From: a virus
Lineage: Duplodnaviria; Heunggongvirae; Uroviricota; Caudoviricetes
DNA length: 64,000 bases
Reading direction: 5' to 3' (one strand)
Virus record (IMG/VR): IMGVR_UViG_3300030029_000205
Shown: one piece after another, positions 1 through 64,000 of the stretch
How positions within the stretch are numbered: the first letter of the stretch is position 1
Layout of the letters: the number at the start of each line of letters is the position of its first letter
Made by a program: the position numbers and the translations under genes
Notes under the pieces: model-generated
The model's input: only the letters and a program-made list of their open reading frames with translations
Databases searched by the model: none
Told to the model about the DNA's origin: nothing

Positions 1-81
1 ATACTATTTTAAGCAGGTTAAAACAAGGTATCAGCTTAGAGAACTTCATATCAAGTTTACAAAAATAAGGAGGGTATTAAA

Positions 82-792
82 ATGATAAATGTAGATACTA
101 TTATAGAAGAAGATTTCTACTCTACTTATATAGGTTCTATAAAAAAGAGTCTTGCGGATAAAAAGAGATTAGAGAAAAGAAAAGACAGTTTACAGAAGGA
201 ACTGTTAGAATCTCAGAATCTGTATGTAAATATGTTAGACGCACAGAAGTTGTTAAGTACAATTTCTGATGATAATACCTCTAAAACTCTTGATTTTATC
301 ACAGGAATGGTAAATAAGGTTCTTTTAGAGATGTTTACTACAGATACTCCTCACATAGTTCTTACTAAGAAGTTGTATGCAGGGTGTAAGCCTCATATCA
401 ATGTAGAATTGATTGACAGTAGCGGAAATACTCTTGATATGGCTTTACAGAGTGGTACAGGTATTTCTCAGGTAGTAAGTTTTATGTTTGCTATCTGTTT
501 AATTGAAATTCGCAAGGGTAGAAGACTTCTTGTTATGGATGAGAGGTTGAATGGCTTACATAAGGAAGCTAAGCGTATTCTTAGTAAGGTTATTGAAATT
601 TTTGCTGAGGGTGGTTTTCAGTTTATCTTTGTTGAGTATGGTTTGAACAATATCGGTAAGATTTATAATGTTGAAAAACGAGGAGATGAATCTCATATCG
701 TAAGCCTTGAGAAAGGTCAGGAGTACACAGACGATATGGTATATATCGACGATGTTGATTTATCTTTACTCTCTGAGGGTGAGGAAGAATAA
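82..792 (+). CDS. coiled-coil protein with ABC/SMC-ATPase C-terminal-like motifs; possible C-terminal half of a split SbcC/Rad50-like ATPase
   Basis: RBS AAGGAGGG 8 nt upstream of the ATG. N-terminal KE-rich coiled coil. Signature-like QSGTGISQ, Walker B-like RRLLVMDE, then FIFVEYG. No Walker A in this ORF, so the N-terminal half may lie upstream of the window. Confidence 0.5.
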   Translation: MINVDTIIEEDFYSTYIGSIKKSLADKKRLEKRKDSLQKELLESQNLYVNMLDAQKLLSTISDDNTSKTLDFITGMVNKVLLEMFTTDTPHIVLTKKLYAGCKPHINVELIDSSGNTLDMALQSGTGISQVVSFMFAICLIEIRKGRRLLVMDERLNGLHKEAKRILSKVIEIFAEGGFQFIFVEYGLNNIGKIYNVEKRGDESHIVSLEKGQEYTDDMVYIDDVDLSLLSEGEEE

Positions 793-803
793 ATAGGAAT
801 ACA

Positions 804-832
804 TTGCAATTCTCGTAAAAATATGCTATCAT
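804..832 (+). promoter_or_regulatory. sigma-A-type promoter TTGCAA-N17-TATCAT preceded by AGGAATACA
   Basis: Exact spacing and hexamers. The shared upstream motif AGGAATACATTGcAA also occurs at 1601 and 51129. Confidence 0.55.
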
Positions 833-858
833 AGTAATATAAAAAGGAGGTATTACTT

Positions 859-1233
859 ATGGTAGTAAATTTTATTAAAGAGAATGCATTGCTTAAGATC
901 ATCAAAGAGTCAGATACTAAAAAGGATTTAGTAACAAGTCTAAATTCTAAGGGTATTACTTATATATGGGAAGGTAAAAACCACATTGGTGTATTCGTAG
1001 AAAGTAAAGGGTACAGCATTTATAAATTGGGGTACAAATCCTTATTTGATAGCTTTTGGTCAGGTTTGAATGTAAAATTTACTGAGTTGTCGAAAGGGTT
1101 TTACTCCTATTTGAAAAGTATATATGATATATGTGATTATGAGTTATCTGAGGACGAGGTGGGTATAGTAGCCGACTGTTATACAAGAGAGTTACCTACA
1201 AACCTTGTTGTAAACAGGCTTGTGTATTGTTAA
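859..1233 (+). CDS. hypothetical protein
   Basis: ORF with RBS AAAAGGAGG upstream, downstream of a consensus promoter at 804-832. Confidence 0.6.
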   Translation: MVVNFIKENALLKIIKESDTKKDLVTSLNSKGITYIWEGKNHIGVFVESKGYSIYKLGYKSLFDSFWSGLNVKFTELSKGFYSYLKSIYDICDYELSEDEVGIVADCYTRELPTNLVVNRLVYC

Positions 1234-1291
1234 AGAAAGGTAGTCTACATTGAGAATTGTAGGCTACCTTTATCTTGTGAGGTGTTTGAAG

Positions 1292-1540
1292 GTGAGTTAT
1301 AAATGTAGTAAATGCCGTAATGATAGGCTAAAGAAGCTGTATAATGAGACCAAAACTTGCTATGGTTGTGGTGTTTATTATGATAAAAGAAAAGGTAGAT
1401 TAGTAAGATGCTATATATCTAAAAGAGGTGCCAAAAGGTATTATAAACATACTTCTAATAGAATGATTAGAAGAAAGAGAGCAATGGGTAATAACGGTTA
1501 TTTTAAAAAAGTTTATGATGTATGGTGGAATTTATATTAA
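1292..1540 (+). CDS. small basic zinc-ribbon-like protein (CxxC...CxxC)
   Basis: ORF 1250-1540. Best start is GTG 1292, 7 nt after GAGGTG. CSKC...CYGC cysteine pairs and K/R-rich sequence. Followed by a terminator. Start is uncertain. Confidence 0.45.
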   Translation: MSYKCSKCRNDRLKKLYNETKTCYGCGVYYDKRKGRLVRCYISKRGAKRYYKHTSNRMIRRKRAMGNNGYFKKVYDVWWNLY

Positions 1541-1545
1541 AGAGA

Positions 1546-1577
1546 CAGGTTAGGTTAATTACCTAACCTGTTTTTTT
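1546..1577 (+). terminator. intrinsic terminator (AGGTTAGGT-taatt-ACCTAACCT + T7)
   Basis: 9-bp GC-containing stem followed by TTTTTTT. Near-identical to the terminator at 6628. Confidence 0.7.
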
Positions 1578-1608
1578 AGGAATACATTATAAAATTTTTA
1601 GGAATACA

Positions 1609-1637
1609 TTGTAAAAATTTATGAAGTATGTTAAAAT
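1609..1637 (+). promoter_or_regulatory. promoter TTGTAA-N17-TAAAAT (with duplicated AGGAATACATT upstream)
   Basis: Hexamers and spacing. Located immediately after the terminator at 1546-1577. Confidence 0.55.
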
Positions 1638-1667
1638 AAAAATACAAAATTAGAAAGGGTGATTTAT

Positions 1668-2024
1668 ATGAGTATAACTCGTGTAGGCGAAAAATCAAAA
1701 GCAAATAATGGTATGGAGATGAAGATTATAGGGTATCGTAGTAGTTCGGATATTGATGTCCAGTTCGAAGACGGTACTATAGTTAAGGGTAAGAGATACC
1801 AGCAGTTTAAAAGAGGTGAAATTGCAAACCCTAATGTAAAGAAGAAAACCTTAAGAGCAGACAGATTGGGTAATGAAGTAACTGCAAAAAACGGTCAGAA
1901 AATGAAAATTGTTGCTTACCGTAGTGCATACGATGTTGATGTGCAGTTTGAAGATGGCACAAAGGTTAATAATCGTTCTTATGCAAACTTTGAAAAAGGC
2001 AGCATAAGAAATCCAAATAAGTAA
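1668..2024 (+). CDS. DIDVQFEDG-repeat protein (2 repeats)
   Basis: ATG 1668, 7 nt after AAAGGGTG. Two ~50-aa repeats of NGMxMKIIxYRSxxDIDVQFEDGxxVxxKxYxxFxxGxIxNP. Paralog of 3721, 4820 and 7874. Confidence 0.75.
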   Translation: MSITRVGEKSKANNGMEMKIIGYRSSSDIDVQFEDGTIVKGKRYQQFKRGEIANPNVKKKTLRADRLGNEVTAKNGQKMKIVAYRSAYDVDVQFEDGTKVNNRSYANFEKGSIRNPNK

Positions 2025-2047
2025 GGTGTTGAAAGGAAGTAAAAAGT

Positions 2048-2452
2048 ATGGCTTTGATTGATGATTTAAGAGATAAAACCTACAAAGAAGCTGTAGATCT
2101 TTTGGAGAAATACGGCAAGGGTTGTATCGTTAGACCAACAGGATTCGGAAAGACAGGTATTCTTACAAGGTTAATCAATGATTATACCGCAGGTATCAAA
2201 GGCAAAGAACCAAGGGTATTATATTTGTACCCTAATGAGCCGATTAAGAATGCAGTGTTAAATTTCTACTACAAAAGCAAGGGTATGCGGATACCTACTA
2301 CCAGAGAAATTCCAGGAGTACAGTTTATAACTTATACTAAGTTGGCAAGAATGGATAAACCTGAGGATATAGAGGGTTTTGATATTCTGTTAAGTTGTTT
2401 ATGTCTGATGAATGTCATAAACTTGGAGGTACAAAGATTTCCAATAATATGA
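2048..2452 (+). CDS. SF2 helicase, N-terminal segment (Walker A TGFGKTG), ends just after start of motif II
   Basis: RPTGFGKTGI P-loop. Terminates ...EGFDILLSCLCLMNV. The -1 frame continues with SDECHKLGG. Confidence 0.7.
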   Translation: MALIDDLRDKTYKEAVDLLEKYGKGCIVRPTGFGKTGILTRLINDYTAGIKGKEPRVLYLYPNEPIKNAVLNFYYKSKGMRIPTTREIPGVQFITYTKLARMDKPEDIEGFDILLSCLCLMNVINLEVQRFPII

Positions 2453-3708
2453 ACAAGTTCAGGAATAAATATAAAGATGTAAAGTATGTAGGAGCTACAG
2501 CTACTCCAGATAGAATGGATTTATTTGATGAAGTATATGAGTTTTTTGATGATAAGGTTGTATCTTCTTATACTCTACACGATGCTTTTGTAGATGGGGT
2601 ATTGCAGAGACCATATTACTGCTTTTGCTCTTATAGTCTTGAAGATGACTCTAAGTATCTCGAGAAAAGGGTAAAAGAAGAGTTTAAGTATGTAGAGGGT
2701 AACTGCGTAAGTGAATATAGAGAACTTATGGAAGCTACTGCAATTCAGATGGCAGAACTGCATAATATGCCTAAAATTATTAGAGATGTATGTTCTAAGT
2801 GTATTGAGCCAGATTCTTATATGAGAGGGGTAGTTTTCTTTGCAGACTATAACCATATTAATGCAAAAGAGAAGGTTGTGGTAAATTGGTTCAAAGAAGC
2901 TTTTCCTGATTACAGGGTAAATGTTATAAGAGTAACTGGTCAGAACAGGAAAACAAGAGAAAATGCTCAAATACTTGATTATCTTGTACCTAAAGATAAA
3001 ACTATTGACATTATTACCAGTGTAGATATGCTGAATATGGGGTATCATGTAGATAACCTTAAGTTTGTAGGAATGTACAGAGGTACTCAGTCAGGGGTAG
3101 TATATGCTCAGCAGTTAGGTAGAATTCTGAATTCGGGTAGTATGGAGCAAGGGGTAGTTTTCGATTGGGTAGATAATATCCATAGGGAATCTATGTATGA
3201 TGTTCTTGGTAGAGAAAGTAAAAAGGTTACTAAGGCTAAAGAGAAGTATGCTGAGCTAAAAGGAAAGTTGTCAGAAGCTAAGGGTAATGTAAAAGTTTTT
3301 TCTCCTGAAGAGCTTAAAGAGTACAAAATATTAGAGGGTAGATTTGAAAGACCCAATAAAGATTGGTGGGACGATAGTCCTAATAAATTGTTACCTGAGG
3401 ATTTGATTGCCACTTCTCACGAGGCTACTTACAGAGAGTTAATAGCTAAGACAGTAGCTGAACCTATTGCAATGCGTGCAAGACAGGCTTGGAAGAATTG
3501 GTTAGATGCAGGTGGTGATATAGCAGACGGAACAGCTCAGGGTATTCTTGATAATGCTTTGCTACCTAATTTGCCTTTAGGACCTTATTGTGCAAGTAAA
3601 AGACTTACTATTGAAAAGGTGTTAAGCATTATTCTCGGTGAAGGAGATTATACAGGTATGGTAAAGAATTACACAGAGAAGTGTAAAAAGCAGGGTATAG
3701 TTTGGTAA
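2395..3708 (+). CDS. SF2 helicase, C-terminal segment (DECH box, TATP motif III, QQLGRILN motif VI)
   Basis: Frame is open from 2383 (stop TGA at 2380). MSDECH, VGATATPDR and AQQLGRILNSG motifs. No convincing RBS of its own, so it is probably joined to 2048-2452 by a frameshift or sequencing indel. Confidence 0.7.
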   Translation: MFMSDECHKLGGTKISNNMNKFRNKYKDVKYVGATATPDRMDLFDEVYEFFDDKVVSSYTLHDAFVDGVLQRPYYCFCSYSLEDDSKYLEKRVKEEFKYVEGNCVSEYRELMEATAIQMAELHNMPKIIRDVCSKCIEPDSYMRGVVFFADYNHINAKEKVVVNWFKEAFPDYRVNVIRVTGQNRKTRENAQILDYLVPKDKTIDIITSVDMLNMGYHVDNLKFVGMYRGTQSGVVYAQQLGRILNSGSMEQGVVFDWVDNIHRESMYDVLGRESKKVTKAKEKYAELKGKLSEAKGNVKVFSPEELKEYKILEGRFERPNKDWWDDSPNKLLPEDLIATSHEATYRELIAKTVAEPIAMRARQAWKNWLDAGGDIADGTAQGILDNALLPNLPLGPYCASKRLTIEKVLSIILGEGDYTGMVKNYTEKCKKQGIVW

Positions 3709-3720
3709 GGATGTGAAAAA

Positions 3721-4803
3721 ATGAGTGTTTTAAGGGACGATAGAGTGGGAGAAGTACGAAGGGCGAATAACGGTATGCTAATGAAAATATTAGCATACCG
3801 TTCCGTAAAAGATATTGATGTACAGTTTGAAGATGGTGTAATTGTATGCAATAAAAGATATAGTGCCTTTGACAAGGGTAATATAGGTCATCCTAAAGTT
3901 AAACTTTCTAAGGTATCTGACGAAGATATTAAAAGATATTTGGGTATGGAGAAAGTTATGAGTTGTGGTATGAAGGCAAAAATCATAGCTTATCGAAATA
4001 CTTTGGATATAGATATACAGTTTGAAGATGGTACTGTGGTTGAACATAAAACAATACACTCTTTTAAAACAGGTTATATTAAGAATCCTAACATAGCTAA
4101 TTATATGTCTAAGACAGGTAGGGTGGGCGATAGGGCAATAGCTAACAATGGTATGGGTATGACTATTATTAAATACATAAGTCGAGATAATATGACAGTA
4201 AGATTTGATGATGGTTTTATTAAAGAGGGTGTAAGTTATTCAAACTTTATTAATGGTAGAGTGGCTCATGATGGTATGTCAACGATGAATAAAATCTATT
4301 CTTCAAAGCATCTGCATGAGAGGAATAAGATGTTAAATGGTTTATGGGCAGAGATTATAGCTTATCGTTCTACAAAAGATATAGATGTGAGATTTGATAA
4401 CGGTGTAGTAGTTAAGAATAGGTCTTATAACAGATTTAATAAAGGTTTGATAGCCTTGCCTTTAAATAGGTTAGGTCAAGTAATTGTAACATCTTGCGGT
4501 TTAAAGGCAGAGATAGTAGGGTATCGTTCAGTTGATGATTTGGATATATTGTATGAAGATGGGTGTAAAAGAGAGCATACCTCAATAAGAATATTTAATA
4601 GTGGTAATCATCCTTTGTTTGTAACCTCAGGTAGGGGTTTACATATAAGAAAAGGGCATTCGTTTTGTGGCTTTACTAATTTGTTGAAGTCTTTTGAGTA
4701 CAATGGTGACAGCTATTTTATGTGTAAAGATGCTGATGGTAAAGGTCAGGTGCGTTCTCTCCATGATATGATGAAAGAAGCTGGGGTACATTCTAAATTT
4801 TAA
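3721..4803 (+). CDS. DIDVQFEDG-repeat protein (about 5 repeats) with conserved C-terminal FEYNG...CKDxxGKGQV domain
   Basis: Repeats RVGEVRRANNGMLMKILAYRSVKDIDVQFEDG... C-terminal tail is shared with the 4820-6016 protein. Confidence 0.8.
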   Translation: MSVLRDDRVGEVRRANNGMLMKILAYRSVKDIDVQFEDGVIVCNKRYSAFDKGNIGHPKVKLSKVSDEDIKRYLGMEKVMSCGMKAKIIAYRNTLDIDIQFEDGTVVEHKTIHSFKTGYIKNPNIANYMSKTGRVGDRAIANNGMGMTIIKYISRDNMTVRFDDGFIKEGVSYSNFINGRVAHDGMSTMNKIYSSKHLHERNKMLNGLWAEIIAYRSTKDIDVRFDNGVVVKNRSYNRFNKGLIALPLNRLGQVIVTSCGLKAEIVGYRSVDDLDILYEDGCKREHTSIRIFNSGNHPLFVTSGRGLHIRKGHSFCGFTNLLKSFEYNGDSYFMCKDADGKGQVRSLHDMMKEAGVHSKF

Positions 4804-4819
4804 AAAGGGGTTGAGAGTT

Positions 4820-6016
4820 ATGAAAATAGACAGAGTAGGTGAAGTAAATAAAGCCAATAACGGTATGTTAATGAAGATAGTAGCCTATCGTTCATATGAC
4901 AGTATAGATGTTCAGTTTGAGAATGGTATTGTAGTTAATAATAAATCCTACGGTGATTTTAAAAAAGGGAAAATAAATTTGCCTAAGGCTTTAGAGAGGG
5001 TAGGTGAAGTGAATAAAGCTAAAAATGGTATGTTAATGAAGATAATAGAATATAGAAATGCCAAGGATATAGATGTCCAATTTGAAGATGGTGTAGTAGT
5101 TAAGAGTAAGTCCTATAAGGATTTTAAAGGAGGGTGCATACCTCACCCAAAATTTTCAACAAAGGTGTGTAAAAATAGAGTGGGGGAAGTCCGAAGATCT
5201 AATAATGGTATGTTGATGAAAATAATAGCCTATCGAAGTGCTAATGATATAGATGTTCAGTTTGAAGATGGTAAAGTAGTTAAAAATAAAAGTTATGGTA
5301 ATTTTAAAGCAGGTTATATATCTTGTTCTCAAACATTACCAAAGGATAGGGTAGGTGAGGTTAATAAAGCTACAAACGGGATGATGATGAGGATAATAGA
5401 TTATAGAAGTGCTAATGATATAGATGTTCAGTTTGAAGATGGTAAAGTAGTTAAAAATAGTAGTTATGGTAATTTTAAAACGGGGCATATATCTCCTTAT
5501 CGTCAAACTTTAATAAAGGGAAGAGTAGGTGAAGTTAATAAAGCCACAAATGGAATGTCGATGAAAATATTAGCTTATAGAAATACGGATGATATAGATG
5601 TTCAGTTTGAAGATGGTATGGTAGCAAGAAATAAAACATACTATAATTTTTTATCGGGAAAAATAGGTCATCCTCTTGGAAATACAGTAAAGAGAGTAGG
5701 TGATGTTAAAGTTGCAAATAATGGTTTGCGTATGAGGGTAATTTCTCATGAAACTGATAAGAATACAGATGTGCAATTTGAGGATGGAATTATAGTTACT
5801 AATAAAAGCTACCATAGTTTTACAAAAGGTCAAATAGCTCACCCAATGATAAGTAAATGGGGTACAAGTAAGAGTTTTTATGGTTTTACTGATATAAAAA
5901 AGTCTTTCGAATATAATGGTATGGTGTACTACTTGTGTAAGGACTTGCAAGGTAAGGGGCAGGTGTACACTCTACAGCAAATGATGGAATTAGCAGGTGT
6001 AGAACCTGTATTTTAA
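4820..6016 (+). CDS. DIDVQFEDG-repeat protein (7 repeats) with the same C-terminal domain
   Basis: ATG 4820 after AAAGGGG. Seven ~57-aa RVGEVNKAxNGMLMKIIxYRSxxDIDVQFEDGxVVxNKSYxxFKxGxI repeats. Directly tandem to its paralog. Confidence 0.8.
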   Translation: MKIDRVGEVNKANNGMLMKIVAYRSYDSIDVQFENGIVVNNKSYGDFKKGKINLPKALERVGEVNKAKNGMLMKIIEYRNAKDIDVQFEDGVVVKSKSYKDFKGGCIPHPKFSTKVCKNRVGEVRRSNNGMLMKIIAYRSANDIDVQFEDGKVVKNKSYGNFKAGYISCSQTLPKDRVGEVNKATNGMMMRIIDYRSANDIDVQFEDGKVVKNSSYGNFKTGHISPYRQTLIKGRVGEVNKATNGMSMKILAYRNTDDIDVQFEDGMVARNKTYYNFLSGKIGHPLGNTVKRVGDVKVANNGLRMRVISHETDKNTDVQFEDGIIVTNKSYHSFTKGQIAHPMISKWGTSKSFYGFTDIKKSFEYNGMVYYLCKDLQGKGQVYTLQQMMELAGVEPVF

Positions 6017-6075
6017 AAGTTAATGATTTATGGTAGAATTTGTATTAATTTTTTAAAAAAAGTTTTATGAAATTC

Positions 6076-6104
6076 TTGCAATTTATGTAGAGGTGTGGTA
6101 AAAT
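6076..6104 (+). promoter_or_regulatory. promoter TTGCAA-N17(…GTGTGG)-TAAAAT with TGn extended -10
   Basis: Hexamers and spacing. A TTGCAATTTATG motif recurs at 6676. Confidence 0.55.
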
Positions 6105-6137
6105 ATAGTTTAGATTTTAAATTTAGGAGATGATATA

Positions 6138-6635
6138 GTGCCAAGATTGTATTTAGGTGTTGAAGATATAAGAGCTTTGTTGACAGCTTACAATAAGTTA
6201 AATGATAGAGCATTGTCTTGTATTGGATTACCAGTTAAAGAGATTTATTACCAGTTAGGTTGTAAAAGGTATGAAGAGAGTGAATATGTTGCTGATATGA
6301 GTAACATTAAGTTAGGTTTTGATATGGGTGACGGTCATATTTCACTTGCTAATTTTTATGACTACGGTAATAAGTGTGTAAGGTTTGCTACTCATTACAG
6401 TAAAGATTTAAAAGAACATATGACTCATAGAAAGGGTATTTTAAAAGAGAGATACAGAAGGATGTATATGAATGCAATGAGTAGTGAGGTAGTTGAACTA
6501 TCTAAGGTTATCAAGGGTATTTGTAAAAAATATGATATTACTCCAGTAGGTTTAACTTTTCTGTTTGAAAAGTTAGAACCTTATGGGTTAGAGAGTATAC
6601 AGTATAATCAAGGTGTGTTCAGAGTAGCAGGTTAG
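6138..6635 (+). CDS. hypothetical protein
   Basis: GTG start after AGGAGATGA. Promoter TTGCAA-N17-TAAAAT at 6076-6104. Stop codon lies inside the terminator stem. Confidence 0.65.
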   Translation: MPRLYLGVEDIRALLTAYNKLNDRALSCIGLPVKEIYYQLGCKRYEESEYVADMSNIKLGFDMGDGHISLANFYDYGNKCVRFATHYSKDLKEHMTHRKGILKERYRRMYMNAMSSEVVELSKVIKGICKKYDITPVGLTFLFEKLEPYGLESIQYNQGVFRVAG

Positions 6636-6661
6636 GTTTAATTACCTAACCTGTTTTTTTA
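6628..6661 (+). terminator. intrinsic terminator (CAGGTTAGGTttaattACCTAACCTG + T7)
   Basis: Same hairpin sequence as 1546-1577. The stop codon of gene 6138 lies within the stem. Confidence 0.7.
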
Positions 6662-6829
6662 TGAATTACTTGCTTTGCAATTTATGAATATATTCTAAAA
6701 TTTAAAGATTTATGTTAAAATTATTATATAGTATAGAAAAGGTAATATTATGTGTATTTTTCATGTAGGTAAAAATTTAGGGTTAATCAGGGATTAAACC
6801 CCTATTTTAATAGAGAAAGGTGATATATT

Positions 6830-7783
6830 ATGAAAGTTAAAAGATTGTTAACAAAGTTAGGTGTCATTGCTATTTGTTTAGTGATGGGTGCGTGTTCTGT
6901 TGTAGGTAGTAGTGCAGCCGAGGCAGGTAGCGAGGTTTCAAGTGTTGGCTCAGGGTATAGTGAGGGTACAGGTAGGAGAGACCTTACTTTAGAGACAACA
7001 GGTCAAAGGTTATCTTGCAAGAAAGGGTATAGATTCGAATTAACTAATGTAAAAGTAGTTAGAAATTTTACAATGCCTCAAATTAAGTTAGGCAAGGGTG
7101 AAACTTTTAAGTTTTACTTGTATAATACCTATATTAAAGATGTAGTAGGTTGTCCTGCTATGATAGGTATATATAAACCTACAGCAGTGGTAAAGAAGAA
7201 AGGCTTTGGGTACGATTATGTTTGGACTGGTGAATATAATAGAAGTAGTGTAATAACAGGTCTTTCTAATAAAACCAGAGTTGCTCCAACAGATGGGTAT
7301 GCCACGGACAGATATACAGTATCAATAAAAGGTAGTAGTAATTGTAAGTATAGACTTGTTGCTTTTGATAATTATGTAAATTATGGGGCATATGGTAAAC
7401 CTCAAGAGGCTACATTTTGGGGGTACAAGATTACTAATGCCAATACTTTATATAATCAATACCCTGTTGTAGCTGTAAGTGTTTATAATGCTCCAAAATC
7501 AGTTACGCTTAAAAGAAGTGATAATAAATCTTCCATAGCAGGTAAAACAATTACTCTCAAGAGAGGTAAAACCTTGAATGTGTATGAGAGCACACCATCA
7601 GGTACATATGCAAATGCAAAGAATGTCACTTATACTTCTTCAAATAAAGGGGTAGCTAAGGTTACCAAGGACGGTACATTCAAAAGTTCAGCAAAGATAA
7701 AAGCCATAAAGAAAGGCACAGCGACTATAACAGTAAGATTGTATAACGGTAAGACATCTTCTGTAAAAATAAGAGTAGTATAA
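6830..7783 (+). CDS. secreted/lipoprotein with C-terminal bacterial Ig-like (Big_2-type) domain
   Basis: Signal peptide MKVKRLLTKLGVIAICLVMGAC with Cys. C-terminal ...KGTATITVRLYNGKTSSVKIRVV, typical of Big_2. Confidence 0.75.
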   Translation: MKVKRLLTKLGVIAICLVMGACSVVGSSAAEAGSEVSSVGSGYSEGTGRRDLTLETTGQRLSCKKGYRFELTNVKVVRNFTMPQIKLGKGETFKFYLYNTYIKDVVGCPAMIGIYKPTAVVKKKGFGYDYVWTGEYNRSSVITGLSNKTRVAPTDGYATDRYTVSIKGSSNCKYRLVAFDNYVNYGAYGKPQEATFWGYKITNANTLYNQYPVVAVSVYNAPKSVTLKRSDNKSSIAGKTITLKRGKTLNVYESTPSGTYANAKNVTYTSSNKGVAKVTKDGTFKSSAKIKAIKKGTATITVRLYNGKTSSVKIRVV

Positions 7784-7873
7784 GATTGTTTTAATTACCC
7801 TATGTAAGTATTTCCTGTTTTATTGAAGCAGGAAATACTTAAGGGTATTTACTCTAAATAGTGAGGTGGTAGA

Positions 7874-8383
7874 GTGTCAGTTGTAGAAGAAGTATCAAAG
7901 TCAAAACAGGGGTATAAAATGACTGTAATTAGCGGTTCAAAAGATGGTTTGGTATCAGTTAGGTTTGATGATGGTACTATTGTTAGAAACAAGCCGTACA
8001 AAGATTTTTTGGAAGGTAATATAGAAAAGCCTTTATGTAAAAAGATAGGTGAGGTGTCATATTCAAATAGCGGTGAAAAAATGGAGATTGTTTGTTATAC
8101 AAATAATGAAAATATAGCTGTAAAGTTTGAAGATGGAACAGTAGTCTATGGAAGAACATACAATGCTTTCAAAAGAGGTGAAATCAAGAAGCCAAGAATA
8201 GAAAAGTATGGTAGAAACAATAAACATAATGAAAGAATAGGTATAGAATCCATAAACTTAAATGGTTTAAAAATTAAAATAGTTGAGTACCGTAATAGTA
8301 ATGATATTGATGTAAAGACCGAGGACGGTAGGGTATTAAAACATCAGACTTTTAAAAAGTTTAAAGACGGTAAAATATATTAA
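7874..8383 (+). CDS. DIDVQFEDG-repeat protein (3 diverged repeats)
   Basis: GTG start after GAGGTGG. Repeats GEKMEIVCYTNNENIAVKFEDGTVVYGRTYNAFKRGEIKKP. Confidence 0.75.
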   Translation: MSVVEEVSKSKQGYKMTVISGSKDGLVSVRFDDGTIVRNKPYKDFLEGNIEKPLCKKIGEVSYSNSGEKMEIVCYTNNENIAVKFEDGTVVYGRTYNAFKRGEIKKPRIEKYGRNNKHNERIGIESINLNGLKIKIVEYRNSNDIDVKTEDGRVLKHQTFKKFKDGKIY

Positions 8384-8395
8384 GGGGTGTTTCAA

Positions 8396-8550
8396 TTGGG
8401 TATATTAAAGGTTTTATGTTGGATTTTCTTATGTTTGATAGGCTTGGTAATTTCGATGTTTTATGTGTTCTTTGGGTATTTGTTAGTCAGATACTTAGTA
8501 GACACACATAAAGAGAAAAAATCTAAAAGGTTAAAAGAAAAGGGTGATTG
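8396..8550 (+). CDS. small hydrophobic membrane peptide (about 51 aa)
   Basis: TTG 6 nt after AAGGGGTG. Translation LGILKVLCWIFLCLIGLVISMFYVFFGYLLVRYLVDTHKEKKSKRLKEKGD. Below the ORF-track size cutoff. Confidence 0.35.
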
Positions 8551-8726
8551 ATTTGATTGGAGATTTAAGATTTAGATATAGCTATCCTACCGTAGATATT
8601 TATGATGTATCAACAGGTATATTGATAGCAGAGATTGTAGGTATTTATGGCAATGAGTATGATAGTTATATACCAGTGGATTGGGCATATATCTATGAGT
8701 ATGATTTGTTAAGGGTATATATCTAA
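8544..8726 (+). CDS. hypothetical small protein
   Basis: 60-aa ORF. Start ambiguous: GTG 8544 or TTG 8553 after AAGGGTG. Confidence 0.4.
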   Translation: MIDLIGDLRFRYSYPTVDIYDVSTGILIAEIVGIYGNEYDSYIPVDWAYIYEYDLLRVYI

Positions 8727-8750
8727 TATAGGAAGGGGGTGTGTTTATTT

Positions 8751-9455
8751 ATGGATTTAAGGGATACTCGACCGTATTATGTAGTACATACTAAAGGAGA
8801 CTGTAAAATTTATCGTTGTTCGAAAGATTTTGATTTCTTGACCAAAGACGGTATTCCTCACAGTGTATATAAGTGCTATACAATAGAGGAGGCTAAAGCC
8901 TGTAAAAGAGGTAATAATCCCTCTGATAAGGACGCTCGTTATATATTTGATGATACAAACAATTATCCTTATGCTTTTATAGATGGTTCTTTTAATCATG
9001 CTAAAAAGGTGTATGGTTGGGGTGGTTTTATAGACTATTGGGGTACGAGGTATATGATTAAGGGTAACGGTGATAATCCTGAGTATGCAAAGTATAAATC
9101 CACAATCGGGGAAGCATTAGGGGTAATGAATGTAGTGGATAAAGCCGTTGAGTTGGGTATCACTCATTTGGTAATATACTTTGATTTTGCTCCATTAGAA
9201 ACTTGGTTATTTGAAGGGTGTAAAAGTGAAAATGAAGTAAGAAAGATATATAAAGACCATATAGAAAATGCGGTATCTGATGGGTTACATCTTATATTTA
9301 AAAAGGTAGAAGCTCATACAAAAGTAAGGGGTAACTGTATAGCTGATATGATAGCTAAGGATGCAGTAGGTGCGAAAAGGAAAAAGAAGTCTTTACCCTT
9401 TAGTTTTTTCAATGTAAGAAATACTGAAAGAGAATATGCTTTTATGCGTGTTTGA
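8751..9455 (+). CDS. rnhA: ribonuclease H1 with N-terminal hybrid-binding (HBD) domain
   Basis: ATG 8751, 11 nt after GGAAGGGGG. N-terminal YYVVHTKG..IY...F....G...YK.YT.EEA..A matches the RNase H1 HBD. Catalytic core FIDGSF, GEALGV, VEAHTKVRGNCIADMIAKDA. Confidence 0.75.
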   Translation: MDLRDTRPYYVVHTKGDCKIYRCSKDFDFLTKDGIPHSVYKCYTIEEAKACKRGNNPSDKDARYIFDDTNNYPYAFIDGSFNHAKKVYGWGGFIDYWGTRYMIKGNGDNPEYAKYKSTIGEALGVMNVVDKAVELGITHLVIYFDFAPLETWLFEGCKSENEVRKIYKDHIENAVSDGLHLIFKKVEAHTKVRGNCIADMIAKDAVGAKRKKKSLPFSFFNVRNTEREYAFMRV

Positions 9456-9462
9456 TTTTATA

Positions 9463-9495
9463 AAATGTGAGTCTTTTAAAGGCTCACATTTTTTA
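9463..9495 (+). terminator. intrinsic terminator (AATGTGAG...CTCACATT + TTTTTAT)
   Basis: 8-bp stem, then a T-tract. Confidence 0.6.
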
Positions 9496-9955
9496 TGCTT
9501 AAATATGTAAAATTCGGGAATGCAGAATTTTTATCAAATTTTAAGATACTTAATTTTAGTTAAAGAACCTATCAAAAATCATATGTTAAATGTGTACAAG
9601 ATTGAATAGAATATTTTAAAATAAGCTATCAAAATTTTGGTATGGTTTTCTCGTGGTTTATTTTTCTAAAGAAGTGTAATTTTTAAAATTGTGATAGATT
9701 GGTATTGTATGTATGGAAAAGAATAAAGGTAAAGGGTATTTAGAATTATAAACTATTAGAAATAAGAAAATATAAATTTAGATTTCAGAATGATAATTTT
9801 ACATATAACATAGTAAATTTTAGAAAGGAGAAAGAAATGATTAGTAAAAGGAATTAGTTTTTAAGATTGTATTTATTTTATAATATAGTGTTAGAAGAAT
9901 GTTGATTTACTTAATATTTTTAGTTATATTTTATGTTTGAGAGGAGAAGTATTTT

Positions 9956-11170
9956 ATGAGTTACATCTATGATAAATTAAGAGATGCTTTAGGTGGTAAG
10001 ATATTTAGGTCTGGTATAGTCTTTAAAAACTGGTCACCTAATGAGATTAGAGCTATCTACATTATGAGAGATTTTATTCTTGTTGCAGATTACCTTAAGC
10101 AACCTAAGATTATAAAATTAGATACTAATGAGGTAGCTATGGATTTATCAAATCCATCCAGAAGGGGTAATCTGAATAACCTGTTAGAGAGTCGTCATCT
10201 TTCTTGTATGGAAGAGATATATGTTGATTCTTGTTACCAGGGGTATAAGGATGTTATTGATTTGAATAGCTTTGTTCAAGGCTTATACAATCAAGCATCC
10301 CGACTGAGATATTATGGGTATGTCAGTGGTTTTTCAGTTGATGCTTTGCAGACTTTCTATTCCAGTGCCTTGATTAACGGTAGTATGGATATGACAGTGG
10401 CTAAGTCACTAAACAATTTTTCATACAATGACTTAAGTAACAAGGATTGGTATAAGAAGTATAACTTAAGACCTCAGTGGTATGATATTGACTCAGAGAA
10501 GGGTAGATTGCATACCTATTTTTCTAAATGTGAAAAACTTATAGGTGATAAAGAAACTGCTAAAGATGCTCAGATTAGTGAGTTGACTAAGATGAGTACA
10601 ATTGTTGATATGTTTAACAAAGATAGGGAAAGAGCTCAAGATATTAAGCTTTTAATGTCTTTCATTACTTTTTGTAAGGGTTGTGAAGAGTTTTCTGCAT
10701 CAGTAGCAAAATGTTTACAGAATAGTATGATAGAAAAATTAAAACCTATTAAGGGTTTATCTAAAGAGTTATTTTTGAAGGCTATGCGAACAAGTAATAT
10801 AAAGATGGGGGGAGCTGAGAAGTATTTATTTGATTTATACCAAAAGGTAGAAGTTTTTGATTCAGATGATACAACTGAGGAATTGAAAAAAGGTATAGAT
10901 GGTATATACCAATTAGGGTATAGATTAGATAGAGGCTTAGCTGATGCTTTAAATAAGAATAAAAAGAAAGAGTATTACATTTTATTCCTGTTAACCTCAG
11001 CAAGGGTAGATTTCCTACCAGAAGGATTATTTACTGCTAAGTTGGAGGAGAAATCTTTGTTAAATTGCAGTATGTGTAGTCCTGAAAAAATAGATGGTTT
11101 GATTAATTATGTATATAGTCTTTGTGGATTCTCTAAAGAAGACTATAAGAATAATATTGTAGTTGCGTAA
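9956..11170 (+). CDS. hypothetical protein
   Basis: 404-aa ORF with RBS GAGAGGAGAAG upstream, after a ~500-bp AT-rich regulatory region. Confidence 0.7.
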   Translation: MSYIYDKLRDALGGKIFRSGIVFKNWSPNEIRAIYIMRDFILVADYLKQPKIIKLDTNEVAMDLSNPSRRGNLNNLLESRHLSCMEEIYVDSCYQGYKDVIDLNSFVQGLYNQASRLRYYGYVSGFSVDALQTFYSSALINGSMDMTVAKSLNNFSYNDLSNKDWYKKYNLRPQWYDIDSEKGRLHTYFSKCEKLIGDKETAKDAQISELTKMSTIVDMFNKDRERAQDIKLLMSFITFCKGCEEFSASVAKCLQNSMIEKLKPIKGLSKELFLKAMRTSNIKMGGAEKYLFDLYQKVEVFDSDDTTEELKKGIDGIYQLGYRLDRGLADALNKNKKKEYYILFLLTSARVDFLPEGLFTAKLEEKSLLNCSMCSPEKIDGLINYVYSLCGFSKEDYKNNIVVA

Positions 11171-11188
11171 TGTCAAGGAGTGTTTTAG

Positions 11189-14100
11189 ATGAAAGAGAAG
11201 GTAATCTCTTTAAGGGTAGGTAAATTGGCTGAGGGAAAGAAATCCTTATTACCTAATGTATTCTCAGCTTTATGTGGAAATAAGGCAGGTAAGATGAAAT
11301 ATGTGGGTATAGAGGGTATAAACCTTAGAGGTTTTGAGAAGAAACTCTTAGGTGCAGATACTGATTTATATTTAGATACTCTGATAGATGCTATATCCAT
11401 TGTAGAAAATATGGGTATTAAAGATGCTGATTGTGCTTTATGTAGTAATGATAGCTTTAAAGTGGCGAAACTTTTTGGGGTACATTTAGCAACAAATCTG
11501 ACTTCTGATGAGATTATTTCTAAATGGGCATCTGAAGAGATGGTAGATGACTTTGATGTATATAAAGAAGGTAATGATTCAGATACAGATTGGGATGAAG
11601 TTGACGAAGATTATAGTGATGCTGATGATATCTATGATGACGAAGAAGAGGATATGGGTGAAGAAGAGGTATATGAGGATTCAGATGAACCTGAGGTAAA
11701 TGATGATGAGGCTGTTCTTAGGGAAGAGATAAAGAAAGTATTTAATTCTACTGTTATATCTCTTGTTTCTAAGGTAAAGAAGAGATATGATTTACTTTTT
11801 GAATCTGGGTATGACCTTGAAAGACCTTATTGTATTATAAGCGATAAGGGTAGTTTATTTGTAGATAGCGATAATGTATTAAAGATGCGTGAAAACCCCT
11901 CAAAGGATATAGATTTTAGTGCTATCTTAAATATATATGAGTTATTTGAAGGTAAGATTGGTTTTAACTTGAGTGATGCCAGGTCATCCAAGGTAATTGC
12001 TCAGGATTTATTAGAGGGGTATTTAAATGGAGGTAAGTTAGATTACTTCCCCTATAAGTTGTTGGAGTATGCTTATGGTAGAAATCCCTCAAGAGAAGAG
12101 AGTACACAATACAGTTATGCTACTTATAAAGGTCAAGGAGTAAGTACCAATTGGGGCAAGTTCGGTGATAAAGTAGTTGAAGATATTAGATTGACTGTTG
12201 AAGATGCAATTACTTCTTATTGTCTTGATGTACTTAAAACAGGTACTGAGAGAGAAAATATTAGAAGTATAATTAGAGATTCTCAGACTATTAAAAATAT
12301 TCAAAATTATATTGAATATGTAGCTGATAGTTTAAGTGTTTGTATCATTGTAACAGAATATAAAAGTATAGATGGAAAGCCAGTAATGCTGAAAATGAGG
12401 GTATGTGACCCAAGAGGCAAAGTTACTAACGGTATGACTGGTGAAATTATCAATACTGCTTTTTCGGGTAATACAGGAGGTTCCTCAGGTGCTACTTTAA
12501 ACAGTGGTTTAAACGAGTCAGATAGTATGACTTATAGGGTATTTGAGTTTGGTCACGAGTTTAATCACTCTTTAAGTAATGCTATGCCATTATTTGCTTA
12601 TAAGGCTTTTGAAAAGTTAAGAGAGAAAGGTGAAAATGTTTCCTTTAAGGACTTGATTCTTGGTCAGAGTACAGATGGAACTATACTTAGAAATGGCACT
12701 CACGGCTTAGTTTTGGATAAAAAATTATTCCATTATATTAATGCAGGTAGTAGAAGTGGTAAGGGTGTTATGACTCTAAATATGATTGCAGGAGCCCTGT
12801 TAAGCGGTAAGGCTGTAATATACTTAGATAATAAGCCTGATATGGTATCTATGTTAGCTAAGTTATGTGGTGGAGAAGAAGGAGGAAATTATAGTGGACC
12901 TCCTTTCTTTGGTATTAACGGTTCTAATAATGTAGATGACAAGCAGAAACAGTTTACGCACGAAGATGCTTGGATTAGTAGAGACAATATTCCGATAGAG
13001 GCAGTAGCTTTATTTGGAGAACCTACTTGGAGCAAGTATGGTGAAATTTTTTATATGAGAGCCTATACTTTAGCGATGGGTATTATCCTTGCTCGAGGTC
13101 TTGATGGTGGTCACGGTAAGATGAATGACCCAGCATATGGTGGTAAAGAGGGTATCTTCTTAGTTTGTGATGAAACTAATGTGTTACAAGAGAAATTCAA
13201 GGTAATTGGTCAAATTATTGCTGATAAGATACCTTTACAGGCTAAGAAGTTTAAGTCTATGTCAGCGAGTTTAGAGTCTGTATATAATGAGGCTTATTCT
13301 GAAAATGCAAGAAAGGGTGCAGAGTTAAAGTTTTTCAATGCTAAGCGTGATTTTGAAGAAGCTTTCAATGCTCATAAGTTTTATGCATTAGCATACTTGA
13401 ATACTTTATCTGACAACATTGCTTACATATATGATAAAAGCCTTGCAGGATTTTTACAGAAGGAGATGGAATGTTCTGATATTGTAATTATAGGTCAGAA
13501 TTTAGAGCAGAAACCGATATCTAAAGATACTATTACTTCCGCTGTATCAAGTGGTAGATTATCGGGTGAAGGTTCAGGAGCTAACGGCTTAGGAGGTACT
13601 CAGATAGCAAAGGATGTAAAAGGTATGGCATCGATTCCTTTTGCTCACTTTGTGTTTAGTAGTTCTGATGCTTTAATAGGGTATAATTCTTTACATCCAG
13701 AATACCTTGCTCAAACTGAGCAGAATTCAAAGGCTTTTGGAAGACTTGATTTGGTAGCTAATAACTTTTGTTATATTCCTAATTTTAAGGTTAGTGCCAG
13801 TGAAGATGATGTGCCAGGAGCTCAGTTAACTAAGAATGTAGCTAATGCAAGTACAAGCGTGTATTTCAAGCCTTATCTTATTCTCAATGATGCATCTAAG
13901 GCTTATACAGACCAGATGTTTGATAGAGTAAGAAATGCAGGGTTAACTCCAGAAGATGTTGTGTATGAGTATCCTAATGCCGATGGTAGTGATATTAGTC
14001 CGTATGTAGGATTTCCAGAGTACATGAGCTTAATGGGGGTATCAGATATACCTGAGAGATTACAAAAAGGTGCTAACATAGCTAATATGGTAGTAAGAGA

Positions 14101-15583
14101 TGTATTAGGGTATCAAGACGATGGTAGCGGAAGACCTTTATGGTTACAGTTTGTAACTGATATGCGACCTGAATGGATGCTCTCTGTTAGAGATATAGCT
14201 TGTATGTGTGGTGGTTTGACTTCTGACGCTAATATGACTAAAGGCAGAGATAATCCTATTACTAAAGAGTATTATGAATATATAGATTATGTTAATAAGC
14301 ATAAAGAGCTTAACATAGATGATACTACTATGTCAAGTGAAGGAGCCTATTTTGAAGATGAGAATGGTGAAAGACAGTATGATATAAGTGGGTATGAGAG
14401 TGATGCTCGCAGAGATTTCTATGCTACTGATGATGGTAGCGATGAGGAGTTTGAAGAAGAGTCTTTTCAAGATAGAATGGCTCATAGTCTTGGTGATGAT
14501 GAGACTATAGATGACTTTGAGGAAATTGATTTGTTTGATGATTCAGATAATTTCGATGAACCAGGAGCTGAAAATATTGGAGCTTTCGATGATTTTGAGG
14601 ATGCTAATGCTGTTGGTGACACATATGGTAATCCTGTTTTAGATGAGAAAGATGCTTTAATAGCAACTCTCATTGATAGATTACAGCAGAATGGTATAGA
14701 TGTATCGGATTTGGATGGGTATTCAATACCAGAGACAGGTAAAGGTGTAGATTGTGGGTATGATTGCCCTGATTATAAAGAAGAATTCTCAAGTCAAGAT
14801 ATAGGAAATATGGATTTCAGTAGTGAGGATGATGAAATAACTGCTACAACATATGCTAATCTTGTAAAACTGGTAACCAATAAGGTAATTGGTAATTTCG
14901 GTGGTTATGATAGAATAAACACCTTTAGGGTAATTGGTGGAGCTATTGCGATTAACGGTACTATTTTTAGAAGTAAGGTAAGTAAAGACTGTTTAGGTTT
15001 ACTTCCTCTTGATATAAGAAGACAGATTTCTGCAGGAAATCTGGCAGATCTGTTTAACTATAGAGAGTTGTTTAATATGCCGAATTTGAGGGGTTTAGAT
15101 TTTGATTCTGAGAGTTTTGTATATAATAGGGTATCGCCTTTACTTGGTTTTATTGATACAATTGGGGTAGATAACTATTTTGAGGCATTTAGTTCTTTAC
15201 AGATACTCAAAATTGGAAACAGGAAGTTTACAAGACAGAATTACAAAATGGAAATTGGTGATGAAGATATCTTCAGTTATCAGAGTAAAGCTACAAAATA
15301 TGCAAGGATGTGTGACAACAACTTGTCTAATCTTACTTCTAAATCTTGGAGTTTTACTAAAAATATGTTCAATAGTAAGAACCACGGCTTAGTAGCTAAA
15401 ACTTTTGGGGTAATATTTGGTACTACAGCATCGTTAGCAACAGGTGCAGCATCTTTAGGAGCTAAAGCTGCAAAGGGTATATCCCATCAGGTAGATAGAC
15501 ACAATCAGCGTAAAACCTTTACTGAGAAAGCTAAAGATGGTTTTTCTGCTTTTAAGGGTGGTTTTAAAGATTTGTTTAATTGA
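11189..15583 (+). CDS. giant 1464-aa protein with acidic low-complexity tracts and a possible deviant P-loop NTPase core
   Basis: RBS AAGGAG. Acidic tracts DEEEDMGEEEVYEDSDEPEVNDDEA, plus C-terminal DE-rich and Gly/Ala-rich tails. INAGSRSGKGVMT (GKG instead of GKS/T) and GIFLVCDETNVL (hhhhDE). Confidence 0.8.
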   Translation: MKEKVISLRVGKLAEGKKSLLPNVFSALCGNKAGKMKYVGIEGINLRGFEKKLLGADTDLYLDTLIDAISIVENMGIKDADCALCSNDSFKVAKLFGVHLATNLTSDEIISKWASEEMVDDFDVYKEGNDSDTDWDEVDEDYSDADDIYDDEEEDMGEEEVYEDSDEPEVNDDEAVLREEIKKVFNSTVISLVSKVKKRYDLLFESGYDLERPYCIISDKGSLFVDSDNVLKMRENPSKDIDFSAILNIYELFEGKIGFNLSDARSSKVIAQDLLEGYLNGGKLDYFPYKLLEYAYGRNPSREESTQYSYATYKGQGVSTNWGKFGDKVVEDIRLTVEDAITSYCLDVLKTGTERENIRSIIRDSQTIKNIQNYIEYVADSLSVCIIVTEYKSIDGKPVMLKMRVCDPRGKVTNGMTGEIINTAFSGNTGGSSGATLNSGLNESDSMTYRVFEFGHEFNHSLSNAMPLFAYKAFEKLREKGENVSFKDLILGQSTDGTILRNGTHGLVLDKKLFHYINAGSRSGKGVMTLNMIAGALLSGKAVIYLDNKPDMVSMLAKLCGGEEGGNYSGPPFFGINGSNNVDDKQKQFTHEDAWISRDNIPIEAVALFGEPTWSKYGEIFYMRAYTLAMGIILARGLDGGHGKMNDPAYGGKEGIFLVCDETNVLQEKFKVIGQIIADKIPLQAKKFKSMSASLESVYNEAYSENARKGAELKFFNAKRDFEEAFNAHKFYALAYLNTLSDNIAYIYDKSLAGFLQKEMECSDIVIIGQNLEQKPISKDTITSAVSSGRLSGEGSGANGLGGTQIAKDVKGMASIPFAHFVFSSSDALIGYNSLHPEYLAQTEQNSKAFGRLDLVANNFCYIPNFKVSASEDDVPGAQLTKNVANASTSVYFKPYLILNDASKAYTDQMFDRVRNAGLTPEDVVYEYPNADGSDISPYVGFPEYMSLMGVSDIPERLQKGANIANMVVRDVLGYQDDGSGRPLWLQFVTDMRPEWMLSVRDIACMCGGLTSDANMTKGRDNPITKEYYEYIDYVNKHKELNIDDTTMSSEGAYFEDENGERQYDISGYESDARRDFYATDDGSDEEFEEESFQDRMAHSLGDDETIDDFEEIDLFDDSDNFDEPGAENIGAFDDFEDANAVGDTYGNPVLDEKDALIATLIDRLQQNGIDVSDLDGYSIPETGKGVDCGYDCPDYKEEFSSQDIGNMDFSSEDDEITATTYANLVKLVTNKVIGNFGGYDRINTFRVIGGAIAINGTIFRSKVSKDCLGLLPLDIRRQISAGNLADLFNYRELFNMPNLRGLDFDSESFVYNRVSPLLGFIDTIGVDNYFEAFSSLQILKIGNRKFTRQNYKMEIGDEDIFSYQSKATKYARMCDNNLSNLTSKSWSFTKNMFNSKNHGLVAKTFGVIFGTTASLATGAASLGAKAAKGISHQVDRHNQRKTFTEKAKDGFSAFKGGFKDLFN

Positions 15584-15600
15584 TGATAAAACGGCAAGAA

Positions 15601-15631
15601 AAGGTACTCTTTTAAGAGTACCTTTTTTAAT
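15601..15631 (+). terminator. intrinsic terminator (AAGGTACTC-ttttaa-GAGTACCTT + TTTTTAAT)
   Basis: 9-bp stem plus T-tract right after the stop of the giant gene. Confidence 0.7.
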
Positions 15632-15673
15632 TTATATTTTATTGGTGTGCTTTTTGCAGGGGAGGTGGTGAGA

Positions 15674-15913
15674 TTGAAAAATCCATATGAAGTTTTGGGT
15701 GTATCTTCTTTAGATACCTTATCTGAAATTAAAGATAGATATAGAAAGCTATGTAAGAAGTATCATCCAGATTTAGCAGGAGCTGAATATACAGCTAAGT
15801 TTCAAGAAATAAATGATGCTTGGGAATATATAAAAACCCATACAAAGGATGATAAACCTAAGCAGTATTGGTCACACAAATCATTATTTACAGTTGAAAG
15901 GAAGTCTTTTTGA
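15674..15913 (+). CDS. J-domain (DnaJ-like) co-chaperone
   Basis: TTG 15674, 6 nt after GGAGGTG. LKNPYEVLGVSSLDTLSEIKDRYRKLCKKYHPDLAG..FQEINDAWEYI with the HPD tripeptide. Confidence 0.75.
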   Translation: MKNPYEVLGVSSLDTLSEIKDRYRKLCKKYHPDLAGAEYTAKFQEINDAWEYIKTHTKDDKPKQYWSHKSLFTVERKSF

Positions 15914-16320
15914 TGAAGAAGTTAATTAAAAATGATATCGTAAATATGGACTGGAATGCAGATACATTTTACGAGAGCAGAGATTATGGTTTTGTAGCAG
16001 CCGTAAATGTATATGAAACCGATAAGGGTAGTGTTCCTGTTGTTTTTCAGGATAATAAAATCTTTCTTCTCTATGATGCTGATGAAGGGGATTTAGCATC
16101 TCTTGATGATATTAAAGCAGTGGTTAAAGATTGCTTTGATACAGGAGAAGATGTAGAAGACAGATATTGTGAGTCTTATATCGAGATGGGTATTGGCTCA
16201 GTGGACAACGAAGATGTAGCTTATAACTATGGTCTGACCGATGATGATATTGATGATATTAATCATCGTATTGCAGATTTAGCTCCTTATTGGGAGATTG
16301 ATGAAATTCCTATGACTTAA
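15910..16320 (+). CDS. acidic hypothetical protein
   Basis: 136-aa ORF overlapping the previous stop (ATGA). D/E-rich. Confidence 0.6.
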   Translation: MMKKLIKNDIVNMDWNADTFYESRDYGFVAAVNVYETDKGSVPVVFQDNKIFLLYDADEGDLASLDDIKAVVKDCFDTGEDVEDRYCESYIEMGIGSVDNEDVAYNYGLTDDDIDDINHRIADLAPYWEIDEIPMT

Positions 16321-16527
16321 TCTGCAAAAAGAATTAACAAGATTATATTGTATTTTGTTATGATTTGTTGTAAACTATATATTGTAGTTAAAGGTATTTA
16401 AAAATATTTTTTTCTTTCCTTTCATTTTATTGTTTTTGAATATTCTTTAGCTATTAAAAGATAGGTGTGATGTGTCTCAGTCACTTAAATAAAAGAGTTA
16501 TAAATAGCCTATTGTACAATATTTAGA

Positions 16528-16566
16528 AAGTCGGTAGATTTTTATGTAGTCTACCGACTTTCTTGT
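16528..16566 (+). terminator. stem-loop terminator (AAGTCGGTAGA...TCTACCGACTT + TTCTTGTG)
   Basis: 11-bp stem. Downstream T-rich but interrupted. Confidence 0.5.
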
Positions 16567-17222
16567 GCGTAAAAATAGAAAATTAGATTTAAGAAAATTC
16601 AATTAGAATTATAAAAAGTAATATTACATATAAAAAAGAAAAAATCAGTTCTTTAAGATATTTTTATCAGATATATAAAATACATTATTTAGTTTTTAGA
16701 AATAGTTGTTATTTGCTTGGTTTTTATTGTGTTGATAGTACATATTTCTTTTGGTGGAGAAGTATGTACTTTTATTTATAAATAAATGTACAAGACTATA
16801 TTGTGTAGTTTTTATAAAGCAGTATAGGGTATAATGATGTCAAGTGGGTATTGTTGATTGTTTATCTGTTTTGTTGATTTTTAAAAATATGTTTATATCT
16901 TTCTAATGTAAATTGGAGTACTTATAGAATTTATATGACTTTATATGAAGTTATGTTGATTTTGAGAGTACTCTTTTTTATTTTGGTAAAATGGTTAAAA
17001 TTTTTGGTTATATTAATACTCATAAAATTTAACTATAGTTTATTTTTAGAATTTTTCTTGCAGGTGCGGTTAATTTTGAATAAAAAAATTGTGGGTGGTG
17101 TTCTGGTTAGGTGCAGTGGTTAAAAAATTATGTATTTAAGTTACCCATTATTAAGAATATATTAGTTGATTTATAATTTAATTTTGTTATAGGATTAAGT
17201 TTCTATAATTTGTCAGATTACC

Positions 17223-17251
17223 TTGTATTTTTGTAAGAAAAATGGTAAAAT
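17223..17251 (+). promoter_or_regulatory. promoter TTGTAT-N17(…TGG)-TAAAAT
   Basis: Same architecture as the others. About 90 nt upstream of the 17344 gene. Confidence 0.5.
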
Positions 17252-17343
17252 AATATACATAAATAAGATGTGATTAGGTTATATTTTCACAGAATTATAA
17301 ATAAGTTATTTAGATAGGTGAATTATTGCTTAGGAGTGATGAT

Positions 17344-17946
17344 ATGAATAATTTTTTTAAAGAAATGTTAAAGTGTAAGATGTTAATATACAATAAGAAG
17401 GATAGACTCTCCGCTGATGTATTTTTAAAAGTACAGACTTTTGTAGAGAGTGGTAGCTATTCTTCTTGTAAGAAGGCACCTTATATTGCTAAGATGTCTT
17501 TGCAAGGGTTTAGTCCTGTGTATATAGCACAGCATTATGGATTGTCCTCTGAGACAATAAGAGCAGAGAAAAGAAATATATCCAAAGAATTATGGAGTAT
17601 TTTCCCTGAGGATTTTTTCGAGAAATTATCAAATTACTCTTTAAATAAAGAGTATGTTGATAGTTGTATCTACTCTATTGAAAATGCAGGTACTTCCTCT
17701 AACGAATTATTGTTGATGGGTATTTCCGCTGATATTTATTCTAAAAATACTAAGCCTTTGGGTGATTATGACATTTCTGACTTACAGGATGAGTTATATT
17801 TTCTTTTAAGGTATTCTAAATCCTTTTTTGAAAATGACTTATTGAGTGTTGATTTAAATAAACTTGCTTACATCTTATCTGTTATTGATGGAAAGGCAGG
17901 AAATCCCTCTATAAGAACCGATATACTTAAGAATTTTAAAGTTTAA
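17344..17946 (+). CDS. putative transcription regulator with sigma-70 region-4-like HTH
   Basis: ATG 17344, 7 nt after GGAG. Promoter at 17223-17251. SLQGFSPVYIAQHYGLSSETIRAEKRNISKEL resembles a sigma region 4 / LuxR-type HTH. Confidence 0.6.
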   Translation: MNNFFKEMLKCKMLIYNKKDRLSADVFLKVQTFVESGSYSSCKKAPYIAKMSLQGFSPVYIAQHYGLSSETIRAEKRNISKELWSIFPEDFFEKLSNYSLNKEYVDSCIYSIENAGTSSNELLLMGISADIYSKNTKPLGDYDISDLQDELYFLLRYSKSFFENDLLSVDLNKLAYILSVIDGKAGNPSIRTDILKNFKV

Positions 17947-17968
17947 TATCAAGAAAGGAAGTTTAAAA

Positions 17969-19201
17969 ATGATTAAATGTGAAAATCTGTTGGGTATAAA
18001 TACTATTGATACATATTATGAATTTCTTTTTTGTATGGCATTAGCAGCTGAGTGTGGTAGACGACATACAGTATTGGATATGTCAACTATGCGAATTACT
18101 GATAAAAGTATGCTGTCAGATGATGATATAGCTTATATGCACTATTTAAGAAATGAAGGCTGTATTTTCGATGGTAGTAAACACAGCAAGGAAACGGTAT
18201 TGGAATTACCTCGTTACTACTTTAATACTGAAGCCATCGCTGTTCTGGGTAGCAAGTTGTTTGAGGAGAAGGAAGATTCCTATTATTGGAGTACTTCTTA
18301 TGCCTATAAACACTACAAGGGTTTTGTAGATGATGTATTGAATAAAAAGAAGTTGGGTACTACTATTTTACATTTAACTGCGTATATGCTGATTAGTATT
18401 CTTTTAGGGGAGAAACCTAAGAAACCTGTTATTTTCTATTTTAAAGACTATGAGGTTAAAACATCTCATATCTACATTACTCTTATTGCCTGTATAAATA
18501 AGCTTAGTGTGTTGAAAAATTTGGTAAAGGTTGAGTTTGATAAGAACTATATAGATATTATGGATGACTTGGACTTTAAAATTTTGTACGATACTGCTTT
18601 ACACGCTAAGAGATTAAGAAAGTGGTCTTGTAAGGAAAAATTTGATGCTTTCAATCTTATGGGTTTTGAGAGAGGGAGTATAGCAGTAATTTATGAAAGA
18701 ACAAGGATTAGTGAAAGCAATCCTATTGGTGTAGTAGGTAGAGCTTTTATTGTTAGGATAGATGATTATTCTGACGATGTAAATTCTGGTAAGGCAGGTT
18801 GGAAAGTTACAAAATTTGCTGTAAACAAAACCAAAGAAGAGTTAGAGGATGATTACTTTGGTATTGATGAAGATTACCGTAATCTTTTTAAAGATTTGTT
18901 AGACCCGAAGTTGGGTATTACAAAATCTTTTATAAGTTTTGACACTTTGGGTATCGGAACTCATTTTTTAGATGAAGAACTTATTTTAATGCCAATTGAG
19001 AAAGATGAAGAGGTTTCTAAAAAGGTGTCTGTAAATGGTAAGCAGGTAATTATGCCGATGAATGATGTAGATATTATCTACTGGATACTTAATCAGTATA
19101 ATGTAGATTTTGATAAAGATTTATATAAAAGGTATTACAATGATGGTAAACCTCTTATGTGGGATACTTGTGATGGTAGCCAGGTACATAGCTTTGATTA
19201 G
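17969..19201 (+). CDS. hypothetical protein
   Basis: 410-aa ORF with RBS AAAGGAAG. Confidence 0.7.
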   Translation: MIKCENLLGINTIDTYYEFLFCMALAAECGRRHTVLDMSTMRITDKSMLSDDDIAYMHYLRNEGCIFDGSKHSKETVLELPRYYFNTEAIAVLGSKLFEEKEDSYYWSTSYAYKHYKGFVDDVLNKKKLGTTILHLTAYMLISILLGEKPKKPVIFYFKDYEVKTSHIYITLIACINKLSVLKNLVKVEFDKNYIDIMDDLDFKILYDTALHAKRLRKWSCKEKFDAFNLMGFERGSIAVIYERTRISESNPIGVVGRAFIVRIDDYSDDVNSGKAGWKVTKFAVNKTKEELEDDYFGIDEDYRNLFKDLLDPKLGITKSFISFDTLGIGTHFLDEELILMPIEKDEEVSKKVSVNGKQVIMPMNDVDIIYWILNQYNVDFDKDLYKRYYNDGKPLMWDTCDGSQVHSFD

Positions 19202-19553
19202 AAATAAGAAATATTTATTAGATGTACGAAAGTATGTATTACATATAGTATAGTTAATTTTAGATATATAAAATAATAAATTTACATATATCAAAAGACT
19301 AATTCAGATTTCAGAATTTGTAGGTGTTTATTTTAATGTATTAGGTGTAAATGTATCTTTGTATTAGTAGGGTATTTTCTGTTTACAGGGTTAATAAGGT
19401 TACCAAAGATGGGTATTTAGATGCCTATTAAAGTTTATAAGATGATTATGTAATTTCAGAAATAAGAAAGTTATTTTTAGTTATATAATTATTTATGTTG
19501 TAGTGTGATAGAAAATATTAGATTTATAAATTTATTGTAAGGTTGTGAGGTTT

Positions 19554-21686
19554 ATGTCAAGTTCAGAAAGTATTTTTGATAAAGTAATGAATTTTTCTGC
19601 TGAAGAAAAGGTCGGTACTGTTAAGTTAAAACCCTCTGAGAGGTTGTTAAAGGACATAAAAAGTTATGGCTTTGATTTAACTCAACTTGAGCCTGTATTA
19701 AAAACTAAAGGTCATCAGTTGATTGTATCTTGTGCAGGTAGTGGTAAAACTACTGCATTGACTTTTAAAACTATCTATGATTTGAAATCAGGTAGAAGTA
19801 CAGTGCTTAAAAATATGAATGGTAATAATATTCGTGTTCCTGATAAAATTTGGGTATCAACTTTTCTTAAATCTGGTGCAGAAGAGTTGAAAACCTCTTA
19901 TAGAAAATGGTGTAATAGATTACATTGTGCTGATATGTCTCAGGCTATACAGTTTTGTACTCTACACGCAGAGTTTAAAAGAGCTTTAAATGCTCTTGGT
20001 TTGAAGACCGATATTATTTCTGATATTGATAATAAAAATCTCTTAAAGAAGGTATTAAAAACTTACGGAATTAGAAGTGTAAGGGGTACAGCTTTAAATG
20101 ATGATGAGGTAAGTTCTTTGATTGGTGCTTTAACTCGTACACGAAATAGATTAGATGACAGTAGATATCTATCTGATATCTATGATGAGTTGGGTTTGGT
20201 GGACTCTGTTATTGATTGTATTTTAAAAGATTGGAAGTCTCAGCGTATTATAAAGGATAAGGTGGATTTTGAAGATTTACAGGAAATTCTTTATGATTAC
20301 TGCTATAATAAAGCAGATGGAGATGTTATAAAATTTTTATCAGAGAGATTCAATTACATTTATATAGATGAATTTCAGGATACATCTCAAATTCAGTATG
20401 CTGTCTTGAAGGCTTATTGCTTTCAGGCGAAGCAGGTAGTTGCGATTGGAGATGACGACCAGACGATTTATAGTTGGCGAGGTAGTGATAATAGCATTAT
20501 TACTGAAAAATTCTTAGAAGATTTTAATCCAGTGAAGAATGACCTGTCTGTCAACTTTAGATGTCCAAATATCGTGCTTTCTGCAATTAAGCCGAGTATT
20601 GAGAAGAATAAGTCCCGTTTTGAAAAGACTTTGTGTTCTGCTAATGATGGGGGTATAGTCAGATTAGTAGAGGCATCAGGGTATAAGCAGATGGCTTTAA
20701 CTCTTGGTGATTTGGTATATGAAGATGTTAAGGCTGGAAGGTCAGTAGCTATACTTACAAGGGTAAATAGTGATGGTCTTTTACCAGCTATTTTCTTTGA
20801 TAAGATGGGTATGTTTTCATATTCGGTATCGGGTAAGAATATGACATTGGATTGCTATATTGGTAAGCTTGTGATGTCATTAATTCATTTGTTTACAGAT
20901 AGTTTTTCAGATTATGTGAAAAGAGCTTTATCCTATTTAACTTGGGATTCTTATGGTATTAGTAAATTATTGGATGTATGCAGGAATAATGGTACTGATA
21001 TTTGGAATATATCAGAGGAGGATTTAAGATACTCTTGTTATGAAATTTCTGATAGGCTTATTTCTTGGAGGGAATTTCGTAAAGCTAATGGGGATATTCC
21101 AACAATGAAGTTTGTACTTCAGGACTATAGATACTCCGTTTTTACTAATGATACTCAGTTTAATGATGTAGTTAAATCTGTACTGGTAAGCATAGAAAGT
21201 CTGTTAGATTATTATTCTTATGATTCAGCTGAAGATTTTTTGTCTGAGTTAGATAGTATAAATGATAGACTGAGAGCAAGGGTAAAGTTATCTAATGCTA
21301 AGGTAAGGATAGCTACTGTACACGAATTTAAGGGTAAAGAAGCTGACAGCGTGTATATTTGGAATGACTCTGAGAATGTATTTCCCTACTTTAAATCTTG
21401 TAACAATGCAAGTGAATTAGAGGAGGAAAGAAGGATACACTATATTGCTTGTACAAGAGCAAAAAGTATTAGTACACTTCTCTATAAGAAGGGTAAGGAA
21501 GGTATGTTCGTTAAGGAGATGGATTTATCTAATGCCAAGAAAGTTGTCAAAGAAACATCTGGGGTTTTAAAGAAAACTATGGAAAAGAATATTGAAGAAG
21601 ATAGTGCTTTAAGGGATTTTGAAAACTCTGTTTCAATAGATACTGGTGAGGTTTATGATGACTTAGATGTTGAAGTTGTAGAATGA
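19554..21686 (+). CDS. UvrD/PcrA-like SF1 DNA helicase
   Basis: VSCAGSGKTTALT (motif I), YIYIDEFQDTSQ (motif II), VHEFKGKEADSVY and IACTRAKS (motifs V/VI). Confidence 0.8.
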   Translation: MSSSESIFDKVMNFSAEEKVGTVKLKPSERLLKDIKSYGFDLTQLEPVLKTKGHQLIVSCAGSGKTTALTFKTIYDLKSGRSTVLKNMNGNNIRVPDKIWVSTFLKSGAEELKTSYRKWCNRLHCADMSQAIQFCTLHAEFKRALNALGLKTDIISDIDNKNLLKKVLKTYGIRSVRGTALNDDEVSSLIGALTRTRNRLDDSRYLSDIYDELGLVDSVIDCILKDWKSQRIIKDKVDFEDLQEILYDYCYNKADGDVIKFLSERFNYIYIDEFQDTSQIQYAVLKAYCFQAKQVVAIGDDDQTIYSWRGSDNSIITEKFLEDFNPVKNDLSVNFRCPNIVLSAIKPSIEKNKSRFEKTLCSANDGGIVRLVEASGYKQMALTLGDLVYEDVKAGRSVAILTRVNSDGLLPAIFFDKMGMFSYSVSGKNMTLDCYIGKLVMSLIHLFTDSFSDYVKRALSYLTWDSYGISKLLDVCRNNGTDIWNISEEDLRYSCYEISDRLISWREFRKANGDIPTMKFVLQDYRYSVFTNDTQFNDVVKSVLVSIESLLDYYSYDSAEDFLSELDSINDRLRARVKLSNAKVRIATVHEFKGKEADSVYIWNDSENVFPYFKSCNNASELEEERRIHYIACTRAKSISTLLYKKGKEGMFVKEMDLSNAKKVVKETSGVLKKTMEKNIEEDSALRDFENSVSIDTGEVYDDLDVEVVE

Positions 21687-21723
21687 AATTAATACAATAA
21701 ACTAAGATTTTTAAGAAAGGTAA

Positions 21724-21921
21724 ATGGTGAATACTATGAGAGCTTTTGGAACAAAAGAATATGGAAATGCAGATGGTTTTAAAATTATTTGTAATAGATG
21801 TGGAAGAGAAGCACGAATTGTTCCAACGCATCATTACAAGGAGCTTGGAAAGCTTGAAAAGATAACCCTTGAATTTAGATGTATTTGTGGAAACAAATAT
21901 GGGGCAACCATTCATGATTAA
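21724..21921 (+). CDS. small zinc-ribbon protein
   Basis: CNRCG...CICGNKYG, four cysteines. Confidence 0.5.
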   Translation: MVNTMRAFGTKEYGNADGFKIICNRCGREARIVPTHHYKELGKLEKITLEFRCICGNKYGATIHD

Positions 21922-21959
21922 ATGTATGTTTTCTTAGATTGGAAAGGGAAGTAATAAGG

Positions 21960-22352
21960 ATGAAGTTAGTAGATATAACCTGCCCATCTTGCGGTGCAAG
22001 CTTATCTTGTGATGAACATAGTTTAATAGTAGAGTGCAGTTATTGTGGTAAGGTGTTTTACCTTGATGATGAAGTACAGAGAGTTGAGCACTCCGTTAAA
22101 GATGCGGAGAAATTAGGGTACGATTTGGAAAAAGGCAAGTTAAAAGCTCAAAGAGAGGAAAAAGAATATCAAAATAAACAGCTTATAAAGAATAAATTTA
22201 TAAAGATTTTATTGTGGGTTGTTTTCTTTCCAATAATGGTGGGATATAAGGTTATTTCTTCTAAAAAGTTAGATACTGAAACTAAAGTAATAATTATAGT
22301 TTTGCTGATAGGTTTAGTAAGTTATATAATGACAGGAGGTTTATGGCATTGA
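21960..22352 (+). CDS. zinc-ribbon protein with C-terminal transmembrane helices
   Basis: ATG 21960 after AAAGGGAAG. CPSCG...CSYCG, then hydrophobic ILLWVVFFPIMVGY / IIIVLLIGLVSYIM. Confidence 0.6.
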   Translation: MKLVDITCPSCGASLSCDEHSLIVECSYCGKVFYLDDEVQRVEHSVKDAEKLGYDLEKGKLKAQREEKEYQNKQLIKNKFIKILLWVVFFPIMVGYKVISSKKLDTETKVIIIVLLIGLVSYIMTGGLWH

Positions 22353-23236
22353 ATTTCAAAGGTACAAACCTGATTTTGGATAATTTCAGAACAGTTTTAA
22401 GGGATTATTCTATTGATGTCCAAGATGTTGTCAGAAGTGCTATCCTTGATGATGTTGATGTTGCTGATTACATTGAAATCTGTAAAAGTAACCCCTACAG
22501 GTTAGACCAGATTAGGTTATGTAAAAAGGAAGGAGTAAATGATGAGGCTGTTTACTCTATTAAAAATGGTGATAGTATTTATAAATTAAGGCAGTTAATA
22601 CAAAAAGGTACTGATATAGATGCTATATTACAGCAATTACACCAGGGTACTTTGAATGATTATAGCATTCATAAAATGATATCTTGGGTATTATCAGGGT
22701 ATGACCTCAAGGGTATTAATCTTTCCATTATTCCAAACAGTTTATTTGAAGTGTTTGAACAAGGTTTTCAAAAAGGTTTTGATATGAGGGTTTATAATAA
22801 TGGTAAAAATTACAACCCAGAATACTTAAGGTATTGTATGATAATCCAGTTTAATAAGAAAGATGTAAAGCCATTTGTAGATAAGATTTGGAAAGTTGAT
22901 TGTATAAAACAGCTTGCAGTTTTATCAAAGGGTATTTCCACTGATAAGTGGGATACTTTCATCTCTAAGTTAAATTGTTCAATTTCTTCTGAGAAGTTGT
23001 CAGTACTTATTTCTTGCGTGAAGAATGGTATTGACATAGATAAATTAGTTTCAGATGATTGGTCTTGTGATGCAATAAGGGTGATTTTATTAGCTTTTAA
23101 AGATAATATGAATTATACTAAATTAGTTAATGTAGGACCTGATGTAGATACAGTGACTGCTTTGTATAATGAAATGAAGTTGTCAAAAATGAAAAAACTG
23201 GGTGGAAGATTAAGTGGCAGGTTAGATAGAAAATAA
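22343..23236 (+). CDS. hypothetical protein
   Basis: 297-aa ORF overlapping the upstream stop. Confidence 0.65.
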   Translation: MALNFKGTNLILDNFRTVLRDYSIDVQDVVRSAILDDVDVADYIEICKSNPYRLDQIRLCKKEGVNDEAVYSIKNGDSIYKLRQLIQKGTDIDAILQQLHQGTLNDYSIHKMISWVLSGYDLKGINLSIIPNSLFEVFEQGFQKGFDMRVYNNGKNYNPEYLRYCMIIQFNKKDVKPFVDKIWKVDCIKQLAVLSKGISTDKWDTFISKLNCSISSEKLSVLISCVKNGIDIDKLVSDDWSCDAIRVILLAFKDNMNYTKLVNVGPDVDTVTALYNEMKLSKMKKLGGRLSGRLDRK

Positions 23237-23273
23237 TTTTGATTAAGATTGTATTTAAATTATATAAGAAATA

Positions 23274-23282
23274 TGGTATAAT
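23274..23282 (+). promoter_or_regulatory. extended -10 element TGGTATAAT
   Basis: Perfect TGnTATAAT about 40 nt upstream of gene 23320. No well-spaced -35. Confidence 0.4.
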
Positions 23283-23319
23283 ATAAGTACAATAAAAGAT
23301 ACTTAGGAGGAAGTTTAAA

Positions 23320-24237
23320 ATGATTTTCGTTAATATGTTAGATGAGCTGAAAGGCTCTTATGAAAGAAACAAGGGTAATTCTTTACCCTTGATGATAAAT
23401 GTTGATACCAGTGAATCAAAAGTTTGTACATTAAGGAAAAATAATAATGTTTTGGAAGTATCAGAAGGTACTTCTGAAGATAATATTTTTGCTTTAATGG
23501 GGGATGACAAAGATTCACCTATCAAGGTAAAAGGAGCACCATCTCTTACATATAAGGATTTAAGAGATACAGCTGAGAATCCTCTTATCATGGTAGCAAC
23601 AGACGGTATCAGGTTTTTTAACGATGTACCTACTTTTGTTAAGGTACTGTTTGTAAACGATGATTTCTTTCTTGTAATGCTTGTATATGGTGCTTGTGAG
23701 ATGAAACTTGGTACATCATATGTTCCTCTACAGAGATGTAATTCAGATGACATCGAAAGAAAGGGTATTCATTCGGCTTATAGTACATCAGCATTTAAAG
23801 AAATGGTATATAACCGCACCAAGGGTAATTGGGATAAGTCATATGAGATGGTTTGTCCTGTTTATGTAAAGGTTAAGGGTGGTGATTCAACCTTTAGATG
23901 TTTACAGAATGACCCTAATTCTTATGGGGTATTTAATGCAAGTGCCATTGAGGAAAGATTGAAGTACGAAGAAGACCTTGCTGAACAAAAGAAAAAACAG
24001 CGTGAAGATGCTGAACTTGAGAGGGTAGAGAGGAAAAAGCGTTACGAAGAAAGCAAAAGGAGAAGAGAAGAGGAAGAAAGACTGAGTCGTATTGAAGAGA
24101 ATAAGAGAAAAGCTGAAGAAGCTAAGGCAAAAAGAGGTTCAGCTAAGGCAAGAAAATTGAATGTACCTACTACTGATGAAAAGGGTAGAAATACAGCAGC
24201 TGAGGCTTTTCTTGCTTTTGTAAATGGAGGTAAGTAA
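23320..24237 (+). CDS. hypothetical protein with C-terminal K/E/R-rich coiled coil
   Basis: RBS TAGGAGGAAG. Extended -10 TGGTATAAT at 23274-23282. C-terminus EQKKKQREDAELERVERKKRYEESKRRREEEERL. Confidence 0.7.
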   Translation: MIFVNMLDELKGSYERNKGNSLPLMINVDTSESKVCTLRKNNNVLEVSEGTSEDNIFALMGDDKDSPIKVKGAPSLTYKDLRDTAENPLIMVATDGIRFFNDVPTFVKVLFVNDDFFLVMLVYGACEMKLGTSYVPLQRCNSDDIERKGIHSAYSTSAFKEMVYNRTKGNWDKSYEMVCPVYVKVKGGDSTFRCLQNDPNSYGVFNASAIEERLKYEEDLAEQKKKQREDAELERVERKKRYEESKRRREEEERLSRIEENKRKAEEAKAKRGSAKARKLNVPTTDEKGRNTAAEAFLAFVNGGK

Positions 24238-24238
24238 T

Positions 24239-24508
24239 ATGAATGCAACTCAACTTGTAAAGGCAGTAGCCGTAGAAACAGGGGTATCTGAAGACCAAGT
24301 TTCTGTTGTTTTTAATTCGGTAATTAAAAATATCTTAAATGGTGTAGCTAATGACGGTAAAGTTTCAATATCAAGGTTTGGAACATTTAAGAGGGTAGTA
24401 ACCAATGAGAGGCAGTGTTACAATCCTGTATTAAAGAAAAAGGTGGATGTACCATCCAGGGTTAAGATTAGGTTTATTCCTTCGGAATATACAAGGGGCA
24501 ATATATAA
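24239..24508 (+). CDS. hup: HU/IHF-family histone-like DNA-binding protein
   Basis: ATG 24239, 8 nt after GGAGGT. MNATQLVKAVAVETGVS..VSISRFGTFKRVVTNER..NPVLKKKVDVPSRVKIRFIPS matches the HU fold signature (RFGTF arm). Confidence 0.75.
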   Translation: MNATQLVKAVAVETGVSEDQVSVVFNSVIKNILNGVANDGKVSISRFGTFKRVVTNERQCYNPVLKKKVDVPSRVKIRFIPSEYTRGNI

Positions 24509-24716
24509 TTTACATATTTTATATGTTGTTTTCTCACCTCCAAGATTTTATAGGGTTTTGTGGGGAAGATTAAATTCTTCCCTACAAAATAATAAAATTA
24601 TTTTAAGAAAGCATTTAAGTTTTGTTAGGTATATGTTAAAATGTAAATACAATATTCAAGTTATTGTATTTACATTTTAGTATATAGAATATTTTAAAAA
24701 TGTTTTAAGAATGACT

Positions 24717-24745
24717 TGTAGCTATACTTGAAATATGGTAAAATA
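24717..24745 (+). promoter_or_regulatory. promoter TTGTAG-N17(…TGG)-TAAAAT, copy 1 of tandem duplicated promoter
   Basis: Lies inside the first 115-bp repeat unit. Confidence 0.55.
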
Positions 24746-24830
24746 TGTATATACTTAGAAAGATACAATATTTAAACTATTGTATTGCATTTCAGTATAT
24801 GAGATATTTTAAAAATGTTTTAAGAATGAC

Positions 24831-24859
24831 TTGTAGTTAGTTTTAAAATATGGTAAAAT
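24831..24859 (+). promoter_or_regulatory. promoter TTGTAG-N17(…TGG)-TAAAAT, copy 2 of tandem duplicated promoter
   Basis: Lies inside the second repeat unit, about 40 nt upstream of the ORF-free RNA region. Confidence 0.55.
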
Positions 24860-24899
24860 ATGTATATACTTAGAACCTTGACAATTATAAATATTATAA

Positions 24900-25640
24900 G
24901 TGGCAGTAATACCTCAGTGAAGAGCGACTAATCATCGTGCTGAGAATATACTGAATGGAGTAACGGTATGTTGGGATACTTACATACTAAGACTTTACTA
25001 TACATCGAGAGGTGTAAGGTAGGAGTTTCAAAGCGAAACAACCAAGGGTATATGTGCTGTAAGTAATTTTTTCATAAGGTACTTTTAAGATGACGTAGAC
25101 ATAATAGACAGCCCAGTGGGTGTTGAATCAAGGTAGCTGACAAGTGTGAGAGCTTGGGTAGCGATGTGAAAACTCAAATAAGTCTAAATTTTGCAGTTGA
25201 AGCTCAGAAATGAGTGTATAAGTCATTGATAAAGGTATGAGTAGCCCAAATCTGCAAAGAACTGTAAAAGAAAAAAGGTTTAGTTAACCTAAGAACAATT
25301 TCTGAATGATGGGTGAAAATGAAGGGTATCAATCCCTTGTACTCAGTGTACCCTAAAGGGTAGGTGTAAGAAGTTTATATGTGACGATGTATAGGCTCAG
25401 ACTTACATCAGTACTGACTGATTAATGAACTGATTATATTATGGTATGCTGAATAAAAGGCAATTGCTGTTACTTATAATATTTATAATGGAGAGGGTAA
25501 TTCCAATGGGCAATCTAAGGGTGAGTTTTTGATAGTCTTATCTCGCCCCAGAAAGACTATCCGAATTGATTTCTAATACCTGTAATATAGCTATTAGAAT
25601 AGTTCGTTTTGTAAGCTCGGCTTATCCATAAGTCGAGCAG
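24900..25640 (+). ncRNA. candidate large structured non-coding RNA (ORF-free ~740 nt between tandem promoters and the tRNA array)
   Basis: No ORF of 60 aa or more on either strand from 24680 to 26028. Numerous local hairpins, e.g. a 10-bp stem at 25612-25636 and AAGGGTATCAATCCCTT. Lies directly downstream of duplicated strong promoters and upstream of tRNAs. Confidence 0.3.
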
Positions 25641-25642
25641 AT

Positions 25643-25748
25643 ATGTGTCGATAGTTCAATTGGTAGAAACTTACGCTTGAGCTAAGGGGTATTGGTTAAA
25701 ATATTTCTTAGTAAGTATGGGATATAGGTTCGAGTCCTATGAGACACA
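25643..25748 (+). tRNA. atypical tRNA-like element (D-arm AGTTCAATTGGTAGAA, T-arm ATAGGTTCGAGTCCTAT, ~106 nt; possible intron or long insertion)
   Basis: Canonical D-loop and GGTTCGAGTCC T-loop motifs. Acceptor GTGTC/GACAC pairs. About 30 extra nt between anticodon region and T-arm. Anticodon not resolved. Confidence 0.3.
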
Positions 25749-26057
25749 ATAGAAAAATAAGCTTGCAATATGCCGTTTACAAGCGTGGAGGTTTTGAGAC
25801 AAAGCCAAAAGCGGTGGGTAGATTTATTCTTTAAATTTGTCTTAAACCTCTAAATCTATTAAGCCTTTTAAGATAAGTATTTAAAAGATTATCAAACACA
25901 CACTTTGAATACCTTATTTTAATAAAAACTTATGAATATTGGCTGTATTCATTCTTACAACGAAGGAGTTTATGGTAGTAATTTGTAATATAATTCGAAC
26001 CACTGGTGTAAATGTAAAAACACACCTTTGTTGTTTAAGAGAAAAGGAGAGTATATT

Positions 26058-26231
26058 ATGTTAAATGTAAACAATGTACCTAAATATGCAAAATCAAGAA
26101 GATTTTGGGTAATTCGTGAAGTAGGTGAAGAGCATTGGTTTTACGGAGCTTTTGATGATGTTACAAGAGCTTTTAAAAGTGCCAAGGAAGTTGAAAATGC
26201 TTTGCTTATAGAAAATACAGAGTTAATTTAA
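26058..26231 (+). CDS. small hypothetical protein (57 aa) embedded in the tRNA region
   Basis: ATG 26058, 8 nt after AAAAGGAGAG. Translation MLNVNNVPKYAKSRRFWVIREVGEEHWFYGAFDDVTRAFKSAKEVENALLIENTELI. Confidence 0.5.
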   Translation: MLNVNNVPKYAKSRRFWVIREVGEEHWFYGAFDDVTRAFKSAKEVENALLIENTELI

Positions 26232-26284
26232 AGAACCCATTGTATTTTGATAAGATTTGTAGTAAACTACAAGTAGTTAAATAA

Positions 26285-26372
26285 GCTGGTATGGTGGAAT
26301 AGGCAGACACAAGGGACTTAAAATCCCTCGGTCATTGCGACCGTATCGGTTCAAGTCCGATTACCAGCACCA
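26285..26372 (+). tRNA. tRNA-Leu (anticodon TAA), type II with long variable arm, CCA encoded
   Basis: Acceptor GCTGGTA/TACCAGC. Anticodon stem AGGGA/TCCCT with loop CTTAAAA. Variable arm CGGTC...GACCG. T-arm TCGGTTCAAGTCCGA. Discriminator A plus CCA. Confidence 0.85.
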
Positions 26373-26517
26373 TGAGGTGGGTATTAGAGTTACCCATCTT
26401 TACATCCAAAGGTAGTCCTCCAACTACATAAAGCATTTAAATGGGTGTGTTAGGTTTTCATAAAAAAACTCTCCTAAAAGAAGTCCTTGCAATTAGTGAG
26501 TGTTGCAAGGACAACCT

Positions 26518-26591
26518 GTAGATGTAGTTTAATGGTAAAATGTCAGTTTCCCATACTGAGGTTGTGGGTTCGATTCCCATCATCTGCTCCA
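26518..26591 (+). tRNA. tRNA-Gly (anticodon CCC), CCA encoded
   Basis: Acceptor GTAGATG/CATCTGC (one G-U). D-arm GTTTAATGGTAAAAT. Anticodon stem TCAGT/ACTGA with loop TTCCCAT. T-arm GTGGGTTCGATTCCCAT. Discriminator T plus CCA. Confidence 0.6.
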
Positions 26592-26890
26592 CTGGTGATT
26601 CACCAGTTTATTATAAGAAAACCAGCTTATATGTTGCAGGTAAATTTCTTATAAAAACCTACAGAAAGCAAGTCCTTGAATAAAGGTTGAGTAGGGTAAG
26701 ATGCTTTAAAGTTATGCACCTTTAGCTTAAAGATAGCAACCGTGTAAAAACGGTAAAGACGGTAGGGTATCCATTATAGAAGGGGTTAATGGTACTCTTT
26801 ATGGTGCTAATTATTCGAGTAAAGTTTCTTCAGTAATCTTGCTCGAATACAAACTGAAGTGACCAACCCCTATATAGGGGTTGGGTATAT

Positions 26891-26958
26891 GGAGATGTAG
26901 TATAAGTAGTATCTTAGCTATGTTAAGGGTATGAGTGCAAGTCTCATCATCTTCACCA
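26891..26958 (+). tRNA. short tRNA-like element (good acceptor and T-arm, reduced D region; anticodon unresolved)
   Basis: Acceptor GGAGATG/CATCTTC. T-arm ATGAGTGCAAGTCTCAT. ACCA at the 3' end. Only 65 nt before CCA, so possibly a degenerate tRNA. Followed by a terminator at 26958-26981. Confidence 0.3.
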
Positions 26959-26981
26959 CCCATCCAGAATGGGTTATTTTT
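26958..26981 (+). terminator. small terminator hairpin (ACCCAT-ccaga-ATGGGT + TATTTTT) after tRNA-like 26891
   Basis: 6-bp stem plus T-tract. Confidence 0.45.
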
Positions 26982-27078
26982 AAAGAGTGCTTACTTTCGC
27001 TGTTTCTTTCTTTTTTGTACAAATTGATTACATAACATAACCGTTCAAATCTTTATAAAGTAAGCACTCAATTGAATA

Positions 27079-27152
27079 TGCAGAAAGTAGTTTAATGGTA
27101 GAATACCCGCCTAAGAGGAGGAAGATGCAGGTTCGACTCCTGTGTTCTGCAG
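27079..27152 (+). tRNA. tRNA-like gene, type and anticodon unresolved
   Basis: Acceptor TGCAGAA/TTCTGCA, 7 bp perfect. D-arm TAGTTTAATGGTAGAAT. T-arm GCAGGTTCGACTCCTGT. Anticodon stem pairs poorly in every register. Loop region contains CCTAAGAGG. Confidence 0.45.
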
Positions 27153-27341
27153 TGTAATGATAGGTAGCAAGTGTTATATACAAGCAATAAAGAGCTCGAT
27201 TGTGGAGTATGACACTGTCATAGGTAACTAAGGTAGACTTGTGAGCAAGGTCAAGTACATCTGTTATCGAATGGTGTTAAATCCTGTGATGATATAGAAC
27301 CTGCGAAACTATATGTTATCTGTCATTCGAGTGTATATTAT

Positions 27342-27370
27342 AAGGCTACTGTTTAAGTAGCCTTTTTATT
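27342..27370 (+). terminator. intrinsic terminator closing the tRNA/ncRNA operon (AAGGCTAC-tgtttaa-GTAGCCTT + TTTATT)
   Basis: 8-bp stem plus T-tract, immediately before the DHH gene. Confidence 0.65.
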
Positions 27371-27403
27371 ATGTATTAAACAAAATAGGAAGTGAAGTAA
27401 GTC

Positions 27404-28852
27404 ATGCAAAGGTATAATTTTAGGGGTACAGCTATATGTGAAAGGTTGTTAAAGAGTTTTATAACATCTAATAGGAAGATTGTAGTATATTTTGACCCAG
27501 ATGTAGATGGGATGATAGCAGGGTATTTTGTATGTAAGTATTTAGCTATGTATGGTAAGCCTTTTAGTTGGTATGTAAATACCAATAGAAGTCATAATTG
27601 GGACTTAGATTTAGAAAAGGTAAAGGATTGTAATATTGTAGCTGTAGATTTTATGATACCTAAACAGGTAATGCAGGATATTGTAGATAATGGTGTAAAT
27701 ATTGTAAGTATGGACCATCATGTGAATGGTGATTCTTTTATACATATTATGTCTAAAGGTGAAGGGGTTATTATAAATAATCAGTATCCTTTTGAAGATA
27801 GAGAAAGAGCTTACTTATCAGGAGCAGGTGTAGTTTTTGAAACATTGTCTAATTTAGATGGTAATTTTTATACTGATGAGAATAAAGCTTTAGTAGGTTT
27901 AACCTTATTATCTGATGTCTGTAATATAGAAAACGCTTTAGCTAAAGAATATTTAACTACTCTGTACTATCATAAATACAAAGGGTACATAAGGTATTTA
28001 ATTGATGGTACTATGGGTGATAAGGATTGGGGTTTTGGTGTTCCAAGACTTGATAGAAAGTATGTTGAGTTTAAATTTTCCCCAGCTGTAAATGCTTGTT
28101 TACGCTTTAATAAAGAAACAGATGTTGTCAAGTTTTTTCTTTGTACTGCTAAGTTAGATTTAACTTACCGAGAAGAACAGAAAAAGCTTATAAAGAAGAT
28201 GCTTAAGATAGTAGAAGTACGAGAGTTTGAAAAGCTAAGGGTAGTTTTTCTTAATGATTGGGATAAGAGTGTTTCTTATTATAGTGATGTGCTGTCAAAT
28301 TTTATAGGTTTGATAGCATCTCGGTATCTTGATGGGAAAAAATCTGTATTAGCTTATTTAATAAGTAAAGATGTCTATGGCAAGAGGTATGTAAAAAGGG
28401 CAAGTTTTAGAGGTCATATAAACGGAGCAGATTACCTTAAGGAATCTAAGGGTATTATTGATGGCATAGGGCATCAATCTGCATTTGGTATATTAAATTT
28501 AAAACCAAGCAAGCAGTTATTTGAGAAAGTAAATATTGCGTGTAAAAAGGCTGAAGAAGGGTATATTAACGGCAATACGATAATACCTGTTACTAATTTG
28601 GCAATTTTTGCAGACAGAAAAGGTAGACGATGTGCTGAACATAATATGTACTGTTTGGCTCAGAATAATACATATGTAAGGTATATTGGTAGCAATGTAA
28701 AAGTAATATCAAATACTTCATCTTTTCAAAAGTATAAAGTAGATGGTATAGAAGTTAAATGCTTTGATTCTTCAATAGATTTTACTAATGGGGTAATATA
28801 TCCTATTCTGGAGAGAGGTTTTATTTATTATTACTTACAAAAAGAAAATTGA
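27404..28852 (+). CDS. DHH-family phosphoesterase (RecJ-like exonuclease / NrnA-like)
   Basis: DHH motifs: YFDPDVDGM (I), VAVDFMIP, VSMDHHVNGD (III). DHHA1-type GIGHQSAFG near the C-terminus. Confidence 0.8.
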   Translation: MQRYNFRGTAICERLLKSFITSNRKIVVYFDPDVDGMIAGYFVCKYLAMYGKPFSWYVNTNRSHNWDLDLEKVKDCNIVAVDFMIPKQVMQDIVDNGVNIVSMDHHVNGDSFIHIMSKGEGVIINNQYPFEDRERAYLSGAGVVFETLSNLDGNFYTDENKALVGLTLLSDVCNIENALAKEYLTTLYYHKYKGYIRYLIDGTMGDKDWGFGVPRLDRKYVEFKFSPAVNACLRFNKETDVVKFFLCTAKLDLTYREEQKKLIKKMLKIVEVREFEKLRVVFLNDWDKSVSYYSDVLSNFIGLIASRYLDGKKSVLAYLISKDVYGKRYVKRASFRGHINGADYLKESKGIIDGIGHQSAFGILNLKPSKQLFEKVNIACKKAEEGYINGNTIIPVTNLAIFADRKGRRCAEHNMYCLAQNNTYVRYIGSNVKVISNTSSFQKYKVDGIEVKCFDSSIDFTNGVIYPILERGFIYYYLQKEN

Positions 28853-28864
28853 TTTAAGAATAAC

Positions 28865-28893
28865 TTGAATAGATTTTTGATTTGTGGTAAAAT
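28865..28893 (+). promoter_or_regulatory. promoter TTGAAT-N17(…TGG)-TAAAAT
   Basis: Hexamers and spacing. Upstream of gene 28923. Confidence 0.5.
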
Positions 28894-28922
28894 AATATCA
28901 ATAAAATATAGGAGGTCTTACA

Positions 28923-29414
28923 ATGACTTTGGTAGATATTATTAAATCTTATAAGGATTCTAATGATTTCGGTAGTAAAAAAATGTTGCGTGAGTTAGAG
29001 GACTCTGTAAATAACTTAGGTTTTAATGCAAGTAATTGCGGTGAGGCTTTATACAATCAGTTCGGTGCAGATGAGGAAATAATTTGCTTTATCGATGGTT
29101 GGTGTAAGCTGTTGAAGAACAGACTTGGTGATGGCGATGATAGGTATCAGGACTCAGCCAGAAGATGTAAACTTTACTGCTATGTATCAGGGGGAAGTTC
29201 AAATCCCTATGCAGGGGGTGGAGATAACAAGGCAGGCAACATAAGAATGTTGCACCATACTCTGATTCAGAGATTATCTTCTGTATGGTTTAAGTACCTT
29301 GATATGTGTGGTAAAGATGCTAATCTACCTGAAAGATACTCTTACTTAAAAGGGGTAAGGGATGCTATGGTTGCTACTTTCGGTAGAGATTGGTATGATA
29401 TGTTTTATATTTAA
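28923..29414 (+). CDS. hypothetical protein
   Basis: RBS TAGGAGG. Promoter TTGAAT-N17-TAAAAT at 28865-28893. Confidence 0.7.
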   Translation: MTLVDIIKSYKDSNDFGSKKMLRELEDSVNNLGFNASNCGEALYNQFGADEEIICFIDGWCKLLKNRLGDGDDRYQDSARRCKLYCYVSGGSSNPYAGGGDNKAGNIRMLHHTLIQRLSSVWFKYLDMCGKDANLPERYSYLKGVRDAMVATFGRDWYDMFYI

Positions 29415-29446
29415 TTTAGGTTGTAATAAATTAGGAGGTTAAGAAA

Positions 29447-30598
29447 ATGATTACAGGAACAGCAAAACTGGTAGTTGACTTGGGTAATTCTGAAACCCGT
29501 GTTAAGACTATCTACGGAAAGACAGCAAAGGGTAATGTAAGAGAAAGGTTGAGTATTATTGATAACAGGTATAGTATTGTACCTGATGAAAAACTTGACC
29601 TTTACTTGAAAGGTGATACCTATTCAAGCGAAAGCTCTTATGTTTTTGAAAGAAATGGTATTTACTATTGCAATGGAGATGTTTGTAATATTGAGATGGC
29701 TCAGACTTCTTTCAGACCTACAGCTCTTGAAAAGAAGTATGAGTCTAAGGTTACTCTGTTTACGCTTATCAATGCATTCAGACAGGGTATTGAAGATGTT
29801 GCAATATTCTCAAATTGCGACAGTGATAATGTAGATGTAGATTGGGAGGTATATCTTCTTTTGCCACCAGAAGACCTTGAGGCAGGCTCTCAGGCTATTG
29901 CAAGTATGGTTAAGAGTATTGAAGATATTAACTTCTTAATGCCTGAGCTTTATAAGAAAATCAGCATCTCAAAGGTAAAGGTATTTCCAGAGGGTATGTG
30001 TGCTTTCTTCGGAGTTCTGTTCTCTTCAAAGGGTATTGTAAGAAAGGGATATGACTATCTTATGAATCCTGTAGAATCCACGGTAATATTTGATATCGGT
30101 GCAGGTACTACTGACATTGTTATGATTAGGGGTAGTCAGATTGTACAGAGTTCAAGATTTACTAAGGAAATCGGTGGTAACAATGTACATAGATTGGTAC
30201 AGAGAAGCCTCAGAAGCAAGGGTATTTCACTTCCAGATGAAGTAGTTCGTGAAGGAGTAAATACAGGTTATGTTAAGAGTGGTTCTCGTTCTATTGATAT
30301 CGCTGAAGAGATTGCATCTGCTAAGCAGGCGGTATCTAATCAGCTTGTAGACGCTGTACAGGAATTCTTTGAAAGTTCTATGATTAGTATTAGAACTATT
30401 TCAAATATTCTTGTATGCGGTGGCGGTGCTGAAGTATCTTCTAATAAGGAGATTAAGCCTATTTCTGATTATATTGTAAACTATATGAAGAGATTGTCGC
30501 CAGATATTAAGCTTGTAAAAATTCCAGAGGACGAAGAGGGTAATCCTGTTTCATCAAGATTGTTAAATATCAATGGAGCAGGTATTCTCGCAGAATAA
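29447..30598 (+). CDS. actin-like ATPase (ParM/StbA/Alp-family)
   Basis: Actin-fold motifs: LVVDLGNSETRVK (phosphate 1), IFDIGAGTTDIV (phosphate 2), ILVCGGGAEV (adenosine). RBS TAGGAGG. Confidence 0.8.
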   Translation: MITGTAKLVVDLGNSETRVKTIYGKTAKGNVRERLSIIDNRYSIVPDEKLDLYLKGDTYSSESSYVFERNGIYYCNGDVCNIEMAQTSFRPTALEKKYESKVTLFTLINAFRQGIEDVAIFSNCDSDNVDVDWEVYLLLPPEDLEAGSQAIASMVKSIEDINFLMPELYKKISISKVKVFPEGMCAFFGVLFSSKGIVRKGYDYLMNPVESTVIFDIGAGTTDIVMIRGSQIVQSSRFTKEIGGNNVHRLVQRSLRSKGISLPDEVVREGVNTGYVKSGSRSIDIAEEIASAKQAVSNQLVDAVQEFFESSMISIRTISNILVCGGGAEVSSNKEIKPISDYIVNYMKRLSPDIKLVKIPEDEEGNPVSSRLLNINGAGILAE

Positions 30599-30768
30599 GA
30601 GGAAAAGCTATTGATAAAGATGGGGATGACTCTTTCCTTACGGAAAACAGCATTGAGTTTTATCTTCCACGAAGCTCGTATTCAGATGTAGATGGTATTT
30701 CTCCTGATACTGTTGATGTAGCTTTTACAGGGTATAAGGATAAAACAAAAACGAAAGTAGAAGGTGTT

Positions 30769-31548
30769 GTGTCTGCGGTAAACAAGGATACAGGCACCTC
30801 CAAAGACTTTATAGTATCTTGTAGTATGAATAAGAATAACCAGTGGGTAGTCGACGGAGAGGAGTTCTACCATACAGATTTTTCTTTTATTACTGCGAGT
30901 GGTGTGACTATTGTTGCTAATGGTAAAGAAGTACCAGATAGTATGTTAGTTAGTAAAACAGGTGTAAACGATACTGAAAATGTATGCACTTTACCTTGTG
31001 TGGGTAAGGATGATATACATATTAAATTGTCTTGTGACAACTATACTTATGAAACTGATATTTCTCCAGCAATGAGCAATGGAGCAGAAAATGCTGATAT
31101 TGTACTAAGTCCATTATCTGATGAGGATAGAAAGGCTTGTGAGAATTTTATTAAGACTTCTTTCAATGCCATGTATTCTGATTACCTTGATGGTGCAAAA
31201 GCATCAGATTTTAACAAGTATATTTCATCAGATGCTGACCCTGATATCTGTAATCAAATTTTAGATGGTTTTAAATCTATGTCAAATAAGGGTTCATCTG
31301 GCAATTCTAATTTTAAGCTGTCCAAATGTATTGTTTCAGATAAAACAAATTGGGTATCTGGTGATTCAGTATATGTAGACTTTAAGTATCAGCTGGATTG
31401 GGTATATAATCTCGCTAAATGGAATCAGAATACTAAAAGATTAAGTAATATTCTTCTTAAAAAGGAAGATGGCGAGTTTAAGATTTATGGTTTAACTGAT
31501 TCAGGGTTATTTACTGAATGCAATAATTTCACACAGGAGTGGGAGTAA
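30769..31548 (+). CDS. hypothetical protein; reading frame is open and protein-like from 30544, so the true start is probably upstream and non-canonical
   Basis: First canonical start is GTG 30769 with a weak RBS. The same frame has no stop back to 30541 and encodes a plausible peptide (GKAIDKDGDDSFLTENSIEFYLPRSSYSDVDG...). Confidence 0.6.
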   Translation: MSAVNKDTGTSKDFIVSCSMNKNNQWVVDGEEFYHTDFSFITASGVTIVANGKEVPDSMLVSKTGVNDTENVCTLPCVGKDDIHIKLSCDNYTYETDISPAMSNGAENADIVLSPLSDEDRKACENFIKTSFNAMYSDYLDGAKASDFNKYISSDADPDICNQILDGFKSMSNKGSSGNSNFKLSKCIVSDKTNWVSGDSVYVDFKYQLDWVYNLAKWNQNTKRLSNILLKKEDGEFKIYGLTDSGLFTECNNFTQEWE

Positions 31549-31553
31549 GTTAA

Positions 31554-32450
31554 ATGAATTTGATATTGTTGATTATAGGAATTATTCTTGTTATATGTGC
31601 AGGTGCATTTTCCATAATTTCTTATAAAGAGGAAAGTGCGAAGCGTATTATCGGAGGTTTGCTGTTGATAGTTGGATTGGCTTTTGCAGTGGTATCTCAG
31701 AGTTTTGCAATTATTCCGACAGGGTACACAGGTGTAAAGACTACTTTTGGTCAGATAGATAATACTACTCTACAGAACGGTTTTAACTGGAAGACTCCTT
31801 TTATTCAGAGTATTGAGATGGTTGACAACAAACAGCAGGATATCTCATTTAACGATGATGAAATATGGAGTGAAACCAAAGAGAGAACAGCTATTTACTA
31901 TAAAGGGGTAACTGTTACATATCAAATTAATCCTGAAAAGTCCTCTTGGATTTATGCCAATATTTCTAATTATAAAGATAGTTTGGTAACAAAGCCTTTA
32001 GTTAGTTCTGCTATTAAGGCATCGAGTAAAGATTTATCCGATGTAGATGCTACTAATCGTTCTATTATTGAACCTAAAGCTTTAAAGAATATACAGGATA
32101 GTCTTAACGATAAGTATGGTAAAGATGTTATCTATGTAAATAAAGTAACCATTAATAATGCCGACTTTGAAGAGTCTTATAATAAGGCTATTGCTGATAA
32201 ACAAAAGGCTCAGCTTGCAGCAGAACAGCAGGAAATTGAGAATAACAAAGCTATTGCTAAGGCAAAGGCTGATGCTGAGGTAGCTGTAAAAGAGGCTCAG
32301 GGTAAAGCAGATGCCAATGAGATTTTGAGGAAATCTTTATCAGATGAGGTTCTTAGGGATAAGTACATTGAGAAATGGAATGGTCAGATGCCAAATGTAG
32401 TATCTGATGATAGTTCTGTTATGTATGGTATAGATTCATCAAGTAAATAA
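31554..32450 (+). CDS. SPFH/band-7 (prohibitin/HflK-like) membrane protein
   Basis: N-terminal TM IIGIILVICAGAFSII and a second hydrophobic segment. PTGYTGVKTTFGQ....LQNGFNWKTPFIQSIEMVD matches the SPFH core. C-terminal coiled coil AQLAAEQQEIENNKAIAKAKADAE. Confidence 0.8.
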   Translation: MNLILLIIGIILVICAGAFSIISYKEESAKRIIGGLLLIVGLAFAVVSQSFAIIPTGYTGVKTTFGQIDNTTLQNGFNWKTPFIQSIEMVDNKQQDISFNDDEIWSETKERTAIYYKGVTVTYQINPEKSSWIYANISNYKDSLVTKPLVSSAIKASSKDLSDVDATNRSIIEPKALKNIQDSLNDKYGKDVIYVNKVTINNADFEESYNKAIADKQKAQLAAEQQEIENNKAIAKAKADAEVAVKEAQGKADANEILRKSLSDEVLRDKYIEKWNGQMPNVVSDDSSVMYGIDSSSK

Positions 32451-32571
32451 TTTGGGTGAGGACTCACTGTAAATATGGTGAGTCCTCATACCCTATAAGG
32501 TATAATTATTAAAAGATTTATTAAGATGATTTAATAGGTGTTTTAATAATTATAGGTGGGAGGTTTTTCAT

Positions 32572-34524
32572 ATGCCTGTATTATCTGTATTATGTGCAGG
32601 GGTATCAACAACGGGTATAGAGTATATTACAGAGGCTGTAAATCAGGCTTTTGGTGAATGTTCTGTACAAGAGTTGCATAGAGATGATTTACGATTTAAA
32701 GTAAGATTGGGTACTAAAGATACATCTGTTGTATTGATTATATTAGATACTACTTCAATGGATGAGTGCAAGGATATTGAAAATGGTCTTTTTAGCTCAG
32801 ATAAGTTTTATAAATATGTGGGTGATGGGCAGTTAGTATCTTATCTCAATGAGAAATATGATTTAAATATGGATTTTGTTGTGGAAGATCTAACTTCCGT
32901 TACACCAGATGGTGTGTCAGCCTCAAATTGTGATGAAGAGGTTATTGAGAGGTATAGAAGTCAAATAGCTGATAAAGATGGTATTATTAAAAACTTAACT
33001 TGTACCGTTAAGGAATTAGAGGGTATTATCTCAGAAGGTGGCTATTCTGTAGATACTTCAAAGGTTGAAGGAGTAGAAGCTGAAAATCTTGAATTAAGAG
33101 GAAAAGTATTAGACTTACAAAAAGTTGTGGATACTGTTAATCAAGAGGTAGAAAACTATAAGAAAAATGACTCTGCTTTAAAAGATGAGAATGCTAAGCT
33201 CACAGATAAAATAGGTGTTCTACAGGTTAAGAATGAAGATGTTATTAAAACGCTTGCTACTGAGAGAGAGCTATCTTCTCAAAAGTCAGCTGTTATTCGT
33301 GATAAAGAAAAAGATATCTTAAAGCTACAAGAAGAATTAAAGGGTATCAGAGTTACAGAGATAAACATAAACAATTTTAAATCGGAAATCTCAGATTTAA
33401 AAAGTAGATGTAAGAATCTTCAATTAGAAAATAAAAATCTTATTATAGATTTAGATTCTAAAGATTCAGAAATTAAAAGATTAGGTTTAGACTTAGAAAA
33501 GCGTGGAGAGTATGATGAAAAGGTATCAGAATACAAAAAGATGTTAAGCACGCTTGAAAAAGAAAAGTCTGATTTAGCTAAAGAACTGAATGATGTTAAA
33601 AGTGATTATAATTCTTTAGTAACTCAGAATAACGAGTTGAACGAAGATTTAGATACATATTCAGATAAACTTACTGCTTTAGAAGAAAAATGTGCTGAAA
33701 CAGAAGGGTATTTATCTCAGGCAAATGTTGAAAAGATTAAATTGGAAGATAAACTCAAGGTTCTTGAGACTTCTACAAACAGAGATGCTGATGTAGAAGC
33801 AACCATAACCGAATTAAGTGAGTTAAAGAAAAAATATGCTGAGTTACAAACTAATATCTTTACTATCATAGGTACTAAGTCTTTACCTAAGTGTGGTATT
33901 AAAGCTCCGTTGATTAAGGGTATTCCATCTCATTATAGTAATGTGAAGTTTATATTTTCGGGTAGTTCTGAGAGTAGAAAAGGTACTTACAAATGCTTAT
34001 ATAATGAGTTAACAGGCTCTAAAGACAAGTATTTGATTTTAGATGTAACCTCTGAGACAGCTATTGATTATGTTTTCCAGATGAAGAAAATAGCTGATGG
34101 TATGAATTGGTTTACCTCAGGAGGGGGAGTACAGCAATATTTATCTTCTACTTGTTTACCTAATGTCAAGGTACTGATGCCAAAGATAGGGTATGTAAAT
34201 GATAGTTTTTTCTTAATGGTAAATTGGGAAAAACGCTTGAAAGAATTAGAAGAATCAGGTTATAAAGTAATAGTTTACTGCGGTGATATTTCTAATTTAG
34301 TTGGCAGGGTTTTATTAGAATCCTTTTCTGAATTAGGTGATACTCTTGTATATGTACATGGAAATGCACTTGGTTCAAGAACTATCATAGCAAATGCTTT
34401 TGGTTTAACAGGTATTAAATTGTGTACAGTGTTATATTATGATTTTGATAAGAGTATATTTAAATTTTACAAAATGATGGAAAGTAAAGCTAATTGTAAA
34501 ATTGTTTCTTATGCAAGGTCTTAA
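32572..34524 (+). CDS. 650-aa protein with ~300-aa central coiled coil and globular N- and C-terminal domains
   Basis: Heptad-rich region with repeated LK/LE/DL segments. RBS GGTGGGAGG. Confidence 0.75.
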   Translation: MPVLSVLCAGVSTTGIEYITEAVNQAFGECSVQELHRDDLRFKVRLGTKDTSVVLIILDTTSMDECKDIENGLFSSDKFYKYVGDGQLVSYLNEKYDLNMDFVVEDLTSVTPDGVSASNCDEEVIERYRSQIADKDGIIKNLTCTVKELEGIISEGGYSVDTSKVEGVEAENLELRGKVLDLQKVVDTVNQEVENYKKNDSALKDENAKLTDKIGVLQVKNEDVIKTLATERELSSQKSAVIRDKEKDILKLQEELKGIRVTEININNFKSEISDLKSRCKNLQLENKNLIIDLDSKDSEIKRLGLDLEKRGEYDEKVSEYKKMLSTLEKEKSDLAKELNDVKSDYNSLVTQNNELNEDLDTYSDKLTALEEKCAETEGYLSQANVEKIKLEDKLKVLETSTNRDADVEATITELSELKKKYAELQTNIFTIIGTKSLPKCGIKAPLIKGIPSHYSNVKFIFSGSSESRKGTYKCLYNELTGSKDKYLILDVTSETAIDYVFQMKKIADGMNWFTSGGGVQQYLSSTCLPNVKVLMPKIGYVNDSFFLMVNWEKRLKELEESGYKVIVYCGDISNLVGRVLLESFSELGDTLVYVHGNALGSRTIIANAFGLTGIKLCTVLYYDFDKSIFKFYKMMESKANCKIVSYARS

Positions 34525-34538
34525 ATAGGAGGTTGTGT

Positions 34539-35186
34539 ATGCGTAGAACAAGTATAATGTTAGAGTTCTCAGATGATATTTATGATTCTTTAGTAGAGCC
34601 TTTAAAAAAGAATAGAACATTTTCTAAATTAGTAGTATCTTTAATCAATGGGTACATAGAGGACGGGTATATTCATGCATATGTAGATGATACTTTAAGT
34701 AATCTTAAAAAGGCAGCTGTTGACTCTTTTAATAGTTCTATTGATTCTATGTCAGAGTCTTTAAGCAATATGGGATTGTTTACAGATGAACTAAATTCCG
34801 TATCTTCAAGTGCAAAAACTAAGTTTACTGAGAAGTATAACGAAGCATCAAAAGGGGTAAAGCCTGAAAGTAGAGTTGATAGCAAGGGTGATATTGATAA
34901 AATCAACAAGCGTATTGATGATATGCAAGAGGATGTTAATGCCAAGTTAAGCACTCTTATTGATTTAATTAGTTCTTTGTCAACGGGTGGTGTTCCTGTT
35001 AAGAAAAATGTGGAAAATGTTATTCCAGATGTTTCCAATGTTAAGAGAGATGTGGAAAATGTTATTCCAGATGTTTCCAATGTTAAGAGAGATGTGGAAA
35101 ATGTGGAAACCACTGATACCGAAGAGGAAAAAGAGGCTCTTGATTTTATGTCTAACCTGTTAAATGGTAACTCTTTTGAATTTTAA
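34539..35186 (+). CDS. coiled-coil protein with perfect 14-aa tandem repeats (VENVIPDVSNVKRD x2.3)
   Basis: ATG 34539, 7 nt after AGGAGG. DNA tandem repeat 35010-35105. Confidence 0.7.
   Translation: MRRTSIMLEFSDDIYDSLVEPLKKNRTFSKLVVSLINGYIEDGYIHAYVDDTLSNLKKAAVDSFNSSIDSMSESLSNMGLFTDELNSVSSSAKTKFTEKYNEASKGVKPESRVDSKGDIDKINKRIDDMQEDVNAKLSTLIDLISSLSTGGVPVKKNVENVIPDVSNVKRDVENVIPDVSNVKRDVENVETTDTEEEKEALDFMSNLLNGNSFEF
35010..35105 (+). repeat. in-frame 42-bp tandem repeat (2.3 copies) within CDS 34539-35186
   Basis: GTGGAAAATGTTATTCCAGATGTTTCCAATGTTAAGAGAGAT repeated exactly. Confidence 0.85.
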
Positions 35187-35207
35187 GGTACAAGGAGGGT
35201 ATAAACT

Positions 35208-36791
35208 ATGGAAGATTTTAACTTAGAAGAGGTATTAAATTCTTCTGAAGATAGTAAAGAAGTAGTAAATACTAAAGAGCCCAAATCAAAAGGTAAAATA
35301 TCAGGTGGTAAGATTACTGCTTGCGTGTTCGTTGGTTTAGGGGTATGTTTTTTGATATTCTTGTTAGTTGGGGTATTATATACTAATTTTATAAGATTTC
35401 CTGCTCAAGAAGAAATAATCAAGGAGCAGACAGGTATTTATGCTTTAGAGAACTATGAGAAAAATGTACACGACCAGAAAAGTGTTTTTGATGGTAAAGA
35501 TTATTTAACAAAAGAGATTACTTATGCTAATTCAAATAAGCATAAGTTATCTTTTATATCTAAGATTGTTAATACAGTACATTATGAGTCCAAATCAGTT
35601 AGTGCTAAAAATATATTTGGTAATGATATGATTGATAGCAAAACATTGGAAGTAGTTGATATGACTTCCCCTGTTGAAGAAGGTGAAGAGGTTTTCTTTA
35701 CATATGTAAATTATAATGCTATTAATTTTGATGAGGAAACTTTAAAAAAGTTAATTAAGGATTATGATTTAACCGCAGACAATGTTGATTATGCTAACAT
35801 AGCTGTAGATATGTTTTGTGATTATATATCAGGTATGAAAACAATTCCTAAGATACAGGTATCAAGAGCTCCAAATATAAAAAAGACTGGTAATGCCTAT
35901 ACAGTATTACAAGATGAGGATACCTATTTAGACAGATTACTTTTTTCAAGCGATGCTTTTAAAAACTGTGAAATGCGATTTACTGTAGCATTAGGTAAGC
36001 TGTTATCTGATAAGGGTAGTTTTAAACCAACAGAAGAGTGGACTAAATGGGATAAGCTTGCAAAGATTGAAAAAGAGGAAACTCCTGAACCTGCAAAATA
36101 TGGTAAAATGACAATGGCATCCACTTGGGTGGGAGCTTACTATTTGCAAAATGAGTATTATACAACTGACGAGGATGGTAATAAGGCAAAAGATAAAGTA
36201 TCACCTCAGCTGGGCGATGGTAGTTTTGATAGTCCAGCAAGTATAGGTACACCAGTTATATCATATGTACTGTCAAAGGATAAGAAGGGTAATTTAATAA
36301 AGGACCCCATAAGGGTAGAAATGACAGAATATGGTTGCTCTGAAGATGCAATAACTTGGTTTCAAAGTAAAGATGTTCAAAACAGAGGTTTTACTCTTGA
36401 TTCTGAAGTGCAGTATTGTTACTATGTCTTTAAGGTGACTAACCTATCTAATAAGACTTTAGTGGTTAAAGATAATGCAAGTTTGTGTGATAAGAATGGT
36501 AATATTTCTACAAAAACAGGTAAAATTTTCGGTTTGGCTGAAAGTGTAGAATTAAAACCCGACGAGACAGGTATCATAGAATCTTGGGGTAGGTCAACAG
36601 AATTAAACTTAAAATATGTAATATGGGGTAAGGACTTTGAAAAACAGCAAGACCCAGTGTGGTTTAGGGTACTTGCAGGCAACAAAGAGGATAAGTCAGA
36701 AGATAAGGGTGTATATATCATTAACAGGAGACAGAAAGAAACTTCAGCTCCTAAAACAACGGTAGTTAATAGTACATCTTCTACGGAATAA
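35208..36791 (+). CDS. membrane-anchored (signal-anchor) protein, large extracytoplasmic domain
   Basis: RBS AAGGAGGG. TM ITACVFVGLGVCFLIFLLVGVLY after a K/E-rich N-terminus. Confidence 0.75.
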   Translation: MEDFNLEEVLNSSEDSKEVVNTKEPKSKGKISGGKITACVFVGLGVCFLIFLLVGVLYTNFIRFPAQEEIIKEQTGIYALENYEKNVHDQKSVFDGKDYLTKEITYANSNKHKLSFISKIVNTVHYESKSVSAKNIFGNDMIDSKTLEVVDMTSPVEEGEEVFFTYVNYNAINFDEETLKKLIKDYDLTADNVDYANIAVDMFCDYISGMKTIPKIQVSRAPNIKKTGNAYTVLQDEDTYLDRLLFSSDAFKNCEMRFTVALGKLLSDKGSFKPTEEWTKWDKLAKIEKEETPEPAKYGKMTMASTWVGAYYLQNEYYTTDEDGNKAKDKVSPQLGDGSFDSPASIGTPVISYVLSKDKKGNLIKDPIRVEMTEYGCSEDAITWFQSKDVQNRGFTLDSEVQYCYYVFKVTNLSNKTLVVKDNASLCDKNGNISTKTGKIFGLAESVELKPDETGIIESWGRSTELNLKYVIWGKDFEKQQDPVWFRVLAGNKEDKSEDKGVYIINRRQKETSAPKTTVVNSTSSTE

Positions 36792-36919
36792 GATTTATTT
36801 AATTATTTTTATGATAGTGATAGACATTTCATGGATTTTATGGTATAATAATACCATAGAATAAGGTTACCAAATTCAGACACCATTATCCATGTATCAG
36901 TTCTCCTATTCTATAAATT

Positions 36920-36957
36920 AACCGTTCTATCGAAAGATAGGACGGTTTTCTTTTTAT
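36920..36957 (+). terminator. intrinsic terminator (AACCGTTCTATC-gaaa-GATAGGACGGTT + TTCTTTTTAT)
   Basis: 12-bp stem with one G-U pair, GAAA tetraloop and T-tract. Confidence 0.75.
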
Positions 36958-36964
36958 GAAAATA

Positions 36965-36993
36965 TTGCAATTATGTATAAATTATGGTAAGAT
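36965..36993 (+). promoter_or_regulatory. promoter TTGCAA-N17(…TGG)-TAAGAT
   Basis: Follows the terminator at 36920-36957. Upstream of gene 37028. Confidence 0.5.
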
Positions 36994-37027
36994 ATAAACA
37001 TAGAAATTGAAAGGAGAGATATTTATT

Positions 37028-37651
37028 ATGAAAGATATCTATTATCATTTTTACAAAAATTTTCTTATTGAGAGGTTTAAAACTAATGAAGAGAGGTATG
37101 ATTTTGTTAAGTCCTCTTTGTTAGGTACTGCTTTGGATGAATTTAGGTATGCTTGTAACTTCCTAACAATGTTTGATGAAGACACAAGTGAGGGTTTATT
37201 TCAGGAAGATACATACGGGGTAGCAGATTTAAAGAGAATAGCTAATGAGAGGGTAGAGGCTATTTTAGGACCTATAAACTTTGTATTCATCGGGGTAATT
37301 CTAAAGTACGGTTATCCAAATAGTTTTGAGAATATATACAAACTTTTCTCATTTAAATATACTGCGATAGATGAAGTTATTCCTGAAGATATTAAAAGAT
37401 TGGTTATTTGCTTATTTATTTCATTAGCTATTTACACTGATGCACAAGAAGGTGTAATTAAATCTACAGAAGACTATAAGAAAGCAATACTTGATTCAGA
37501 GGATATAATTTATGCCTTTTCTGAGAGAATAAAAAACTTGAGAAGTATGAATACTTTTCTTGAAAATTTTTGGAACAGGGATTATAATAAGGCTAATGAT
37601 TATGTTATGTTTATATTAAGCATTGTTCAGAGGTATCTGGAAACAGAGTAA
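37028..37651 (+). CDS. hypothetical protein (ACNFL-motif family, paralog of 37873-38463)
   Basis: ATG after AAAGGAGAG. Promoter TTGCAA-N17-TAAGAT at 36965-36993. Confidence 0.7.
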   Translation: MKDIYYHFYKNFLIERFKTNEERYDFVKSSLLGTALDEFRYACNFLTMFDEDTSEGLFQEDTYGVADLKRIANERVEAILGPINFVFIGVILKYGYPNSFENIYKLFSFKYTAIDEVIPEDIKRLVICLFISLAIYTDAQEGVIKSTEDYKKAILDSEDIIYAFSERIKNLRSMNTFLENFWNRDYNKANDYVMFILSIVQRYLETE

Positions 37652-37737
37652 ATTATGTGTTTTGATTATATTGTAAAACATTGCATTTTGTGTTAAAATA
37701 TAAACATATAATATAAGAGGTATAAGATACGAGCAAT

Positions 37738-37869
37738 AATTGGTTTTCTGATAAAATGTCAGAAGAAGTTCCATTTGAAGAAATTGAAGAGAAAGCTGAC
37801 AAAGGAGATTTTCAATGGAATTCATTAGATGTATGTATTTTAAGCAGTATAGTGAAATAAGGGGGTATT
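37738..37869 (+). pseudogene. duplicated 5' fragment of methyltransferase gene 38617 (about 80 nt, ~90% identical) forming a 37-codon remnant ORF
   Basis: AATTGGTTTTCTGATAAAATGTCAGAAGAAGTTCCATTTGAAGAAATT is shared with 38623-38670. The remnant reads MSEEVPFEEIEEKADKGDFQWNSLD... and then diverges. Confidence 0.6.
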
Positions 37870-37872
37870 TAT

Positions 37873-38463
37873 GTGTATAAGTGCAGTAATGTTGTAAAAA
37901 ACAAAAGTGAAGAAATGTTCTATAAATACTGTTATGAATTGCCTGATAATGCTGAAGATGTGTGTAAATCTGTAAGTAAAGCATTAAAAACAGGTGATTT
38001 TGAAGATTTTTCAATGGCTTGTAATTTCTTGGAAATGCTTGATTATAAGAGTAACGATATTCCGTATGAAAAGAAGAGTCTGTTAAAAAGAGAAGCAAAT
38101 GCAAGAGTTCGTGAAATTCTTGGTGTTGACTTATCAGGTTTGTATGACAGGATTGTGAAGGTTTCAAAGCAGGAATTGTATTGTGGAGATGAATTATATA
38201 AGTTGTTTGGTTATGAAGTAGTTCCTGATTATGTTCAGGATTGTATTGTAAGTACAATAGTTGTATATCATATGTTACAGGGAAGTGTTAATCTTGTAAA
38301 TGTATTTACTTTGGCAGATATGATATACCATCCTTTTGTATTTTGGGAAAATAAGGATGTTAAGTTTGTATGTTCAGTGTTTAGAAATATTGCTTATGCT
38401 CTTTATGAAAAAGATATTGATAAAGCATATGATATATACAAAGAAAACATTAAAAAGGAGTAA
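37873..38463 (+). CDS. hypothetical protein (ACNFL-motif family paralog)
   Basis: GTG 9 nt after AAGGGGG. Shares the FSMACNFLEMLD / ...ARVREILG block with 37028-37651. Confidence 0.65.
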   Translation: MYKCSNVVKNKSEEMFYKYCYELPDNAEDVCKSVSKALKTGDFEDFSMACNFLEMLDYKSNDIPYEKKSLLKREANARVREILGVDLSGLYDRIVKVSKQELYCGDELYKLFGYEVVPDYVQDCIVSTIVVYHMLQGSVNLVNVFTLADMIYHPFVFWENKDVKFVCSVFRNIAYALYEKDIDKAYDIYKENIKKE

Positions 38464-38616
38464 AAAATGTTTAATATTATCATCTCAGTAGATTGCTATT
38501 AACGGCTTGTTCACATTAAAATACTATTTCAAAGCATATTTTTAACAATAATATAAAAAGTGTGTATAAAGAGTATTTGTTAAATAATAATAATACTTAA
38601 ACAGGAGGTTATAAAT

Positions 38617-40608
38617 ATGGAAAATTGGTTTTCTGATAAAATGTCAGAAGAAGTTCCATTTGAAGAAATTCAAGAGAAAGCTGACAATGGTGATTTTCAT
38701 CAGTGGAACTTTGAACCTTTTGAATTTCAGGAGAATGGCTATGAAGATGTACTTGATGAGATTAAGAAGTACACTGCTGTAGATTATCTTAAGCTTGACG
38801 AGGAAAGAAAAAAAGCTGAAAGTAGTGGAAATTCCGAAAAGGCAAAAGAGTACAAGGCTAAGATGGATAAAATGGTAGACGATGTGCTTGCAATTTACAG
38901 ACAGAAGAACATCTTTCCCATTCAGTATTTTTCAGAATTCGGTATTTTTGATGAGATTGAAAAATGCGTGGCATACAAAGCCTTTTGGAATGGAAATGTA
39001 GTAAGTTGTGGAGCAGGAGTGGGTACTACTCTTTGTAACTATCTTTTTCCTAATTTGTTTGATACTCCATCTCAGCACGATTTGGATAAAACAAATGCTC
39101 GTTCTCTTTATGAGAAATTCAACAATGATGATTTTCTCCGTAGAGCTATAAAGTTCTGTTTTAGTTATAAGAATGGTTGTCCAGTACCTACATCAGTTAT
39201 GGGTGGTTTAAGATTGGTAGGTAGTGCACCTACAAACTTTCGACCTATGAATGCTAAGGCAGTGTTTGAAAGGTTTTGTCCAGAGGGCGGAGTGATTTAT
39301 GATTTCTGTTGTGTATCTGGGGATACTGAGTTCTTTTGTGGCGATGGTTGGAAACCTATTAGTGAATATATGAAAGGCGACAAGGTTTTGCAGTATAATG
39401 AAGACGGAACTGCTAAAATGGTAGAACCAGAGGAGTACATTCATTATAAGAATAACGAGCCTTTTTATGAATACGAAAATGAAGAGTTTGCATCTTGTCT
39501 GACGGGTAATCATGATGTGGTTTATACACGATATGATGGCATACATAAAATCAAGCAGAGTGAGATATTAGACGGCTTTGATGGCGGGATTCCCATCACT
39601 TGTGAGTTTGGTTCAAAAGGGAGTGTTTATAGCTATGAAGATATGATTAGTATGGTTACTCACTTTGTAGCTATGTCTGAGAAAGATTCATCTCTTTACA
39701 AACAGTTTTGTAATGCTCTTTATTCTATGTCTTATGACGACAAGTGTTTTTTTATTGAGAAAGTTTTTCAGGGTAAAAATATATGGTTTACTGTAAATAA
39801 AAAGGCAGCTGATATTGTAAATACTCTTTGCAGAATGGTAGGGTGTTATTCTGTTATGAATAATGACCGTATTGCTGATGATATTTATTATGTAGAAAGG
39901 GATACTACTGGTTATAAGAATACTTCAAAGTATGAAGTAAATGAAAAGTACAGCTTTAAAAAGGTAGAACAGGAAGATAAATATTGTTTTGTTGTACCCA
40001 GTCATATGCTTGTGCTACGCTATAAGGGTAAAGTATTTATAACTGGTAATTGCGGTTTTGGTGGAAGAATGCTTGGAGCTCTTTCTTCTAAGAAGAATTT
40101 TAAGTATGTAGGAACTGACCCTTGTACTGAGACAATGTATCATCTGCATCAGCTTGGTGACTATATTGAGATGGTCACTGGTAGAGATGATTCATATGAA
40201 CTTCATTGTTGCGGTAGTGAGGTCTTTAAAGGACCAGAGAATAGCATTGACTTTGCTTTTAGTTCCCCACCGTACTTCAACCTTGAGGTGTATTCTGATG
40301 AAGAAACCCAGTGCTATAATAAGTTCCCAGAGCTTAATCAGTGGTTAGAGGGATATGTAAGAGAGACGATTAAAAATATTAAGCATATGCTGAAGAAGGG
40401 CAGATGTTATGCAGTAAATATTGCAGACTTTAAAGTTGGTGGAGGTAGTGAAGTAGCTTATGTAGATGAGTGGATTCGCATATCAACAGAAGAGGGTATG
40501 CCTTTATTTGATACAGTATATCTTGGTGTAACTGCAAGAGCAGGTAGTAAAGAGCAGGCAGCTGGAGAACTTAAGAAAGAAAATATTCTTATCTTTAAGA
40601 AAGTGTAA
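38617..40608 (+). CDS. DNA amino-methyltransferase (motif I DFCCGFGG, motif IV SPPY) interrupted by an intein
   Basis: Extein: ...VIYDFC | CGFGGRMLGA...FSSPPYFNLEV. Inserted Hint domain CVSGDTEF...GDKVL (block A), LTGNHDVV (block B), YCFVVPSHMLVL...FITGN followed by +1 Cys. Confidence 0.8.
   Translation: MENWFSDKMSEEVPFEEIQEKADNGDFHQWNFEPFEFQENGYEDVLDEIKKYTAVDYLKLDEERKKAESSGNSEKAKEYKAKMDKMVDDVLAIYRQKNIFPIQYFSEFGIFDEIEKCVAYKAFWNGNVVSCGAGVGTTLCNYLFPNLFDTPSQHDLDKTNARSLYEKFNNDDFLRRAIKFCFSYKNGCPVPTSVMGGLRLVGSAPTNFRPMNAKAVFERFCPEGGVIYDFCCVSGDTEFFCGDGWKPISEYMKGDKVLQYNEDGTAKMVEPEEYIHYKNNEPFYEYENEEFASCLTGNHDVVYTRYDGIHKIKQSEILDGFDGGIPITCEFGSKGSVYSYEDMISMVTHFVAMSEKDSSLYKQFCNALYSMSYDDKCFFIEKVFQGKNIWFTVNKKAADIVNTLCRMVGCYSVMNNDRIADDIYYVERDTTGYKNTSKYEVNEKYSFKKVEQEDKYCFVVPSHMLVLRYKGKVFITGNCGFGGRMLGALSSKKNFKYVGTDPCTETMYHLHQLGDYIEMVTGRDDSYELHCCGSEVFKGPENSIDFAFSSPPYFNLEVYSDEETQCYNKFPELNQWLEGYVRETIKNIKHMLKKGRCYAVNIADFKVGGGSEVAYVDEWIRISTEEGMPLFDTVYLGVTARAGSKEQAAGELKKENILIFKKV
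39310..40050 (+). mobile_element. intein (247 aa) inserted within methyltransferase motif I (FxGxG loop)
   Basis: Begins Cys (CVSGDTEFFCGDGW) and ends ..KVFITGN followed by Cys+1. The central ~140 aa may be a degenerate homing-endonuclease or linker domain. Penultimate residue is Gly, not His. Confidence 0.6.
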
Positions 40609-40621
40609 TAAGGTGGTAATT

Positions 40622-41080
40622 ATGAAAAAGGTACTTGCAGTATTTGTTTCGTTGGCTTGTATTATGGTAGTGTTGGTAGGATGTCAACAGCTTTCAGAGG
40701 AAGATTTCTATACTAAAACAGGAGATGCAGGTATGGCTACTTCTGATATGGCAGTTTCAGGAGAAACTGCAGAGCTGGGTATTGTAAAATATGGTACAGC
40801 CTCAAAAGATAATGCTTATTCTATAGAGTATTTCGAGTTTTCTAATGGAAGTAAGGCTGAATCCTACTATAACAATATTGTAAAAAGGTATAACGAGTTA
40901 TTTGATAAAAAAGATAGTAACGATGTCTTTGTTAAAGACCACAATGAGTACACTCTTGATACTGATATGTTTTATATGAAGGTATACAGGAAAGATACCA
41001 AATTGGTGGTGCTTTCTGTAAGGGATTTATCTTATAAAAACACTGCTTTGAAAGTATTTAACAATGTTGTTGCGAAGTAA
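40622..41080 (+). CDS. lipoprotein
   Basis: ATG 5 nt after AAGGTGG. MKKVLAVFVSLACIMVVLVGC with lipobox LVGC. Confidence 0.75.
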   Translation: MKKVLAVFVSLACIMVVLVGCQQLSEEDFYTKTGDAGMATSDMAVSGETAELGIVKYGTASKDNAYSIEYFEFSNGSKAESYYNNIVKRYNELFDKKDSNDVFVKDHNEYTLDTDMFYMKVYRKDTKLVVLSVRDLSYKNTALKVFNNVVAK

Positions 41081-41115
41081 GTAATATTGTGTTAAATATA
41101 TTAAATGAATATTAT

Positions 41116-41147
41116 AACCCTCTGTATTTATAGAGGGTTATTTTCAT
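41116..41147 (+). terminator. intrinsic terminator (AACCCTCT...AGAGGGTT + ATTTTCAT)
   Basis: 8-bp stem, T-rich tail. Confidence 0.55.
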
Positions 41148-41189
41148 ATTATAGAATGTTTTAATAACTGTATATAGGAGGTATTGTTT

Positions 41190-41900
41190 ATGGGTAATAC
41201 AGTAGTAAAAATTAGTAAGTATGATTACAATAACAAATACAAAGATGTACCAGAATTGAGCAGTTTAAACTCAAGAGAAGATGTGGCTACATTCTTAGAT
41301 ACTTTTGAAGAGTCAGGTTTAAAAGGGTACAATATTGAAAAGATACTGACAAAAAATTCAAAGTATATTTTTGTGTACAGTGATAAGATAACTGGTTGGG
41401 ACTTTTTCAAAGAGATTAATAAGTTATCTTCTATTGATATTGATATAACTCCTCAGAATATAAAAATTTTGTTTGATAAAACAAAATCGAGGGGATATTT
41501 CACTGAAGAAGATTATACTCCAGCTACTAATACGAGTGATATGTCTATGAGTGTAGACGAAGATGCTCCTACAGGTTTTATGGGGGACGATTCACCTATA
41601 TTGGATAGTGTTGATAGAAGATTACTCCATGTAAGAAGGGGTGTAAGACTACCTATAAATGACGCTCACGGTATTATCATAGGTAGAAGTACCTCTCAGT
41701 CGGAGTACACAGTGAATAATACAAAGGTTTCTCGTAAGCATGCACAAGTGTATAAAGAAGGTAATAAATGTATGGTACACGATTTTGATTCTGCTAATGG
41801 TACTTTTATTGATGGTTTAAGAGTTAGGTCTGATTTAGACAGAGAATTACTGGTAGGTAGTTCTTTAATGTTGGCAGACGAAGAGTTTAAACTTGTGTAA
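41190..41900 (+). CDS. FHA-domain protein
   Basis: ATG 8 nt after AGGAGG. C-terminus IIGRSTSQSEYTVNNTKVSRKHAQV....DFDSANGTFIDGLRV is a classic FHA (GR...SR.HA...D..S.NGT). Confidence 0.8.
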   Translation: MGNTVVKISKYDYNNKYKDVPELSSLNSREDVATFLDTFEESGLKGYNIEKILTKNSKYIFVYSDKITGWDFFKEINKLSSIDIDITPQNIKILFDKTKSRGYFTEEDYTPATNTSDMSMSVDEDAPTGFMGDDSPILDSVDRRLLHVRRGVRLPINDAHGIIIGRSTSQSEYTVNNTKVSRKHAQVYKEGNKCMVHDFDSANGTFIDGLRVRSDLDRELLVGSSLMLADEEFKLV

Positions 41901-41918
41901 TCAAGAGGTAGGTATCTT

Positions 41919-42608
41919 ATGAGAATAGATTCTTTATCTGATGTAGGTATAAAAAGAAAAGAGAACCAGGATAATTTCTGGTCATCAGTGCTTTTGGTAG
42001 ATGGCAAGGAAGCAGGGGTAATCTGTATTTGCGATGGTATGGGTGGTTTAGATAACGGTAAGTTGGCAAGTAAAATGGTGGTAGAAGGGGTAAGAGACTC
42101 AATACTTAGTAAATTTGATTTCAATGATTTATCTAATGTCTTAGCATCTGTTAATGATAGTATAAGGTCATTGTATGGTGGAGATAGGTCTAAGGCTATG
42201 GGTACAACCTGTACTGTATTGGTTTGCTATGATAATAAATACAAGATAATACATATAGGTGACTCACGAGCATATAAAATTTCTAATGGTACTTGTACTT
42301 TACTTACAGAAGACCATTCCGCTGTAAAGCAGTTCAATATATCTAAGAAAGATAATCCTGTTTTGTGGAACAAGTATAAAAGCAAGTTAACAAGGTGTAT
42401 TGGGGTAGAACCAAGTATTAAACCGTATATATCAGAGGGTACTTATAGTATTGGAGATATATTTGTACTTTGTTCCGATGGCTGTTGGCACTATTTTGAA
42501 GATTTCAATCTAAGTAAAGGTACTATAAATGATTTAAATTCTTTGGTTAGAAGTTGTATATCTAATGGTGAAACTGACAACATAACAGTTAGTGTTTTAT
42601 ACATTTAG
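41919..42608 (+). CDS. PP2C-family Ser/Thr protein phosphatase
   Basis: DVGIKRKENQDNF, ICDGMGG, VLCSDGCW motifs. Confidence 0.85.
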   Translation: MRIDSLSDVGIKRKENQDNFWSSVLLVDGKEAGVICICDGMGGLDNGKLASKMVVEGVRDSILSKFDFNDLSNVLASVNDSIRSLYGGDRSKAMGTTCTVLVCYDNKYKIIHIGDSRAYKISNGTCTLLTEDHSAVKQFNISKKDNPVLWNKYKSKLTRCIGVEPSIKPYISEGTYSIGDIFVLCSDGCWHYFEDFNLSKGTINDLNSLVRSCISNGETDNITVSVLYI

Positions 42609-42784
42609 GAATTTTTAAAATTTTTAAGATATGGTAAAAATAGGGAGTTATGAATTATTATTTATGTATTAAAATATTGTGAGATATGTATCTGATTTTT
42701 CGTTAATATTTGCCTATTTTTTGTGGTTGAGTTTCTGTTGAGCTTTAATTTCGTAAATAGCGTAATGAAAGGAGTTGGAATCTG

Positions 42785-44458
42785 ATGGCAAATAGAAGGG
42801 AACATTTGAACAATGGTGACCTTGTATTAAACGGTAGGTATGAAATACTTAAATGTATTCATTCTAAAGGAATGGCTAATGTTTATCTTGTAAGAGATAC
42901 TCAATTAGGTAAACAATGGTGCTTAAAAGAGATTAGGTTATCTCAAGCAGGTAGGGAAAATATTGAGTATATAAGTCTTATGCAAGAGGCAAACATACTG
43001 CGTTCCTTAAATAATGAGAAGATACCAAGAATTACTACCATTGATAATGATGGTGACTCTTTGTTTGTGGTAATGGATTTCTTAGACGGTGTTACTCTAA
43101 AGGATTTTGTACAGGAGAAAGGCAGAATACCTGAAGAGCTGGCTGTTAAATGGATGATTCAGATAGTACAAGCCGTTGGGTATTTGCATAGTGAGAGGTC
43201 AAATAAGAAGCCTATCTTTTACAGGGATATGAAACCAGATAACTTAATGATTAGGTCAAATGGTGTAATAAATATATTCGATTTCGGTATTAGTGTTAGG
43301 ATAGAGAATCCTAATCAATTACCAGAATACACTCTGGGTACTCCAGGTTATGTTGCTCCAGAGCAGAAAAAGAAAAATTTACCTATGGATTTAAGGTCAG
43401 ATATCTATTCAATGGGAAGAACTTTTTATTTTATGTTGACAGGGGTAGACCCAAGGGGTTTCATAGGGGAGAAGTTAAAACCGATTAGTGATTGGAGTCC
43501 AGATGTTTCGCCAGTATTGATATCTATTGTCAATAAATGTATGGAAGAGAATCCTAACGATAGATATCAGAATTGTGAAGAGTTACAGTATGCTTTAGAG
43601 AATTACAAGTATTCTGATGAAAAACATCGTTCTTCCGCAAAGAGGAAGGTTAAGGTAGTAATTGGATTAGCCGTAGCAGGCATTACAATGGGTATCTTCA
43701 GTATAATTCCTTTTGGTATAAACGGAGCTCAGTCTAAAGATGCTTACAATAAAGCTTTAGTAGTTGCTCAGCAAAGTGGTAGATTAGAAGATTATGATAA
43801 GGTGCTTTCTATGAATCCACTAAGCATACCACCATATGAAGGGTATATAGATGCTATTAAGGAAGATGGTGTTTTTTCTTTAGATGAAGAAAAAGGTCTA
43901 TTAAATCATATAAATCCTAATTTAATAGACTTAAAAAATGATAAGGATTATGGTAAAATTGCTTTTGATATAGGTAAGCTATATTGGTTTTACTATCCAT
44001 CTGAAGATGGAAAAACCTTGTCTATAAAATGGTTTGATGATGCAATAAGCAGTGGTTTTAATAAGGAAGAGTCAACCGCTTATTACAAGTTAGGAGTGTT
44101 TAATAGAGATATTTCTAAATCTGTTAAAGAAGCAAGTGATAGCGGTATGTACAAGGATTATTGGGACAATCTGTTATCTATACAGAATATGGATACAAGT
44201 GATATAATTACTTTACAGACAAATATTTCTATTGCTGAGTGTATTTCAACATATGCATATAACTTAAAGAAAGATGGGGTATCTTATGAAGATATTTCAA
44301 AAGAATTGAAGTTATTAAATGGTTTTGTTAGCAGTTATAAGGTAGATAGTTCTACTTTAGATACTATTAAGTCCTTGTATGCTGAATTAAAATCTGATTT
44401 GGAGGGGTTAAGTGATAGGGTTGATGTGATTTATGGTAAAAGTGGAGGTGGTAATTGA
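42785..44458 (+). CDS. Hanks-type Ser/Thr protein kinase with transmembrane segment and extracytoplasmic C-terminal domain
   Basis: YEILKCIHSKGMANVY (G-loop), WCLKEI (Lys), YRDMKPDNLMI (catalytic loop), DFGIS, GTPGYVAPE. TM VVIGLAVAGITMGIFSIIPF, then ~270-aa domain. Confidence 0.85.
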   Translation: MANRREHLNNGDLVLNGRYEILKCIHSKGMANVYLVRDTQLGKQWCLKEIRLSQAGRENIEYISLMQEANILRSLNNEKIPRITTIDNDGDSLFVVMDFLDGVTLKDFVQEKGRIPEELAVKWMIQIVQAVGYLHSERSNKKPIFYRDMKPDNLMIRSNGVINIFDFGISVRIENPNQLPEYTLGTPGYVAPEQKKKNLPMDLRSDIYSMGRTFYFMLTGVDPRGFIGEKLKPISDWSPDVSPVLISIVNKCMEENPNDRYQNCEELQYALENYKYSDEKHRSSAKRKVKVVIGLAVAGITMGIFSIIPFGINGAQSKDAYNKALVVAQQSGRLEDYDKVLSMNPLSIPPYEGYIDAIKEDGVFSLDEEKGLLNHINPNLIDLKNDKDYGKIAFDIGKLYWFYYPSEDGKTLSIKWFDDAISSGFNKEESTAYYKLGVFNRDISKSVKEASDSGMYKDYWDNLLSIQNMDTSDIITLQTNISIAECISTYAYNLKKDGVSYEDISKELKLLNGFVSSYKVDSSTLDTIKSLYAELKSDLEGLSDRVDVIYGKSGGGN

Positions 44459-44859
44459 TGCTATTAACAATAGGATTCATTATGTTGTTAGTAGGAGTAT
44501 TACTGATATTACTATCTTTAATATTAATGGTGGTATGGAAAGTACCATCGTTGATTGATGAGTTATCAGGTAGAAAAGCTAAAAGACAAATAGAACGAAT
44601 GAGAAAACTTAATGTTGCAACAAGTGGTTTAACTAATATGGATACTAATGAGTTTTACAGGTCTATGGTAGATGCATCATATTCAAGTAATACAGTAGGT
44701 TCTATGTTAGACAATCCATATAATGCAATGTCTGAGAAGGTTGTAAGTTCTTCAATTGGTAATTCATCTTCAGATGATATTGCTACAGATTTATTTGATA
44801 ATTCTGAACAAAAAGGTCATAGTATTAAGGTTCTTATAGAGCAAACAAGTTTAAATTAG
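44455..44859 (+). CDS. small membrane protein
   Basis: Overlaps the kinase stop (ATGA). N-terminal TM LLTIGFIMLLVGVLLILLSLILMVVW. Confidence 0.65.
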   Translation: MMLLTIGFIMLLVGVLLILLSLILMVVWKVPSLIDELSGRKAKRQIERMRKLNVATSGLTNMDTNEFYRSMVDASYSSNTVGSMLDNPYNAMSEKVVSSSIGNSSSDDIATDLFDNSEQKGHSIKVLIEQTSLN

Positions 44860-44870
44860 GAGGTTACAAA

Positions 44871-47800
44871 ATGGTGAATTTAAATTCAACAAAATGTAAG
44901 TTAATAGCATTTTTGTTAGCTGTTATGACTGTAATATCTATGTGCACTAATGCCATAGCAGTATGGGGTAACGATAGCAAATATGGTATTAAGGTACTTG
45001 ACGAGTCTGTAATAGGCAGAATCGATGAAGAAATCGATACTGGTTATATTATAAATGGTAAGACTCTTCAGTTAGATTGTAGTGATTGTGATTGGGAAAA
45101 TATCTCAAAAATTGAAGTTATCAATGAGAAAAATCACAAGAGCAAGTTAACTGAAAAAGGTATCTTAGATGTGCCTAAAGAAAATGGTACATATACTGTT
45201 GTAATTACATACAAAGATGGTGTAAGTACAAAAGATGAAGCAGTAAAAACTAAAAGCACTGCAGATGAGGCTGTAAAAGAGGTTTCTTTCCCGTTAAAGG
45301 ATATTACTTCTTTCTCAACAGTAAAATATGACAAATATGGTACAAAAATCTACTCGGTGTATATAGGTAGAAACCTGATGTCAGAGGGTAGTTGGTTAAC
45401 GGATAAAGTTGCCACAATTTCAATAAATACAAATTTACCTAAAGATGAAATGGTAAAAACTAAAGTGTTGTTAAATGGTAATGAGGCAATTACAGAATTA
45501 AAAGATAAGAAAATTTATGTACAAAGAAAAAATGTATCTTTGCAGAGAGAAAATAAATTAGAGGTTTACATTACTAATTTATATGGTACAGAGTTCAGTT
45601 ACACTTTGAATTTTAAATTTGATAATACAAATGTAAAAGTATCTGATGCTGAGATAAGTGGTAAGACAGCATATCTTGAAGATACTTTACTTGCTGAAAA
45701 AGGTGCTACTGTTAATGTACCAGTAGATTCTGGTGATTTATCAATTTCTTCTGTAGAAGTGTTAAAAGAAGACGAATTGTACGCTAATAGTAATACCTTT
45801 AAATTAAATGATGAGGGGTATTATTCAATAAGGGTAACTAAGGAGTCAGGAAAAGTATCAGTCTTTAACCTTTTTGATGGTAAAAAGGTTGTTTTTGATA
45901 CTGAGAGTCCTAAGTTAGTATCTTCAAAGTATAATGATGCTGATTTTGATACTGATTCTTGGTATAATAAGGAAGGTGTTCTGTCATTTATTGCAAAAGA
46001 TAATATAGCTTTATCAAAAAACTATACTTTAGTAGTAAATGGCAAGGATTATACTTGTGATATCAAAGAACTTGAAGATGATACTTACAGCTATAATATA
46101 GATACAACTTTATGGGATAAAAATGAAGAAGGTATTTATAAAATTGCTCTTACAGCGGAAGATTTAATGGGTAATGAGTTAAATATTTCTACTGTACTGA
46201 AACTTGATACTATTAAACCGAGTTATCATGGGGTTACTGTTGAGAGTGACAGTCAAATTGATAATGTATATTACTTTAAAGATGAAATTACCTTAAAAGG
46301 TCAATTCTCGGACAAAGGCTCAGGGGTAAAAACAGTAAGCTATAAAGATACTGATGATGAAGATTTTAAAGAAATCTCATTACCGTTCAAGACAAAAGGT
46401 CAGGGTACTTTCAAGGTAGAAGATGTTGCAGGTAATATATCTACTTATACTACTGGAGAATTATTAACTCTGTTGGGGGTATCACCCTATGTGGTAGATG
46501 ATGACAATCCTGTAATTGTCAGAAACAGTTTAGATGTACCTTATACAAAAGATGGTGAAGATTATCTTTCAAAAAAGCCAATCTTAACATACAAAGTTAC
46601 TGATAGTAATATGAAATCAGTAGATTTTTACATTAATGGTGTATTACAGGATAGTACATATAATGTAAATGATTTATATCAGTTTAGTACAAACGGTATT
46701 TCTGATGGAAAAAATACCGTAAAGGTAGTTGCTACCGATAAAGCAAACCATGTTTCAGAAGATGTGTACTCTTTTGTTTTAGATAAATCAGCTCCTAAAA
46801 ACATACAGGTGAAGGCTGATAAACCTACAAATGAAAAACAGGGTAATGTTTATTATCAGGAAGATTTAAATGTAAATATTTCTGCGGAAGATAAAACATC
46901 AGGCATTAAATATTATAGTCTTAATGGTAATAACACAGACAAAGGTAATTTTACTATTACTGAAGATGGTTCTTACAAGTTTAATGTATATGATAATTTA
47001 GGTAATAATATAGGTAATACTCCATTATCTGATTACACAGGTTGGGATGGCAATAACATTGTTATTGATAGAAATAATCCTGTTATTGAGGCAAAAAGAC
47101 CTGAGGGTAGTAAGGATGATTGGTTTGATAAGAATGTAGTATATAATGTGTCAATATCAGATGACAAAGGTATTAATTCAGCATATATTACTATTAACGG
47201 AATCAAGGTAGCTACTTTTGAAACAGATAAAACTGATGTAAAGACAGCAACTTTATCTGCTGATACCTCTTTAGTAAAGCCAAACTATGATGGTAGTTAT
47301 GATATTAAGGTCTATACAGAAGATAATAGTAAACGAAATGCATCTTGGTCAGATAAGGTATATATTGATACCGACGCTCCTACTGATATAGTTGTTGATT
47401 GCGAAACCCCATCTAATGAAAAAGGTGGTAATGTTTATTTTAAAAACAGTTTTTACATTCAGGTTTCTGCAAGTGATGATTATGCAGGTATTAGTAAATA
47501 CTATTTAAATGATACAGAAGTCAATGATTCTGGTAGATTTCTTATTGAGGCTAATGGTTCATATACTGTAAGTGTAGAAGACAAAATGGGTAATAAATCA
47601 AAACCCATAACCTTACAAGAGTTGCTTGGTTGGCAGGGGAATAACATTGTTATAGACGGCAATAAACCTGTATTTGATGCAAGCAGACCTAACGGGGAAG
47701 ATACCGAAAACAAGAATTGGTATAAGAAAGATGTAGTATATTCTGTAAAAATTACAGATGATGAGGGTATTAACTTTGCTTATATGAAAGTTAATGGTTT

Positions 47801-50800
47801 AACAGTTTCAGAGTTTACCACTGATGATACTAATGTAAAATCTAATACCTTATCTTTAGATACCTCTAAGGTAGCACCAGATAGTAAAGGTGCTTATGCT
47901 ATTGATGTATACACAGAAGATAATTGTAAAAACGAAAACAGCTGGTCAGATACTATATATGTAGATTACAAGCCCCCTTATAACTTATCTGCTACATCCA
48001 CCACACCAAAGAAAGAAAAGGGTGGAAATGTTTATTTTAACGAGGATGTTGCTTTATCTGTAAAGGCTGTAGACGATTATGTTGGTTTAAAGGGTTTTAA
48101 ACTTAATGGAAAAGAATCAACAACGGGTAAATATACTTTAACTACTGATGGGGAATACTCAATTACTGCTTATGATAAATTATATAATGAGTCAGGTAAG
48201 TATTCTTTACAGTCTTTATTAGGTTGGAGTGGAAATAATGTAGTCATTGATGATAGTAAACCTGTAATTTCAGCTCCAAGACCCTCAGGTGAGAGTTCTA
48301 TAAAGAAAAATTGGTATGGCAAAGATGTAGTTTATAATATCTCAGTATCCGACAACAAGGGTATAGATAATGCTTATGTTACTATCAATGGCGAAAAGGT
48401 TGATAGTTATTATACAGCTGAAACTAATGTTAAAAATATCAGTTTAAAGGCAGATACTTCTAAGGTTGGTGCTAACTCAGATGGTAGTTACAATATTAAA
48501 GTGTATGCTGAAGATAACGGTACTTTAAGTGCTGTATTTGAAGATACAATTTATATAGACACTACTAATCCTGTAGTTGCGAATTTTGGTATATTTGGAG
48601 ATATAAGTAGAACAGGAAAGACTGTCAATGGCGGTGGAAACTATGGTTTTTACTTTGATGGTAAAGGCTCTGTTCAGGTACAGGTAAAAGATGAGGGTAT
48701 CTCATCAGGTATTTACTCTATTTGGACAAAGTTAAATGGTCAAGATTGGGTAGAGCATAAGACAAATGGTGATACCGTTTGTTATGTTGATGTACCTGCT
48801 AATTATAAAGGTTTTGTTGAAGCTTATGTAGTTGATAATGTAGGTCATAAGAGTGGTGTAAATAAACCAGATGGTTTAGTATCAGAGACATCAACCGCCC
48901 ATAAGGGTAGTTCTAAGGTAGCAATTACCTTACCTAAGGAAGTAAGTTTCGATGAAAACAATGTGCCATTGTATAGTGGTAGTCTTACGACAGATGTATA
49001 TGTATCTTGTGATTGGTCTGGTTTAAAGAAGTTAGACTGGGGTATCAACAATACTACATATGGTACAATTACAGACTTCAGTAATGCATCTTCGTGGGAT
49101 AAAAACTTACCTTTAAGCTTTAATAGTAAGTTTAATTTAGATGGTAATGAAAGTTCTATGAAGTTTTGGGTAAGAATAACTGATAGAACTAACCATACTA
49201 CTGAGAATGATAGATTATTTAGTATAGACAAGGTAAAGCCTGTTATCTCAGTATCTTATAATACCACAGAGAGTAATAGTTATTACAATAAAGATAGAGT
49301 TGCAAACATTACGGTAACTGAGAGAAATTTTGATTCTTCTAAATTTGAAGTATCAGGAACAGCAGGAGTTCTTGGTAGTTGGTCAAGAAATGGAGATACT
49401 TGGTCAAATACTATGACATTTAGTGGTAATACTGATTACAAGTACACTTTGAGATGTACTGATAGAGCTAATAATGTTTCAGATGCTTATACAAGTGAGT
49501 CATTTACAGTAGATAAGGTAAATCCAACATTGTCTGTATCTTGGGATAATAACAGTGTTTTAAATGGTAATTATTACAAGTCTGCAAGAACTGCAACATT
49601 AACAGTAGTAGAGCATAATTTTGATGCATCTTTAATTAATGTTGCTAATGCTACTGTAAGTGGTTGGAGTAATAATGGTGATGTGCATACTGCTAATATT
49701 ACTTTCAATTCTGATGGGGAGTATGACTTTACTGTAAGTGGTAAAGATAAAGCAGGTAATAGCTTTGATTCTAATTATAAAAGTGGTACTTTTATAATTG
49801 ATACGGTAAAGCCTAATATAGAGATACTTGGTGTATCAAATGGTGTGTCTTATAAGAAGGATGTATCCATTAGGGTATCTTTAAGTGATAAGTATTTAAA
49901 TAGTGATAACATTTCTGTAAGATTGTACGGTAAGAACCATAAAGAAAAGTATTTAATCGGTGTAAGTGCAGGAAATACTATTACTTATTCATATGATGCT
50001 TTTCCAAAGGATAAGGATACTGACGATGTATATACATTGGAGGTAGTTGGAAGCGACCTTGCAGGAAACATCATGAAAGAGGAAAGGGTATTCTCTGTAA
50101 ATAGATTTGGTTCGGAATACAAATTTATAGAGGAAGGGTATCTCGGTAATTACTTAAATACTTCTAAAGATATTTCAATCTCAGAGTTAAATGTAGATAA
50201 GATTGATACATCTAAGGTTAAGTTTGTTGTAACTTTAAATGGTAAAAATATTGATATAGATTCCAAATATATTACTATTTCCGAAGAAGAGAAAGATGGT
50301 AGGTATTTATATACTTATACAATTAGTAAAGATGCCTTTACTGAGGACGGTAAATATGTTATTCAGGTATATTCAGAGTCTGATGATGGTACAGAATATA
50401 CAAGTGTAGCGGAAGAATATAATTTTGTAATAGATACTCAAAAACCAGTAATTCTTGTATCAGGTGTAGAAAGTAATAACATTTATCAGGATTATAATAG
50501 AAAAGTAACTGTGGATGTAAGAGACTTTTCTGGTGTAAAGAGTATTTCAGTAATTCTTAACGGTAAAGCTATTGAGTACACTGTTGAAGGTGATATGTAT
50601 GTATTTACAATACCTGAGAGTACTGATAGACAAAGTTTGGTAGTAAAAGTTACAGACCTTGCAGGAAATTCTAACGAAATAAAGGTGGATAATTTCCTTA
50701 TTTCTTCAAATACTTGGGTATATCTGATTAATCAGATTTGGTTTAAGGTATTAATAGTGTTAGTTGCTCTTGCAATTATAGGTTTGATAGTATTACTTAT

Positions 50801-51005
50801 TGTAAGAAAGCGTAAAGATATTAAAAATGAAGAGATGCTTGCTAAAGAGAATGAAAAGTATTACAAGAGTTCAGGTGCAAGTTCTTCAGGCAATTCTTTA
50901 GGTGATAAGGATGAAACAGAGTTAATGTCAAATGCTGATACCAATAAGGGTACTGATGTTGTAAACAATGATGATAATGATTCCAATACAGATATGCTTG
51001 AATAA
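44871..51005 (+). CDS. 2044-aa surface protein: signal peptide, many Ig-like/adhesin-type repeat modules, C-terminal TM anchor and acidic cytoplasmic tail
   Basis: RBS TTAGGAGG. Signal peptide MVNLNSTKCKLIAFLLAVMTVISMCTNAIA. Repeated ~290-aa modules (…DTDAPTDIVVD..PSNEKGGNVYF..., IDxNKPVIxAxRP...). TM VLIVLVALAIIGLIVLLIV followed by RKRKD and a D/N-rich tail. Confidence 0.85.
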   Translation: MVNLNSTKCKLIAFLLAVMTVISMCTNAIAVWGNDSKYGIKVLDESVIGRIDEEIDTGYIINGKTLQLDCSDCDWENISKIEVINEKNHKSKLTEKGILDVPKENGTYTVVITYKDGVSTKDEAVKTKSTADEAVKEVSFPLKDITSFSTVKYDKYGTKIYSVYIGRNLMSEGSWLTDKVATISINTNLPKDEMVKTKVLLNGNEAITELKDKKIYVQRKNVSLQRENKLEVYITNLYGTEFSYTLNFKFDNTNVKVSDAEISGKTAYLEDTLLAEKGATVNVPVDSGDLSISSVEVLKEDELYANSNTFKLNDEGYYSIRVTKESGKVSVFNLFDGKKVVFDTESPKLVSSKYNDADFDTDSWYNKEGVLSFIAKDNIALSKNYTLVVNGKDYTCDIKELEDDTYSYNIDTTLWDKNEEGIYKIALTAEDLMGNELNISTVLKLDTIKPSYHGVTVESDSQIDNVYYFKDEITLKGQFSDKGSGVKTVSYKDTDDEDFKEISLPFKTKGQGTFKVEDVAGNISTYTTGELLTLLGVSPYVVDDDNPVIVRNSLDVPYTKDGEDYLSKKPILTYKVTDSNMKSVDFYINGVLQDSTYNVNDLYQFSTNGISDGKNTVKVVATDKANHVSEDVYSFVLDKSAPKNIQVKADKPTNEKQGNVYYQEDLNVNISAEDKTSGIKYYSLNGNNTDKGNFTITEDGSYKFNVYDNLGNNIGNTPLSDYTGWDGNNIVIDRNNPVIEAKRPEGSKDDWFDKNVVYNVSISDDKGINSAYITINGIKVATFETDKTDVKTATLSADTSLVKPNYDGSYDIKVYTEDNSKRNASWSDKVYIDTDAPTDIVVDCETPSNEKGGNVYFKNSFYIQVSASDDYAGISKYYLNDTEVNDSGRFLIEANGSYTVSVEDKMGNKSKPITLQELLGWQGNNIVIDGNKPVFDASRPNGEDTENKNWYKKDVVYSVKITDDEGINFAYMKVNGLTVSEFTTDDTNVKSNTLSLDTSKVAPDSKGAYAIDVYTEDNCKNENSWSDTIYVDYKPPYNLSATSTTPKKEKGGNVYFNEDVALSVKAVDDYVGLKGFKLNGKESTTGKYTLTTDGEYSITAYDKLYNESGKYSLQSLLGWSGNNVVIDDSKPVISAPRPSGESSIKKNWYGKDVVYNISVSDNKGIDNAYVTINGEKVDSYYTAETNVKNISLKADTSKVGANSDGSYNIKVYAEDNGTLSAVFEDTIYIDTTNPVVANFGIFGDISRTGKTVNGGGNYGFYFDGKGSVQVQVKDEGISSGIYSIWTKLNGQDWVEHKTNGDTVCYVDVPANYKGFVEAYVVDNVGHKSGVNKPDGLVSETSTAHKGSSKVAITLPKEVSFDENNVPLYSGSLTTDVYVSCDWSGLKKLDWGINNTTYGTITDFSNASSWDKNLPLSFNSKFNLDGNESSMKFWVRITDRTNHTTENDRLFSIDKVKPVISVSYNTTESNSYYNKDRVANITVTERNFDSSKFEVSGTAGVLGSWSRNGDTWSNTMTFSGNTDYKYTLRCTDRANNVSDAYTSESFTVDKVNPTLSVSWDNNSVLNGNYYKSARTATLTVVEHNFDASLINVANATVSGWSNNGDVHTANITFNSDGEYDFTVSGKDKAGNSFDSNYKSGTFIIDTVKPNIEILGVSNGVSYKKDVSIRVSLSDKYLNSDNISVRLYGKNHKEKYLIGVSAGNTITYSYDAFPKDKDTDDVYTLEVVGSDLAGNIMKEERVFSVNRFGSEYKFIEEGYLGNYLNTSKDISISELNVDKIDTSKVKFVVTLNGKNIDIDSKYITISEEEKDGRYLYTYTISKDAFTEDGKYVIQVYSESDDGTEYTSVAEEYNFVIDTQKPVILVSGVESNNIYQDYNRKVTVDVRDFSGVKSISVILNGKAIEYTVEGDMYVFTIPESTDRQSLVVKVTDLAGNSNEIKVDNFLISSNTWVYLINQIWFKVLIVLVALAIIGLIVLLIVRKRKDIKNEEMLAKENEKYYKSSGASSSGNSLGDKDETELMSNADTNKGTDVVNNDDNDSNTDMLE

Positions 51006-51021
51006 GTCATAAGGTATTAGA

Positions 51022-51061
51022 AAGGGTAAAGCTTATTAAGGCTTTACCCTTTTATTTTTTG
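51022..51061 (+). terminator. intrinsic terminator (AAGGGTAAAGC-ttattaag-GCTTTACCCTT + TTATTTTTT)
   Basis: 11-bp stem plus long T-tract after the giant surface-protein gene. Confidence 0.75.
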
Positions 51062-51137
51062 ATATTTTATTAAGAAAATTATTTTGGTAATAGTTTTATA
51101 TGAGGGAAAGATTAAGCTTTTATTTAATAGGAAATAC

Positions 51138-51166
51138 TTGCAAAATATTAAGAAATATTGTAAAAT
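51138..51166 (+). promoter_or_regulatory. promoter (GGAAATAC)TTGCAA-N17-TAAAAT upstream of sigma factor gene
   Basis: Hexamers and spacing, plus the shared GGAAtACaTTGCAA upstream motif. Confidence 0.55.
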
Positions 51167-51200
51167 AGTATCATAAAATAAAAGTTGGAGGTAAATTACA

Positions 51201-51770
51201 ATGAAAGCAGGTTTATATACAAGAGAAATTAGAAGGTATTTAGAAAACAGAACTGATGAGGGTAGAAACAGATTACTGTTAGTTTTTATTCCCTTTATTG
51301 ATAATATAGCAGAGTCTTACATATCGGATAATAAGGGTATCATTACTGAAGTTGAAGACTTTAAGCAGACTTTATATGTATGTACTATGGAGTTTATTGA
51401 AAATTATAACTACTTGGCAACTAACAGTGTATCTACATTTAAACAACGCTTGGAAAAGCATTTAAATGCTGACATTAACAGGTATGTTAAGAGTTTAAAT
51501 AGAAATTTAGAAGTAGCAGTATGGTTTGATACTGATAAAAATGACTTTGATTTTATTAAAGCTTATGAAGATGAGTTTGCTTTTAAGGAGTTAGTAAAAG
51601 CATTAGAGTATTTGACTCCCAGAGAGAAGCAGATTATAATGTGGAGGTATTTTGATTGTTTTACTCTTGACAAGATAGCAGATTATTATAATATCTCAAG
51701 AAATAGAGTTAAAATGATTATAGATAAAGCAATTTTTAAATTACAAAAATATACAAAGGTGCTTGTATAA
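51201..51770 (+). CDS. sigma-70-family (ECF-like/phage) sigma factor
   Basis: Region 4: EYLTPREKQIIMWRYFDCFTLDKIADYYNISRNRVKMIIDKAIFKLQK. Promoter AGGAAATACTTGCAA-N17-TAAAAT at 51138-51166. Confidence 0.75.
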   Translation: MKAGLYTREIRRYLENRTDEGRNRLLLVFIPFIDNIAESYISDNKGIITEVEDFKQTLYVCTMEFIENYNYLATNSVSTFKQRLEKHLNADINRYVKSLNRNLEVAVWFDTDKNDFDFIKAYEDEFAFKELVKALEYLTPREKQIIMWRYFDCFTLDKIADYYNISRNRVKMIIDKAIFKLQKYTKVLV

Positions 51771-51783
51771 AAAGGAGGAAGTT

Positions 51784-52104
51784 ATGAAAGGGTATTATCT
51801 AAATTTACATAATAGAGATTGTTTTCTCATTACAAACCAGCAGAGAAAGACTGATAAATTGGTTTTAAAGTTTTTAAATGCTTTGAAGTGTATTACCAAT
51901 GATGATAGATTTACACCCTATTATGAGGTGTTGTATAAGGCTAAAAGTTGTATGCAACCAGCAACTATAGAAGAGCGTGTTATTGTTAATGGTAGATTTG
52001 CGGGTTTAAAATACTTGGTAGTCAGTGGTAATGATTTCGGTTGTACTTCATCACCAAGTTTAAATCCCTATGCAGAATTTATTGTAGTAAAGGATGAAGA
52101 TTAA
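51784..52104 (+). CDS. hypothetical protein
   Basis: ATG after AAAAGGAGGAAG. Confidence 0.6.
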   Translation: MKGYYLNLHNRDCFLITNQQRKTDKLVLKFLNALKCITNDDRFTPYYEVLYKAKSCMQPATIEERVIVNGRFAGLKYLVVSGNDFGCTSSPSLNPYAEFIVVKDED

Positions 52105-52106
52105 TA

Positions 52107-53165
52107 ATGGAAAAGAAGAAAACAGCAGCAGATATTTTAATTGAGGCTTTTTTAAAGGATGTTGACGAAAGAGGTACAATGCCTTGGCAGAGACCATATG
52201 AGAGATATAATGCTTTTAATTGGTATACAAAGAAAGCTTACAGAGGATTTAATAGACTTCTCTTACCATTTGGAGAGTATCTTACAAAAAACCAAATAAC
52301 TAAGTATAATGCTGAGAAAGGGTATATTGAATTATACGAAAATGGTAGGTTGAAAAATATAACTCCTCAGGCTTACTATATGCAGAAGGGTATTAAGTGG
52401 TTACCAGTAGTATTTTTTAAGGTGGATAAGAAATCAAGTAGCAGGGAAGAAATAGCTGAAAACTTTCCTGACTTTGATAAGTTTAATTCAGATGAAATTG
52501 CTTATGCAGGAAGAAAGAACGGATACTTATATTATGTTGAAAAGGGTAAATGTATTAAATCCCGAAACATTTTAAGATATTATGATGTAGCTGACAGGAA
52601 GCATTTCAGAAATGCTAATGGTGACTATCTACCATCCAGAATTGAAACAGGTGAGGTAGAGATAACTAAATCTGATGCTAAAGAAGTAATGGATAATTAC
52701 ATAAACCTTTCAGGTGTAAAGGTAGATTATAAGAATTATGGCACTCCTTGTTATGTACCAGAGTGGGATTTGGTTAGATTAAATCCTCTTACTAAATCTG
52801 AAGATGCTTGGTTTTCCACTGCATTTCACGAATTGGCTCATAGTACAGGGGCAGCATCAAGGTTGAACAGAAAGGGTGTTGTCTCACCAAGTGTAATGAG
52901 AGAATCTACATATGCTGTAGAAGAGTGTATTGCTGAAATCACAGCTTGTCTATGTTGTGCAGAGACAGGTATTTCAGATTTTGAGACCTCTTGTTCTGAG
53001 GAGTATGATAACAGTGTATCATATGTTCAGGCTTGGAAGAAAAGAGTAAAAGACTGGGGTAAAAATTTTATTTACATTGTATCTCAGGCTGATAAGGCTT
53101 TCAATATGATATGTGGTGCACCTGACAGTGTTGCACTTGATGAGGATGGTCAGGAAATAGAATAA
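52107..53165 (+). CDS. ardC: ArdC-like antirestriction protein (ssDNA-binding N-domain plus zincin-like metalloprotease C-domain)
   Basis: N-terminal MPWQRPY...KAYRGFNRLLL (ArdC-N). C-terminal FHELAHSTGAASRLNR (HExxH followed by a RLNR-type motif). Confidence 0.7.
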   Translation: MEKKKTAADILIEAFLKDVDERGTMPWQRPYERYNAFNWYTKKAYRGFNRLLLPFGEYLTKNQITKYNAEKGYIELYENGRLKNITPQAYYMQKGIKWLPVVFFKVDKKSSSREEIAENFPDFDKFNSDEIAYAGRKNGYLYYVEKGKCIKSRNILRYYDVADRKHFRNANGDYLPSRIETGEVEITKSDAKEVMDNYINLSGVKVDYKNYGTPCYVPEWDLVRLNPLTKSEDAWFSTAFHELAHSTGAASRLNRKGVVSPSVMRESTYAVEECIAEITACLCCAETGISDFETSCSEEYDNSVSYVQAWKKRVKDWGKNFIYIVSQADKAFNMICGAPDSVALDEDGQEIE

Positions 53166-53222
53166 AAGGTTGATTTTAAGAATAGTAAGTATAGGGTACT
53201 ATATTAATTCAAGGAGTTTATT

Positions 53223-53612
53223 ATGACAATATTTCAGTATTTAAAATGTATGGGTAAAATTGAGGACTTTGTTAAAAGGGTTTATGAGAAGTCACAGTCA
53301 AGGAACTGGTGGGTATTTGAAACACCTGAGTGGTCTTTTGTAGACGGGAAAGAAAAGGTTCTGATAAAAGGTAAGAAGTACAATTTATCCAACATCTTGT
53401 GTAACGATGTGACTTCTGCGGAGTTAAAAAGTATGACGGATAAAGTGTTGGATTTGATAGCGACTAAGAAGGGTTTAAATAAGAGTACCATCGCTAAAAT
53501 AAAGGTAACAGGTGTATCTGTTTATATATATATTTTGAAGGTGAAGATGAAAACGATTGGAGAAGTGGAAAATATTATACTCTTAGTGACATATATGATA
53601 TGTGTGAACTAA
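53223..53612 (+). CDS. hypothetical protein
   Basis: RBS AAGGAG. Confidence 0.6.
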   Translation: MTIFQYLKCMGKIEDFVKRVYEKSQSRNWWVFETPEWSFVDGKEKVLIKGKKYNLSNILCNDVTSAELKSMTDKVLDLIATKKGLNKSTIAKIKVTGVSVYIYILKVKMKTIGEVENIILLVTYMICVN

Positions 53613-54379
53613 AAAAGCCAGTGAAATCAGATAACCCTTTCAAAGAGTATCAGATTGTTGATAAAGGTACTGGTATGGTGATAAATCCAGAATGGGTAGC
53701 ACTAAATGCTACCTCAATACTTTCTGAGTTAAAATATCAGGGTTTTGAGTTGTTATTAAAACAACATATAATTTCGAGGGAAGGTAAGGAAGAGTATTAT
53801 TACCTTTTGGTGCATAAAGCAGGGGTAATAGTGACTTTAAATGACATAAAAGGGTTCTATCCTAAACTAAAAGGTAGTATGTTCATTATATGTAACGGTA
53901 ACTCTAAAAATCTTCACTCTATCCTCAAAGAATGGGATGGAGGCGGAAACTGTTTTAGAAAGAACATATATTTAGGTATTACAAATGAACTAAGAAAAGC
54001 GTATGATTTGTCAGACGTAAAGTGGGTATGTGAACTTTCAGATAGTAGTGTATTATCCTCTTTTTGTATATACAGTGGAGCGGATTGTTTAGAGTATTTA
54101 GGAGGTTCTATAAGAGAGGAAAAAGGTGGTGACAATAAATGCTATATGTTAGACGACGCTTTTAGTAGTGTTGAGTTAAGTATGTTTTGTAGCTATTATG
54201 AAAATATGGTTATTTTTAATAAAATCTCTCAAAACAAGTTAAAAGTACCAGTAAGAGAATTTAACAAGTGTTATAACGATAGAATAGCAGCCTTTAAAGA
54301 AAAGTACCCCTCTGAGTGTTATCTTATGTCAGAGTGTGCTAAAAGAATAGACGAGGCTTATGGGGTAACTAATAAATAA
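53600..54379 (+). CDS. hypothetical protein
   Basis: 259-aa ORF overlapping the previous gene. Confidence 0.65.
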   Translation: MCELKKPVKSDNPFKEYQIVDKGTGMVINPEWVALNATSILSELKYQGFELLLKQHIISREGKEEYYYLLVHKAGVIVTLNDIKGFYPKLKGSMFIICNGNSKNLHSILKEWDGGGNCFRKNIYLGITNELRKAYDLSDVKWVCELSDSSVLSSFCIYSGADCLEYLGGSIREEKGGDNKCYMLDDAFSSVELSMFCSYYENMVIFNKISQNKLKVPVREFNKCYNDRIAAFKEKYPSECYLMSECAKRIDEAYGVTNK

Positions 54380-54433
54380 TTCTATTTTAAGATTTGTAAA
54401 AAACTTGTCTAAAAAAATATTTGTATTTGAGTT

Positions 54434-54461
54434 TCAATGTATATTAAAATATATACATTGA
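54434..54461. promoter_or_regulatory. perfect 11-bp inverted repeat TCAATGTATAT-taaaat-ATATACATTGA (candidate operator) in promoter region
   Basis: Palindrome centred on a TAAAAT -10-like hexamer. Preceded by TTGTAT about 18 nt upstream. Confidence 0.4.
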
Positions 54462-54647
54462 AAATTTGAGGTAGTTTGTATAAATAAAAAGGAGAATAGT
54501 ATGGATATTTTACTTTATTTAGATAGAATGTGTAAAATTGAGGAATACCTTACAAGAGAATTAGGGTATTCTAAGTCAAGAGATTGAGAATTTTCAAACC
54601 TGAATAGAATAAAGGTTGGAAAGAAGTATTATAAGGTTCCAAGTATC

Positions 54648-55979
54648 TTGCAGGAGAATGTTTCTGATAGGGAATTGCGTAAGCAGTCGAGTTATGTAAT
54701 TTCAAAGATTGCAAAATTAAGAAAGATTCCTACATCCAATATTATAAGTATGGAAGTAACCAGAAATGGTATTAAACTAAAAGTAAAGGGTAAAGGAACT
54801 GTATTTGTAAACCTAAACAGTTTGATGGTTACATTTAATAAGGATATTCCGTATGCTTTACCTTTTCCAGGTCAGTCTTTTATAGATGATACAGATGAGA
54901 ATAATCTTTTTGCAACTCTGAATTATTTGAAGGCTTATGGCTTTGAACAAATCTTTACAAAAACTATAGATTACAGTGGAATGCTTAATGATTATTATAT
55001 GTATGCTAACAAGATTGGTGTTATTATTGTAGTCAATAAGGTTAAGTACAAAGATTCAAATATAAGTAATATCAAAGGGTATGCTTTTCTGTTTGGAAAA
55101 AAGAAGTATAACTTTGAAGCTAAAGATTTAATTGATGATTACGGAACTGTTATTGAAGATAGAGATGGTTGTCTTGTTATAAATCTTGGTGCTATGTTTA
55201 CTAATGATATGAATGATTTTTGCAGAGGTACTAACTTTGAGTTTTATGGGTTAAGAGACTTAAGTAATGAGCAGATAGCAATCTTTAGTAGATACGCTCA
55301 TTTCAGTAGTATGAGTAATATACCTGCCGAGTTAATAAGAATTAAAACTATTGTAGAAGAGTCTGTACCGACTGAAAATATAACACAGATATGTTGTGAC
55401 CCCTATTTAATGGATTATAGTAAAGTATTGCAACTCAACAAGGTATTTAATGATGTTACAAATAGTACAAAGGATGATGATTATAGAAATCTGCTTAATT
55501 GTATCTATGTGTATAGTAGATATCTTTATACTAAGTATAAATTAAAGCATCCTAATAATTTTTATATCTTGGGAGAATGTTCAGGTTTAATTGATAATAT
55601 TTATTACGATGGCAAGGTAAAGATAGATGTTTCTAATCTTATTCCAAGTAAATTAAAGTATGTTTTGAGGCACGATGATTTTGATTGTTATTATTTGTTG
55701 TTTAATAAGGATGTAGGAACAAAGTTAGTGGATAGGGTACTTCTTGAATTTAAATCCTTTACTCAACGAGATAGAATTGATTGTAAGGTAGTTGTTAATG
55801 AGGACAATTTGTATGATATGTTTTCCGAGTTATGTCCTTATGGTTTAAGAGGTCTTATTCTTTATATTAATAGTAGTGGTTCTGTTGTAGCATACAAGTG
55901 TCAGTTTGGTTATATTAATGTTTTTGATGCTAATATGTTTAGTTGGGAGGTAGTTAAAAATGACAGCATCTACCGTTGA
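54648..55979 (+). CDS. hypothetical protein; same frame as upstream 28-codon ORF 54501-54587, separated only by an in-frame TGA
   Basis: No RBS of its own. Strong RBS AAAAGGAG sits in front of ATG 54501, whose frame runs MDILLYLDRMCKIEEYLTRELGYSKSRD-TGA-EFSNLNRIKVGKKYYKVPSILQENVSDREL... Confidence 0.65.
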   Translation: MQENVSDRELRKQSSYVISKIAKLRKIPTSNIISMEVTRNGIKLKVKGKGTVFVNLNSLMVTFNKDIPYALPFPGQSFIDDTDENNLFATLNYLKAYGFEQIFTKTIDYSGMLNDYYMYANKIGVIIVVNKVKYKDSNISNIKGYAFLFGKKKYNFEAKDLIDDYGTVIEDRDGCLVINLGAMFTNDMNDFCRGTNFEFYGLRDLSNEQIAIFSRYAHFSSMSNIPAELIRIKTIVEESVPTENITQICCDPYLMDYSKVLQLNKVFNDVTNSTKDDDYRNLLNCIYVYSRYLYTKYKLKHPNNFYILGECSGLIDNIYYDGKVKIDVSNLIPSKLKYVLRHDDFDCYYLLFNKDVGTKLVDRVLLEFKSFTQRDRIDCKVVVNEDNLYDMFSELCPYGLRGLILYINSSGSVVAYKCQFGYINVFDANMFSWEVVKNDSIYR

Positions 55980-56628
55980 GAGATATCACAAAGGTGCTTT
56001 ATTTCTTACAGGTAAAGGAAAGATTGTACTTTATTGTGGTAATTCTCCTAAGACTGGTGAAAAGACCTATCTTTGGGTAGATAATGCAATCTATTCTGAA
56101 GAGAATGGTAATTACAATATTGTAAATTGGGATATTATTCGCTCAAGGTTATTTGAAAACATAGACTTGTTGATATCAAGGGGTACTACAATTATGTTAA
56201 AGGAGACTCCATATTCTTTAAAGCTGTTTTTAGGTTACATACAGCAACAGAGTCCTACTTTAGTAAATTTTCTTAGCGGTTTTAAAGATGTTAAGACTTC
56301 TACAAATACAATCGAAGGTTTCAAACCAGGGTATTTGTACAAGAAGATAAAAACTGGAGAAACCTATGTATATTTGGGGAATTTAGTTGTATCGATAAAT
56401 AGTAGGTATAGAGTTAAAGGCGGAGTTCGTAAGGTACATTTGTTTATGTACTATACTAAGGGTGATGCATATTATTACGATTTTGAAGATGTCCTCAATT
56501 CAAGATTGGGTTTTGGGTATGACGGTAACTTTTCAATTAACTTCAAAAAGAGTGATGTTGAAGAAGTAGGTAAGGTTATTGATGAAAAATTCATACCTAT
56601 TGATAAAGAAAAGGTACTACATCTTTAA
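55960..56628 (+). CDS. hypothetical protein
   Basis: Overlaps the upstream gene. RBS GGGAGG. Confidence 0.7.
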   Translation: MTASTVERYHKGALFLTGKGKIVLYCGNSPKTGEKTYLWVDNAIYSEENGNYNIVNWDIIRSRLFENIDLLISRGTTIMLKETPYSLKLFLGYIQQQSPTLVNFLSGFKDVKTSTNTIEGFKPGYLYKKIKTGETYVYLGNLVVSINSRYRVKGGVRKVHLFMYYTKGDAYYYDFEDVLNSRLGFGYDGNFSINFKKSDVEEVGKVIDEKFIPIDKEKVLHL

Positions 56629-56634
56629 ATGAAG

Positions 56635-56668
56635 GAGGGTAATCTTAGTATTACCCTCTTATATTTTG
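56635..56668 (+). terminator. intrinsic terminator (GAGGGTAAT-cttag-ATTACCCTC + TTATATTTTG)
   Basis: 9-bp stem plus T-rich tail. Confidence 0.65.
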
Positions 56669-56682
56669 TATGTAAGAATATA

Positions 56683-56711
56683 TTGTAGTTTATTGTAATA
56701 TATGGTAAAAT
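56683..56711 (+). promoter_or_regulatory. promoter TTGTAG-N17(…TGG)-TAAAAT
   Basis: Hexamers and spacing. After the terminator at 56635-56668. Confidence 0.5.
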
Positions 56712-56741
56712 ATTAATATAAAACAAAAGGGGGTAAATAGT

Positions 56742-56921
56742 ATGTATGAGGTTGGCAGTTGGGTAATTGATACCAATATAAAAGAAGGAGTAACTATTGA
56801 AAAGGTTATAGATGATTGTTCCTCAGGTAATATTTATTTAGTATCTAAGGATGATGGCGATTGCTATCTTGTAAAAGAGGACAGGTTAATTAAATATGAT
56901 AAATATTATTTTGATAAATAA
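56742..56921 (+). CDS. small hypothetical protein (59 aa)
   Basis: ATG after AAAGGGGGTAAA. Promoter TTGTAG-N17-TAAAAT at 56683-56711. Translation MYEVGSWVIDTNIKEGVTIEKVIDDCSSGNIYLVSKDDGDCYLVKEDRLIKYDKYYFDK. Confidence 0.45.
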   Translation: MYEVGSWVIDTNIKEGVTIEKVIDDCSSGNIYLVSKDDGDCYLVKEDRLIKYDKYYFDK

Positions 56922-56933
56922 GGAGGTAATATA

Positions 56934-58082
56934 GTGGAAAAGAGAGTAGTAATTGTAGATTTTAACCATCAGTTATTTACTTATTTTCATTCAAATCACA
57001 GACTTTCATGTAAAGTGGTGATAAATGGAGAGGTAGTTGAAAAAGATACTACTATTCAGAATGCTTGTATAAAGAACATACATAGATGGTCAAACGGAGG
57101 GGTATATCCTACAGCGGTATGTTTTGATAGGGGTGTTCCTGCAAGAAAGGCTTACTGGCAGAAAGAATTTCCTGAAATGTCAATAGGTTCAGGAAAAGAA
57201 TATAAGGGTAACAGGGAGAAAATGCCTGAAGCTATGTTTGAGGCAGGCTCAGATTGTGAGTCCTTGTTGAGAAGTGCAGGGGTATCTTGTTTTGCTCATA
57301 AAAATTATGAGGCTGATGATTTGATTTATGCTTGTGTTCAGCGAGCTAAAGAGAAATACCCAGGAATGCCTATTGATGTTGTAACAAATGATGCTGACTT
57401 GCTTGCTTTAGTAGATGATACTGTTTCAGTATTCATTAGAAGTAGAAAGTTAACTTGGGCAGAGAATGACGCTATTAAGAAGACTCATTATGTTCAAGTT
57501 ACTCCTCAAAACTTCCAGGAAGTTGTTGAAGATTTGTCAGCTTATAAAGGTTTTATGATTCCATATAATACCCTTTTACTTCATAAACTGTTAAGAGGTG
57601 ATAGTTCTGATAATTTCTTGAGGAAAGAAATCAGCAGAATGTACCCTAAGTCAAAGTATAATAATATGATTTTGGCTATGGAAGCGGATGAGATTAACTT
57701 TGAAGAGGTATTCAGGTACAGTCCACCAAGGTATGAAATCTTTAATAAAGTAACTGGGAAGGTCTTTGACGGTACTCTTGAAGATGCCTTAAAATCTCCA
57801 GATAGAGCTAATCTGAAGAAAAGAATGAAGGATTCTGAAGAACTTGAGGCTATTTTATGGTGTCTCAAGAAGTATTCACCTATTTCTGATGAACAGCTTG
57901 AGGTAGTAAGAAAGGTATATATAGGTATGAACCTTAATCAGCCTTATCTGAACAGGGATACTAATTTGAACAGGTTGGAATACAAGGTGGGTAAGACAGA
58001 AAGTATTGATATCAATTCCTTTGATGAAATAGAATTACAGAAAGTTATTTCACCTTTAAAGATTATGTTAAATATTAAATAA
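56934..58082 (+). CDS. 5'-3' exonuclease / flap endonuclease (T4 RNase H / FEN family)
   Basis: GTG after AAGGAGGT. YEADDLIYACVQ and DVVTNDADLLALVDD are PIN/FEN catalytic motifs. N-terminal VVIVDFNHQLF. Confidence 0.8.
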   Translation: MEKRVVIVDFNHQLFTYFHSNHRLSCKVVINGEVVEKDTTIQNACIKNIHRWSNGGVYPTAVCFDRGVPARKAYWQKEFPEMSIGSGKEYKGNREKMPEAMFEAGSDCESLLRSAGVSCFAHKNYEADDLIYACVQRAKEKYPGMPIDVVTNDADLLALVDDTVSVFIRSRKLTWAENDAIKKTHYVQVTPQNFQEVVEDLSAYKGFMIPYNTLLLHKLLRGDSSDNFLRKEISRMYPKSKYNNMILAMEADEINFEEVFRYSPPRYEIFNKVTGKVFDGTLEDALKSPDRANLKKRMKDSEELEAILWCLKKYSPISDEQLEVVRKVYIGMNLNQPYLNRDTNLNRLEYKVGKTESIDINSFDEIELQKVISPLKIMLNIK

Positions 58083-58142
58083 AATGATTATACCCTATCT
58101 ACGATATAGATAGGGTACTTATATTTATAAGGAGTGTTTGTA

Positions 58143-59330
58143 GTGAGAACTAACTATAATGGTATCAATCAAAACGGTGATTACGATGTTAATTGGTTTA
58201 ATGATGAAGTTAAAGAGAACATAGAAGTTTCTAAAGAAAATGAAGATATTGTGGATGTAGAAAAGGCATTTATTCATGAGGGTTTAGTTAATGCTTATGT
58301 TGCTATGGATGAAGCTATGTTGGTAAAATCTGCTGAGGAAGAGAGTCTTAAAGAGGAAGTTGATAGTAAAAGTAACTACCAGGAAGGCTCACCTTTTGAG
58401 GGTGGTGAGGAGAGTAATTTCCAGGCAGAAGGTAGTAAAAAGAAAAAGATGTCAAAAGGGGCAATTATAGGTATTATTGTAGGAAGTGTAGCTTTAGTAG
58501 GTATAATAGTTACCTTAGTTATAATGTTTGTAATACTCCCTATGAGTAAGGGTAGTGGTAATTCTCAAGAAACTACTATTTCAGCAGGTGTTTTAGATGA
58601 CTTGCAGAGTAGAATAAATATGCTTTATACTGATAATTTAAAATCAGATATCAAAGATGGATACGCTGTAAGTGACTTAGATGCTTTTAGAAAGGAATTA
58701 AAGACCTTAAGTAATTCTACAGATGTATCTGATGTAGAAAAAGAATTGAATACTATTGAAGCCTATATGACTGATAGTAAAAAGATTAAAACTTATGCTA
58801 ATTTGTCTTTTAATATTGAGCCATCGTATGTAAGTGAAGATTGCACAAGTGTAATTCAGGGTTGTGAGACTTACACAGTAGCAGGTCTAAAGGCTACTAT
58901 ATCTAATCTTGCCCAAGGGATATTATCAGATAGAAATAGCTATATAGATATAAAGAAATCCTTATCTGCCGTATCTGATGCAAGTACCTTTAATGAAGGA
59001 AACTACCAGGAAAAGATTAACAGTATTAAACATGAAGTTAATAAAAAAGAATTACAGTCAATGTATGATAAGTTAATATCTGATAAAAATACTGCCTTAG
59101 CTAAGAAAAAGTTAAAAGATGCTAAAGATGAGGCTGAAAAGAAGTTAGCTCAAAGTGCTTTGACAGAGGCTCAAAATAAACAAAAGCAGGCAGAAGAAGA
59201 ATTAAGTAGTGTTAAAAAGCAGTTAGAAGACGCCTTAAAAACTCCTACTGAAGAACCTACTAAGGAAGTTAGTGTAGTTCCTACAGATAGTGTACCTACA
59301 GTAGAAGAAAATACAGAAGGAGGTAATTGA
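58143..59330 (+). CDS. single-pass membrane protein with acidic N-terminus and C-terminal coiled coil
   Basis: GTG 58143, 8 nt after GGAG. TM IIGIIVGSVALVGIIVTLVIMFVILP. C-terminus KKLKDAKDEAEKKLAQSALTEAQNKQKQAEEEL. Confidence 0.7.
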   Translation: MRTNYNGINQNGDYDVNWFNDEVKENIEVSKENEDIVDVEKAFIHEGLVNAYVAMDEAMLVKSAEEESLKEEVDSKSNYQEGSPFEGGEESNFQAEGSKKKKMSKGAIIGIIVGSVALVGIIVTLVIMFVILPMSKGSGNSQETTISAGVLDDLQSRINMLYTDNLKSDIKDGYAVSDLDAFRKELKTLSNSTDVSDVEKELNTIEAYMTDSKKIKTYANLSFNIEPSYVSEDCTSVIQGCETYTVAGLKATISNLAQGILSDRNSYIDIKKSLSAVSDASTFNEGNYQEKINSIKHEVNKKELQSMYDKLISDKNTALAKKKLKDAKDEAEKKLAQSALTEAQNKQKQAEEELSSVKKQLEDALKTPTEEPTKEVSVVPTDSVPTVEENTEGGN

Positions 59331-59331
59331 T

Positions 59332-60147
59332 ATGCATAGTTTAGAAGACTTATTCATTCGAGAATTTCGTGACGAAGTATCAAATAAGGTGGGGTATAAG
59401 GATGTTTATAAAATGCCTTTACCTGAAGAATGTTCCTCTTGGAAAATAAGTGGTACAGATTTGTTTGCCGTAAAGAATGTTGATAAAGAGTATTACAATT
59501 CTTTAGAAAAAACAATAGTAAGAAAAGTACCATCTGGTTACGAAGTTAAAAGAAGAGTTATCGATAAGGTTACTCGAGGTTTTAAAAAGGATGAAGATGG
59601 TTCATATGTATATGAAAACTATTCAATACCTAATGGCAGTATGGCAGTGATATCAGATAAAAAGATTGATTTGCCTTATAAAGAGTATAAATACCCATCA
59701 AAAGATGGTTACGGGTATGTTGATTTTATTGATAAGAATGGTAGTGTTGAGTACATATATGTACTTCCAAAAACGGTACTGTATAAGATAAATCAAACAG
59801 CATTAGTTTTATCTGTAAAGAATATGAAAAACTATTGGGGCAGAGGAATAATGACTTGGGTAATGGGTACAGTATTTTTACATATAGTACCTTATAAACC
59901 TAATAGTCAGTATATTGGTTCTAAGATACTTAAAACAGGCTATACTTTAGATTATAGTACAGAAATAGGTAAATTACTGACTTACTGGCAGGAAATAGGT
60001 GTAATACCTAATATAACTTTAACCACTTTAAGTGATGGTACTAATTTGGCTTTAAAAGATACTGTAGTAGGTTATGAAAGTTATATACCTGTAGATAGTA
60101 TGGCTTATGGCGATAAAGAAGTTTATGGTGGTGATATAGTAGAATGA
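59332..60147 (+). CDS. hypothetical protein
   Basis: ATG overlapping the previous stop (TGATATG). Confidence 0.7.
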   Translation: MHSLEDLFIREFRDEVSNKVGYKDVYKMPLPEECSSWKISGTDLFAVKNVDKEYYNSLEKTIVRKVPSGYEVKRRVIDKVTRGFKKDEDGSYVYENYSIPNGSMAVISDKKIDLPYKEYKYPSKDGYGYVDFIDKNGSVEYIYVLPKTVLYKINQTALVLSVKNMKNYWGRGIMTWVMGTVFLHIVPYKPNSQYIGSKILKTGYTLDYSTEIGKLLTYWQEIGVIPNITLTTLSDGTNLALKDTVVGYESYIPVDSMAYGDKEVYGGDIVE

Positions 60148-60539
60148 GTAATACTTATTTTATTTGTAAAGGGAATTACTACTATATAGCAGATAGAATA
60201 TCAGGGGAAGGGTTCTCATTCTCTAATTTCGGTAGAAGTATAGAGAAGATACCAGCTGATTATGCTTTATCTTTAGGGGGTAATGTTGAAAAGGCTGATG
60301 TTATCAGTATTTTATATGATGTTAACAGTGATATATGTGAGTTGTACTTAAATGGCAGTAAAAAACTGATAAAAAAGAAAGGTATATCAGCTTTTGCAAC
60401 ATTGAAGAATCATGTTAAGTTGTTAACATATATACCATTTAGGGTAATAAGGGATGATTGTCAGGGACTAAATCAGTTATTACTGCCTGTAGAAGAAGGC
60501 AGTATAAATTTTAATGAAGTTTTACAATTAATAAATTAG
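60144..60539 (+). CDS. hypothetical protein
   Basis: Overlapping ATGA junction. Confidence 0.65.
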   Translation: MSNTYFICKGNYYYIADRISGEGFSFSNFGRSIEKIPADYALSLGGNVEKADVISILYDVNSDICELYLNGSKKLIKKKGISAFATLKNHVKLLTYIPFRVIRDDCQGLNQLLLPVEEGSINFNEVLQLIN

Positions 60540-60573
60540 ATTTAAGAATGTTTTTTAGTTTTGGTAGAAACTG

Positions 60574-60602
60574 TTGCATTTTTTCCTATTTTATGGTATA
60601 AT
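60574..60602 (+). promoter_or_regulatory. promoter TTGCAT-N17(…TGG)-TATAAT
   Basis: Hexamers and spacing. Upstream of gene 60634. Confidence 0.55.
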
Positions 60603-60633
60603 ATAAACAAATAAATCAATAGGGGGTAATTAA

Positions 60634-61914
60634 GTGTTATCCGAAGTTATATCTATGAATAGGAAAGCAAAGGTAAAATTAAAGCGTTTAATGGAGGTTA
60701 AGAAGTACTATCTTTCCCTGTATCGTTGCTATATGATGATGTTATATGATAAGGGTTATATAGATGATCCTACTGTTCTTAATAAAAACAAGTTACTTAA
60801 ACTTATTATTGAGATGAATGTAAATGATTTATATACATATTCGGGTAAGGTAGAGTTAGATTCAAGTCATTTCTTATTCGCTATAGCAAAGAATAGGGGT
60901 GATAAGGAGATTTTTGAACTTCTTTCTTTGTTATACAATGTATTTAAATATAGGGAATACTGTAAGACAATAGATAATATCTTTGAAGAATATTCCTTTA
61001 GAGAAAGAGACATCAATTTAGTTAAAACTTTGATGGTAGCTAAAGGAGCAAGGGTAGTACAGAGGTCAGGTATTCCCTTTAATACTGCTGTTGGTAGATG
61101 TATTTCTGAATTTATGACAGAAACAAAATCTATCAATATAAACGAATGTATTTGGTGCTTGGCTTTGAAAACACTTGGAGTACCTGAAGAAGATTGGTAT
61201 AAAGATGGTATTTTTGATGCTGAGTTATCTCATAAGGATGAGGTAGAGAATGCAAGGGGTATTTTAAACGGGTTTTATGTTGTAAGTGGCGGTAAGTATT
61301 TACCTTTACTGAAAGAGTGGCTTTTTAAACACAGATGGAATTATGAGTCTAAGTTTAAAATGGAATTATTAGGTTTGTATGATTATGTATTTAGTTCAGA
61401 TGTGTCTGAAATCTCTAAACACATAGATACGAAACTTGAAGGTTTAAAAGAGTATGATATTTTAGCTATCCAAGATGCTAAAATTTATTACAATGTACCA
61501 AGAAATACTTTTGATATGCCATTTGGCTGTTTTAGTGTAGTATGCAGTGGGTATGGAGAAGTATTATCAGATGAAAAAGAAAATATATACGGTTATACGG
61601 GAGAAGCTTACTCAGAAGATTACCTCATAGATGAAGATATTGATTTTGTAGGATGTCCAATAGAGGTACAGGGAAGGATTTGCTATGACCTTGAGCAAAC
61701 AAATATCACATATGATACTTGGTTTAAGTCTGAGGGTGCAAATTTCGAATTTGTGGGTAATGCTGATGGAAAGTATTTTAATGAAGTATATAAAAAATAT
61801 AAAGAGTCTCAATGTGATGCTAATAAGCTGGTAGCAACAATTGAAATTAAAGATGAAATTGATTTTAGCAAAGTCATTAAAGAGGCTCAAAGGTGTATAA
61901 TTACAGGGGGATGA
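60634..61914 (+). CDS. hypothetical protein
   Basis: GTG 6 nt after AGGGGGT. Promoter TTGCAT-N17-TATAAT at 60574-60602. Confidence 0.7.
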   Translation: MLSEVISMNRKAKVKLKRLMEVKKYYLSLYRCYMMMLYDKGYIDDPTVLNKNKLLKLIIEMNVNDLYTYSGKVELDSSHFLFAIAKNRGDKEIFELLSLLYNVFKYREYCKTIDNIFEEYSFRERDINLVKTLMVAKGARVVQRSGIPFNTAVGRCISEFMTETKSININECIWCLALKTLGVPEEDWYKDGIFDAELSHKDEVENARGILNGFYVVSGGKYLPLLKEWLFKHRWNYESKFKMELLGLYDYVFSSDVSEISKHIDTKLEGLKEYDILAIQDAKIYYNVPRNTFDMPFGCFSVVCSGYGEVLSDEKENIYGYTGEAYSEDYLIDEDIDFVGCPIEVQGRICYDLEQTNITYDTWFKSEGANFEFVGNADGKYFNEVYKKYKESQCDANKLVATIEIKDEIDFSKVIKEAQRCIITGG

Positions 61915-61918
61915 CATT

Positions 61919-62416
61919 ATGTTTATTGATTTAAAAGCAGATGACCAGGGTAATTTTGCTTTTGTTGAAAAATACAAACCATACAGATATACTCACGGTA
62001 GTATTAAACTGTTGATGCTTGTAGACGCAGGAGTAGGTATGGTAGAACCTGTTGTATTCAGGGGTAATAGTTTTATTCCAATTAGTCAAATAGAAGACGA
62101 AATGGGTATTGATAAGTATATAAAGGCAAAGAAGCCATTCTATTCTATGTTGGGTAATGGAAATCTTATTGTTAATATGAATGTAGCCTTTGATTTATCA
62201 ACAGGTGAGTTTCTTAAAGATAAAACCTATTATCAGGCTTATACTATTGTTAAAGATAGTTTAAGATTCAATAAGGGCAAGGATGTTTGGTCAGTGAATA
62301 CTCGAATGTTAAGGTCAAGTTCTCCAGAGCTTGATTCTTGGTTTGAGAAATTATCAGAAGGTATAGCAAAAACAGGTTTTGATAGGGAGAAGTTCTTAAA
62401 ATCAAGGATTAAATAA
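61919..62416 (+). CDS. hypothetical protein
   Basis: 165-aa ORF tightly coupled to the upstream gene. Confidence 0.65.
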   Translation: MFIDLKADDQGNFAFVEKYKPYRYTHGSIKLLMLVDAGVGMVEPVVFRGNSFIPISQIEDEMGIDKYIKAKKPFYSMLGNGNLIVNMNVAFDLSTGEFLKDKTYYQAYTIVKDSLRFNKGKDVWSVNTRMLRSSSPELDSWFEKLSEGIAKTGFDREKFLKSRIK

Positions 62417-62434
62417 GTAAGGTAGGTTGAAAAA

Positions 62435-63664
62435 ATGGGTAAAAGTTTAGTAGAACATATTGGGAAGTATGATTTACTTGGTGAGCAAACTCCATTCAGG
62501 TCAATTGTAGAACAGTTGGTAGTAAATATAGTAAAGAGTGGTAAGTGGTTTGGTTTCTGTACAAGGGTAGATGATAGTCAGGTTAATATTTTCGATTTGG
62601 TAGGAAATAAAGAAAAACTTGGTTCAATGCTTTATAAAGAAGTGATGTGCGATGACGGTTATCGTACATCATTATACAGATACTTACTTCAGGATTACTT
62701 ATGTTATTATGAGGCTCCAACTGTAATTAAGCAGAAGAATTACTCAGGATTTAAAGATTCTTATAATAAATATTTGATTACTTCAAATATTTGTGTAGTT
62801 GCAGAGTGGTTGGGTATCTCTGTAGAAGAGGCTGTACAAAAGTATGGTTCTCGCTTAGAGGGTAATTACTATGAGGATATGATGTGTCCTTATGTAAAGC
62901 TGACAGTAGCCAAGGACGGTACTAAAAAGGTTGTAAAACCAAGGTCAGATTTAAATCTTTCCTTAAAGGGTACTCGAATAATTCCTTTATTTGCTATTAA
63001 GAAGGGAATTGAGGTACTGTATGATATTTGTTCTAATGATTTTCACAATATCACCTTTGTAAAAGACTCAGGTCAGAAAAGAACGATTTGTGTATGTTTT
63101 GATTATGACAAGTTGGCATCAATATATAAAGATGCAGGTTTGCTATTATCAGCATATGAAGACCAGTTTAAAGGTGATATCTTAAATGCCAAAACTCTTA
63201 CCAGAGGGTATATAAGAGTTATTGAGGTCGGTACAAATATTAAAAATGAAGCTTTAAGAAGTATTAATCTTGCGAGAATTCTTTCAATAGAAAAGACGGA
63301 ACCCGATTTAACCTTTATAAATGTTAATTTAGATACTGTAAAGAATACTTTCTTATCTAAATTATCATCAAAAAAGGTAAATTATGCTGAACTCGTTGAT
63401 ATGCTTAACTTATTTGGTGTAGGAACAACAAGAATGCATAATGGGAAGGTAATTTCCTCTTATCCAGAGTTAGAAAGCTGGGTAGATTCTCAGGAAGTTC
63501 TTTTAAGTACCCCCTTTATAAAGCAACTTGCATTATTTATGATGGGTAATCCCCAGTGGTTTGATGGTTATACAGGTGAAGAGGTGGTTGCACCAGTTGT
63601 TGAAGAAACTACTGATGATACTTCTGATTTAGATGACCTTGAATTAGATTGGGATTTTGATTAA
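62435..63664 (+). CDS. hypothetical protein with acidic C-terminal tail
   Basis: RBS AAGGTAGG. C-terminus TDDTSDLDDLELDWDFD. Confidence 0.7.
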   Translation: MGKSLVEHIGKYDLLGEQTPFRSIVEQLVVNIVKSGKWFGFCTRVDDSQVNIFDLVGNKEKLGSMLYKEVMCDDGYRTSLYRYLLQDYLCYYEAPTVIKQKNYSGFKDSYNKYLITSNICVVAEWLGISVEEAVQKYGSRLEGNYYEDMMCPYVKLTVAKDGTKKVVKPRSDLNLSLKGTRIIPLFAIKKGIEVLYDICSNDFHNITFVKDSGQKRTICVCFDYDKLASIYKDAGLLLSAYEDQFKGDILNAKTLTRGYIRVIEVGTNIKNEALRSINLARILSIEKTEPDLTFINVNLDTVKNTFLSKLSSKKVNYAELVDMLNLFGVGTTRMHNGKVISSYPELESWVDSQEVLLSTPFIKQLALFMMGNPQWFDGYTGEEVVAPVVEETTDDTSDLDDLELDWDFD

Positions 63665-63682
63665 AGAAGGAGATAAATTAGT

Positions 63683-64000
63683 ATGGCTAAGGCAAAAACT
63701 CTTAGGGAGTTAAAGGACAACATTTCGGTTGTAAAAGCTACTCAGCTTGAGTTAAGAATGAATACAACTATTATTAATGGGTATTCAGAAGCAATTAAGA
63801 ATTATGTAATGAGTCAGGTTACCAGTAGATATGGTCATATTGGTATGCCTACATTACATTTTTTCCTTGATGCTTTTCCTGATGCAAAATCAAAGTATGA
63901 GAAACTGTATGTTTCTAAAATGGAAGGTCAGAAAGGGTATGAGCAGGTAGATGTAGATACTATGATTGCTCAGGGTTTTCTTTTTGACAGTCTTTGTTTT
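63683..64000 (+). CDS. hypothetical protein, 3'-truncated by window end
   Basis: ATG after AAGGAGATAAA. Open to the end of the window. Confidence 0.6.
   Translation, partial: MAKAKTLRELKDNISVVKATQLELRMNTTIINGYSEAIKNYVMSQVTSRYGHIGMPTLHFFLDAFPDAKSKYEKLYVSKMEGQKGYEQVDVDTMIAQGFLFDSLCF

Follow-up and report, generated by a model that had tools for sequence, protein, structure and literature searches.

A conserved four-gene actin cassette of pXO16-like elements as a possible membrane-anchored DNA segregation or positioning system

The stretch of DNA analysed here (the window, 64 kb in full) carries all of its genes on one strand and shows a GC skew of +0.2 to +0.45 throughout. Within it, an actin-fold ATPase gene is followed in the same orientation by a series of tightly spaced genes (Table 1). 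The first-pass annotation had grouped five ORFs into one block, comprising the actin homologue, an ORF without a canonical start, an SPFH membrane protein, a 650-aa coiled-coil protein and a protein with tandem repeats, and the positions, + strand placement, shared orientation and close spacing of all five were confirmed. Upstream of the actin gene, a promoter-like site (TTGAAT-17-TAAAAT, with an extended -10 TG) likely marks the start of an operon that would run to about 36.8 kb; a scan for T-tailed terminators on the + strand returned none from this site to 36920. The 163-aa protein encoded just before the actin gene has no family match in Pfam, PHROGs, NCBIfam or PADLOC and is found only in closer relatives, with 34% identity to a 167-aa protein of L002 (E 4e-24) and no copy before the actin gene in L006-L008. 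It is preceded by the gene for a RecJ-like DHH phosphoesterase (Pfam DHH, 35.6 bits against a cutoff of 28.1; PHROG 2484 RecJ-like, 1.1e-22).

Table 1. Positions of the cassette genes and associated features, numbered from the first letter of the window.
Feature	Position	Strand	Evidence
RecJ-like DHH phosphoesterase	27404..28852	+	Pfam DHH, PHROG 2484
Promoter-like site	28865..28893	+	consensus scan and sequence
163-aa protein before actin gene	28923..29414	+	L002 homologue
Actin-fold (ParM/Alp-type) ATPase, core gene 1	29447..30598	+	motifs, Pfam and PHROG matches
Lipoprotein gene remnant (start-less ORF)	30573..31548	+	DNA alignment with L081 and L079
SPFH/Band-7 membrane protein gene	31554..32450	+	Band_7, PHROG 200, hydropathy
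Perfect 11-bp inverted repeat, 10-nt loop	32457..32488	+	read from sequence
650-aa coiled-coil protein, core gene 2	32572..34524	+	
ParA/MinD-fold domain, 211 aa, C-terminal part of core gene 2	33889-34521	+	
215-aa adaptor candidate, core gene 3	34539..35186	+	54 homologues and alignment
527-aa single-pass membrane protein, core gene 4	35208..36791	+	hydropathy

Across 13 related loci, the actin gene was found to be tightly and deeply linked to the genes for the coiled-coil and repeat-containing proteins, which bears out the earlier view that the locus is more than a plain cassette of ParM and a small ParR. The conserved order runs from the actin to the coiled-coil protein, then to a tailed protein of ~215-310 aa and finally to a single-pass membrane protein of ~525-690 aa (core genes 1 to 4). 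It is kept in the window, L002/L003, L004, L005-L008, L079-L082, pXO16 (L001), L074 and L078, and in part in L075-L077, and for each of the four genes pairwise homology with pXO16 or the distant clade was confirmed. The Bacillus thuringiensis plasmid pXO16 and metagenomic elements of ~190 kb share, in other words, a previously undescribed cassette. In the window clade, as in pXO16, this cassette is surrounded by genes of replication and repair (RecJ-like, UvrD, HU and SSB). The DHH gene is a syntenic upstream neighbour of the cassette in both, the gene directly upstream of the pXO16 ParM being homologous to it over its full length (E 3e-72, 32% identity); this is not so in the distant clade, where the gene at the corresponding position in L074 showed no homology to the DHH protein. 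The cassette of the distant clade sits amid type IV-filament-like genes, not replication genes. A T2SSE ATPase flanks it in L074 and L078, and the scan for T2SSF and prepilin proteins, which covered L074, returned a weak T2SSF-like protein (E 0.0048, below threshold) and a prepilin-type N_methyl protein (5.8e-8) near the L074 cassette.

Core gene 1 encodes an intact actin-fold ATPase of 383 aa in which the motifs DLGNSETR, DIGAGTTD and CGGGA, already noted in the first-pass annotation, are all present. The protein combines the actin fold with phosphate-1, phosphate-2 and adenosine motifs and the catalytic acidic residue, and in 29 family members D11, G13, N14, S15 and T17, D216, G218, A219, G220, T221 and D223, and G325-327 are invariant, as is E182 of the PEG motif. 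It matches Pfam MreB-like_C (57.5 bits, cutoff 27.8) and PHROG 691, "partition protein" (1.5e-25). Scored against the curated ParM, AlfA, Alp7A and MamK families it falls outside all of them: the NCBIfam scores are 37 bits for ParM PRK13917 (cutoff 417), 39.6 for BeeR (530) and 31.4 for MamK (400), and Pfam ParM_N, Alp7A_like_C and ALP_N are each below their own cutoffs. When the family profile was compared with the PDB, the best solved match was ParM of B. thuringiensis (4xhp, 1.5e-10), with pSK41 ParM, MamK and pCBH ParM also recovered, so the nearest solved relatives are plasmid ParMs; CorM was among the weak PDB matches of the window actin (9rmi, E 0.018). No significant similarity to PilM was seen in Pfam for the window protein, and the homologues in L075 and L077 gave weak or faint PilM_2 matches. 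The 341 homologues identified lie on contigs of up to 236 kb. The cassette contains a divergent bacterial actin, presumed to form filaments by polymerising with ATP, rather than an ordinary ParM beside an obvious parC/parR in a block conserved nowhere else.

The actin, coiled-coil and repeat proteins of the original five-gene block are conserved, but the start-less ORF and the SPFH gene are variable, and the unit of study was corrected by dropping these two and adding the membrane protein gene at 35208-36791. The start-less ORF is a genuine open frame (30598-31548, frame 1) that lacks a start codon because a 224-bp deletion, relative to the near-identical contigs L081 and L079, removed it. The junction lies at ~30600-30606, just past the actin stop codon, and what was lost is the original ATG of the lipoprotein gene, the region for its signal peptide and ~45 codons more. 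The intact L081 product bears MKKVVKFMVIAFVLVGVMMGMLSGC, a signal peptide with a lipobox; in L079, L080 and L082 a nonsense mutation divides the lipoprotein gene into two ORFs (54-68 aa and 324 aa), and L004 has no lipoprotein gene. The SPFH gene is intact and its product is an SPFH-domain protein with a membrane anchor, as proposed (Pfam Band_7, 74.3 bits against a cutoff of 23.6, 1.6e-20; PHROG 200, 6.7e-49), with two N-terminal hydrophobic segments by hydropathy and a C-terminal coiled coil. An HflK-like match (1.6e-10) lies below the curated cutoff, at 40.9 bits against 159.4, and the protein is not an HflK equivalog. Directly 3' of this gene and 5' of the 650-aa gene lies an inverted repeat with no T-run, not called by the terminator scan, which may be a transcript-processing or attenuation element marking the end of the insert.

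Only in the closest relatives (the window, L002/L003, L004 and L079-L082) does an SPFH gene separate the actin and coiled-coil genes, the L004 protein being 78% identical to that of the window. No copy occurs within +/-10 kb of the cassette in L005-L008 or in the ~19 kb covered around the pXO16 module, and L074 has an SPFH or flotillin gene near its cassette at a position unrelated to that in the window clade. As judged by genome comparison, the SPFH and truncated lipoprotein genes are lineage-specific cargo between core genes 1 and 2, apparently dispensable and outside the machine: the former because it is missing from the stretches covered around the cassette in L005-L008 and pXO16, which keep all four core genes, the latter because it is deleted here and nonsense-mutated or absent in sister genomes. 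These comparative data contradict the idea that all five genes first described, start-less ORF and SPFH gene included, form one obligatory cytoskeleton-plus-membrane-scaffold apparatus. Their tight spacing and shared orientation, the conservation of an intact SPFH protein in L004 and the SPFH/flotillin gene near the L074 cassette speak for such an apparatus, which we nevertheless find hardly credible.

The product of core gene 2 consists of a conserved N-terminal alpha/beta-patterned domain of ~105 aa, a coiled coil of ~320 aa and a C-terminal domain of 211 aa. The ~300-aa coiled coil recognised earlier corresponds to residues ~115-435, which are proline-free, 38% charged and match SMC-type coiled-coil models, and its length varies from 320 to ~800 aa across the family. 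In sequence pattern, the N-terminal ~100 residues show beta-alpha repeats with an invariant Asp ending a hydrophobic strand; no Pfam or PDB sequence match was found for this domain. The C-terminal domain has a ParA/MinD alpha/beta fold with a degenerate Walker A motif, conforming neither to the deviant KGGxGK[ST] nor to the canonical GxxxxGK[ST] form. The family consensus is FxFSGSxESRKGT: at least 90% of members retain the lysine, but other residues stand in for the P-loop glycines, and Gly follows the lysine in place of Thr/Ser. In the pXO16 homologue (PLSNLTVIDT) even the residual lysine is gone. None of 28 family members matched Pfam CbiA, AAA_31, ParA or MinD even at E 10, and no sequence-level link of the domain to any ParA, MinD or CpaE family was detected. 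Such a ParA/MinD-fold domain without a canonical P-loop is probably a non-catalytic docking or dimerisation module.

An exhaustive profile search with the C-terminal domain recovered a closed set of only 245 clusters, and in all four distant loci whose DNA extends upstream the actin gene lies directly upstream. The coiled-coil/ParA-like family thus appears only in pairing with the actin, and adjacency and order survive to 32-34% actin identity across three different genomic contexts. Both observations argue against mere synteny of four genes with unrelated functions, a case where the actin would function by itself or rely on an adaptor from another locus; two of the members belong to no recognisable family and the interactions between them are proposed ones, yet we consider this reading very unlikely.

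Core gene 3 likely starts at the ATG at 34539 rather than at the TTG at 34533, because the MRRTS... start is conserved in homologues. Its product is composed of a conserved N-terminal region of ~95 aa, a variable linker with VKKxVENV repeats, an acidic stretch and a conserved C-terminal peptide, LDFMSNLLNGNSFEF. The exact tandem repeats of 14 aa reported for this protein are real (VENVIPDVSNVKRD, two exact copies and a partial third) and are mirrored in the DNA at 34997-35122 (42-nt period, 2.6 copies, 96% matches); among homologues the linker varies in length and the terminal peptide is conserved. Twelve of 16 N-terminal segments give hits of 14-22.5 bits, below the threshold of 27.9, to VAPB_antitox, an RHH-type family of Pfam (best E 2e-4), with protein residues 8-42 aligned to profile positions 3-37, and the window's own copy gives no match to this family. 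Comparison with a 269-aa pXO16 protein by hhalign gave a probability of 75% (E 2.4e-5), and the AF2 monomer model was poor (pLDDT 52.6). The weak ribbon-helix-helix signal at the N-terminus, together with the repeat linker and the conserved C-terminal peptide, makes the protein a candidate for an enlarged ParR-type adaptor, and the earlier statement that the actin gene is followed by other proteins instead of a ParR-like adaptor is probably wrong.

By hydropathy, the core gene 4 product has an acidic cytoplasmic tail of ~38 aa (MEDFNLEEVLN...), a TM segment at residues 39-57 and an extracytoplasmic domain of ~470 aa. It is homologous to a 691-aa protein of pXO16 (E 2e-36) and to a 574-aa protein of L078 (E 3e-37, colinear including the TM segment), and no phage, PDB or Pfam match was found. 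The gene lies just outside the region at 29447-35186 described in the first-pass annotation, which had missed it along with the ParA/MinD-fold end of the 650-aa protein and the kinship to pXO16.

The window is best explained as part of a pXO16-like extrachromosomal element of ~185-205 kb. The 350-kb conjugative plasmid pXO16 (pBTHD789-1, NC_018516) of B. thuringiensis sv. israelensis is the sole record among 72,556 plasmids with the same block of RecJ-like, actin, coiled-coil, adaptor-like and TM protein genes, and within that set a 1464-aa window protein and the core gene 4 protein match only pXO16 or its copies. This five-gene synteny, the 1464-aa protein and the placement of all genes on one strand define the kinship, the DHH protein (by pairwise comparison), the 1464-aa protein and the TM protein being three further window proteins with pXO16 homologues. 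The two nevertheless differ: their shared proteins are only 21-33% identical, pXO16 has nearly double the size, and the ~19 kb covered around its module shows no SPFH insert. All CDS of pXO16 lie in one orientation, most of its genes have no homologues, and the large plasmids of this serovar are estimated at fewer than three copies per cell (PMC6199540). Two reviews of the plasmid describe no role for the cassette genes and do not address its maintenance (PMC6199540, PMC9673590). A low-copy pXO16-like element needs active partition, and the 64 kb covered of the ~190-kb element yielded no other recognisable partition locus.

The viral filing in IMG/VR of a 90%-identical contig, the presence of a full-length ROOL RNA and three tRNA genes 2-5 kb upstream of the cassette, its position among replication genes, and the phage-like organisation ascribed to pXO16 in review (PMC6199540) would also fit lytic or replicative DNA handling, with the filament carrying replicating genomes of a phage-like element to a membrane site, after the pattern described for AlpC/AlpA of the Corynebacterium glutamicum prophage CGP3, rather than partitioning them at division. 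Among 40 window ORFs scanned, however, no phage structural or packaging gene was recognised, only Ig-like domain matches; the region, the actin and the TM protein had no DNA or protein match in 50,697 phage records; and no plaques of pXO16 are known (PMC6199540). DNA handling of this kind is accordingly regarded as unlikely.

We propose that the cassette is an expanded, membrane-anchored actin-type DNA segregation or positioning system, a proposal to which we give about an even chance of being correct. The ParM/Alp-type actin would polymerise using ATP, and the long coiled-coil protein would link its N-terminal domain to the pseudo-ParA/MinD docking or dimerisation module. The adaptor, with its likely RHH-type DNA-binding head, flexible multivalent linker and C-terminal peptide, would couple element DNA to the filament as ParR does, and the short acidic cytoplasmic tail of the membrane protein would anchor the assembly to the membrane, such that copies of a very large, low-copy replicon are segregated or positioned. 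This proposal draws on the conserved gene order, the closed family of actin-linked C-terminal domains, the invariant nucleotide motifs of an actin whose nearest solved relatives are plasmid ParMs, the consistent sub-threshold RHH-family matches at the head of a length-variable, peptide-tailed adaptor, the kinship of the element with the large, low-copy pXO16, and the lack of any other recognised partition locus in the 64 kb. Against it, the RHH matches are of low score, with none for the window copy and an uninformative AF2 model, and another par system may lie elsewhere on the element. A search for parC-like iterons, which had been suggested for the region upstream of the actin gene, found none beside the cassette or elsewhere in the window, the one exception being a cluster of repeats upstream of the gene for ROOL RNA, 4.6 kb away; there were no non-coding repeat arrays at 27-37 kb, and the candidate motif TTAGRTTGT was not enriched (27 matches, 21.7 expected). 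Known type II systems, moreover, work without a coiled-coil or membrane protein, and the canonical mechanism therefore offers no role for two of the four genes conserved here.

The type IV-filament-like neighbours in the distant clade likewise count against segregation and point to the main rival, in which a cytoskeletal scaffold anchored in the membrane would position or organise a machine that spans the envelope (conjugative or Tad/type IV-filament-like), with the coiled-coil protein localising the machine in the manner of TadZ/CpaE and the membrane protein as the envelope link. Such a scaffold would fit the strict conservation of a membrane protein with one TM segment and a large extracytoplasmic domain, as it would the T2SSE, T2SSF-like and N_methyl genes near the distant cassettes, the recurrence of an SPFH or flotillin gene at two unrelated positions and the conjugative nature of pXO16, whose relaxase and oriT are still unidentified (PMC9673590). 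The window ORFs tested, however, contained no prepilin motif or T2SSE-type gene, the neighbours in the window clade and pXO16 are replication and repair genes, the T2SSF match is below threshold, the N-terminal part of the TadZ analogy is a likeness of sequence pattern, and the RHH-like head of the adaptor points to DNA; we judge a scaffold of this kind rather improbable. More speculatively, and on balance doubtfully, the cassette could be an unrecognised cytoskeletal apparatus in which an actin filament, a length-variable coiled-coil tether with a pseudo-ParA/MinD cap and a TM anchor, joined to DNA through the tailed adaptor, hold or move giant pXO16-like replicons relative to the envelope, for segregation and possibly for transfer.

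On this last reading, the cassette would combine type II (actin) with type I-derived (ParA-fold) partition components in a hybrid that works by an as yet undescribed mechanism. Segregation is a hard problem for plasmids and phage-like elements that are very large and low in copy number. An actin motor joined in one conserved cassette to a membrane anchor and a coiled-coil protein with a degenerate ParA fold would add to the bacterial cytoskeletal systems on record and exemplify the turning of a ParA-type ATPase domain into a structural module. Among the relatives recovered, only pXO16 is known from culture; both its replication and its conjugation take place in the genetically tractable B. thuringiensis.

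Several known systems resemble parts of the cassette. With the type II ParMRC systems (R1 ParM/ParR/parC, pSK41 ParM/ParR and B. thuringiensis pBMB67 ParM/ParR) it shares an actin-fold ATPase with intact nucleotide motifs and a downstream protein with a candidate RHH-like head and a conserved C-terminal peptide, the layout of ParR. It differs from them in that its actin scores far below the curated ParM threshold (37 bits against 417), the search for parC repeats was negative, the adaptor candidate is roughly double ParR in size and does not adjoin the actin gene, and the coiled-coil/ParA-fold and membrane proteins have no counterpart there. TadZ/CpaE proteins combine a receiver-like domain with an atypical ParA/MinD domain (solved in 3fkq), and the window protein is similar in its ParA/MinD fold with an atypical nucleotide site, in its N-terminal beta-alpha sequence pattern with an invariant Asp, and in the proximity of distant members to a T2SSE ATPase; unlike them, its family has a 320- to ~800-aa coiled coil between the two domains. 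AlpC/AlpA of the Corynebacterium glutamicum prophage CGP3 is a two-gene system in which an adaptor links the DNA of a large mobile element to the filament of its actin-like protein, with an apparent link to membrane-proximal replication; AlpC/AlpA is without a coiled-coil/ParA-fold or membrane protein. Actin-like ATPases are paired with single-pass membrane partners in PilM-PilN, FtsA-FtsN and MreB-RodZ, and the cassette actin likewise shares its locus with the gene for a protein that crosses the membrane once and has a short N-terminal tail in the cytoplasm, although this protein and the other members of the cassette bear no resemblance to those systems. Finally, CorMR of Anabaena, a chromosomal system of ParM and ParR only that is remotely related to the cassette, has been repurposed as a cell-shape cytoskeleton and provides a precedent for a ParM-type system in a role beyond plasmid segregation (bioRxiv 10.1101/2025.06.27.661541).

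The neighbourhood of the actin gene was compared between the window and loci whose actins range from 99-100% identity (L079-L082) through 90% (L004), 73% (L002 and L003), 61% (L005), 54% (L006), 46% (L007) and 43% (L008) to 32% in the plasmid pXO16 (L001). All compared loci keep four genes in the same order, encoding an actin (~385-430 aa), a coiled-coil protein (~580-660 aa), a protein of 215-270 aa and a protein of 525-690 aa. In pXO16 the cassette consists of the ParM/StbA gene (WP_000409536), then WP_000420482, WP_000024401 and WP_000841051. Similarity to pXO16 extends to the coiled-coil protein (coiled coil plus C-terminal domain at E 4e-12, with a second alignment, beginning at the N-terminus, at E 7e-4), the 215-aa protein (hhalign probability 75%, E 2.4e-5) and the membrane protein (E 2e-36). 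The interval between the actin and coiled-coil genes is empty in L005, L006 and L008 and holds only a 45-aa ORF in L007, the SPFH gene alone in L004 (78% identical to that of the window), a lipoprotein gene and the SPFH gene in the window clade, and a lipoprotein gene, an SPFH gene and a 177-aa gene in L002. Such variation in gene content argues that the interval is an insertion site for cargo. The first-pass annotation had joined five ORFs (actin, a start-less ORF, SPFH and two coiled-coil proteins) into one proposed cytoskeletal apparatus. All five are found on the + strand as described, and the actin, coiled-coil and 215-aa genes are kept in relatives, but the start-less ORF and the SPFH gene are variable cargo. 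The block thus mixes core and cargo, and an obligatory five-gene apparatus is extremely unlikely. The SPFH/Band-7 assignment itself holds (74.3 bits against a cutoff of 23.6, with two N-terminal hydrophobic segments), and PADLOC gave neither the SPFH nor the lipoprotein cargo a defence-system assignment.

The start-less ORF is explained by comparison with L081, which has an identical actin protein. The actin and SPFH genes are 1179 nt apart in L081 versus 955 nt in the window, and alignment shows that 224 bp are cleanly deleted from the window, with the actin stop codon just upstream of the junction; seen in one sequence, this loss is either real or an artefact of assembly. In L081 the gene is intact and specifies a lipoprotein precursor (...MKKVVKFMVIAFVLVGVMMGMLSGC...); its start codon, signal peptide and ~45 further codons are lost in the window. 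Because the deletion took the start and is not a multiple of three, a 316-codon open frame without a start remains. An alternative start (ATT 30610, after the purine-rich stretch AAGAGGAAAA) and a programmed frameshift were both dropped on seeing the deletion; the purine-rich stretch is the lipoprotein gene's ancestral ribosome-binding site, left just upstream of the junction. The same gene carries a nonsense mutation in L079, L080 and L082 and is absent from L004, and its place in the proposed apparatus could not be upheld. Rather, the lipoprotein gene is decaying and lies outside the apparatus.

The actin-fold motifs DLGNSETR, DIGAGTTD and CGGGA were recovered in the product of the actin gene. 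Across an alignment of 29 family members, D11, G13, N14, S15 and T17, D216, G218, A219, G220, T221 and D223, and G325-327 are invariant, as is E182 of the PEG motif. The protein scores above threshold for Pfam MreB-like_C, matches PHROG 691 ("partition protein", 1.5e-25) and misses every curated family threshold (ParM, AlfA, Alp7A and MamK). It is a member of the ParM/Alp radiation and would be expected to polymerise. Its homologues number ~340. A contig scan with patterns back-translated from the actin alignment, which amount to generic actin motifs, returned among the matches listed unrelated MamK/ParM-like genes (Planctomycetota and others) and no close relative.

The coiled coil annotated in the 650-aa protein, for which 47 full-length homologues were found, is confirmed: residues ~115-435 are proline-free, 38% charged and match SMC-type coiled coils. 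LmuB and JetC matches from PADLOC were dismissed, being located in this segment. No Pfam family covers either globular end, and the N-terminal domain is without Pfam or PDB sequence signal. The last 211 residues gave a confident AlphaFold2 model (pLDDT 91.8), for which Foldseek retrieved FleN, FlhG, ParA2 and MinD from the PDB (E down to 6e-8, TM 0.66). Where ParA/MinD proteins carry KGGxGK[ST] at the nucleotide site, the family has SxESRKGT, in which Glu, Ser and Gly are invariant, Lys is present in at least 90% of members and the P-loop glycines are missing; in the pXO16 homologue the site Lys is missing too. The domain would not be expected to bind or hydrolyse ATP. Searched exhaustively by profile, 1.84 billion representatives yielded this domain in only 245 clusters. 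For nearly all of the 150 hits listed it is C-terminal in proteins of ~450-1250 aa; the few shorter hits among these look like fragments, and none of the 150 is an ordinary ParA-sized full-length protein. A member of 1020 aa still has a recognisable N-terminal domain (hhalign probability 76%, E 2.3e-5). Domain positions, protein sizes and N-terminal conservation together point to a family of two conserved end domains with a coiled coil of variable length between them, an architecture that would be expected of a tether or spacer.

The 14-aa repeat reported in the 215-aa protein is likewise present, VENVIPDVSNVKRD occurring exactly twice with a partial third copy (42-nt period, 2.6 copies). The 54 homologues of this protein have four features in common: a region of ~95 aa at the N-terminus, a length-variable linker in which a VKKxVENV-type motif occurs one to five times, an acidic segment, and DFMSxMLxGNSFEF as C-terminal peptide. 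Pfam VAPB_antitox, which we take to be a CopG-type ribbon-helix-helix antitoxin family, was matched by 12 of 16 N-terminal segments, with residues 8-42 on profile positions 3-37 (best E 2e-4). None of the scores reaches the threshold of 27.9 bits, and the copy in the window gave no match. The AF2 monomer model was poor and unfit for a fold search, and profile searches of the PDB, run with the full protein and with the N-terminus alone, yielded nothing but coiled-coil noise. A candidate DNA-binding head, flexible linker and terminal peptide make up the layout of ParR-type adaptors as well, and by this analogy we propose with moderate confidence that the 215-aa protein is a ParR analogue. The membrane protein, with a single TM segment at residues 39-57, has no match in PDB, Pfam, NCBIfam or PADLOC. 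The tail at its N-terminus, short and acidic (MEDFNLEEVLN), is loosely like the adaptor's terminal peptide, and a docking site common to the two is possible but speculative.

Repeat searches, TRF and k-mer clustering revealed no iteron-like array in or beside the cassette, and TTAGRTTGT, a candidate motif derived from upstream sequence in both L002 and the window, is not enriched. Other than repeats within coding sequence, the searches gave a single cluster. This, the window's only non-coding repeat cluster (~24.5-24.9 kb), lies directly upstream of the ROOL RNA gene, and its tandem duplication could be an operator or centromere-like site. The ROOL RNA is closely followed by three tRNA genes and is 4 kb away from the cassette, on its upstream side. 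Farther upstream, a low-G+C region of ~1 kb could be a replication origin or regulatory region. Between the promoter-like site at 28865-28893 and position 36920, the + strand has no predicted T-tailed terminator, and the one at 36920 follows a separate promoter; an operon from ~28.9 to 36.8 kb is plausible. The small transcription unit directly after the membrane-protein gene would yield a transcript of ~70-100 nt with a CU-rich GTTCTCCT motif (anti-Shine-Dalgarno-like) common to relatives, and is also seen in L002 (~18140-18265), L005 (~15510-15640), L004, L007 and L008. It has no Rfam match at the gathering threshold and is a candidate small RNA.

Coordinates of the cassette, its cargo and other features of the window
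Feature	Position (nt)	Strand	Remarks
Repeat-containing gene	4811-6016	+	tandem coding repeats of 165-174 nt (~1.8 + 2.5 copies) matching phage T4 Gp30.7 domain family
1464-aa protein	11189-15583	+	
Low-G+C region	16320-17326		no ORF of at least 100 aa; in lowest-G+C 2-kb bin (27%); AT skew negative; hairpin 16531-16566; short 7- and 10-nt tandem repeats
Tandem duplication, 115 bp	24630-24875		2 copies, 88% matches, each with promoter-like TTGACTT...TGGTAAAAT; four copies of palindromic half-site ATACAATA/TATTGTAT
ROOL RNA, full-length	24889-25481	+	Rfam RF03087, 252 bits (gathering score 99.1), E 3e-56, model 1-574/574
tRNA-Leu-TAA	26285-26372	+	
tRNA-Gly-CCC	26518-26591	+	
tRNA-Leu-AAG	27079-27152	+	
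RecJ-like DHH gene	27404-28852	+	
Promoter-like site	28865-28893	+	extended -10
Actin gene	29447-30598	+	cassette
Lipoprotein-gene remnant	30573-31548	+	cargo
SPFH gene	31554-32450	+	cargo
Coiled-coil protein (650 aa)	32572-34524	+	cassette
215-aa adaptor candidate	34539-35186	+	cassette
Membrane protein (527 aa)	35208-36791	+	cassette
Small transcription unit	36821-36955	+	strong promoter TAGACA-17-TGGTATAAT (36821-36849); intrinsic terminator 36920-36947, then T-run
663-aa ORF	38617-40608	+	DNA-methyltransferase families at residues ~535-636
Ser/Thr protein kinase	42785-44458	+	PHROG 2361, 1.5e-44
2044-aa protein	44871-51005	+	sole match bacterial Ig-like domain
Anti-restriction-type protein	52107-53165	+	PHROG 7245, 6.7e-32

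G+C content along the window is 27-36%, GC skew stays between +0.2 and +0.45, and all plausible genes lie on the + strand. Stop-codon recoding was rejected, since all large ORFs read through under table 11. A phage collection of 50,697 records gave no match to megablast of 27-37 kb or tblastn of the actin and TM protein. Among 72,556 plasmids, the only full-length matches of the actin are ten copies of a ~350-kb Bacillus thuringiensis plasmid (32% identity), one of which, NC_018516 (pBTHD789-1), is pXO16 (PMC6199540). In this plasmid collection the membrane protein and the 1464-aa protein likewise match pXO16 only. The counterpart of the latter, which is without a match in Pfam and PHROG scans, is a 1440-aa hypothetical protein (27% identity, E 2e-50). 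Direct comparison also identified a pXO16 homologue of the RecJ-like DHH protein (E 3e-72). No virion or packaging gene was recognised in 40 window ORFs scanned against PHROGs and/or Pfam. Given the skew and strand bias, the lack of a phage match or virion gene and the shared pXO16 proteins, the window is taken to be a 64-kb portion of a giant extrachromosomal element of the pXO16 type, which may also be a phage. Metagenomic contigs of 185-205 kb carry the same actin protein, and a 140-kb contig filed in IMG/VR carries one 90% identical. pXO16 is densely coding, its CDS all point the same way and few have database homologues, features that suggested a phage-like nature; the plasmid is nevertheless conjugative, and the copy number of large B. 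thuringiensis sv. israelensis plasmids is estimated at <3 (PMC6199540). We regard a phage-type role of the cassette in DNA transport as decidedly improbable.

Downstream of the cassette, the middle of the 663-aa ORF (…DFCCVSGDTEF… to …FITGNCGFGG) looks by eye like an intein or Hint insertion. The equivalent downstream region of L005 (19097-21161) encodes an FHA protein, a PP2C phosphatase and a kinase, which together with the kinase gene of the window suggests an element-encoded phospho-signalling module.

Six loci with distant members of the coiled-coil family were also examined. An actin-like gene lies immediately upstream in all four that include upstream DNA (L074, L075, L077 and L078), the L074 actin aligning with that of the window over its full length (34% identity, E 1e-70). 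Downstream are a 257-310-aa protein laid out like the 215-aa protein and a membrane protein homologous to that of the window (L078, E 3e-37). It is very unlikely that the four genes are syntenic but unrelated in function. The RecJ-like neighbour of the window clade is not found in the distant context, and a T2SSE secretion ATPase lies upstream of the cassette in L074 and L078. A Pfam scan of neighbours, made for L074 of these two, found near the cassette a platform protein weakly resembling T2SSF, an N_methyl protein of prepilin type and a Band_7/flotillin-like SPFH protein of 554 aa. These neighbours occupy L074 1-2743 and 14980-18727 and L078 1-2349. Cassette order kept while the wider context differs argues for a portable unit, present in at least two genomic settings.

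The best supported reading, to which we give roughly even credence, is that the cassette would be an enlarged system of actin type that segregates or positions DNA for a very large replicon present in few copies. The coiled-coil/pseudo-ParA tether and the membrane anchor would enlarge the actin system, and the adaptor candidate may bind DNA. Computation establishes which genes are present, their conservation, folds and motif states; that the actin polymerises, that the adaptor binds DNA, which proteins interact and what the cassette does are inferred from these. In the main rival, which is unlikely, the cassette proteins would instead organise an envelope or transfer machine. A putative TadZ-like architecture, the conserved ectodomain protein and, in the distant clade, neighbours of type IV-filament kind fit such a role, whereas the replication-gene context in the window clade and pXO16 and the RHH-like (sub-threshold) head of the adaptor speak against it. 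No description of this gene combination was found in the searchable literature, and two pXO16 reviews (PMC6199540, PMC9673590) do not mention the cassette genes. In comparison with ParMRC, the window locus has no recognisable parC and two conserved cassette genes are without a ParMRC counterpart. Classing the locus as ParMRC is therefore unwarranted, even if its mode of action may be partly ParMRC-like.

Follow-up and report, generated by a model that had tools for sequence, protein, structure and literature searches.

Does the 741-nucleotide stretch that interrupts a putative methyltransferase gene of this uncultivated viral element represent an intein, or is it a regular part of the enzyme? 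The initial annotation of the window (the whole stretch of 64,000 nucleotides that was analysed) had claimed the former, with an insertion in the SAM-binding motif I of a DNA amino-methyltransferase. The relevant features, all on the + strand, are listed below; a caret marks a point of insertion here and in the remainder of the text.

38617..40608, +, methyltransferase precursor gene with intein; 663 aa, ~76 kDa; stop codon TAA at 40606-40608
38617..39309, +, N-extein (aa 1-231); helical N-terminal domain and strand beta1 of the methyltransferase fold; ends in ...PEGGVIYDFC
39006..39007, +, empty second intein site ('site A'), ...NGNVVS^CGAGVGTT; vacant in the window
39310..40050, +, intein; 247 aa, ~28.7 kDa, in frame, predicted Hint fold
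39310..39333, +, block A, CVSGDTEF; Cys1 (39310-39312) as N-terminal nucleophile
39502..39513, +, block B, T-x-x-H (TGNH within LTGNHDVV); T65...H68 of the intein
39607..39978, +, hypervariable central region of the intein; shortened, degenerate remnant of a LAGLIDADG homing endonuclease
39979..40050, +, blocks F/G, KYCFVVPSHMLVLRYKGKVFITGN; Cys226 and His232 conserved; Thr-Gly-Asn end
40051..40605, +, C-extein (aa 479-663); Cys+1 (40051-40053) opens CGFGG, the glycine loop of motif I
40264..40275, +, SPPY, motif IV of amino-methyltransferases; context DFAFSSPPYFNL
37738..37814, +, 77-nt duplicate of the 5' end of the gene; 96% identical to 38623-38699
37815..38577, +, segment of ~0.8 kb missing from the syntenic intein-free locus L011

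That the stretch is a true in-frame insertion with exact boundaries, as opposed to an ordinary contiguous domain, was confirmed by alleles that lack it. The insert-free allele P0241 (89% identity) measures 416 aa, which is exactly the length predicted for the spliced protein, and the syntenic locus that encodes it, L011, misses exactly 741 nt, the DNA sequence of the empty site being ...GATTTCTGT^TGCGGTTTTGGTGG... The homologs P0115 and P0118 read ...VIYDYC^CGFGG without interruption, and the cultured-phage relatives from Bacteroides phage SJC03 and Vibrio phage 2.058.O can be aligned through the junction without a break. Moreover, 120 homologs of 562-1059 aa are reduced to 397-440 aa once their inserts are removed in silico. 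The boundaries of the initial annotation were thus recovered as given (39310-40050, starting with CVSGDTEF, containing LTGNHDVV, ending in KYCFVVPSHMLVLRYKGKVFITGN and followed by CGFGGRM), and the comparison with intein-less homologs, which carry no insert at the junction, places the insertion point exactly.

The interrupted protein is supported as a class I SAM methyltransferase with the insert in motif I, on the basis of structural modelling. The model of the spliced host (pLDDT 90.3) places beta1 at 226-229, the next helix at 236-242 and the junction in the glycine loop that connects beta1 with alphaA (motif I). The YVGTD of the motif II region, located in the C-extein after CGFGG, follows beta2, and SPPY comes after beta4; a comparison with the PDB returned 623 SAM-methyltransferase matches at E <= 1e-3. 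SPPY is invariant in the family and aligned to the SPPY of PDB 2zie. The placement in motif I of an amino-methyltransferase was thereby borne out. Trm11-type m2G RNA methyltransferases fit the spliced model equally well, and the structural neighbours of the model from viruses carry annotations as cytosine-N4 DNA methyltransferases. Considering the annotation of relatives and the SPPY motif, which point to DNA as the substrate, the protein is probably an N4-cytosine or N6-adenine DNA methylase. The family phrog_12517 matches the spliced sequence contiguously, with 59 bits against 46 bits for the unspliced one. At the level of sequence the assignment of the window protein is weak: the best PDB sequence match has an E-value of 0.098, and the Pfam model N6_N4_Mtase (PF01555) scores 18 bits, below its gathering threshold of 26.7. 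A match to PF01555 is precomputed for many relatives, and the Vibrio-phage relative is marginally over the threshold (26.9). The word 'DNA' in the initial annotation is thus backed by the annotation of relatives and by the motif, not by the N6_N4_Mtase score of the protein itself.

The identification of the 247-aa insert as an intein is supported by the presence/absence polymorphism, the predicted Hint fold and the near-invariance of the catalytic residues. The AlphaFold2 model of the insert (pLDDT 93.4) was compared to the PDB with Foldseek, and the top 50 matches were all inteins, BIL domains or Hedgehog domains, including TliVMA (E 1.4e-7), AceL NrdHF, PI-SceI, Ssp DnaB and Hedgehog. Among 159 unique inserts, Cys1 and the terminal Asn are present in all 159, the Thr-Gly-Asn end in ~99-100%, the F-block Cys in ~100% and the F-block His in 146, whereas the TxxH of block B, a block that was set by motif and position without alignment to known inteins, is present in 156. 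Cys+1 is conserved in the inserts of the family, the C-terminal junction in the window being ...ITGN^C, and Asn247 is the predicted cyclising residue. Identity is 0.71-0.83 in the splicing blocks versus 0.30 in the centre. Sequence searches returned very little: Pfam and NCBIfam intein/Hint models gave no match to the insert at E <= 1, PDB sequences yielded none with either phmmer or a profile of 23 sequences, and the hhalign probability for the Ssp DnaB mini-intein (1MI8) was 0.4%. The only sequence-level lead was an intein-bearing 'PhoH-like' family in PHROGs. Hint homology, for which the initial annotation proposed a check, is thus seen in the predicted structure and not in sequence; the assignment is based on that structure together with the positions of the motifs and population genetics.

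The penultimate His (G:6) is a common assisting residue in class 1 inteins, but it is not obligatory. In all 159 unique inserts, and thus in the window, this position is occupied by Gly. The initial annotation had singled out this residue as an exception; the Gly is indeed there, yet it is no anomaly, since a phage intein with a penultimate Gly splices fully and is even slowed down by a change from Gly to His (PMC5050341; inteins without a penultimate His are reviewed in PMC4031507). Several other classes of insert were considered. Class 3 inteins lack the nucleophile at position 1 and use the triplet Trp(B:12)-Cys(F:4)-Thr(G:5). A conserved F-block Cys (candidate F:4) and Thr at G:5 occur in the inserts, but class 3 was rejected given the presence of Cys1 and of Val, not Trp, two positions after the block-B His (LTGNHDVV). 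BIL domains are Hint domains without a +1 nucleophile, in which cleavage prevails over ligation; this category was rejected as well, Cys+1 being present and conserved. An insertion of the ShiLan type, with a hidden out-of-frame HNH, was rejected considering that the predicted fold is Hint and that no alternative-frame ORF of at least 40 aa exists on the + strand inside 39310-40050.

Taken as a whole, the data are best explained by a class-1-type intein in the motif I loop of a phage SAM-dependent amino-methyltransferase, a reading to which we assign a probability of around 0.9. We infer that the intein splices and that the precursor is inactive. A 76-kDa precursor would be translated in which the cofactor loop is split by the 29-kDa Hint domain. 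Cys1 would then undergo an N-S acyl shift, and Cys+1, which is native to the CGFGG loop, would accept the N-extein. Cyclisation of Asn247, presumably assisted by the block-F His instead of a penultimate His, would finally release a methyltransferase of 47.6 kDa in which the ...YDFC-CGFGG... loop is intact. As DNA, the element is mobile or once was, and longer alleles at the same site carry a LAGLIDADG-like endonuclease.

One could argue that the insert does not splice at all and is a permanently retained domain, either an inactive intein relic or a looped-out accessory domain. In-frame non-intein insertions in phage methylases have been documented (PMC11855218), no curated intein HMM recognises the insert, and it has neither a penultimate His nor an intact endonuclease region. 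Nevertheless, we consider this very unlikely. A relic would lose its catalytic residues, while Cys1, TxxH, the F-block Cys and His, the Asn and the +1 Cys/Ser/Thr are near-invariant over the 159 inserts and 143 junctions in other hosts. In addition, the insert splits the SAM-binding loop itself, and the Walker A loop in other hosts; as the same lineage resides in the Walker A loops of essential helicases, primase-helicases and ribonucleotide reductase (RNR), an inactive insert is impossible there. The predicted Hint fold, the lack of a + strand alternative-frame ORF of at least 40 aa and the full splicing of the phage intein with a penultimate Gly (PMC5050341) also speak against a retained domain. 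Even more improbable is an autoprocessing Hint domain of the BIL or Hedgehog kind that cleaves without ligation and leaves two methyltransferase fragments. BIL and Hedgehog domains do appear among the structural matches and the penultimate His is lacking, but a +1 nucleophile was found at 142 of the 143 lineage junctions (Cys in the window), the two extein halves form a single Rossmann fold of which beta1 and the glycine loop would be parted without ligation, and insert-free alleles encode a contiguous protein.

A further possibility is that the intein acts as a conditional switch, for example a redox switch, that yields active methyltransferase only at a certain stage of infection or under a certain condition. 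Four cysteines converge on the active site (Cys-1, Cys1, the block-F Cys and Cys+1; ...DFC^C...KYCF...N^C), and the intein has been kept despite its degraded endonuclease. Conditional and redox-sensitive inteins are documented (PMC5050341, PMC6195587), as is the tuning of the splicing rate in phage inteins through the penultimate residue (PMC5050341). On the other hand, many alleles of the same clade have no insert, which implies that the intein is dispensable; the Cys at -1 is found in empty alleles too; and a selfish homing cycle that brings no benefit can account for the occupancy pattern, the mosaic structure of the gene and the LAGLIDADG-bearing alleles. A switch function therefore appears unlikely to us, and we retain the spliced class-1-type intein as the preferred reading.

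Within the methyltransferase family the intein is not confined to one position. Of the 172 homolog clusters that were scored, 77 have a homologous intein at site A, and all four combinations of site A and the site used in the window (site B) occur: A-B+ in 63, A+B+ in 54, A-B- in 32 and A+B- in 23 clusters. The 32 A-B- cases are cluster representatives from the close clade without any insert. The inteins at the two sites are homologous, their splicing domains being up to 87% identical, and each site has the form ^CGxG. Apart from a GT^TGYGG core, the DNA flanking site A and that flanking site B agree no more often than expected by chance (20 of 60 positions), so that an extended homing site common to both finds no support. 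Three length outliers had hinted at a third site of insertion, which was rejected because they reflected site A followed by CGSG and one mis-parse.

LAGLIDADG inteins typically have a central domain of ~200 aa with two motifs that carry the catalytic acidic residues. The centre of the window intein measures ~120 aa, around 87 aa less than in the 334-aa allele of P0048, and lacks the 'ADG' and 'WDG' motifs. The 334-aa alleles P0048 and P0054 show sub-threshold matches to LAGLIDADG_3 (E 0.004-0.01; LAIALQADG/VFHWDG), and lineage members in a helicase and in RNR pass the threshold. Having lost most of its endonuclease domain, the window intein may persist only because it still splices. A MAFFT alignment showed the gene to have a mosaic structure. 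Its N-extein shares 95-100% nucleotide identity with the intein-free lineage, and its intein and C-extein correspond to a lineage that bears the intein. As the genome downstream is more divergent in general (85-95%), ordinary recombination could also account for the divergent tract surrounding the intein. By composition the intein does not stand out as foreign, its GC content (0.34) being close to that of the exteins (0.36-0.39). No other copies of the lineage were found within the window.

The initial annotation had also connected the locus to an 80-nt duplicate at 37738. The duplicate is real (77 nt, 96%) and marks a rearrangement, but this is an event separate from the intein. It is a non-functional remnant without an in-frame start upstream and forms the left edge of the inserted segment, which contains a 196-aa ORF (37873-38463) that is a distant paralog of an upstream 214-aa ORF. 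A megablast search with 20 kb of the window against cultured phages gave no match, and the helicase of the window showed at most 26% identity.

The window intein belongs to a wider lineage with the signature 'C...Thr-Gly-Asn^[C/S/T]-Gly', which comprises 859 clusters at 50% identity and is unseen by Pfam, NCBIfam and PDB sequence searches. Most of it resides in helicase P-loops, and its hosts also include RNR. Of the 143 junctions in other hosts, 109 lie in Walker A loops (GxxG^[C/S/T]GK[S/T]) of RecD-like helicases, primase-helicases and NadR-like proteins, and 142 have Cys1; the +1 nucleophile, likewise present in 142, is Cys in 83, Ser in 46 and Thr in 13. We tentatively propose, as a single combined scenario that is less likely than not, that this is a large unannotated lineage homing to glycine-rich beta-strand/loop/helix nucleotide-binding loops, whatever the fold, and that it may have moved from the Walker A loops of P-loop NTPases to the SAM loop of at least two methyltransferase-like families, and within the present methyltransferase onward to the second ^CGxG site.

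Inteins in phage DNA methylases have been published before: 11 in the actinophage/mycobacteriophage methylases DNMT-1/2 (N6_N4_Mtase; PMC5050341) and 21 in the Dorothy_75-type methylase family (PMC9957025). The window intein is therefore a genuine but fairly ordinary example, and the initial annotation of the insertion as uncommon is fair only with this qualification. Like the actinophage methylase inteins, it resides in a methylase encoded by a phage, has a patchy presence/absence, keeps to a conserved site and shows signs of horizontal transfer and of recombination within the gene; in both cases a gene family can have more than one site of insertion. In contrast to these, it resides in an uncultivated ~185-kb low-GC element and in another methylase family (motif I before SPPY), and it is invisible to sequence methods, whereas the actinophage inteins were found by PSI-BLAST/HHpred homology. 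The intein of the recombination directionality factor gp51 of Mycobacteriophage Bethlehem is, similarly, a phage class-1 intein with Cys1, a terminal Asn and a penultimate Gly, but has another host protein and an active endonuclease that was toxic on cloning. It splices completely in experiment, and its authors suggest that the block-F His may substitute (PMC5050341). P-loop (Walker A) inteins are known in helicases, terminases, PhoH and RecA/RadA (PMC4760082, PMC5050341). The methyltransferase site is the structural analogue of the P-loop site, a beta-strand/Gly-loop/helix of another nucleotide-binding fold (Rossmann methyltransferase), with SAM and not ATP as the ligand. In P-loops the lineage inserts before x4 of GxxxxGK[ST], a position other than the 'classic' GK^T site of Kelley et al. 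The best structural matches, the VMA inteins TliVMA (7qsu), PhoVMA (7qst) and PI-SceI (1vde; TM 0.59-0.65, query-normalised), share a Hint domain with an inserted domain, which in PhoVMA is an inactive endonuclease domain; sequence identity is 8-13%, and the centre of the window intein is far smaller (~120 aa) and without LAGLIDADG catalytic motifs. Finally, DnaB of Mycobacterium smegmatis (PMC6195587) carries a pair of inteins at separate sites, which are occupied independently of each other among relatives; the methyltransferase differs in that its family inteins are mutually homologous and that only one is carried in the window.

Neither the window intein nor its lineage overturns current understanding. 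The databases list the gene family as 'hypothetical proteins' of 650-1050 aa without a Pfam domain, because one or two unrecognised inteins split the 416-aa methyltransferase. An HMM of the lineage would recover hundreds of such hidden inteins from gut and environmental phages and restore the annotation of their host genes, and the splicing domains, with their invariant Thr-Gly-Asn end and Cys/Ser/Thr-Gly +1/+2 context, might serve as tools. The natural polymorphism of two sites and four states is suited to the study of the homing cycle, and the proposed spread between loops, if true, would represent a natural instance in which a short context of structure or sequence guides the ectopic transposition of an intein. 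The SAM-binding loop joins the nucleotide-binding loops that are targeted by inteins, and for the phage this would mean that the level of active anti-restriction methylase depends on splicing.

The methyltransferase gene is interrupted by an insertion with exact boundaries, listed here with the features around it (an arrow within a motif marks an insertion point):

38617..40608 (+), precursor ORF, 663 aa
39310-40050 (+), insert of 247 aa that starts with CVSGDTEF, contains LTGNHDVV and ends with ...KYCFVVPSHMLVLRYKGKVFITGN
39006/39007, empty second intein site (site A), NVVS↓CGAGVGTT, where many relatives carry a homologous intein
37738-37814, duplicate of the methyltransferase 5' end (38623-38699), 77 nt, 96% identical
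37815-38577, segment of ~0.8 kb without a counterpart at the syntenic locus L011, lying after the 77-nt copy and containing a 196-aa ORF at 37873-38463

The ORF, insert, motifs and 5'-end duplicate were all found as described in the initial annotation. The sequence reads ...PEGGVIYDFC before the insert and CGFGGRMLGA...YVGTD...DFAFSSPPYF after it. An insert of 237-410 aa was present at precisely the same point (site B) in 118 of the 120 best database homologs, without exception with Cys at the start and Thr-Gly-Asn at the end, followed by Cys-Gly-Phe-Gly-Gly; the other two (P0115 and P0118) are uninterrupted there (...VIYDYC↓CGFGG). A search with the in-silico spliced protein recovered wholly insert-free alleles from the same close clade. 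The best of these, P0241, has exactly the predicted spliced length (416 aa) and shows 89% identity over 100% of the query. It is encoded at a fully syntenic locus (L011) on a 185,106-bp contig, with the order 650-aa, 527-aa and 208-aa genes, methyltransferase, 152-aa gene, FHA, PP2C and kinase, and in a MAFFT alignment the two methyltransferase genes differ by one gap only, of exactly 741 nt. In cultured phages, more distant relatives are likewise contiguous across the junction (DFS↓CGFGS, DMS↓GGFGG); they come from Bacteroides phages SJC03 and DAC16-23 and from Vibrio phage 2.058.O, whose protein carries the annotation N-4 cytosine-specific DNA methylase. A large sister family without inserts, its members 360-430 aa long, is contiguous as well. 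Homologs of 562-1059 aa shrink to 397-440 aa once their inserts are removed in silico. The insertion relative to intein-free relatives that had been proposed is thus confirmed.

To characterize the host protein, the spliced sequence was modeled with 47 insert-free relatives (pLDDT 90.3, pTM 0.90), which yielded a helical domain at the N-terminus and a domain of the Rossmann type. Given that beta1 comprises residues 226-229 (VIYD), that the next helix starts at 236, that beta2 (KYVGT) ends in Asp and that SPPY follows beta4, the splice junction between residues 231 and 232 lies in the predicted glycine-rich SAM-binding loop, which agrees with the earlier assignment to motif I. Since the insert-free family also reads (S/A/C)↓CGFGG, Cys+1 is native to this loop. 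A PDB fold search with the model recovered 623 SAM-dependent methyltransferases at E <= 1e-3, including DPPY-type Trm11, and in a viral structure library the best matches to the whole two-domain architecture were annotated as cytosine-N4 DNA methyltransferases or modification methylases. Support at the sequence level is weak but consistent: a PHROG DNA methyltransferase matched at 1e-10, Pfam N6_N4_Mtase scored 18 bits for the window protein and 26.9 bits, just above threshold, for the Vibrio relative, and the best PDB sequence match was 2zie, a 'putative modification methylase' aligned on SPPY. The designation as DNA amino-methyltransferase therefore stands in part: an amino-methyltransferase is well supported by the fold, the SPPY motif and the annotated viral neighbours, and we infer that DNA is the substrate and N4-cytosine the target.

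The insert itself matched nothing in Pfam or NCBIfam at E <= 1, nor any PDB sequence (phmmer; 23-sequence profile); hhalign gave a probability of 0.4% against the Ssp DnaB mini-intein, and the sole sequence-level lead was a PHROG of over-long 'PhoH-like' proteins. The proposed Hint/intein identity hence failed in sequence-domain scans but was recovered from the predicted fold and the conserved residues. In an AlphaFold2 model based on 23 diverse inserts (pLDDT 93.4, pTM 0.89) the fold evidence for an intein is clear, as the top 50 Foldseek PDB matches were all inteins, BIL domains or Hedgehog autoprocessing domains, led by the TliVMA/PhoVMA inteins, the AceL NrdHF intein, PI-SceI and the Ssp DnaB mini-intein. 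The conservation pattern is also that of an intein. The ends are conserved (N-terminal ~95 aa, C-terminal ~25 aa) around a hypervariable center of ~120 aa, with identities among close relatives of 0.71-0.83 in the splicing blocks versus 0.30 in the center. Every one of 159 unique inserts has Cys1, the terminal Asn and the penultimate Gly (100% each), the Thr before that Gly is found in 99% and the block-F Cys is essentially invariant; the latter is followed by His in 146, and TxxH occurs in 156. Considering the presence of Cys1 and the lack of a Trp at B:12, the intein is of the class-1 type, as had been proposed, and not class 3. The Gly that replaces the penultimate His had been noted as an exception to this layout. 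It is indeed present but poses no problem: the mycobacteriophage Bethlehem RDF intein, which also has a penultimate Gly, splices to completion and is slowed by a Gly to His change (Kelley et al., PMC5050341), and the role of the penultimate His can pass to a block-F His (Kelley et al., PMC5050341; cf. PMC4031507).

Translation would yield a 76.3-kDa precursor with an interrupted SAM loop. Class-1 splicing, with an N-S shift at Cys1, transesterification to Cys+1 and cyclization of Asn247, assisted by the block-F His, would then give rise to two products, a 28.7-kDa intein and a 47.6-kDa methyltransferase whose ...YDFC-CGFGG... loop is intact. A retained domain that does not splice, for instance of the ShiLan type with its out-of-frame HNH (PMC11855218), is an unlikely alternative: the catalytic residues are invariant, the predicted fold is Hint, the insertions interrupt essential nucleotide-binding loops and no alternative-frame ORF is present. 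A BIL-like domain that only cleaves would share the fold, but the conserved +1 nucleophile makes this improbable as well. Splicing could also have a regulatory, e.g. redox-sensitive, role; this is conceivable but unsupported, and the intein is dispensable, given how common insert-free alleles are.

The 334-aa inteins of P0048 and P0054, inserted at site B as in the window, contain the LAGLIDADG-like motifs LAIALQADG and VFHWDG, with a sub-threshold match to Pfam LAGLIDADG_3. The window intein is 93% identical to that of P0048 across the first 60 residues but lacks ~87 aa of the endonuclease region as well as the acidic motifs; the median intein length in the lineage is 321 aa. The window intein thus gives the impression of an element late in the homing cycle, with splicing kept and the endonuclease lost. 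The surrounding gene is a mosaic. Until ~100 nt before the insertion point, the nucleotide sequence of the N-extein matches the P0241 allele at 95-100% identity; beyond this, identity drops to 67-80% across most of the C-extein and rises again close to the 3' end, such that the divergent tract (39210-40500) brackets the intein. Conversely, the intein-bearing P0002 and P0008 share 98% of the C-extein residues with the window and only 71% of those in the N-extein. The N-extein resembles the intein-free lineage, and the intein and C-extein the intein-bearing one. Such a mosaic would be expected if the intein had been acquired together with co-converted flanking extein sequence, and might also arise by ordinary recombination.

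Site A lies ~100 residues upstream in the same protein family (...G(N/D)xVS↓C...TGN↓CG(A/S)G(V/I)GT). The CG(A/S)G context of this site is confined to the invaded clade; the insert-free sister family reads LD↓KRPTLGN there. All four occupancy states were seen among 188 cluster representatives: only B filled (63), both filled (54), both empty (32) and only A filled (23). The nearest neighbour of 146 of 151 inteins resides at the same site, indicating mostly site-specific lineages; nevertheless, monophyly does not hold for the inteins of the two sites, and the splicing domains of some pairs are up to 87% identical, which implies exchange between the sites. On the contig of P0118 (A filled, B empty) a free-standing HNH endonuclease gene (L005, 3245-4423) lies three genes downstream of the methyltransferase gene.

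The upstream duplicate, earlier put at 80 nt, measures 77 nt and lacks an in-frame start codon. The 196-aa ORF in the adjacent extra segment is a distant paralog of the upstream 214-aa gene (37007-37651; 28% identity, E 4e-8), the end of which (about 37300-37814) is also unusually divergent from L011 (77-81%). Duplicate and extra segment represent a separate rearrangement that adjoins the gene and is not part of the intein, and they support the view of a recombinationally active locus.

The genome to which the window belongs is an uncultivated ~185-kb phage-like element with relatives on IMG/VR viral contigs; no close cultured relative was found. The window encodes helicases, a RecJ-like nuclease and three tRNAs (Leu-TAA, Gly-CCC and Leu-AAG, 26285-27152). 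All 27 ORFs of at least 250 aa are on the plus strand, GC skew is strongly positive in each 1-kb bin of 1-64000 (+0.17 to +0.49) and GC content is about 26-37%. Directly downstream, three consecutive genes (41184-44458) code for an FHA-domain protein, a PP2C phosphatase and a Ser/Thr protein kinase; this phospho-signalling trio that follows the methyltransferase gene is also conserved at L011. Two giant ORFs (11189-15583, 1464 aa; 44871-51005, 2044 aa) had no PHROG match and essentially none in Pfam, save a single Ig-like Big_13 in the larger.

An exhaustive search with the insert alone yielded 859 clusters (50% identity) at E <= 1e-3. In 143 complete junction pairs, the intein starts with Cys in 142 and ends with TGN in 131, position +1 is C/S/T in 142, +2 is Gly in 129 and -1 is Gly in 112. 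The Walker A loop (GxxG↓[C/S/T]GK[S/T]) is the site in 109 and ↓CGxG in 12, the latter including other methyltransferase-like proteins (LDSS↓CGWGN, IWEPA↓CGTGE). Members at an apparent motif I were also seen in the putative methyltransferase-like proteins P0369, P0376, P0379, P0399, P0411, P0310 and P0343, in the contexts '(I/V)WEP(A/C)↓CGxG' and 'LD(Y/S)S↓CGW...'; no Pfam domain was found in P0310, P0343, P0376 and P0399. Hosts identified by Pfam are RecD-like helicases, Toprim/DnaB primase-helicases, a NadR-like protein and ribonucleotide reductase, in which some alleles have LAGLIDADG domains above threshold. In five primase-helicases (P0322, P0323, P0340, P0358, P0366) inteins of the lineage are present twice, in the Walker A loop and again in the Toprim motif (...EGE↓C...GN↓CD...). 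Distant members (26-40% identity) occur in primase/helicase, RecD-like, PhoH-like and RNA-ligase genes of cultured phages, none in a methyltransferase and none annotated as intein.

Penultimate-Gly phage inteins, P-loop inteins, degenerate endonuclease domains and two inteins per protein are already known. Phage DNA methylases likewise host the 11 inteins published for mycobacteriophage DNMT-1/2 (PMC5050341) and the 21 in one actinophage methylase family, where several insertion elements occupy distinct sites (PMC9957025), whereas the host family described here is apparently new as an intein host. A full-text search found no paper on an intein in the SAM-binding site of a methyltransferase, and the position in this loop also appears to be new. 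Phage orphan methylases have been argued to protect phage DNA from host restriction (PMC9957025), and by analogy this is presumably the role of the spliced methyltransferase. That its intein belongs to a large lineage missed by standard models is apparently also a new observation.

Follow-up and report, generated by a model that had tools for sequence, protein, structure and literature searches.

A T7SSe-type Ser/Thr phospho-signalling cassette, probably a surface-contact switch, on a putative pXO16-like megaplasmid of the human gut

Among described systems, the closest relatives of the locus considered here are accessory components of type VII secretion: TseJ, TseF, TseD, TseH and TseI of T7SSe, with TsdD, TsdH and TsdI of T7SSd (Garrett et al., 2024, Microlife; PMC11217815). 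The definitions of these components are purely bioinformatic, T7SSe itself is frequent in Lachnospiraceae and other gut Firmicutes, and its TseC is a membrane ATPase of the FtsK/SpoIIIE family, ~1500 aa in length and with N-terminal FHA domains (PMC11217815). Our reference T7SSe locus (L012) encodes, in Pfam terms, FtsK_SpoIIIE, YukD, WXG100, DUF6382 together with FHA, and DUF4176, and an Olsenella locus (L042) displays the T7SSd gene order. A second point of comparison is the 350-kb plasmid pXO16 (pBTHD789-1, NC_018516.1) of Bacillus thuringiensis sv. israelensis, which previous descriptions treat as unique to this serovar. Its coding sequences are all co-oriented, its aggregation-mediated conjugation is established experimentally (PMC9673590, PMC6199540), and aggregation has been assigned to two giant proteins that carry LPXTG and are distinct from the one discussed below (PMC8835621). 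A functional precedent for the logic of an Ig filament, kinase, phosphatase and FHA protein is provided by the Esr pathway of Actinomycetales, in which a Sec-exported filament of Ig-like repeats senses threats at the surface and a kinase/phosphatase pair phosphorylates Thr in a disordered region of an FHA output protein, controlling Esx; the N-terminal architecture of this protein varies with the output, and the pathway is linked to Esx/T7SS (PMC13622651, preprint 2026).

We analysed a window of 64,000 nucleotides from an IMG/VR virus record (IMGVR_UViG_3300030029_000205), in which five close-packed genes on the + strand at 41190-51005 form one operon bracketed by terminators (Table 1). Their products, in order, are a protein with an FHA domain, a phosphatase of the PP2C family, a Hanks kinase, a small protein with a TM segment and a giant Ig-repeat protein. 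We think it reasonably probable that the operon specifies a Ser/Thr phospho-signalling module that spans the envelope and is of the TseJ/TseF/TseD/TseH/TseI type, without a T7SS motor or substrate in the ~100 kb examined, and this cassette, carried by a gut relative of pXO16, probably acts as a surface-contact phospho-switch. The original prediction had delineated the same five genes, which open reading frames and a Pfam scan bear out (FHA, PP2C_2, Pkinase and Big_13), and had proposed a sensing and phosphorylation module, still the best functional reading of a complete kinase, PP2C and FHA set beside a giant surface protein. The combination itself has a precedent, being the set found at T7SSd/T7SSe loci (PMC11217815).

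Table 1. Features of the cassette and its boundaries (nt, nucleotide position in the window; aa, residue of the encoded protein).
Feature	Position	Strand	Basis or remark
Terminator-like intrinsic hairpin	41114..41141	+	12-bp stem, then T-run; parts lipoprotein gene from operon
FHA adaptor protein, 236 aa	41190..41900	+	TseJ-like by position and FHA domain, not by N-domain
Candidate phospho-acceptor motif APT128GFMGDD, FHA protein linker	41565..41591	+	alignment of 27 family members
PP2C/PPM Ser/Thr phosphatase, 229 aa, TseF-like	41919..42608	+	Pfam PP2C_2 E=1.8e-10
Membrane Hanks-type Ser/Thr kinase, 557 aa, TseD-like	42785..44458	+	Pfam Pkinase E=3.1e-40
Kinase domain of Hanks kinase	aa 14-285		
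Kinase TM segment	aa 288-313, nt 43646-43723	+	hydropathy; only TM in kinase
Kinase extracytoplasmic 12-helix TPR-like domain	aa 315-557, nt 43727-44455	+	
Small bitopic membrane protein, 133-134 aa, TseH-like	44455..44859	+	homologs in 32 loci
Giant Ig-repeat envelope protein, 2044 aa, TseI-like	44871..51005	+	Pfam Big_13
Terminator-like intrinsic hairpin	51020..51053	+	15-bp stem, then T-run; ends operon

The operon is compact, with an AGGAGG 8 nt upstream of the ATG that starts the FHA gene at 41190, a small-TM-protein gene whose start overlaps the stop codon of the kinase gene, and a closing hairpin 15 nt past the stop codon of the giant gene. With the kinase ectodomain as query, 34 genome loci were found, which keep the order [FHA]-PP2C-STK-small TM-giant; recurring as it does in dozens of loci that are independent of one another, this gene order has not arisen by chance. 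Four of the five window proteins are directly homologous in sequence to T7SSd/T7SSe components (E 1e-17 to 1e-120), as is the fifth in its FHA domain. As in TseD, the kinase retains its catalytic residues (invariant K48, E68, RD148xKxxN153, D166FG and APE), has one TM segment and ends in a helical extracytoplasmic domain, and over its full length it is 34-37% identical to kinases of verified T7SSe loci. The ectodomain, first estimated at ~270 aa, measures ~245 aa and is an all-helical TPR-like solenoid in the predicted structure (pLDDT 93). The PPM phosphatase corresponds to TseF, has intact metal-binding motifs (DGMGG, GDSR, SDG and DNIT), is homologous to the PP2C of 30 loci and matches NCBIfam Stp1/IreP with E=5.9e-41, under that model's cut-off; no TM segment was detected in its sequence, and it is therefore presumably cytoplasmic. 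In the FHA domain (Pfam E=1.4e-12, aa 162-225), GR166, S181-R-x-H184 and N203-G are invariant in an alignment of 27 family members. All three proteins hold the catalytic or binding residues of active Hanks-type kinase, PP2C and FHA forms; the set is complete and apparently active. EssB/YukC of T7SSb and TraF of the pIP501 T4SS are membrane pseudokinases, which the window kinase resembles in its bitopic form, cytoplasmic kinase fold, extracytoplasmic helical domain and FtsK-family translocase association; it differs from them in keeping all catalytic residues, and the Pfam scan of the kinase did not match YukC.

One point at which the cassette departs from T7SSe is the FHA protein, which carries an N-domain of ~110 aa unrelated to that of TseJ. 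DUF6382, which Pfam detects in the TseJ of the reference locus at 2.2e-12, has no match in the window protein at E<=1, and hhalign assigns the two N-domains a probability of 0.2%. The FHA protein of pXO16, unlike that of the window, is TseJ-like, with an N-domain of DUF6382 type that matches TseJ at 96% in the same kind of comparison. Between N-domain and FHA domain lies a linker predicted to be flexible (pLDDT below 50), in which T128 is invariant among the 27 family members and position pT+3 holds M, L or I without exception. Equivalent motifs occur in the linkers of TseJ and pXO16 FHA proteins (GTTVLG, with the core TTVLG, in T7SSe; TQILDE and TTILDE in pXO16), kindred to TGFM/TDLFD here. 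In GarA and OdhI of Actinobacteria, an ETTS motif, once phosphorylated, binds intramolecularly to the FHA domain. Like them, the window protein has one FHA domain preceded by a disordered segment that contains a Thr motif, with a hydrophobic pT+3; it differs in its extra N-domain, in having a partner kinase and membrane proteins with competing motifs encoded in the same operon, and in the lack of an evident metabolic link.

A related motif is present in the small and in the giant membrane protein. The small protein, like TseH, has a single, N-terminal TM segment and an unstructured tail; a juxtamembrane stretch, D-E-L-S-G-R-K-A-K-R-Q-I, is conserved, and the Ser/Thr-rich tail, presumably cytoplasmic, contains one TDLFD (nt ~44785-44799). 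The giant protein matches TseI in its Sec signal peptide (aa 6-33) and in a TM segment near the C-terminus (aa 1948-1982), both assigned by hydropathy, and ends in a 62-aa tail (nt 50817-51002), presumably also cytoplasmic, with TELMS, TDVVN and TDMLE. Such extended tails set the plasmid family apart, since its giant proteins end in motif-bearing tails of 57-172 aa and the chromosomal TseI proteins examined in tails of at most 25 aa. Defining T-x-Φ-Φ as T-x-[VILFM]-[LIMFV], we counted 138 copies in the tails of small TM proteins, for which shuffles give an expectation of 18.1, with at least one copy in 36 of 37 proteins, and three against 0.07 expected in the extended tail of the giant protein. 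The small protein of the window has a single copy (0.24 expected), which leaves the idea of a multivalent scaffold weak in its case. The recurrence of T-x-Φ-Φ across small-TM tails, the FHA-protein linker and the giant-protein tail is, to our reading, the new element of this comparison; it supplies concrete candidate phospho-sites in the repeats of TseH-like tails and in FHA linkers, and the shared motif points to a GarA-like phosphothreonine switch.

Hydropathy thus gives one TM segment to the kinase, an N-terminal one to the small protein, and a signal peptide plus TM segment to the giant protein, in agreement with the predicted exposure of both the kinase sensor domain and the giant protein outside the cell. 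The repeats of the latter proved shorter than the ~290 aa originally proposed: three strong copies at aa ~610-1280, 45-49% identical, have a period of 195-199 aa (~197 aa), each comprising two Ig-like units of ~95-100 aa, and weaker repeats of ~100 aa run from aa ~250 to ~1930, for a total of about 18 Ig-like units. The C-terminal ~900 aa are conserved with TseI/TsdI in 37 loci.

With window proteins homologous to T7SSe components, and gut Firmicutes including Lachnospiraceae often carrying T7SSe, the cassette might serve a working T7SSe, either because an ATPase and WXG100 proteins are encoded elsewhere on the element, of which about 100 kb of ~190 kb was examined, or because its proteins plug into, reprogram or block the chromosomal T7SSe of the host. 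In the latter case toxin secretion might be redirected, for instance, or the cell that bears the plasmid protected. We consider either version unlikely. When TseC/EssC, DUF4176 and other cluster members were compared by tblastn with the window and with seven contig segments near-identical or related to it (L001-L007), similarity was confined to FHA domains; WXG100 (TseA/TseA2; 18 queries) and YukD-like proteins (TseB; 4 queries), taken from verified loci, gave nothing in the window or the near-identical contigs. Pfam found no FtsK_SpoIIIE in the larger ORFs of the window, and TseK was not found in the ~100 kb searched. A scan of IMG/VR for EssC likewise did not return the three large cassette-bearing contigs, though it used two exact degenerate peptide patterns that a divergent ATPase could escape. 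The FHA adaptor without TseJ-defining DUF6382 also speaks against a T7SSe, as do the plasmid kinases, which form a clade of their own (the kinases of the gut megaplasmid family, on contigs of 118-275 kb, are monophyletic in 93 of 100 NJ bootstraps). Moreover, 13 of 33 chromosomal loci have no T7SS marker within 10 kb, so that the core module exists independently of T7SS. An FHA gene is present in 14 of the 18 marker-positive loci and in one of the 13 marker-negative ones, two loci being ambiguous, and this co-occurrence fits FHA proteins as exchangeable output adaptors. If our reading of a phospho-signalling module holds, the kinase/phosphatase/small-TM/giant core is separable from type VII secretion, occurring alone in chromosomes and on conjugative megaplasmids with an FHA adaptor that differs by context, and the "T7SSe-specific components" become a portable surface-sensing phospho-relay.

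The element that carries the cassette is ~190 kb in size, the flanks of the window being identical on contigs of 185-196 kb from many samples, one of them circularly permuted. The cassette is conserved among related elements, where it remains syntenic down to 30-50% identity (on IMG/VR contigs 180 and 232 kb long and on an NCBI MAG contig of 218 kb) together with the backbone genes p527, p663 and ArdC; kinase homologs of 48-99% identity sit on contigs of 140-275 kb. The original attribution to a mobile element is thereby upheld. Its further specification as a phage or phage-plasmid fares less well, because three gene blocks are collinear with pXO16, including the tip-type ATPases, and its gene content makes a conjugative megaplasmid of the pXO16 type a likelier identity for the carrier than a phage. 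Common to both elements are a replication/recombination block and a transfer locus of the tip type, which comprises ATPases (VirB4-like and FtsK-like), a polytopic protein of ~1800 aa and SpoVG, as well as co-oriented genes that are mostly ORFans. The VirB4-like ATPase of 687 aa is 40% identical to that of pXO16 over its full length and the FtsK/SpoIIIE protein 31%; these ATPases were seen in an 89%-identical relative and, 92% identical, on a 190-kb gut contig, both of them distinct from the contig of the window itself. One metagenome contig of 229,201 bp appears to carry both the ATPase and a cassette kinase (P0037), the latter recognised by matching size and source.

pXO16 also has the STK-small TM-giant cassette, with PP2C and FHA genes upstream; its kinase gene is BTF1_RS28375, its giant gene BTF1_RS28365 and its FHA gene BTF1_RS28470. 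The two kinases are 35.8% identical over 97% of their length, the small TM protein and PP2C match too, and the giant protein is 28% identical over 1988 aa to a pXO16 Ig-like repeat protein (WP_014905367.1). The elements differ in that identity is just 23-41%, the window element is about half the size and belongs to a different host phylum branch (gut anaerobes, 32% GC), and in pXO16 the PP2C and kinase genes are ~10 kb apart, with small genes in between. The pXO16 kinase is placed as sister to the gut clade with a bootstrap of 27%, which leaves vertical co-inheritance of kinase and backbone unproven. In the pXO16 literature surveyed, no function is assigned to the cassette. If the carrier is as we suppose, a large and unnoticed family of pXO16-like megaplasmids exists in the human gut, with contigs of 118 to 324 kb, some of which are now listed as viruses in databases, and pXO16 in B. 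thuringiensis would offer a genetically tractable model for the role of the module.

A jumbo phage or phage-plasmid, on which the cassette would provide superinfection exclusion or receptor masking by way of the giant surface protein, or a kinase-based switch for abortive infection or host takeover, is in our judgement quite unlikely. IMG/VR does class the relatives as viral, three tRNA genes are present, the element encodes parts of a replisome of its own along with a sigma factor and ArdC-like anti-restriction, and the literature mentions a "phage-like nature" of pXO16. However, no capsid, portal, terminase or tail families were detected in about 100 kb, made up of the window (larger ORFs, by Pfam and PHROGs), 10 kb either side (precomputed Pfam) and ~30 kb of the 89%-identical relative (downstream genes, by Pfam); many ORFs match no detectable family, and two weak Ig-domain or "head" PHROG matches are not diagnostic. 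The collinearity of the tip-type ATPases with those of an experimentally conjugative plasmid weighs in the same direction; tailed phages, to our knowledge, do not use FtsK/HerA-type ATPases for packaging. The kinase domain matches phrog_2361 and the defence kinases PD-T4-6 and MADS6, but these PADLOC and PHROG matches are limited to generic catalytic domains: PADLOC recognised the catalytic domain of the kinase (PD-T4-6, mad6) and that of PP2C, and gave nothing for the FHA, small TM and giant proteins. The roles in lysis-lysogeny, superinfection exclusion or abortive responses that had been suggested consequently find no specific support.

Under the contact-switch reading that we prefer, topology and homology place the Sec-exported Ig filament and the TPR-like ectodomain of the kinase outside the membrane, next to the small TM protein, and the three would form a physical complex. 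The kinase would be activated at the surface, the likeliest trigger being contact with another cell or with an envelope ligand, and would phosphorylate the Thr of T-x-Φ-Φ in the small-TM and giant tails and in the FHA linker. The FHA domain would read these phosphothreonines, either in its own linker (closed, as in GarA/OdhI) or in the membrane tails (recruited), PP2C would remove the marks, and output would proceed through the family-specific N-domain of the FHA protein. The likeness to Esr is one of logic only: the window filament is TM-anchored, unlike that of Esr with its MoxR AAA+, vWA, transglutaminase and beta-propeller tip, and Pfam matched none of the MoxR, vWA, transglutaminase or beta-propeller domains in the operon or its neighbours. 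In the T7SSe counterpart, the adaptor would be TseJ (DUF6382) and the machine under control the FtsK-family ATPase EssC; in the plasmid family, the most likely target would be its own mating or transfer, by way of the tip-like FtsK/VirB4 locus, mating-pair formation or donor-donor exclusion. Control of plasmid mating or transfer is perhaps the output, and is the weakest link in the chain, given that the connection to conjugation lies in co-residence on one replicon and not in adjacency (about 40 kb separate the cassette from the tip-type ATPase locus in the gut family, and about 140 kb in pXO16). More speculatively, and as a possibility that we entertain only tentatively, PP2C, TM kinase, small TM and giant Ig protein could constitute an autonomous sensor of cell-surface contact rather than any structural part of type VII secretion; interchangeable FHA adaptors would have coupled it in evolution to two different machines for FtsK-family translocation, EssC and a pXO16-type tip apparatus. 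T7SSd/e coupling would then run through TseJ and conjugative coupling through the FHA protein with the new N-domain, and in the gut megaplasmids the module would make DNA transfer, or donor-donor exclusion, conditional on contact with a recipient. This would explain pXO16-type mating, which is pheromone-independent and pairs one donor with one recipient.

The giant protein might instead be a mere mating or biofilm adhesin, comparable in function to PrgB or the Agr proteins of pXO16, with kinase, phosphatase and FHA protein only tuning its expression or display; such an account excludes contact sensing and any coupling to transfer machinery. Its Ig-repeat architecture and variable N-terminal part (the giant protein of the closest relative is 71% identical, its kinase 89%) would suit that role, and surface adhesins commonly serve Gram-positive conjugation (PMC6199540). 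We nevertheless find it improbable, as the protein is TM-anchored with a motif-bearing tail and not LPXTG-anchored, its gene always occurs linked to that of a membrane kinase with a conserved ectodomain of its own, and pXO16 aggregation maps to other genes (PMC8835621). That the block is host chromosome beside an integrated element is effectively refuted: homologous cassettes are common in the chromosomes of Lachnospiraceae, Bacillaceae, Clostridium and Coriobacteriia, but the flanks are shared across samples, backbone synteny extends to distant relatives, the whole window is uniform in composition and strand bias (co-oriented CDS, GC skew ~0.3), and 40608-41190 contains a terminator only, with no integrase or att-like break. 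The lipoprotein gene that had been noted as preceding the block (40613-41080) does lie upstream of it, but the terminator cuts it off from the operon.

The five genes lying between 41190 and 51005 are packed tightly and bracketed by terminator-like hairpins, which set the lipoprotein gene upstream and the sigma-factor gene downstream apart as separate units (see the table). The original prediction of an FHA protein, a PP2C phosphatase, a membrane-spanning Hanks kinase, a small transmembrane (TM) protein and a giant surface protein in tight succession is borne out by Pfam, by functional residues and by the gene coordinates; the domain scan proposed with it returned FHA, Pkinase and Big_13, and PP2C was identified as well. 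In the kinase, the PP2C and the FHA domain alike, the residues needed for catalysis or ligand binding are intact, and homologs conserve them. A lipoprotein gene does precede the cassette, as had been stated, but a hairpin stands between the two. The giant protein carries the anticipated signal peptide and C-terminal TM segment (aa 1948-1982), the latter followed by a 62-aa tail, and a long Ig-like repeat array within which Big_13 is the protein's single Pfam match. Its strong repeats have a period of ~197 aa (three copies, 45-49% identity), instead of the ~290-aa modules originally described. A non-coding gap of 176 nt (42609-42784) separates the PP2C and kinase genes and keeps the same length in relatives. 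Neither a small ORF nor a structured RNA is credible there, as no convincing ORF is present and conservation is ordinary and not above that of coding sequence; the gap could harbor an internal promoter. Near-identical DNA to the block was not found by megablast in phage and plasmid collections.

Coordinates of the cassette and its neighbors (window positions)
Feature	Position	Strand	Remark
tRNA Leu-TAA	26285-26372		
tRNA Gly-CCC	26518-26591		
tRNA Leu-AAG	27079-27152		
ParM/Alp7A-type actin-like segregation ATPase	29447-30598		upstream of cassette
SPFH/Band-7 protein	31554-32450		upstream of cassette
Terminator-like hairpin	41114-41141		5' boundary of five genes
FHA protein, 236 aa	41190-41900	+	FHA domain C-terminal; Pfam E=1.4e-12
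PP2C phosphatase, 229 aa	41919-42608	+	Pfam
Hanks kinase, 557 aa	42785-44458	+	Pkinase E=3.1e-40
Small TM protein, 134 aa	44455-44859	+	TM segment N-terminal; start overlaps kinase stop
Giant protein, 2044 aa	44871-51005	+	
Terminator-like hairpin	51020-51053		3' boundary of five genes
Sigma-70 region-4 protein, 189 aa	51201-51770		just after operon terminator
ArdC-like anti-restriction protein	52107-53165		ArdcN and zincin metallopeptidase domain; downstream of cassette

A scan with the kinase ectodomain, taking one genome per bacterial species, gave 34 loci in Lachnospiraceae, Bacillaceae (Niallia, Rossellomorea, Caldifermentibacillus), Clostridium, Christensenellaceae and Coriobacteriia; a word-indexed homolog search with the ectodomain alone returned just two proteins. 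The order [FHA]-PP2C-kinase-small TM protein-giant protein recurs across the scanned loci, and in a census confined to 10-kb flanks, 18 of 33 loci have type VII secretion (T7SS) genes no more than 10 kb away, encoding EssC-type FtsK/SpoIIIE ATPases, WXG100, YukD-like and DUF4176 proteins (verified by Pfam at one reference locus, L012). Because the recurring gene set matches the bioinformatically defined components of T7SSe (TseA, A2, B, C, D, F, H, I, J, K) and T7SSd (TsdA, C, D, H, I; Garrett et al., 2024; PMC11217815), the window operon reads as a TseJ-like gene together with TseF, TseD, TseH and TseI. The likeness lies in the same protein families in the same order, whereas the window set differs in having no ATPase, WXG100, YukD or DUF6382. 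EssC, WXG100, YukD and DUF4176 are absent from the window and from seven segments of identical or related contigs, with the EssC scan of IMG/VR using exact peptide patterns. DUF6382, which accompanies FHA in TseJ, is likewise missing from the window FHA protein, whose N-domain was rejected as a diverged DUF6382 by Pfam and by N-domain profile comparison. As a system, then, the cassette is not a member of T7SSe within the readable sequence, which covers about half of the ~190-kb element, with family searches covering a part of its ORFs.

Several other candidates and features surfaced among the compared loci. Cluster c19, a protein of ~1690 aa adjoining two loci, was rejected as a divergent EssC since BLAST gave no similarity, and a match on a 252-kb A. 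rectalis "plasmid" proved to be a T7SSe-type locus of the usual kind that includes WXG100 and toxin genes, not a member of the plasmid family. A conserved polytopic membrane protein of ~159 aa (c7; L012:11358-11828, with equivalents in L008, L011, L013, L021 and L032) lies between the TseH-like and TseI-like genes of several T7SSe loci and is not among the published T7SSe components (PMC11217815). TseI is followed in such loci by a protein of 76-87 aa that combines a zinc ribbon with a TM segment (c8); neither c7 nor c8 is present in the window. A T7SS-like cluster with FtsK/SpoIIIE-like genes, a kinase and a giant-protein homolog of ~1850 aa also occurs in GenBank "complete phage genomes" of the Ruminococcus phages NatCom_29429 and NatCom_3870 (L008, L049, L050; PV036441.1, PV036417.1; Ca. 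Heliusvirales), directly beside the integrase in one record and at the record end in another. The cluster represents prophage cargo, or else host DNA wrongly included as flank.

An FHA gene is found in 14 of 18 loci that have T7SS markers in their 10-kb flanks vs. 1 of 13 that lack them, and this association suggests that PP2C, kinase, small TM protein and giant protein form an autonomous core to which FHA proteins are exchangeable output adaptors. Chromosomal loci L027-L030, L019, L022, L031, L035 and L036 comprise this core only, lacking an FHA gene and, in their 10-kb flanks, any T7SS marker. Rossellomorea aquimaris AcN35-5 and Lachnoclostridium MAGs are among the genomes with the FHA-less core. 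Flotillin-containing flanks are conserved among four Lachnoclostridium/Lachnospiraceae loci.

The original prediction implied that the gene combination was without precedent, which fails because the protein-family set is already known from T7SSd/e (Garrett et al., 2024; PMC11217815). What is new is an ATPase-less variant serving as a backbone cassette in a large family of pXO16-like gut megaplasmids, with its own FHA adaptor and a motif-bearing giant-protein tail, and a repeated Thr motif connecting TseH-like tails with FHA linkers; none of these is described in the T7SSd/e, pXO16 and Esr literature searched.

The carrier had been taken for a phage or phage-plasmid. A mobile element it is, although we read it as part of a conjugative megaplasmid resembling pXO16 (pBTHD789-1), the 350-kb plasmid of B. 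thuringiensis israelensis. Metagenome contigs of 185-196 kb carry the exact kinase sequence, one of them being circularly permuted with respect to the rest, and homologs at 48-99% identity occur on contigs of 140-275 kb. Contigs ena:ERZ27263533:k119_14133 (186,864 bp) and jgi Ga0495776_049177 (184,950 bp) are taken as examples of a complete element. In simple neighbor-joining trees, the kinases of large elements form one clade (93/100 bootstraps). A walk downstream along an 89%-identical IMG/VR relative met no virion genes. There was instead a locus resembling tip, the pXO16 transfer locus. It encodes a 687-aa ATPase whose DUF87/AAA_10 signatures are weak, an FtsK/SpoIIIE-domain protein of 748 aa that has two TM segments, SpoVG, and a number of polytopic membrane proteins, of which one is 1752 aa long. 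The closest plasmid matches of these genes are in pXO16 (40% identity over the full length for the ATPase, 31% for the FtsK-like protein). The pXO16 kinase is 35.8% identical to the window kinase over 97% of its length, has PP2C and FHA genes upstream, and is followed by genes for a small TM protein of 283 aa and an Ig-like repeat protein of 2402 aa, the latter 28% identical to the window giant protein over 1988 aa. The pXO16 locus tags are BTF1_RS28375 for the kinase, RS28370 for the small TM protein, RS28365 for the giant protein, RS28455 for the PP2C and RS28470 for the FHA protein. This pXO16 protein is unlikely to be one of the plasmid's Agr aggregation adhesins, which are LPXTG proteins (PMC8835621), as it lacks LPXTG and has a C-terminal TM segment.

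Three collinear blocks are common to the family and pXO16: A (primase, SbcCD-like genes, an AAA ATPase and a ~1450-aa protein), B (the cassette) and C (a clamp-loader-like AAA ATPase, then the tip-like locus up to SpoVG). Two large ORFans have pXO16 counterparts, one at window positions 11189-15583 (1464 vs. 1440 aa, 27% identity) and the other the 1752-aa protein of the tip-like locus (L071:12935-18193; 1834 aa in pXO16, 33% identity), which may be a VirB6/TcpH-type channel protein given its position and at least six TM segments. pXO16 is conjugative by experiment, its tip locus is distantly T4SS-related with two ATPases and a hydrolase, and all its CDS share a common orientation (PMC9673590, PMC6199540), as do essentially all window genes, which lie on the + strand (32% G+C; GC skew uniformly ~+0.3 across 1-64000). 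It is the tip-like ATPases, cassette, collinear blocks and co-orientation, all as in pXO16, that lead us to the megaplasmid reading. A phage-plasmid is the less likely explanation; in its favor, IMG/VR labels the relatives "viral", the window has three tRNA genes and ~90 kb of the element lies outside the sequence compared; set against it is the walk that reached a tip-like locus and no virion genes. pXO16 itself has been called "phage-like", and no phage was ever obtained (PMC9673590, PMC6199540). The tRNA trio, within ~3.2 kb (24237-27404) devoid of any ORF of at least 100 aa, is not typical plasmid cargo and may be one reason for viral calls on such contigs, and the ParM/Alp7A-type ATPase and SPFH/Band-7 protein are consistent with a low-copy extrachromosomal replicon.

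In a metagenome scan, the tip-like ATPase was found on gut contigs of 139-324 kb. Because its homologs (L085-L106, 43-92% identity) come from metagenome contigs, human-gut ones and others, that reach 324 kb, megaplasmids of the pXO16 type appear widespread well beyond B. thuringiensis. One of the gut contigs, at 229,201 bp, apparently has both this ATPase and the kinase homolog P0037, as judged by its agreement in size and source with the longest P0037 contig on record.

All functional readings of the cassette are drawn from sequence. Among 27 aligned plasmid-family proteins, the FHA protein falls into three parts: an alpha/beta N-domain that is conserved, an acidic linker that is disordered and holds an invariant Thr in A-P-T128-G-F-[M/L/I], and the FHA domain. 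The same motif, T-x-[VILFM]-[LIMFV], is repeated in the presumably cytoplasmic tails of small TM proteins: 138 occurrences were counted where shuffles predict 18.1, and 36 of 37 such proteins have at least one, the maximum being 13 copies. Its flavor co-varies between these tails and the FHA linker of the same lineage (TEVLS/TTVLS in T7SSe, TQILDE in pXO16, TGFM/TGIL/TDLFD in the plasmid clade). In pXO16, the TQILDE repeats belong to the small TM protein RS28370, and the FHA protein RS28470 has TTFL/TTIL motifs. Plasmid-clade giant proteins have an extended tail with further copies, which is not so in the chromosomal TseI proteins examined; the window tail has three (TELMS, TDVVN, TDMLE) vs. 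0.07 expected. A phosphothreonine switch is supported by these Thr motifs in linker and tails together with an active kinase and PP2C. The FHA protein would toggle between binding its own linker and docking onto phosphorylated membrane tails. Replicon context and the shared association with FtsK-family translocases lead us to propose that the module may sense contact with an envelope ligand or a second cell, and that what it controls may be plasmid mating or transfer functions, or exclusion. Functional precedent for such Ig-filament, kinase-phosphatase and FHA-Thr logic exists in the actinobacterial Esr pathway, where an Ig-filament sensor at the surface and a kinase/phosphatase pair phosphorylate a Thr of an FHA output protein with variable domains and so control Esx secretion (PMC13622651, preprint).

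Whether the block is conserved or variable among related elements has an answer in two parts. Its position relative to backbone genes is maintained in relatives of merely 30-50% identity, among them two from IMG/VR (180- and 232-kb contigs) and one NCBI MAG contig (218 kb), whereas the sigma-70 gene is a variable neighbor and not part of the cassette, being missing in L007 (89% identity) and replaced in L057 (~50% identity) by a full-length sigma-70 of ~350 aa. Between the cassette and the ArdC-like gene, the window has a 113-aa ORF and the sigma-factor gene; in relatives of 30-40% identity (L052, L053, L044), the ArdC-like gene lies directly 3' of the giant gene. It is conserved above the cassette (96% in L007 vs. 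71-89% for cassette genes), and the ~170 kb of pXO16 compared gave no homolog. In L044, a Mogibacterium-bin contig of 235,995 bp, the plasmid-type cassette keeps its p663 (a backbone gene) and ArdC neighbors, and its genes are frameshifted. Stop-codon recoding was rejected, as all three stop codons are used after frame changes, which points to indel errors or decay and not to an alternative genetic code.
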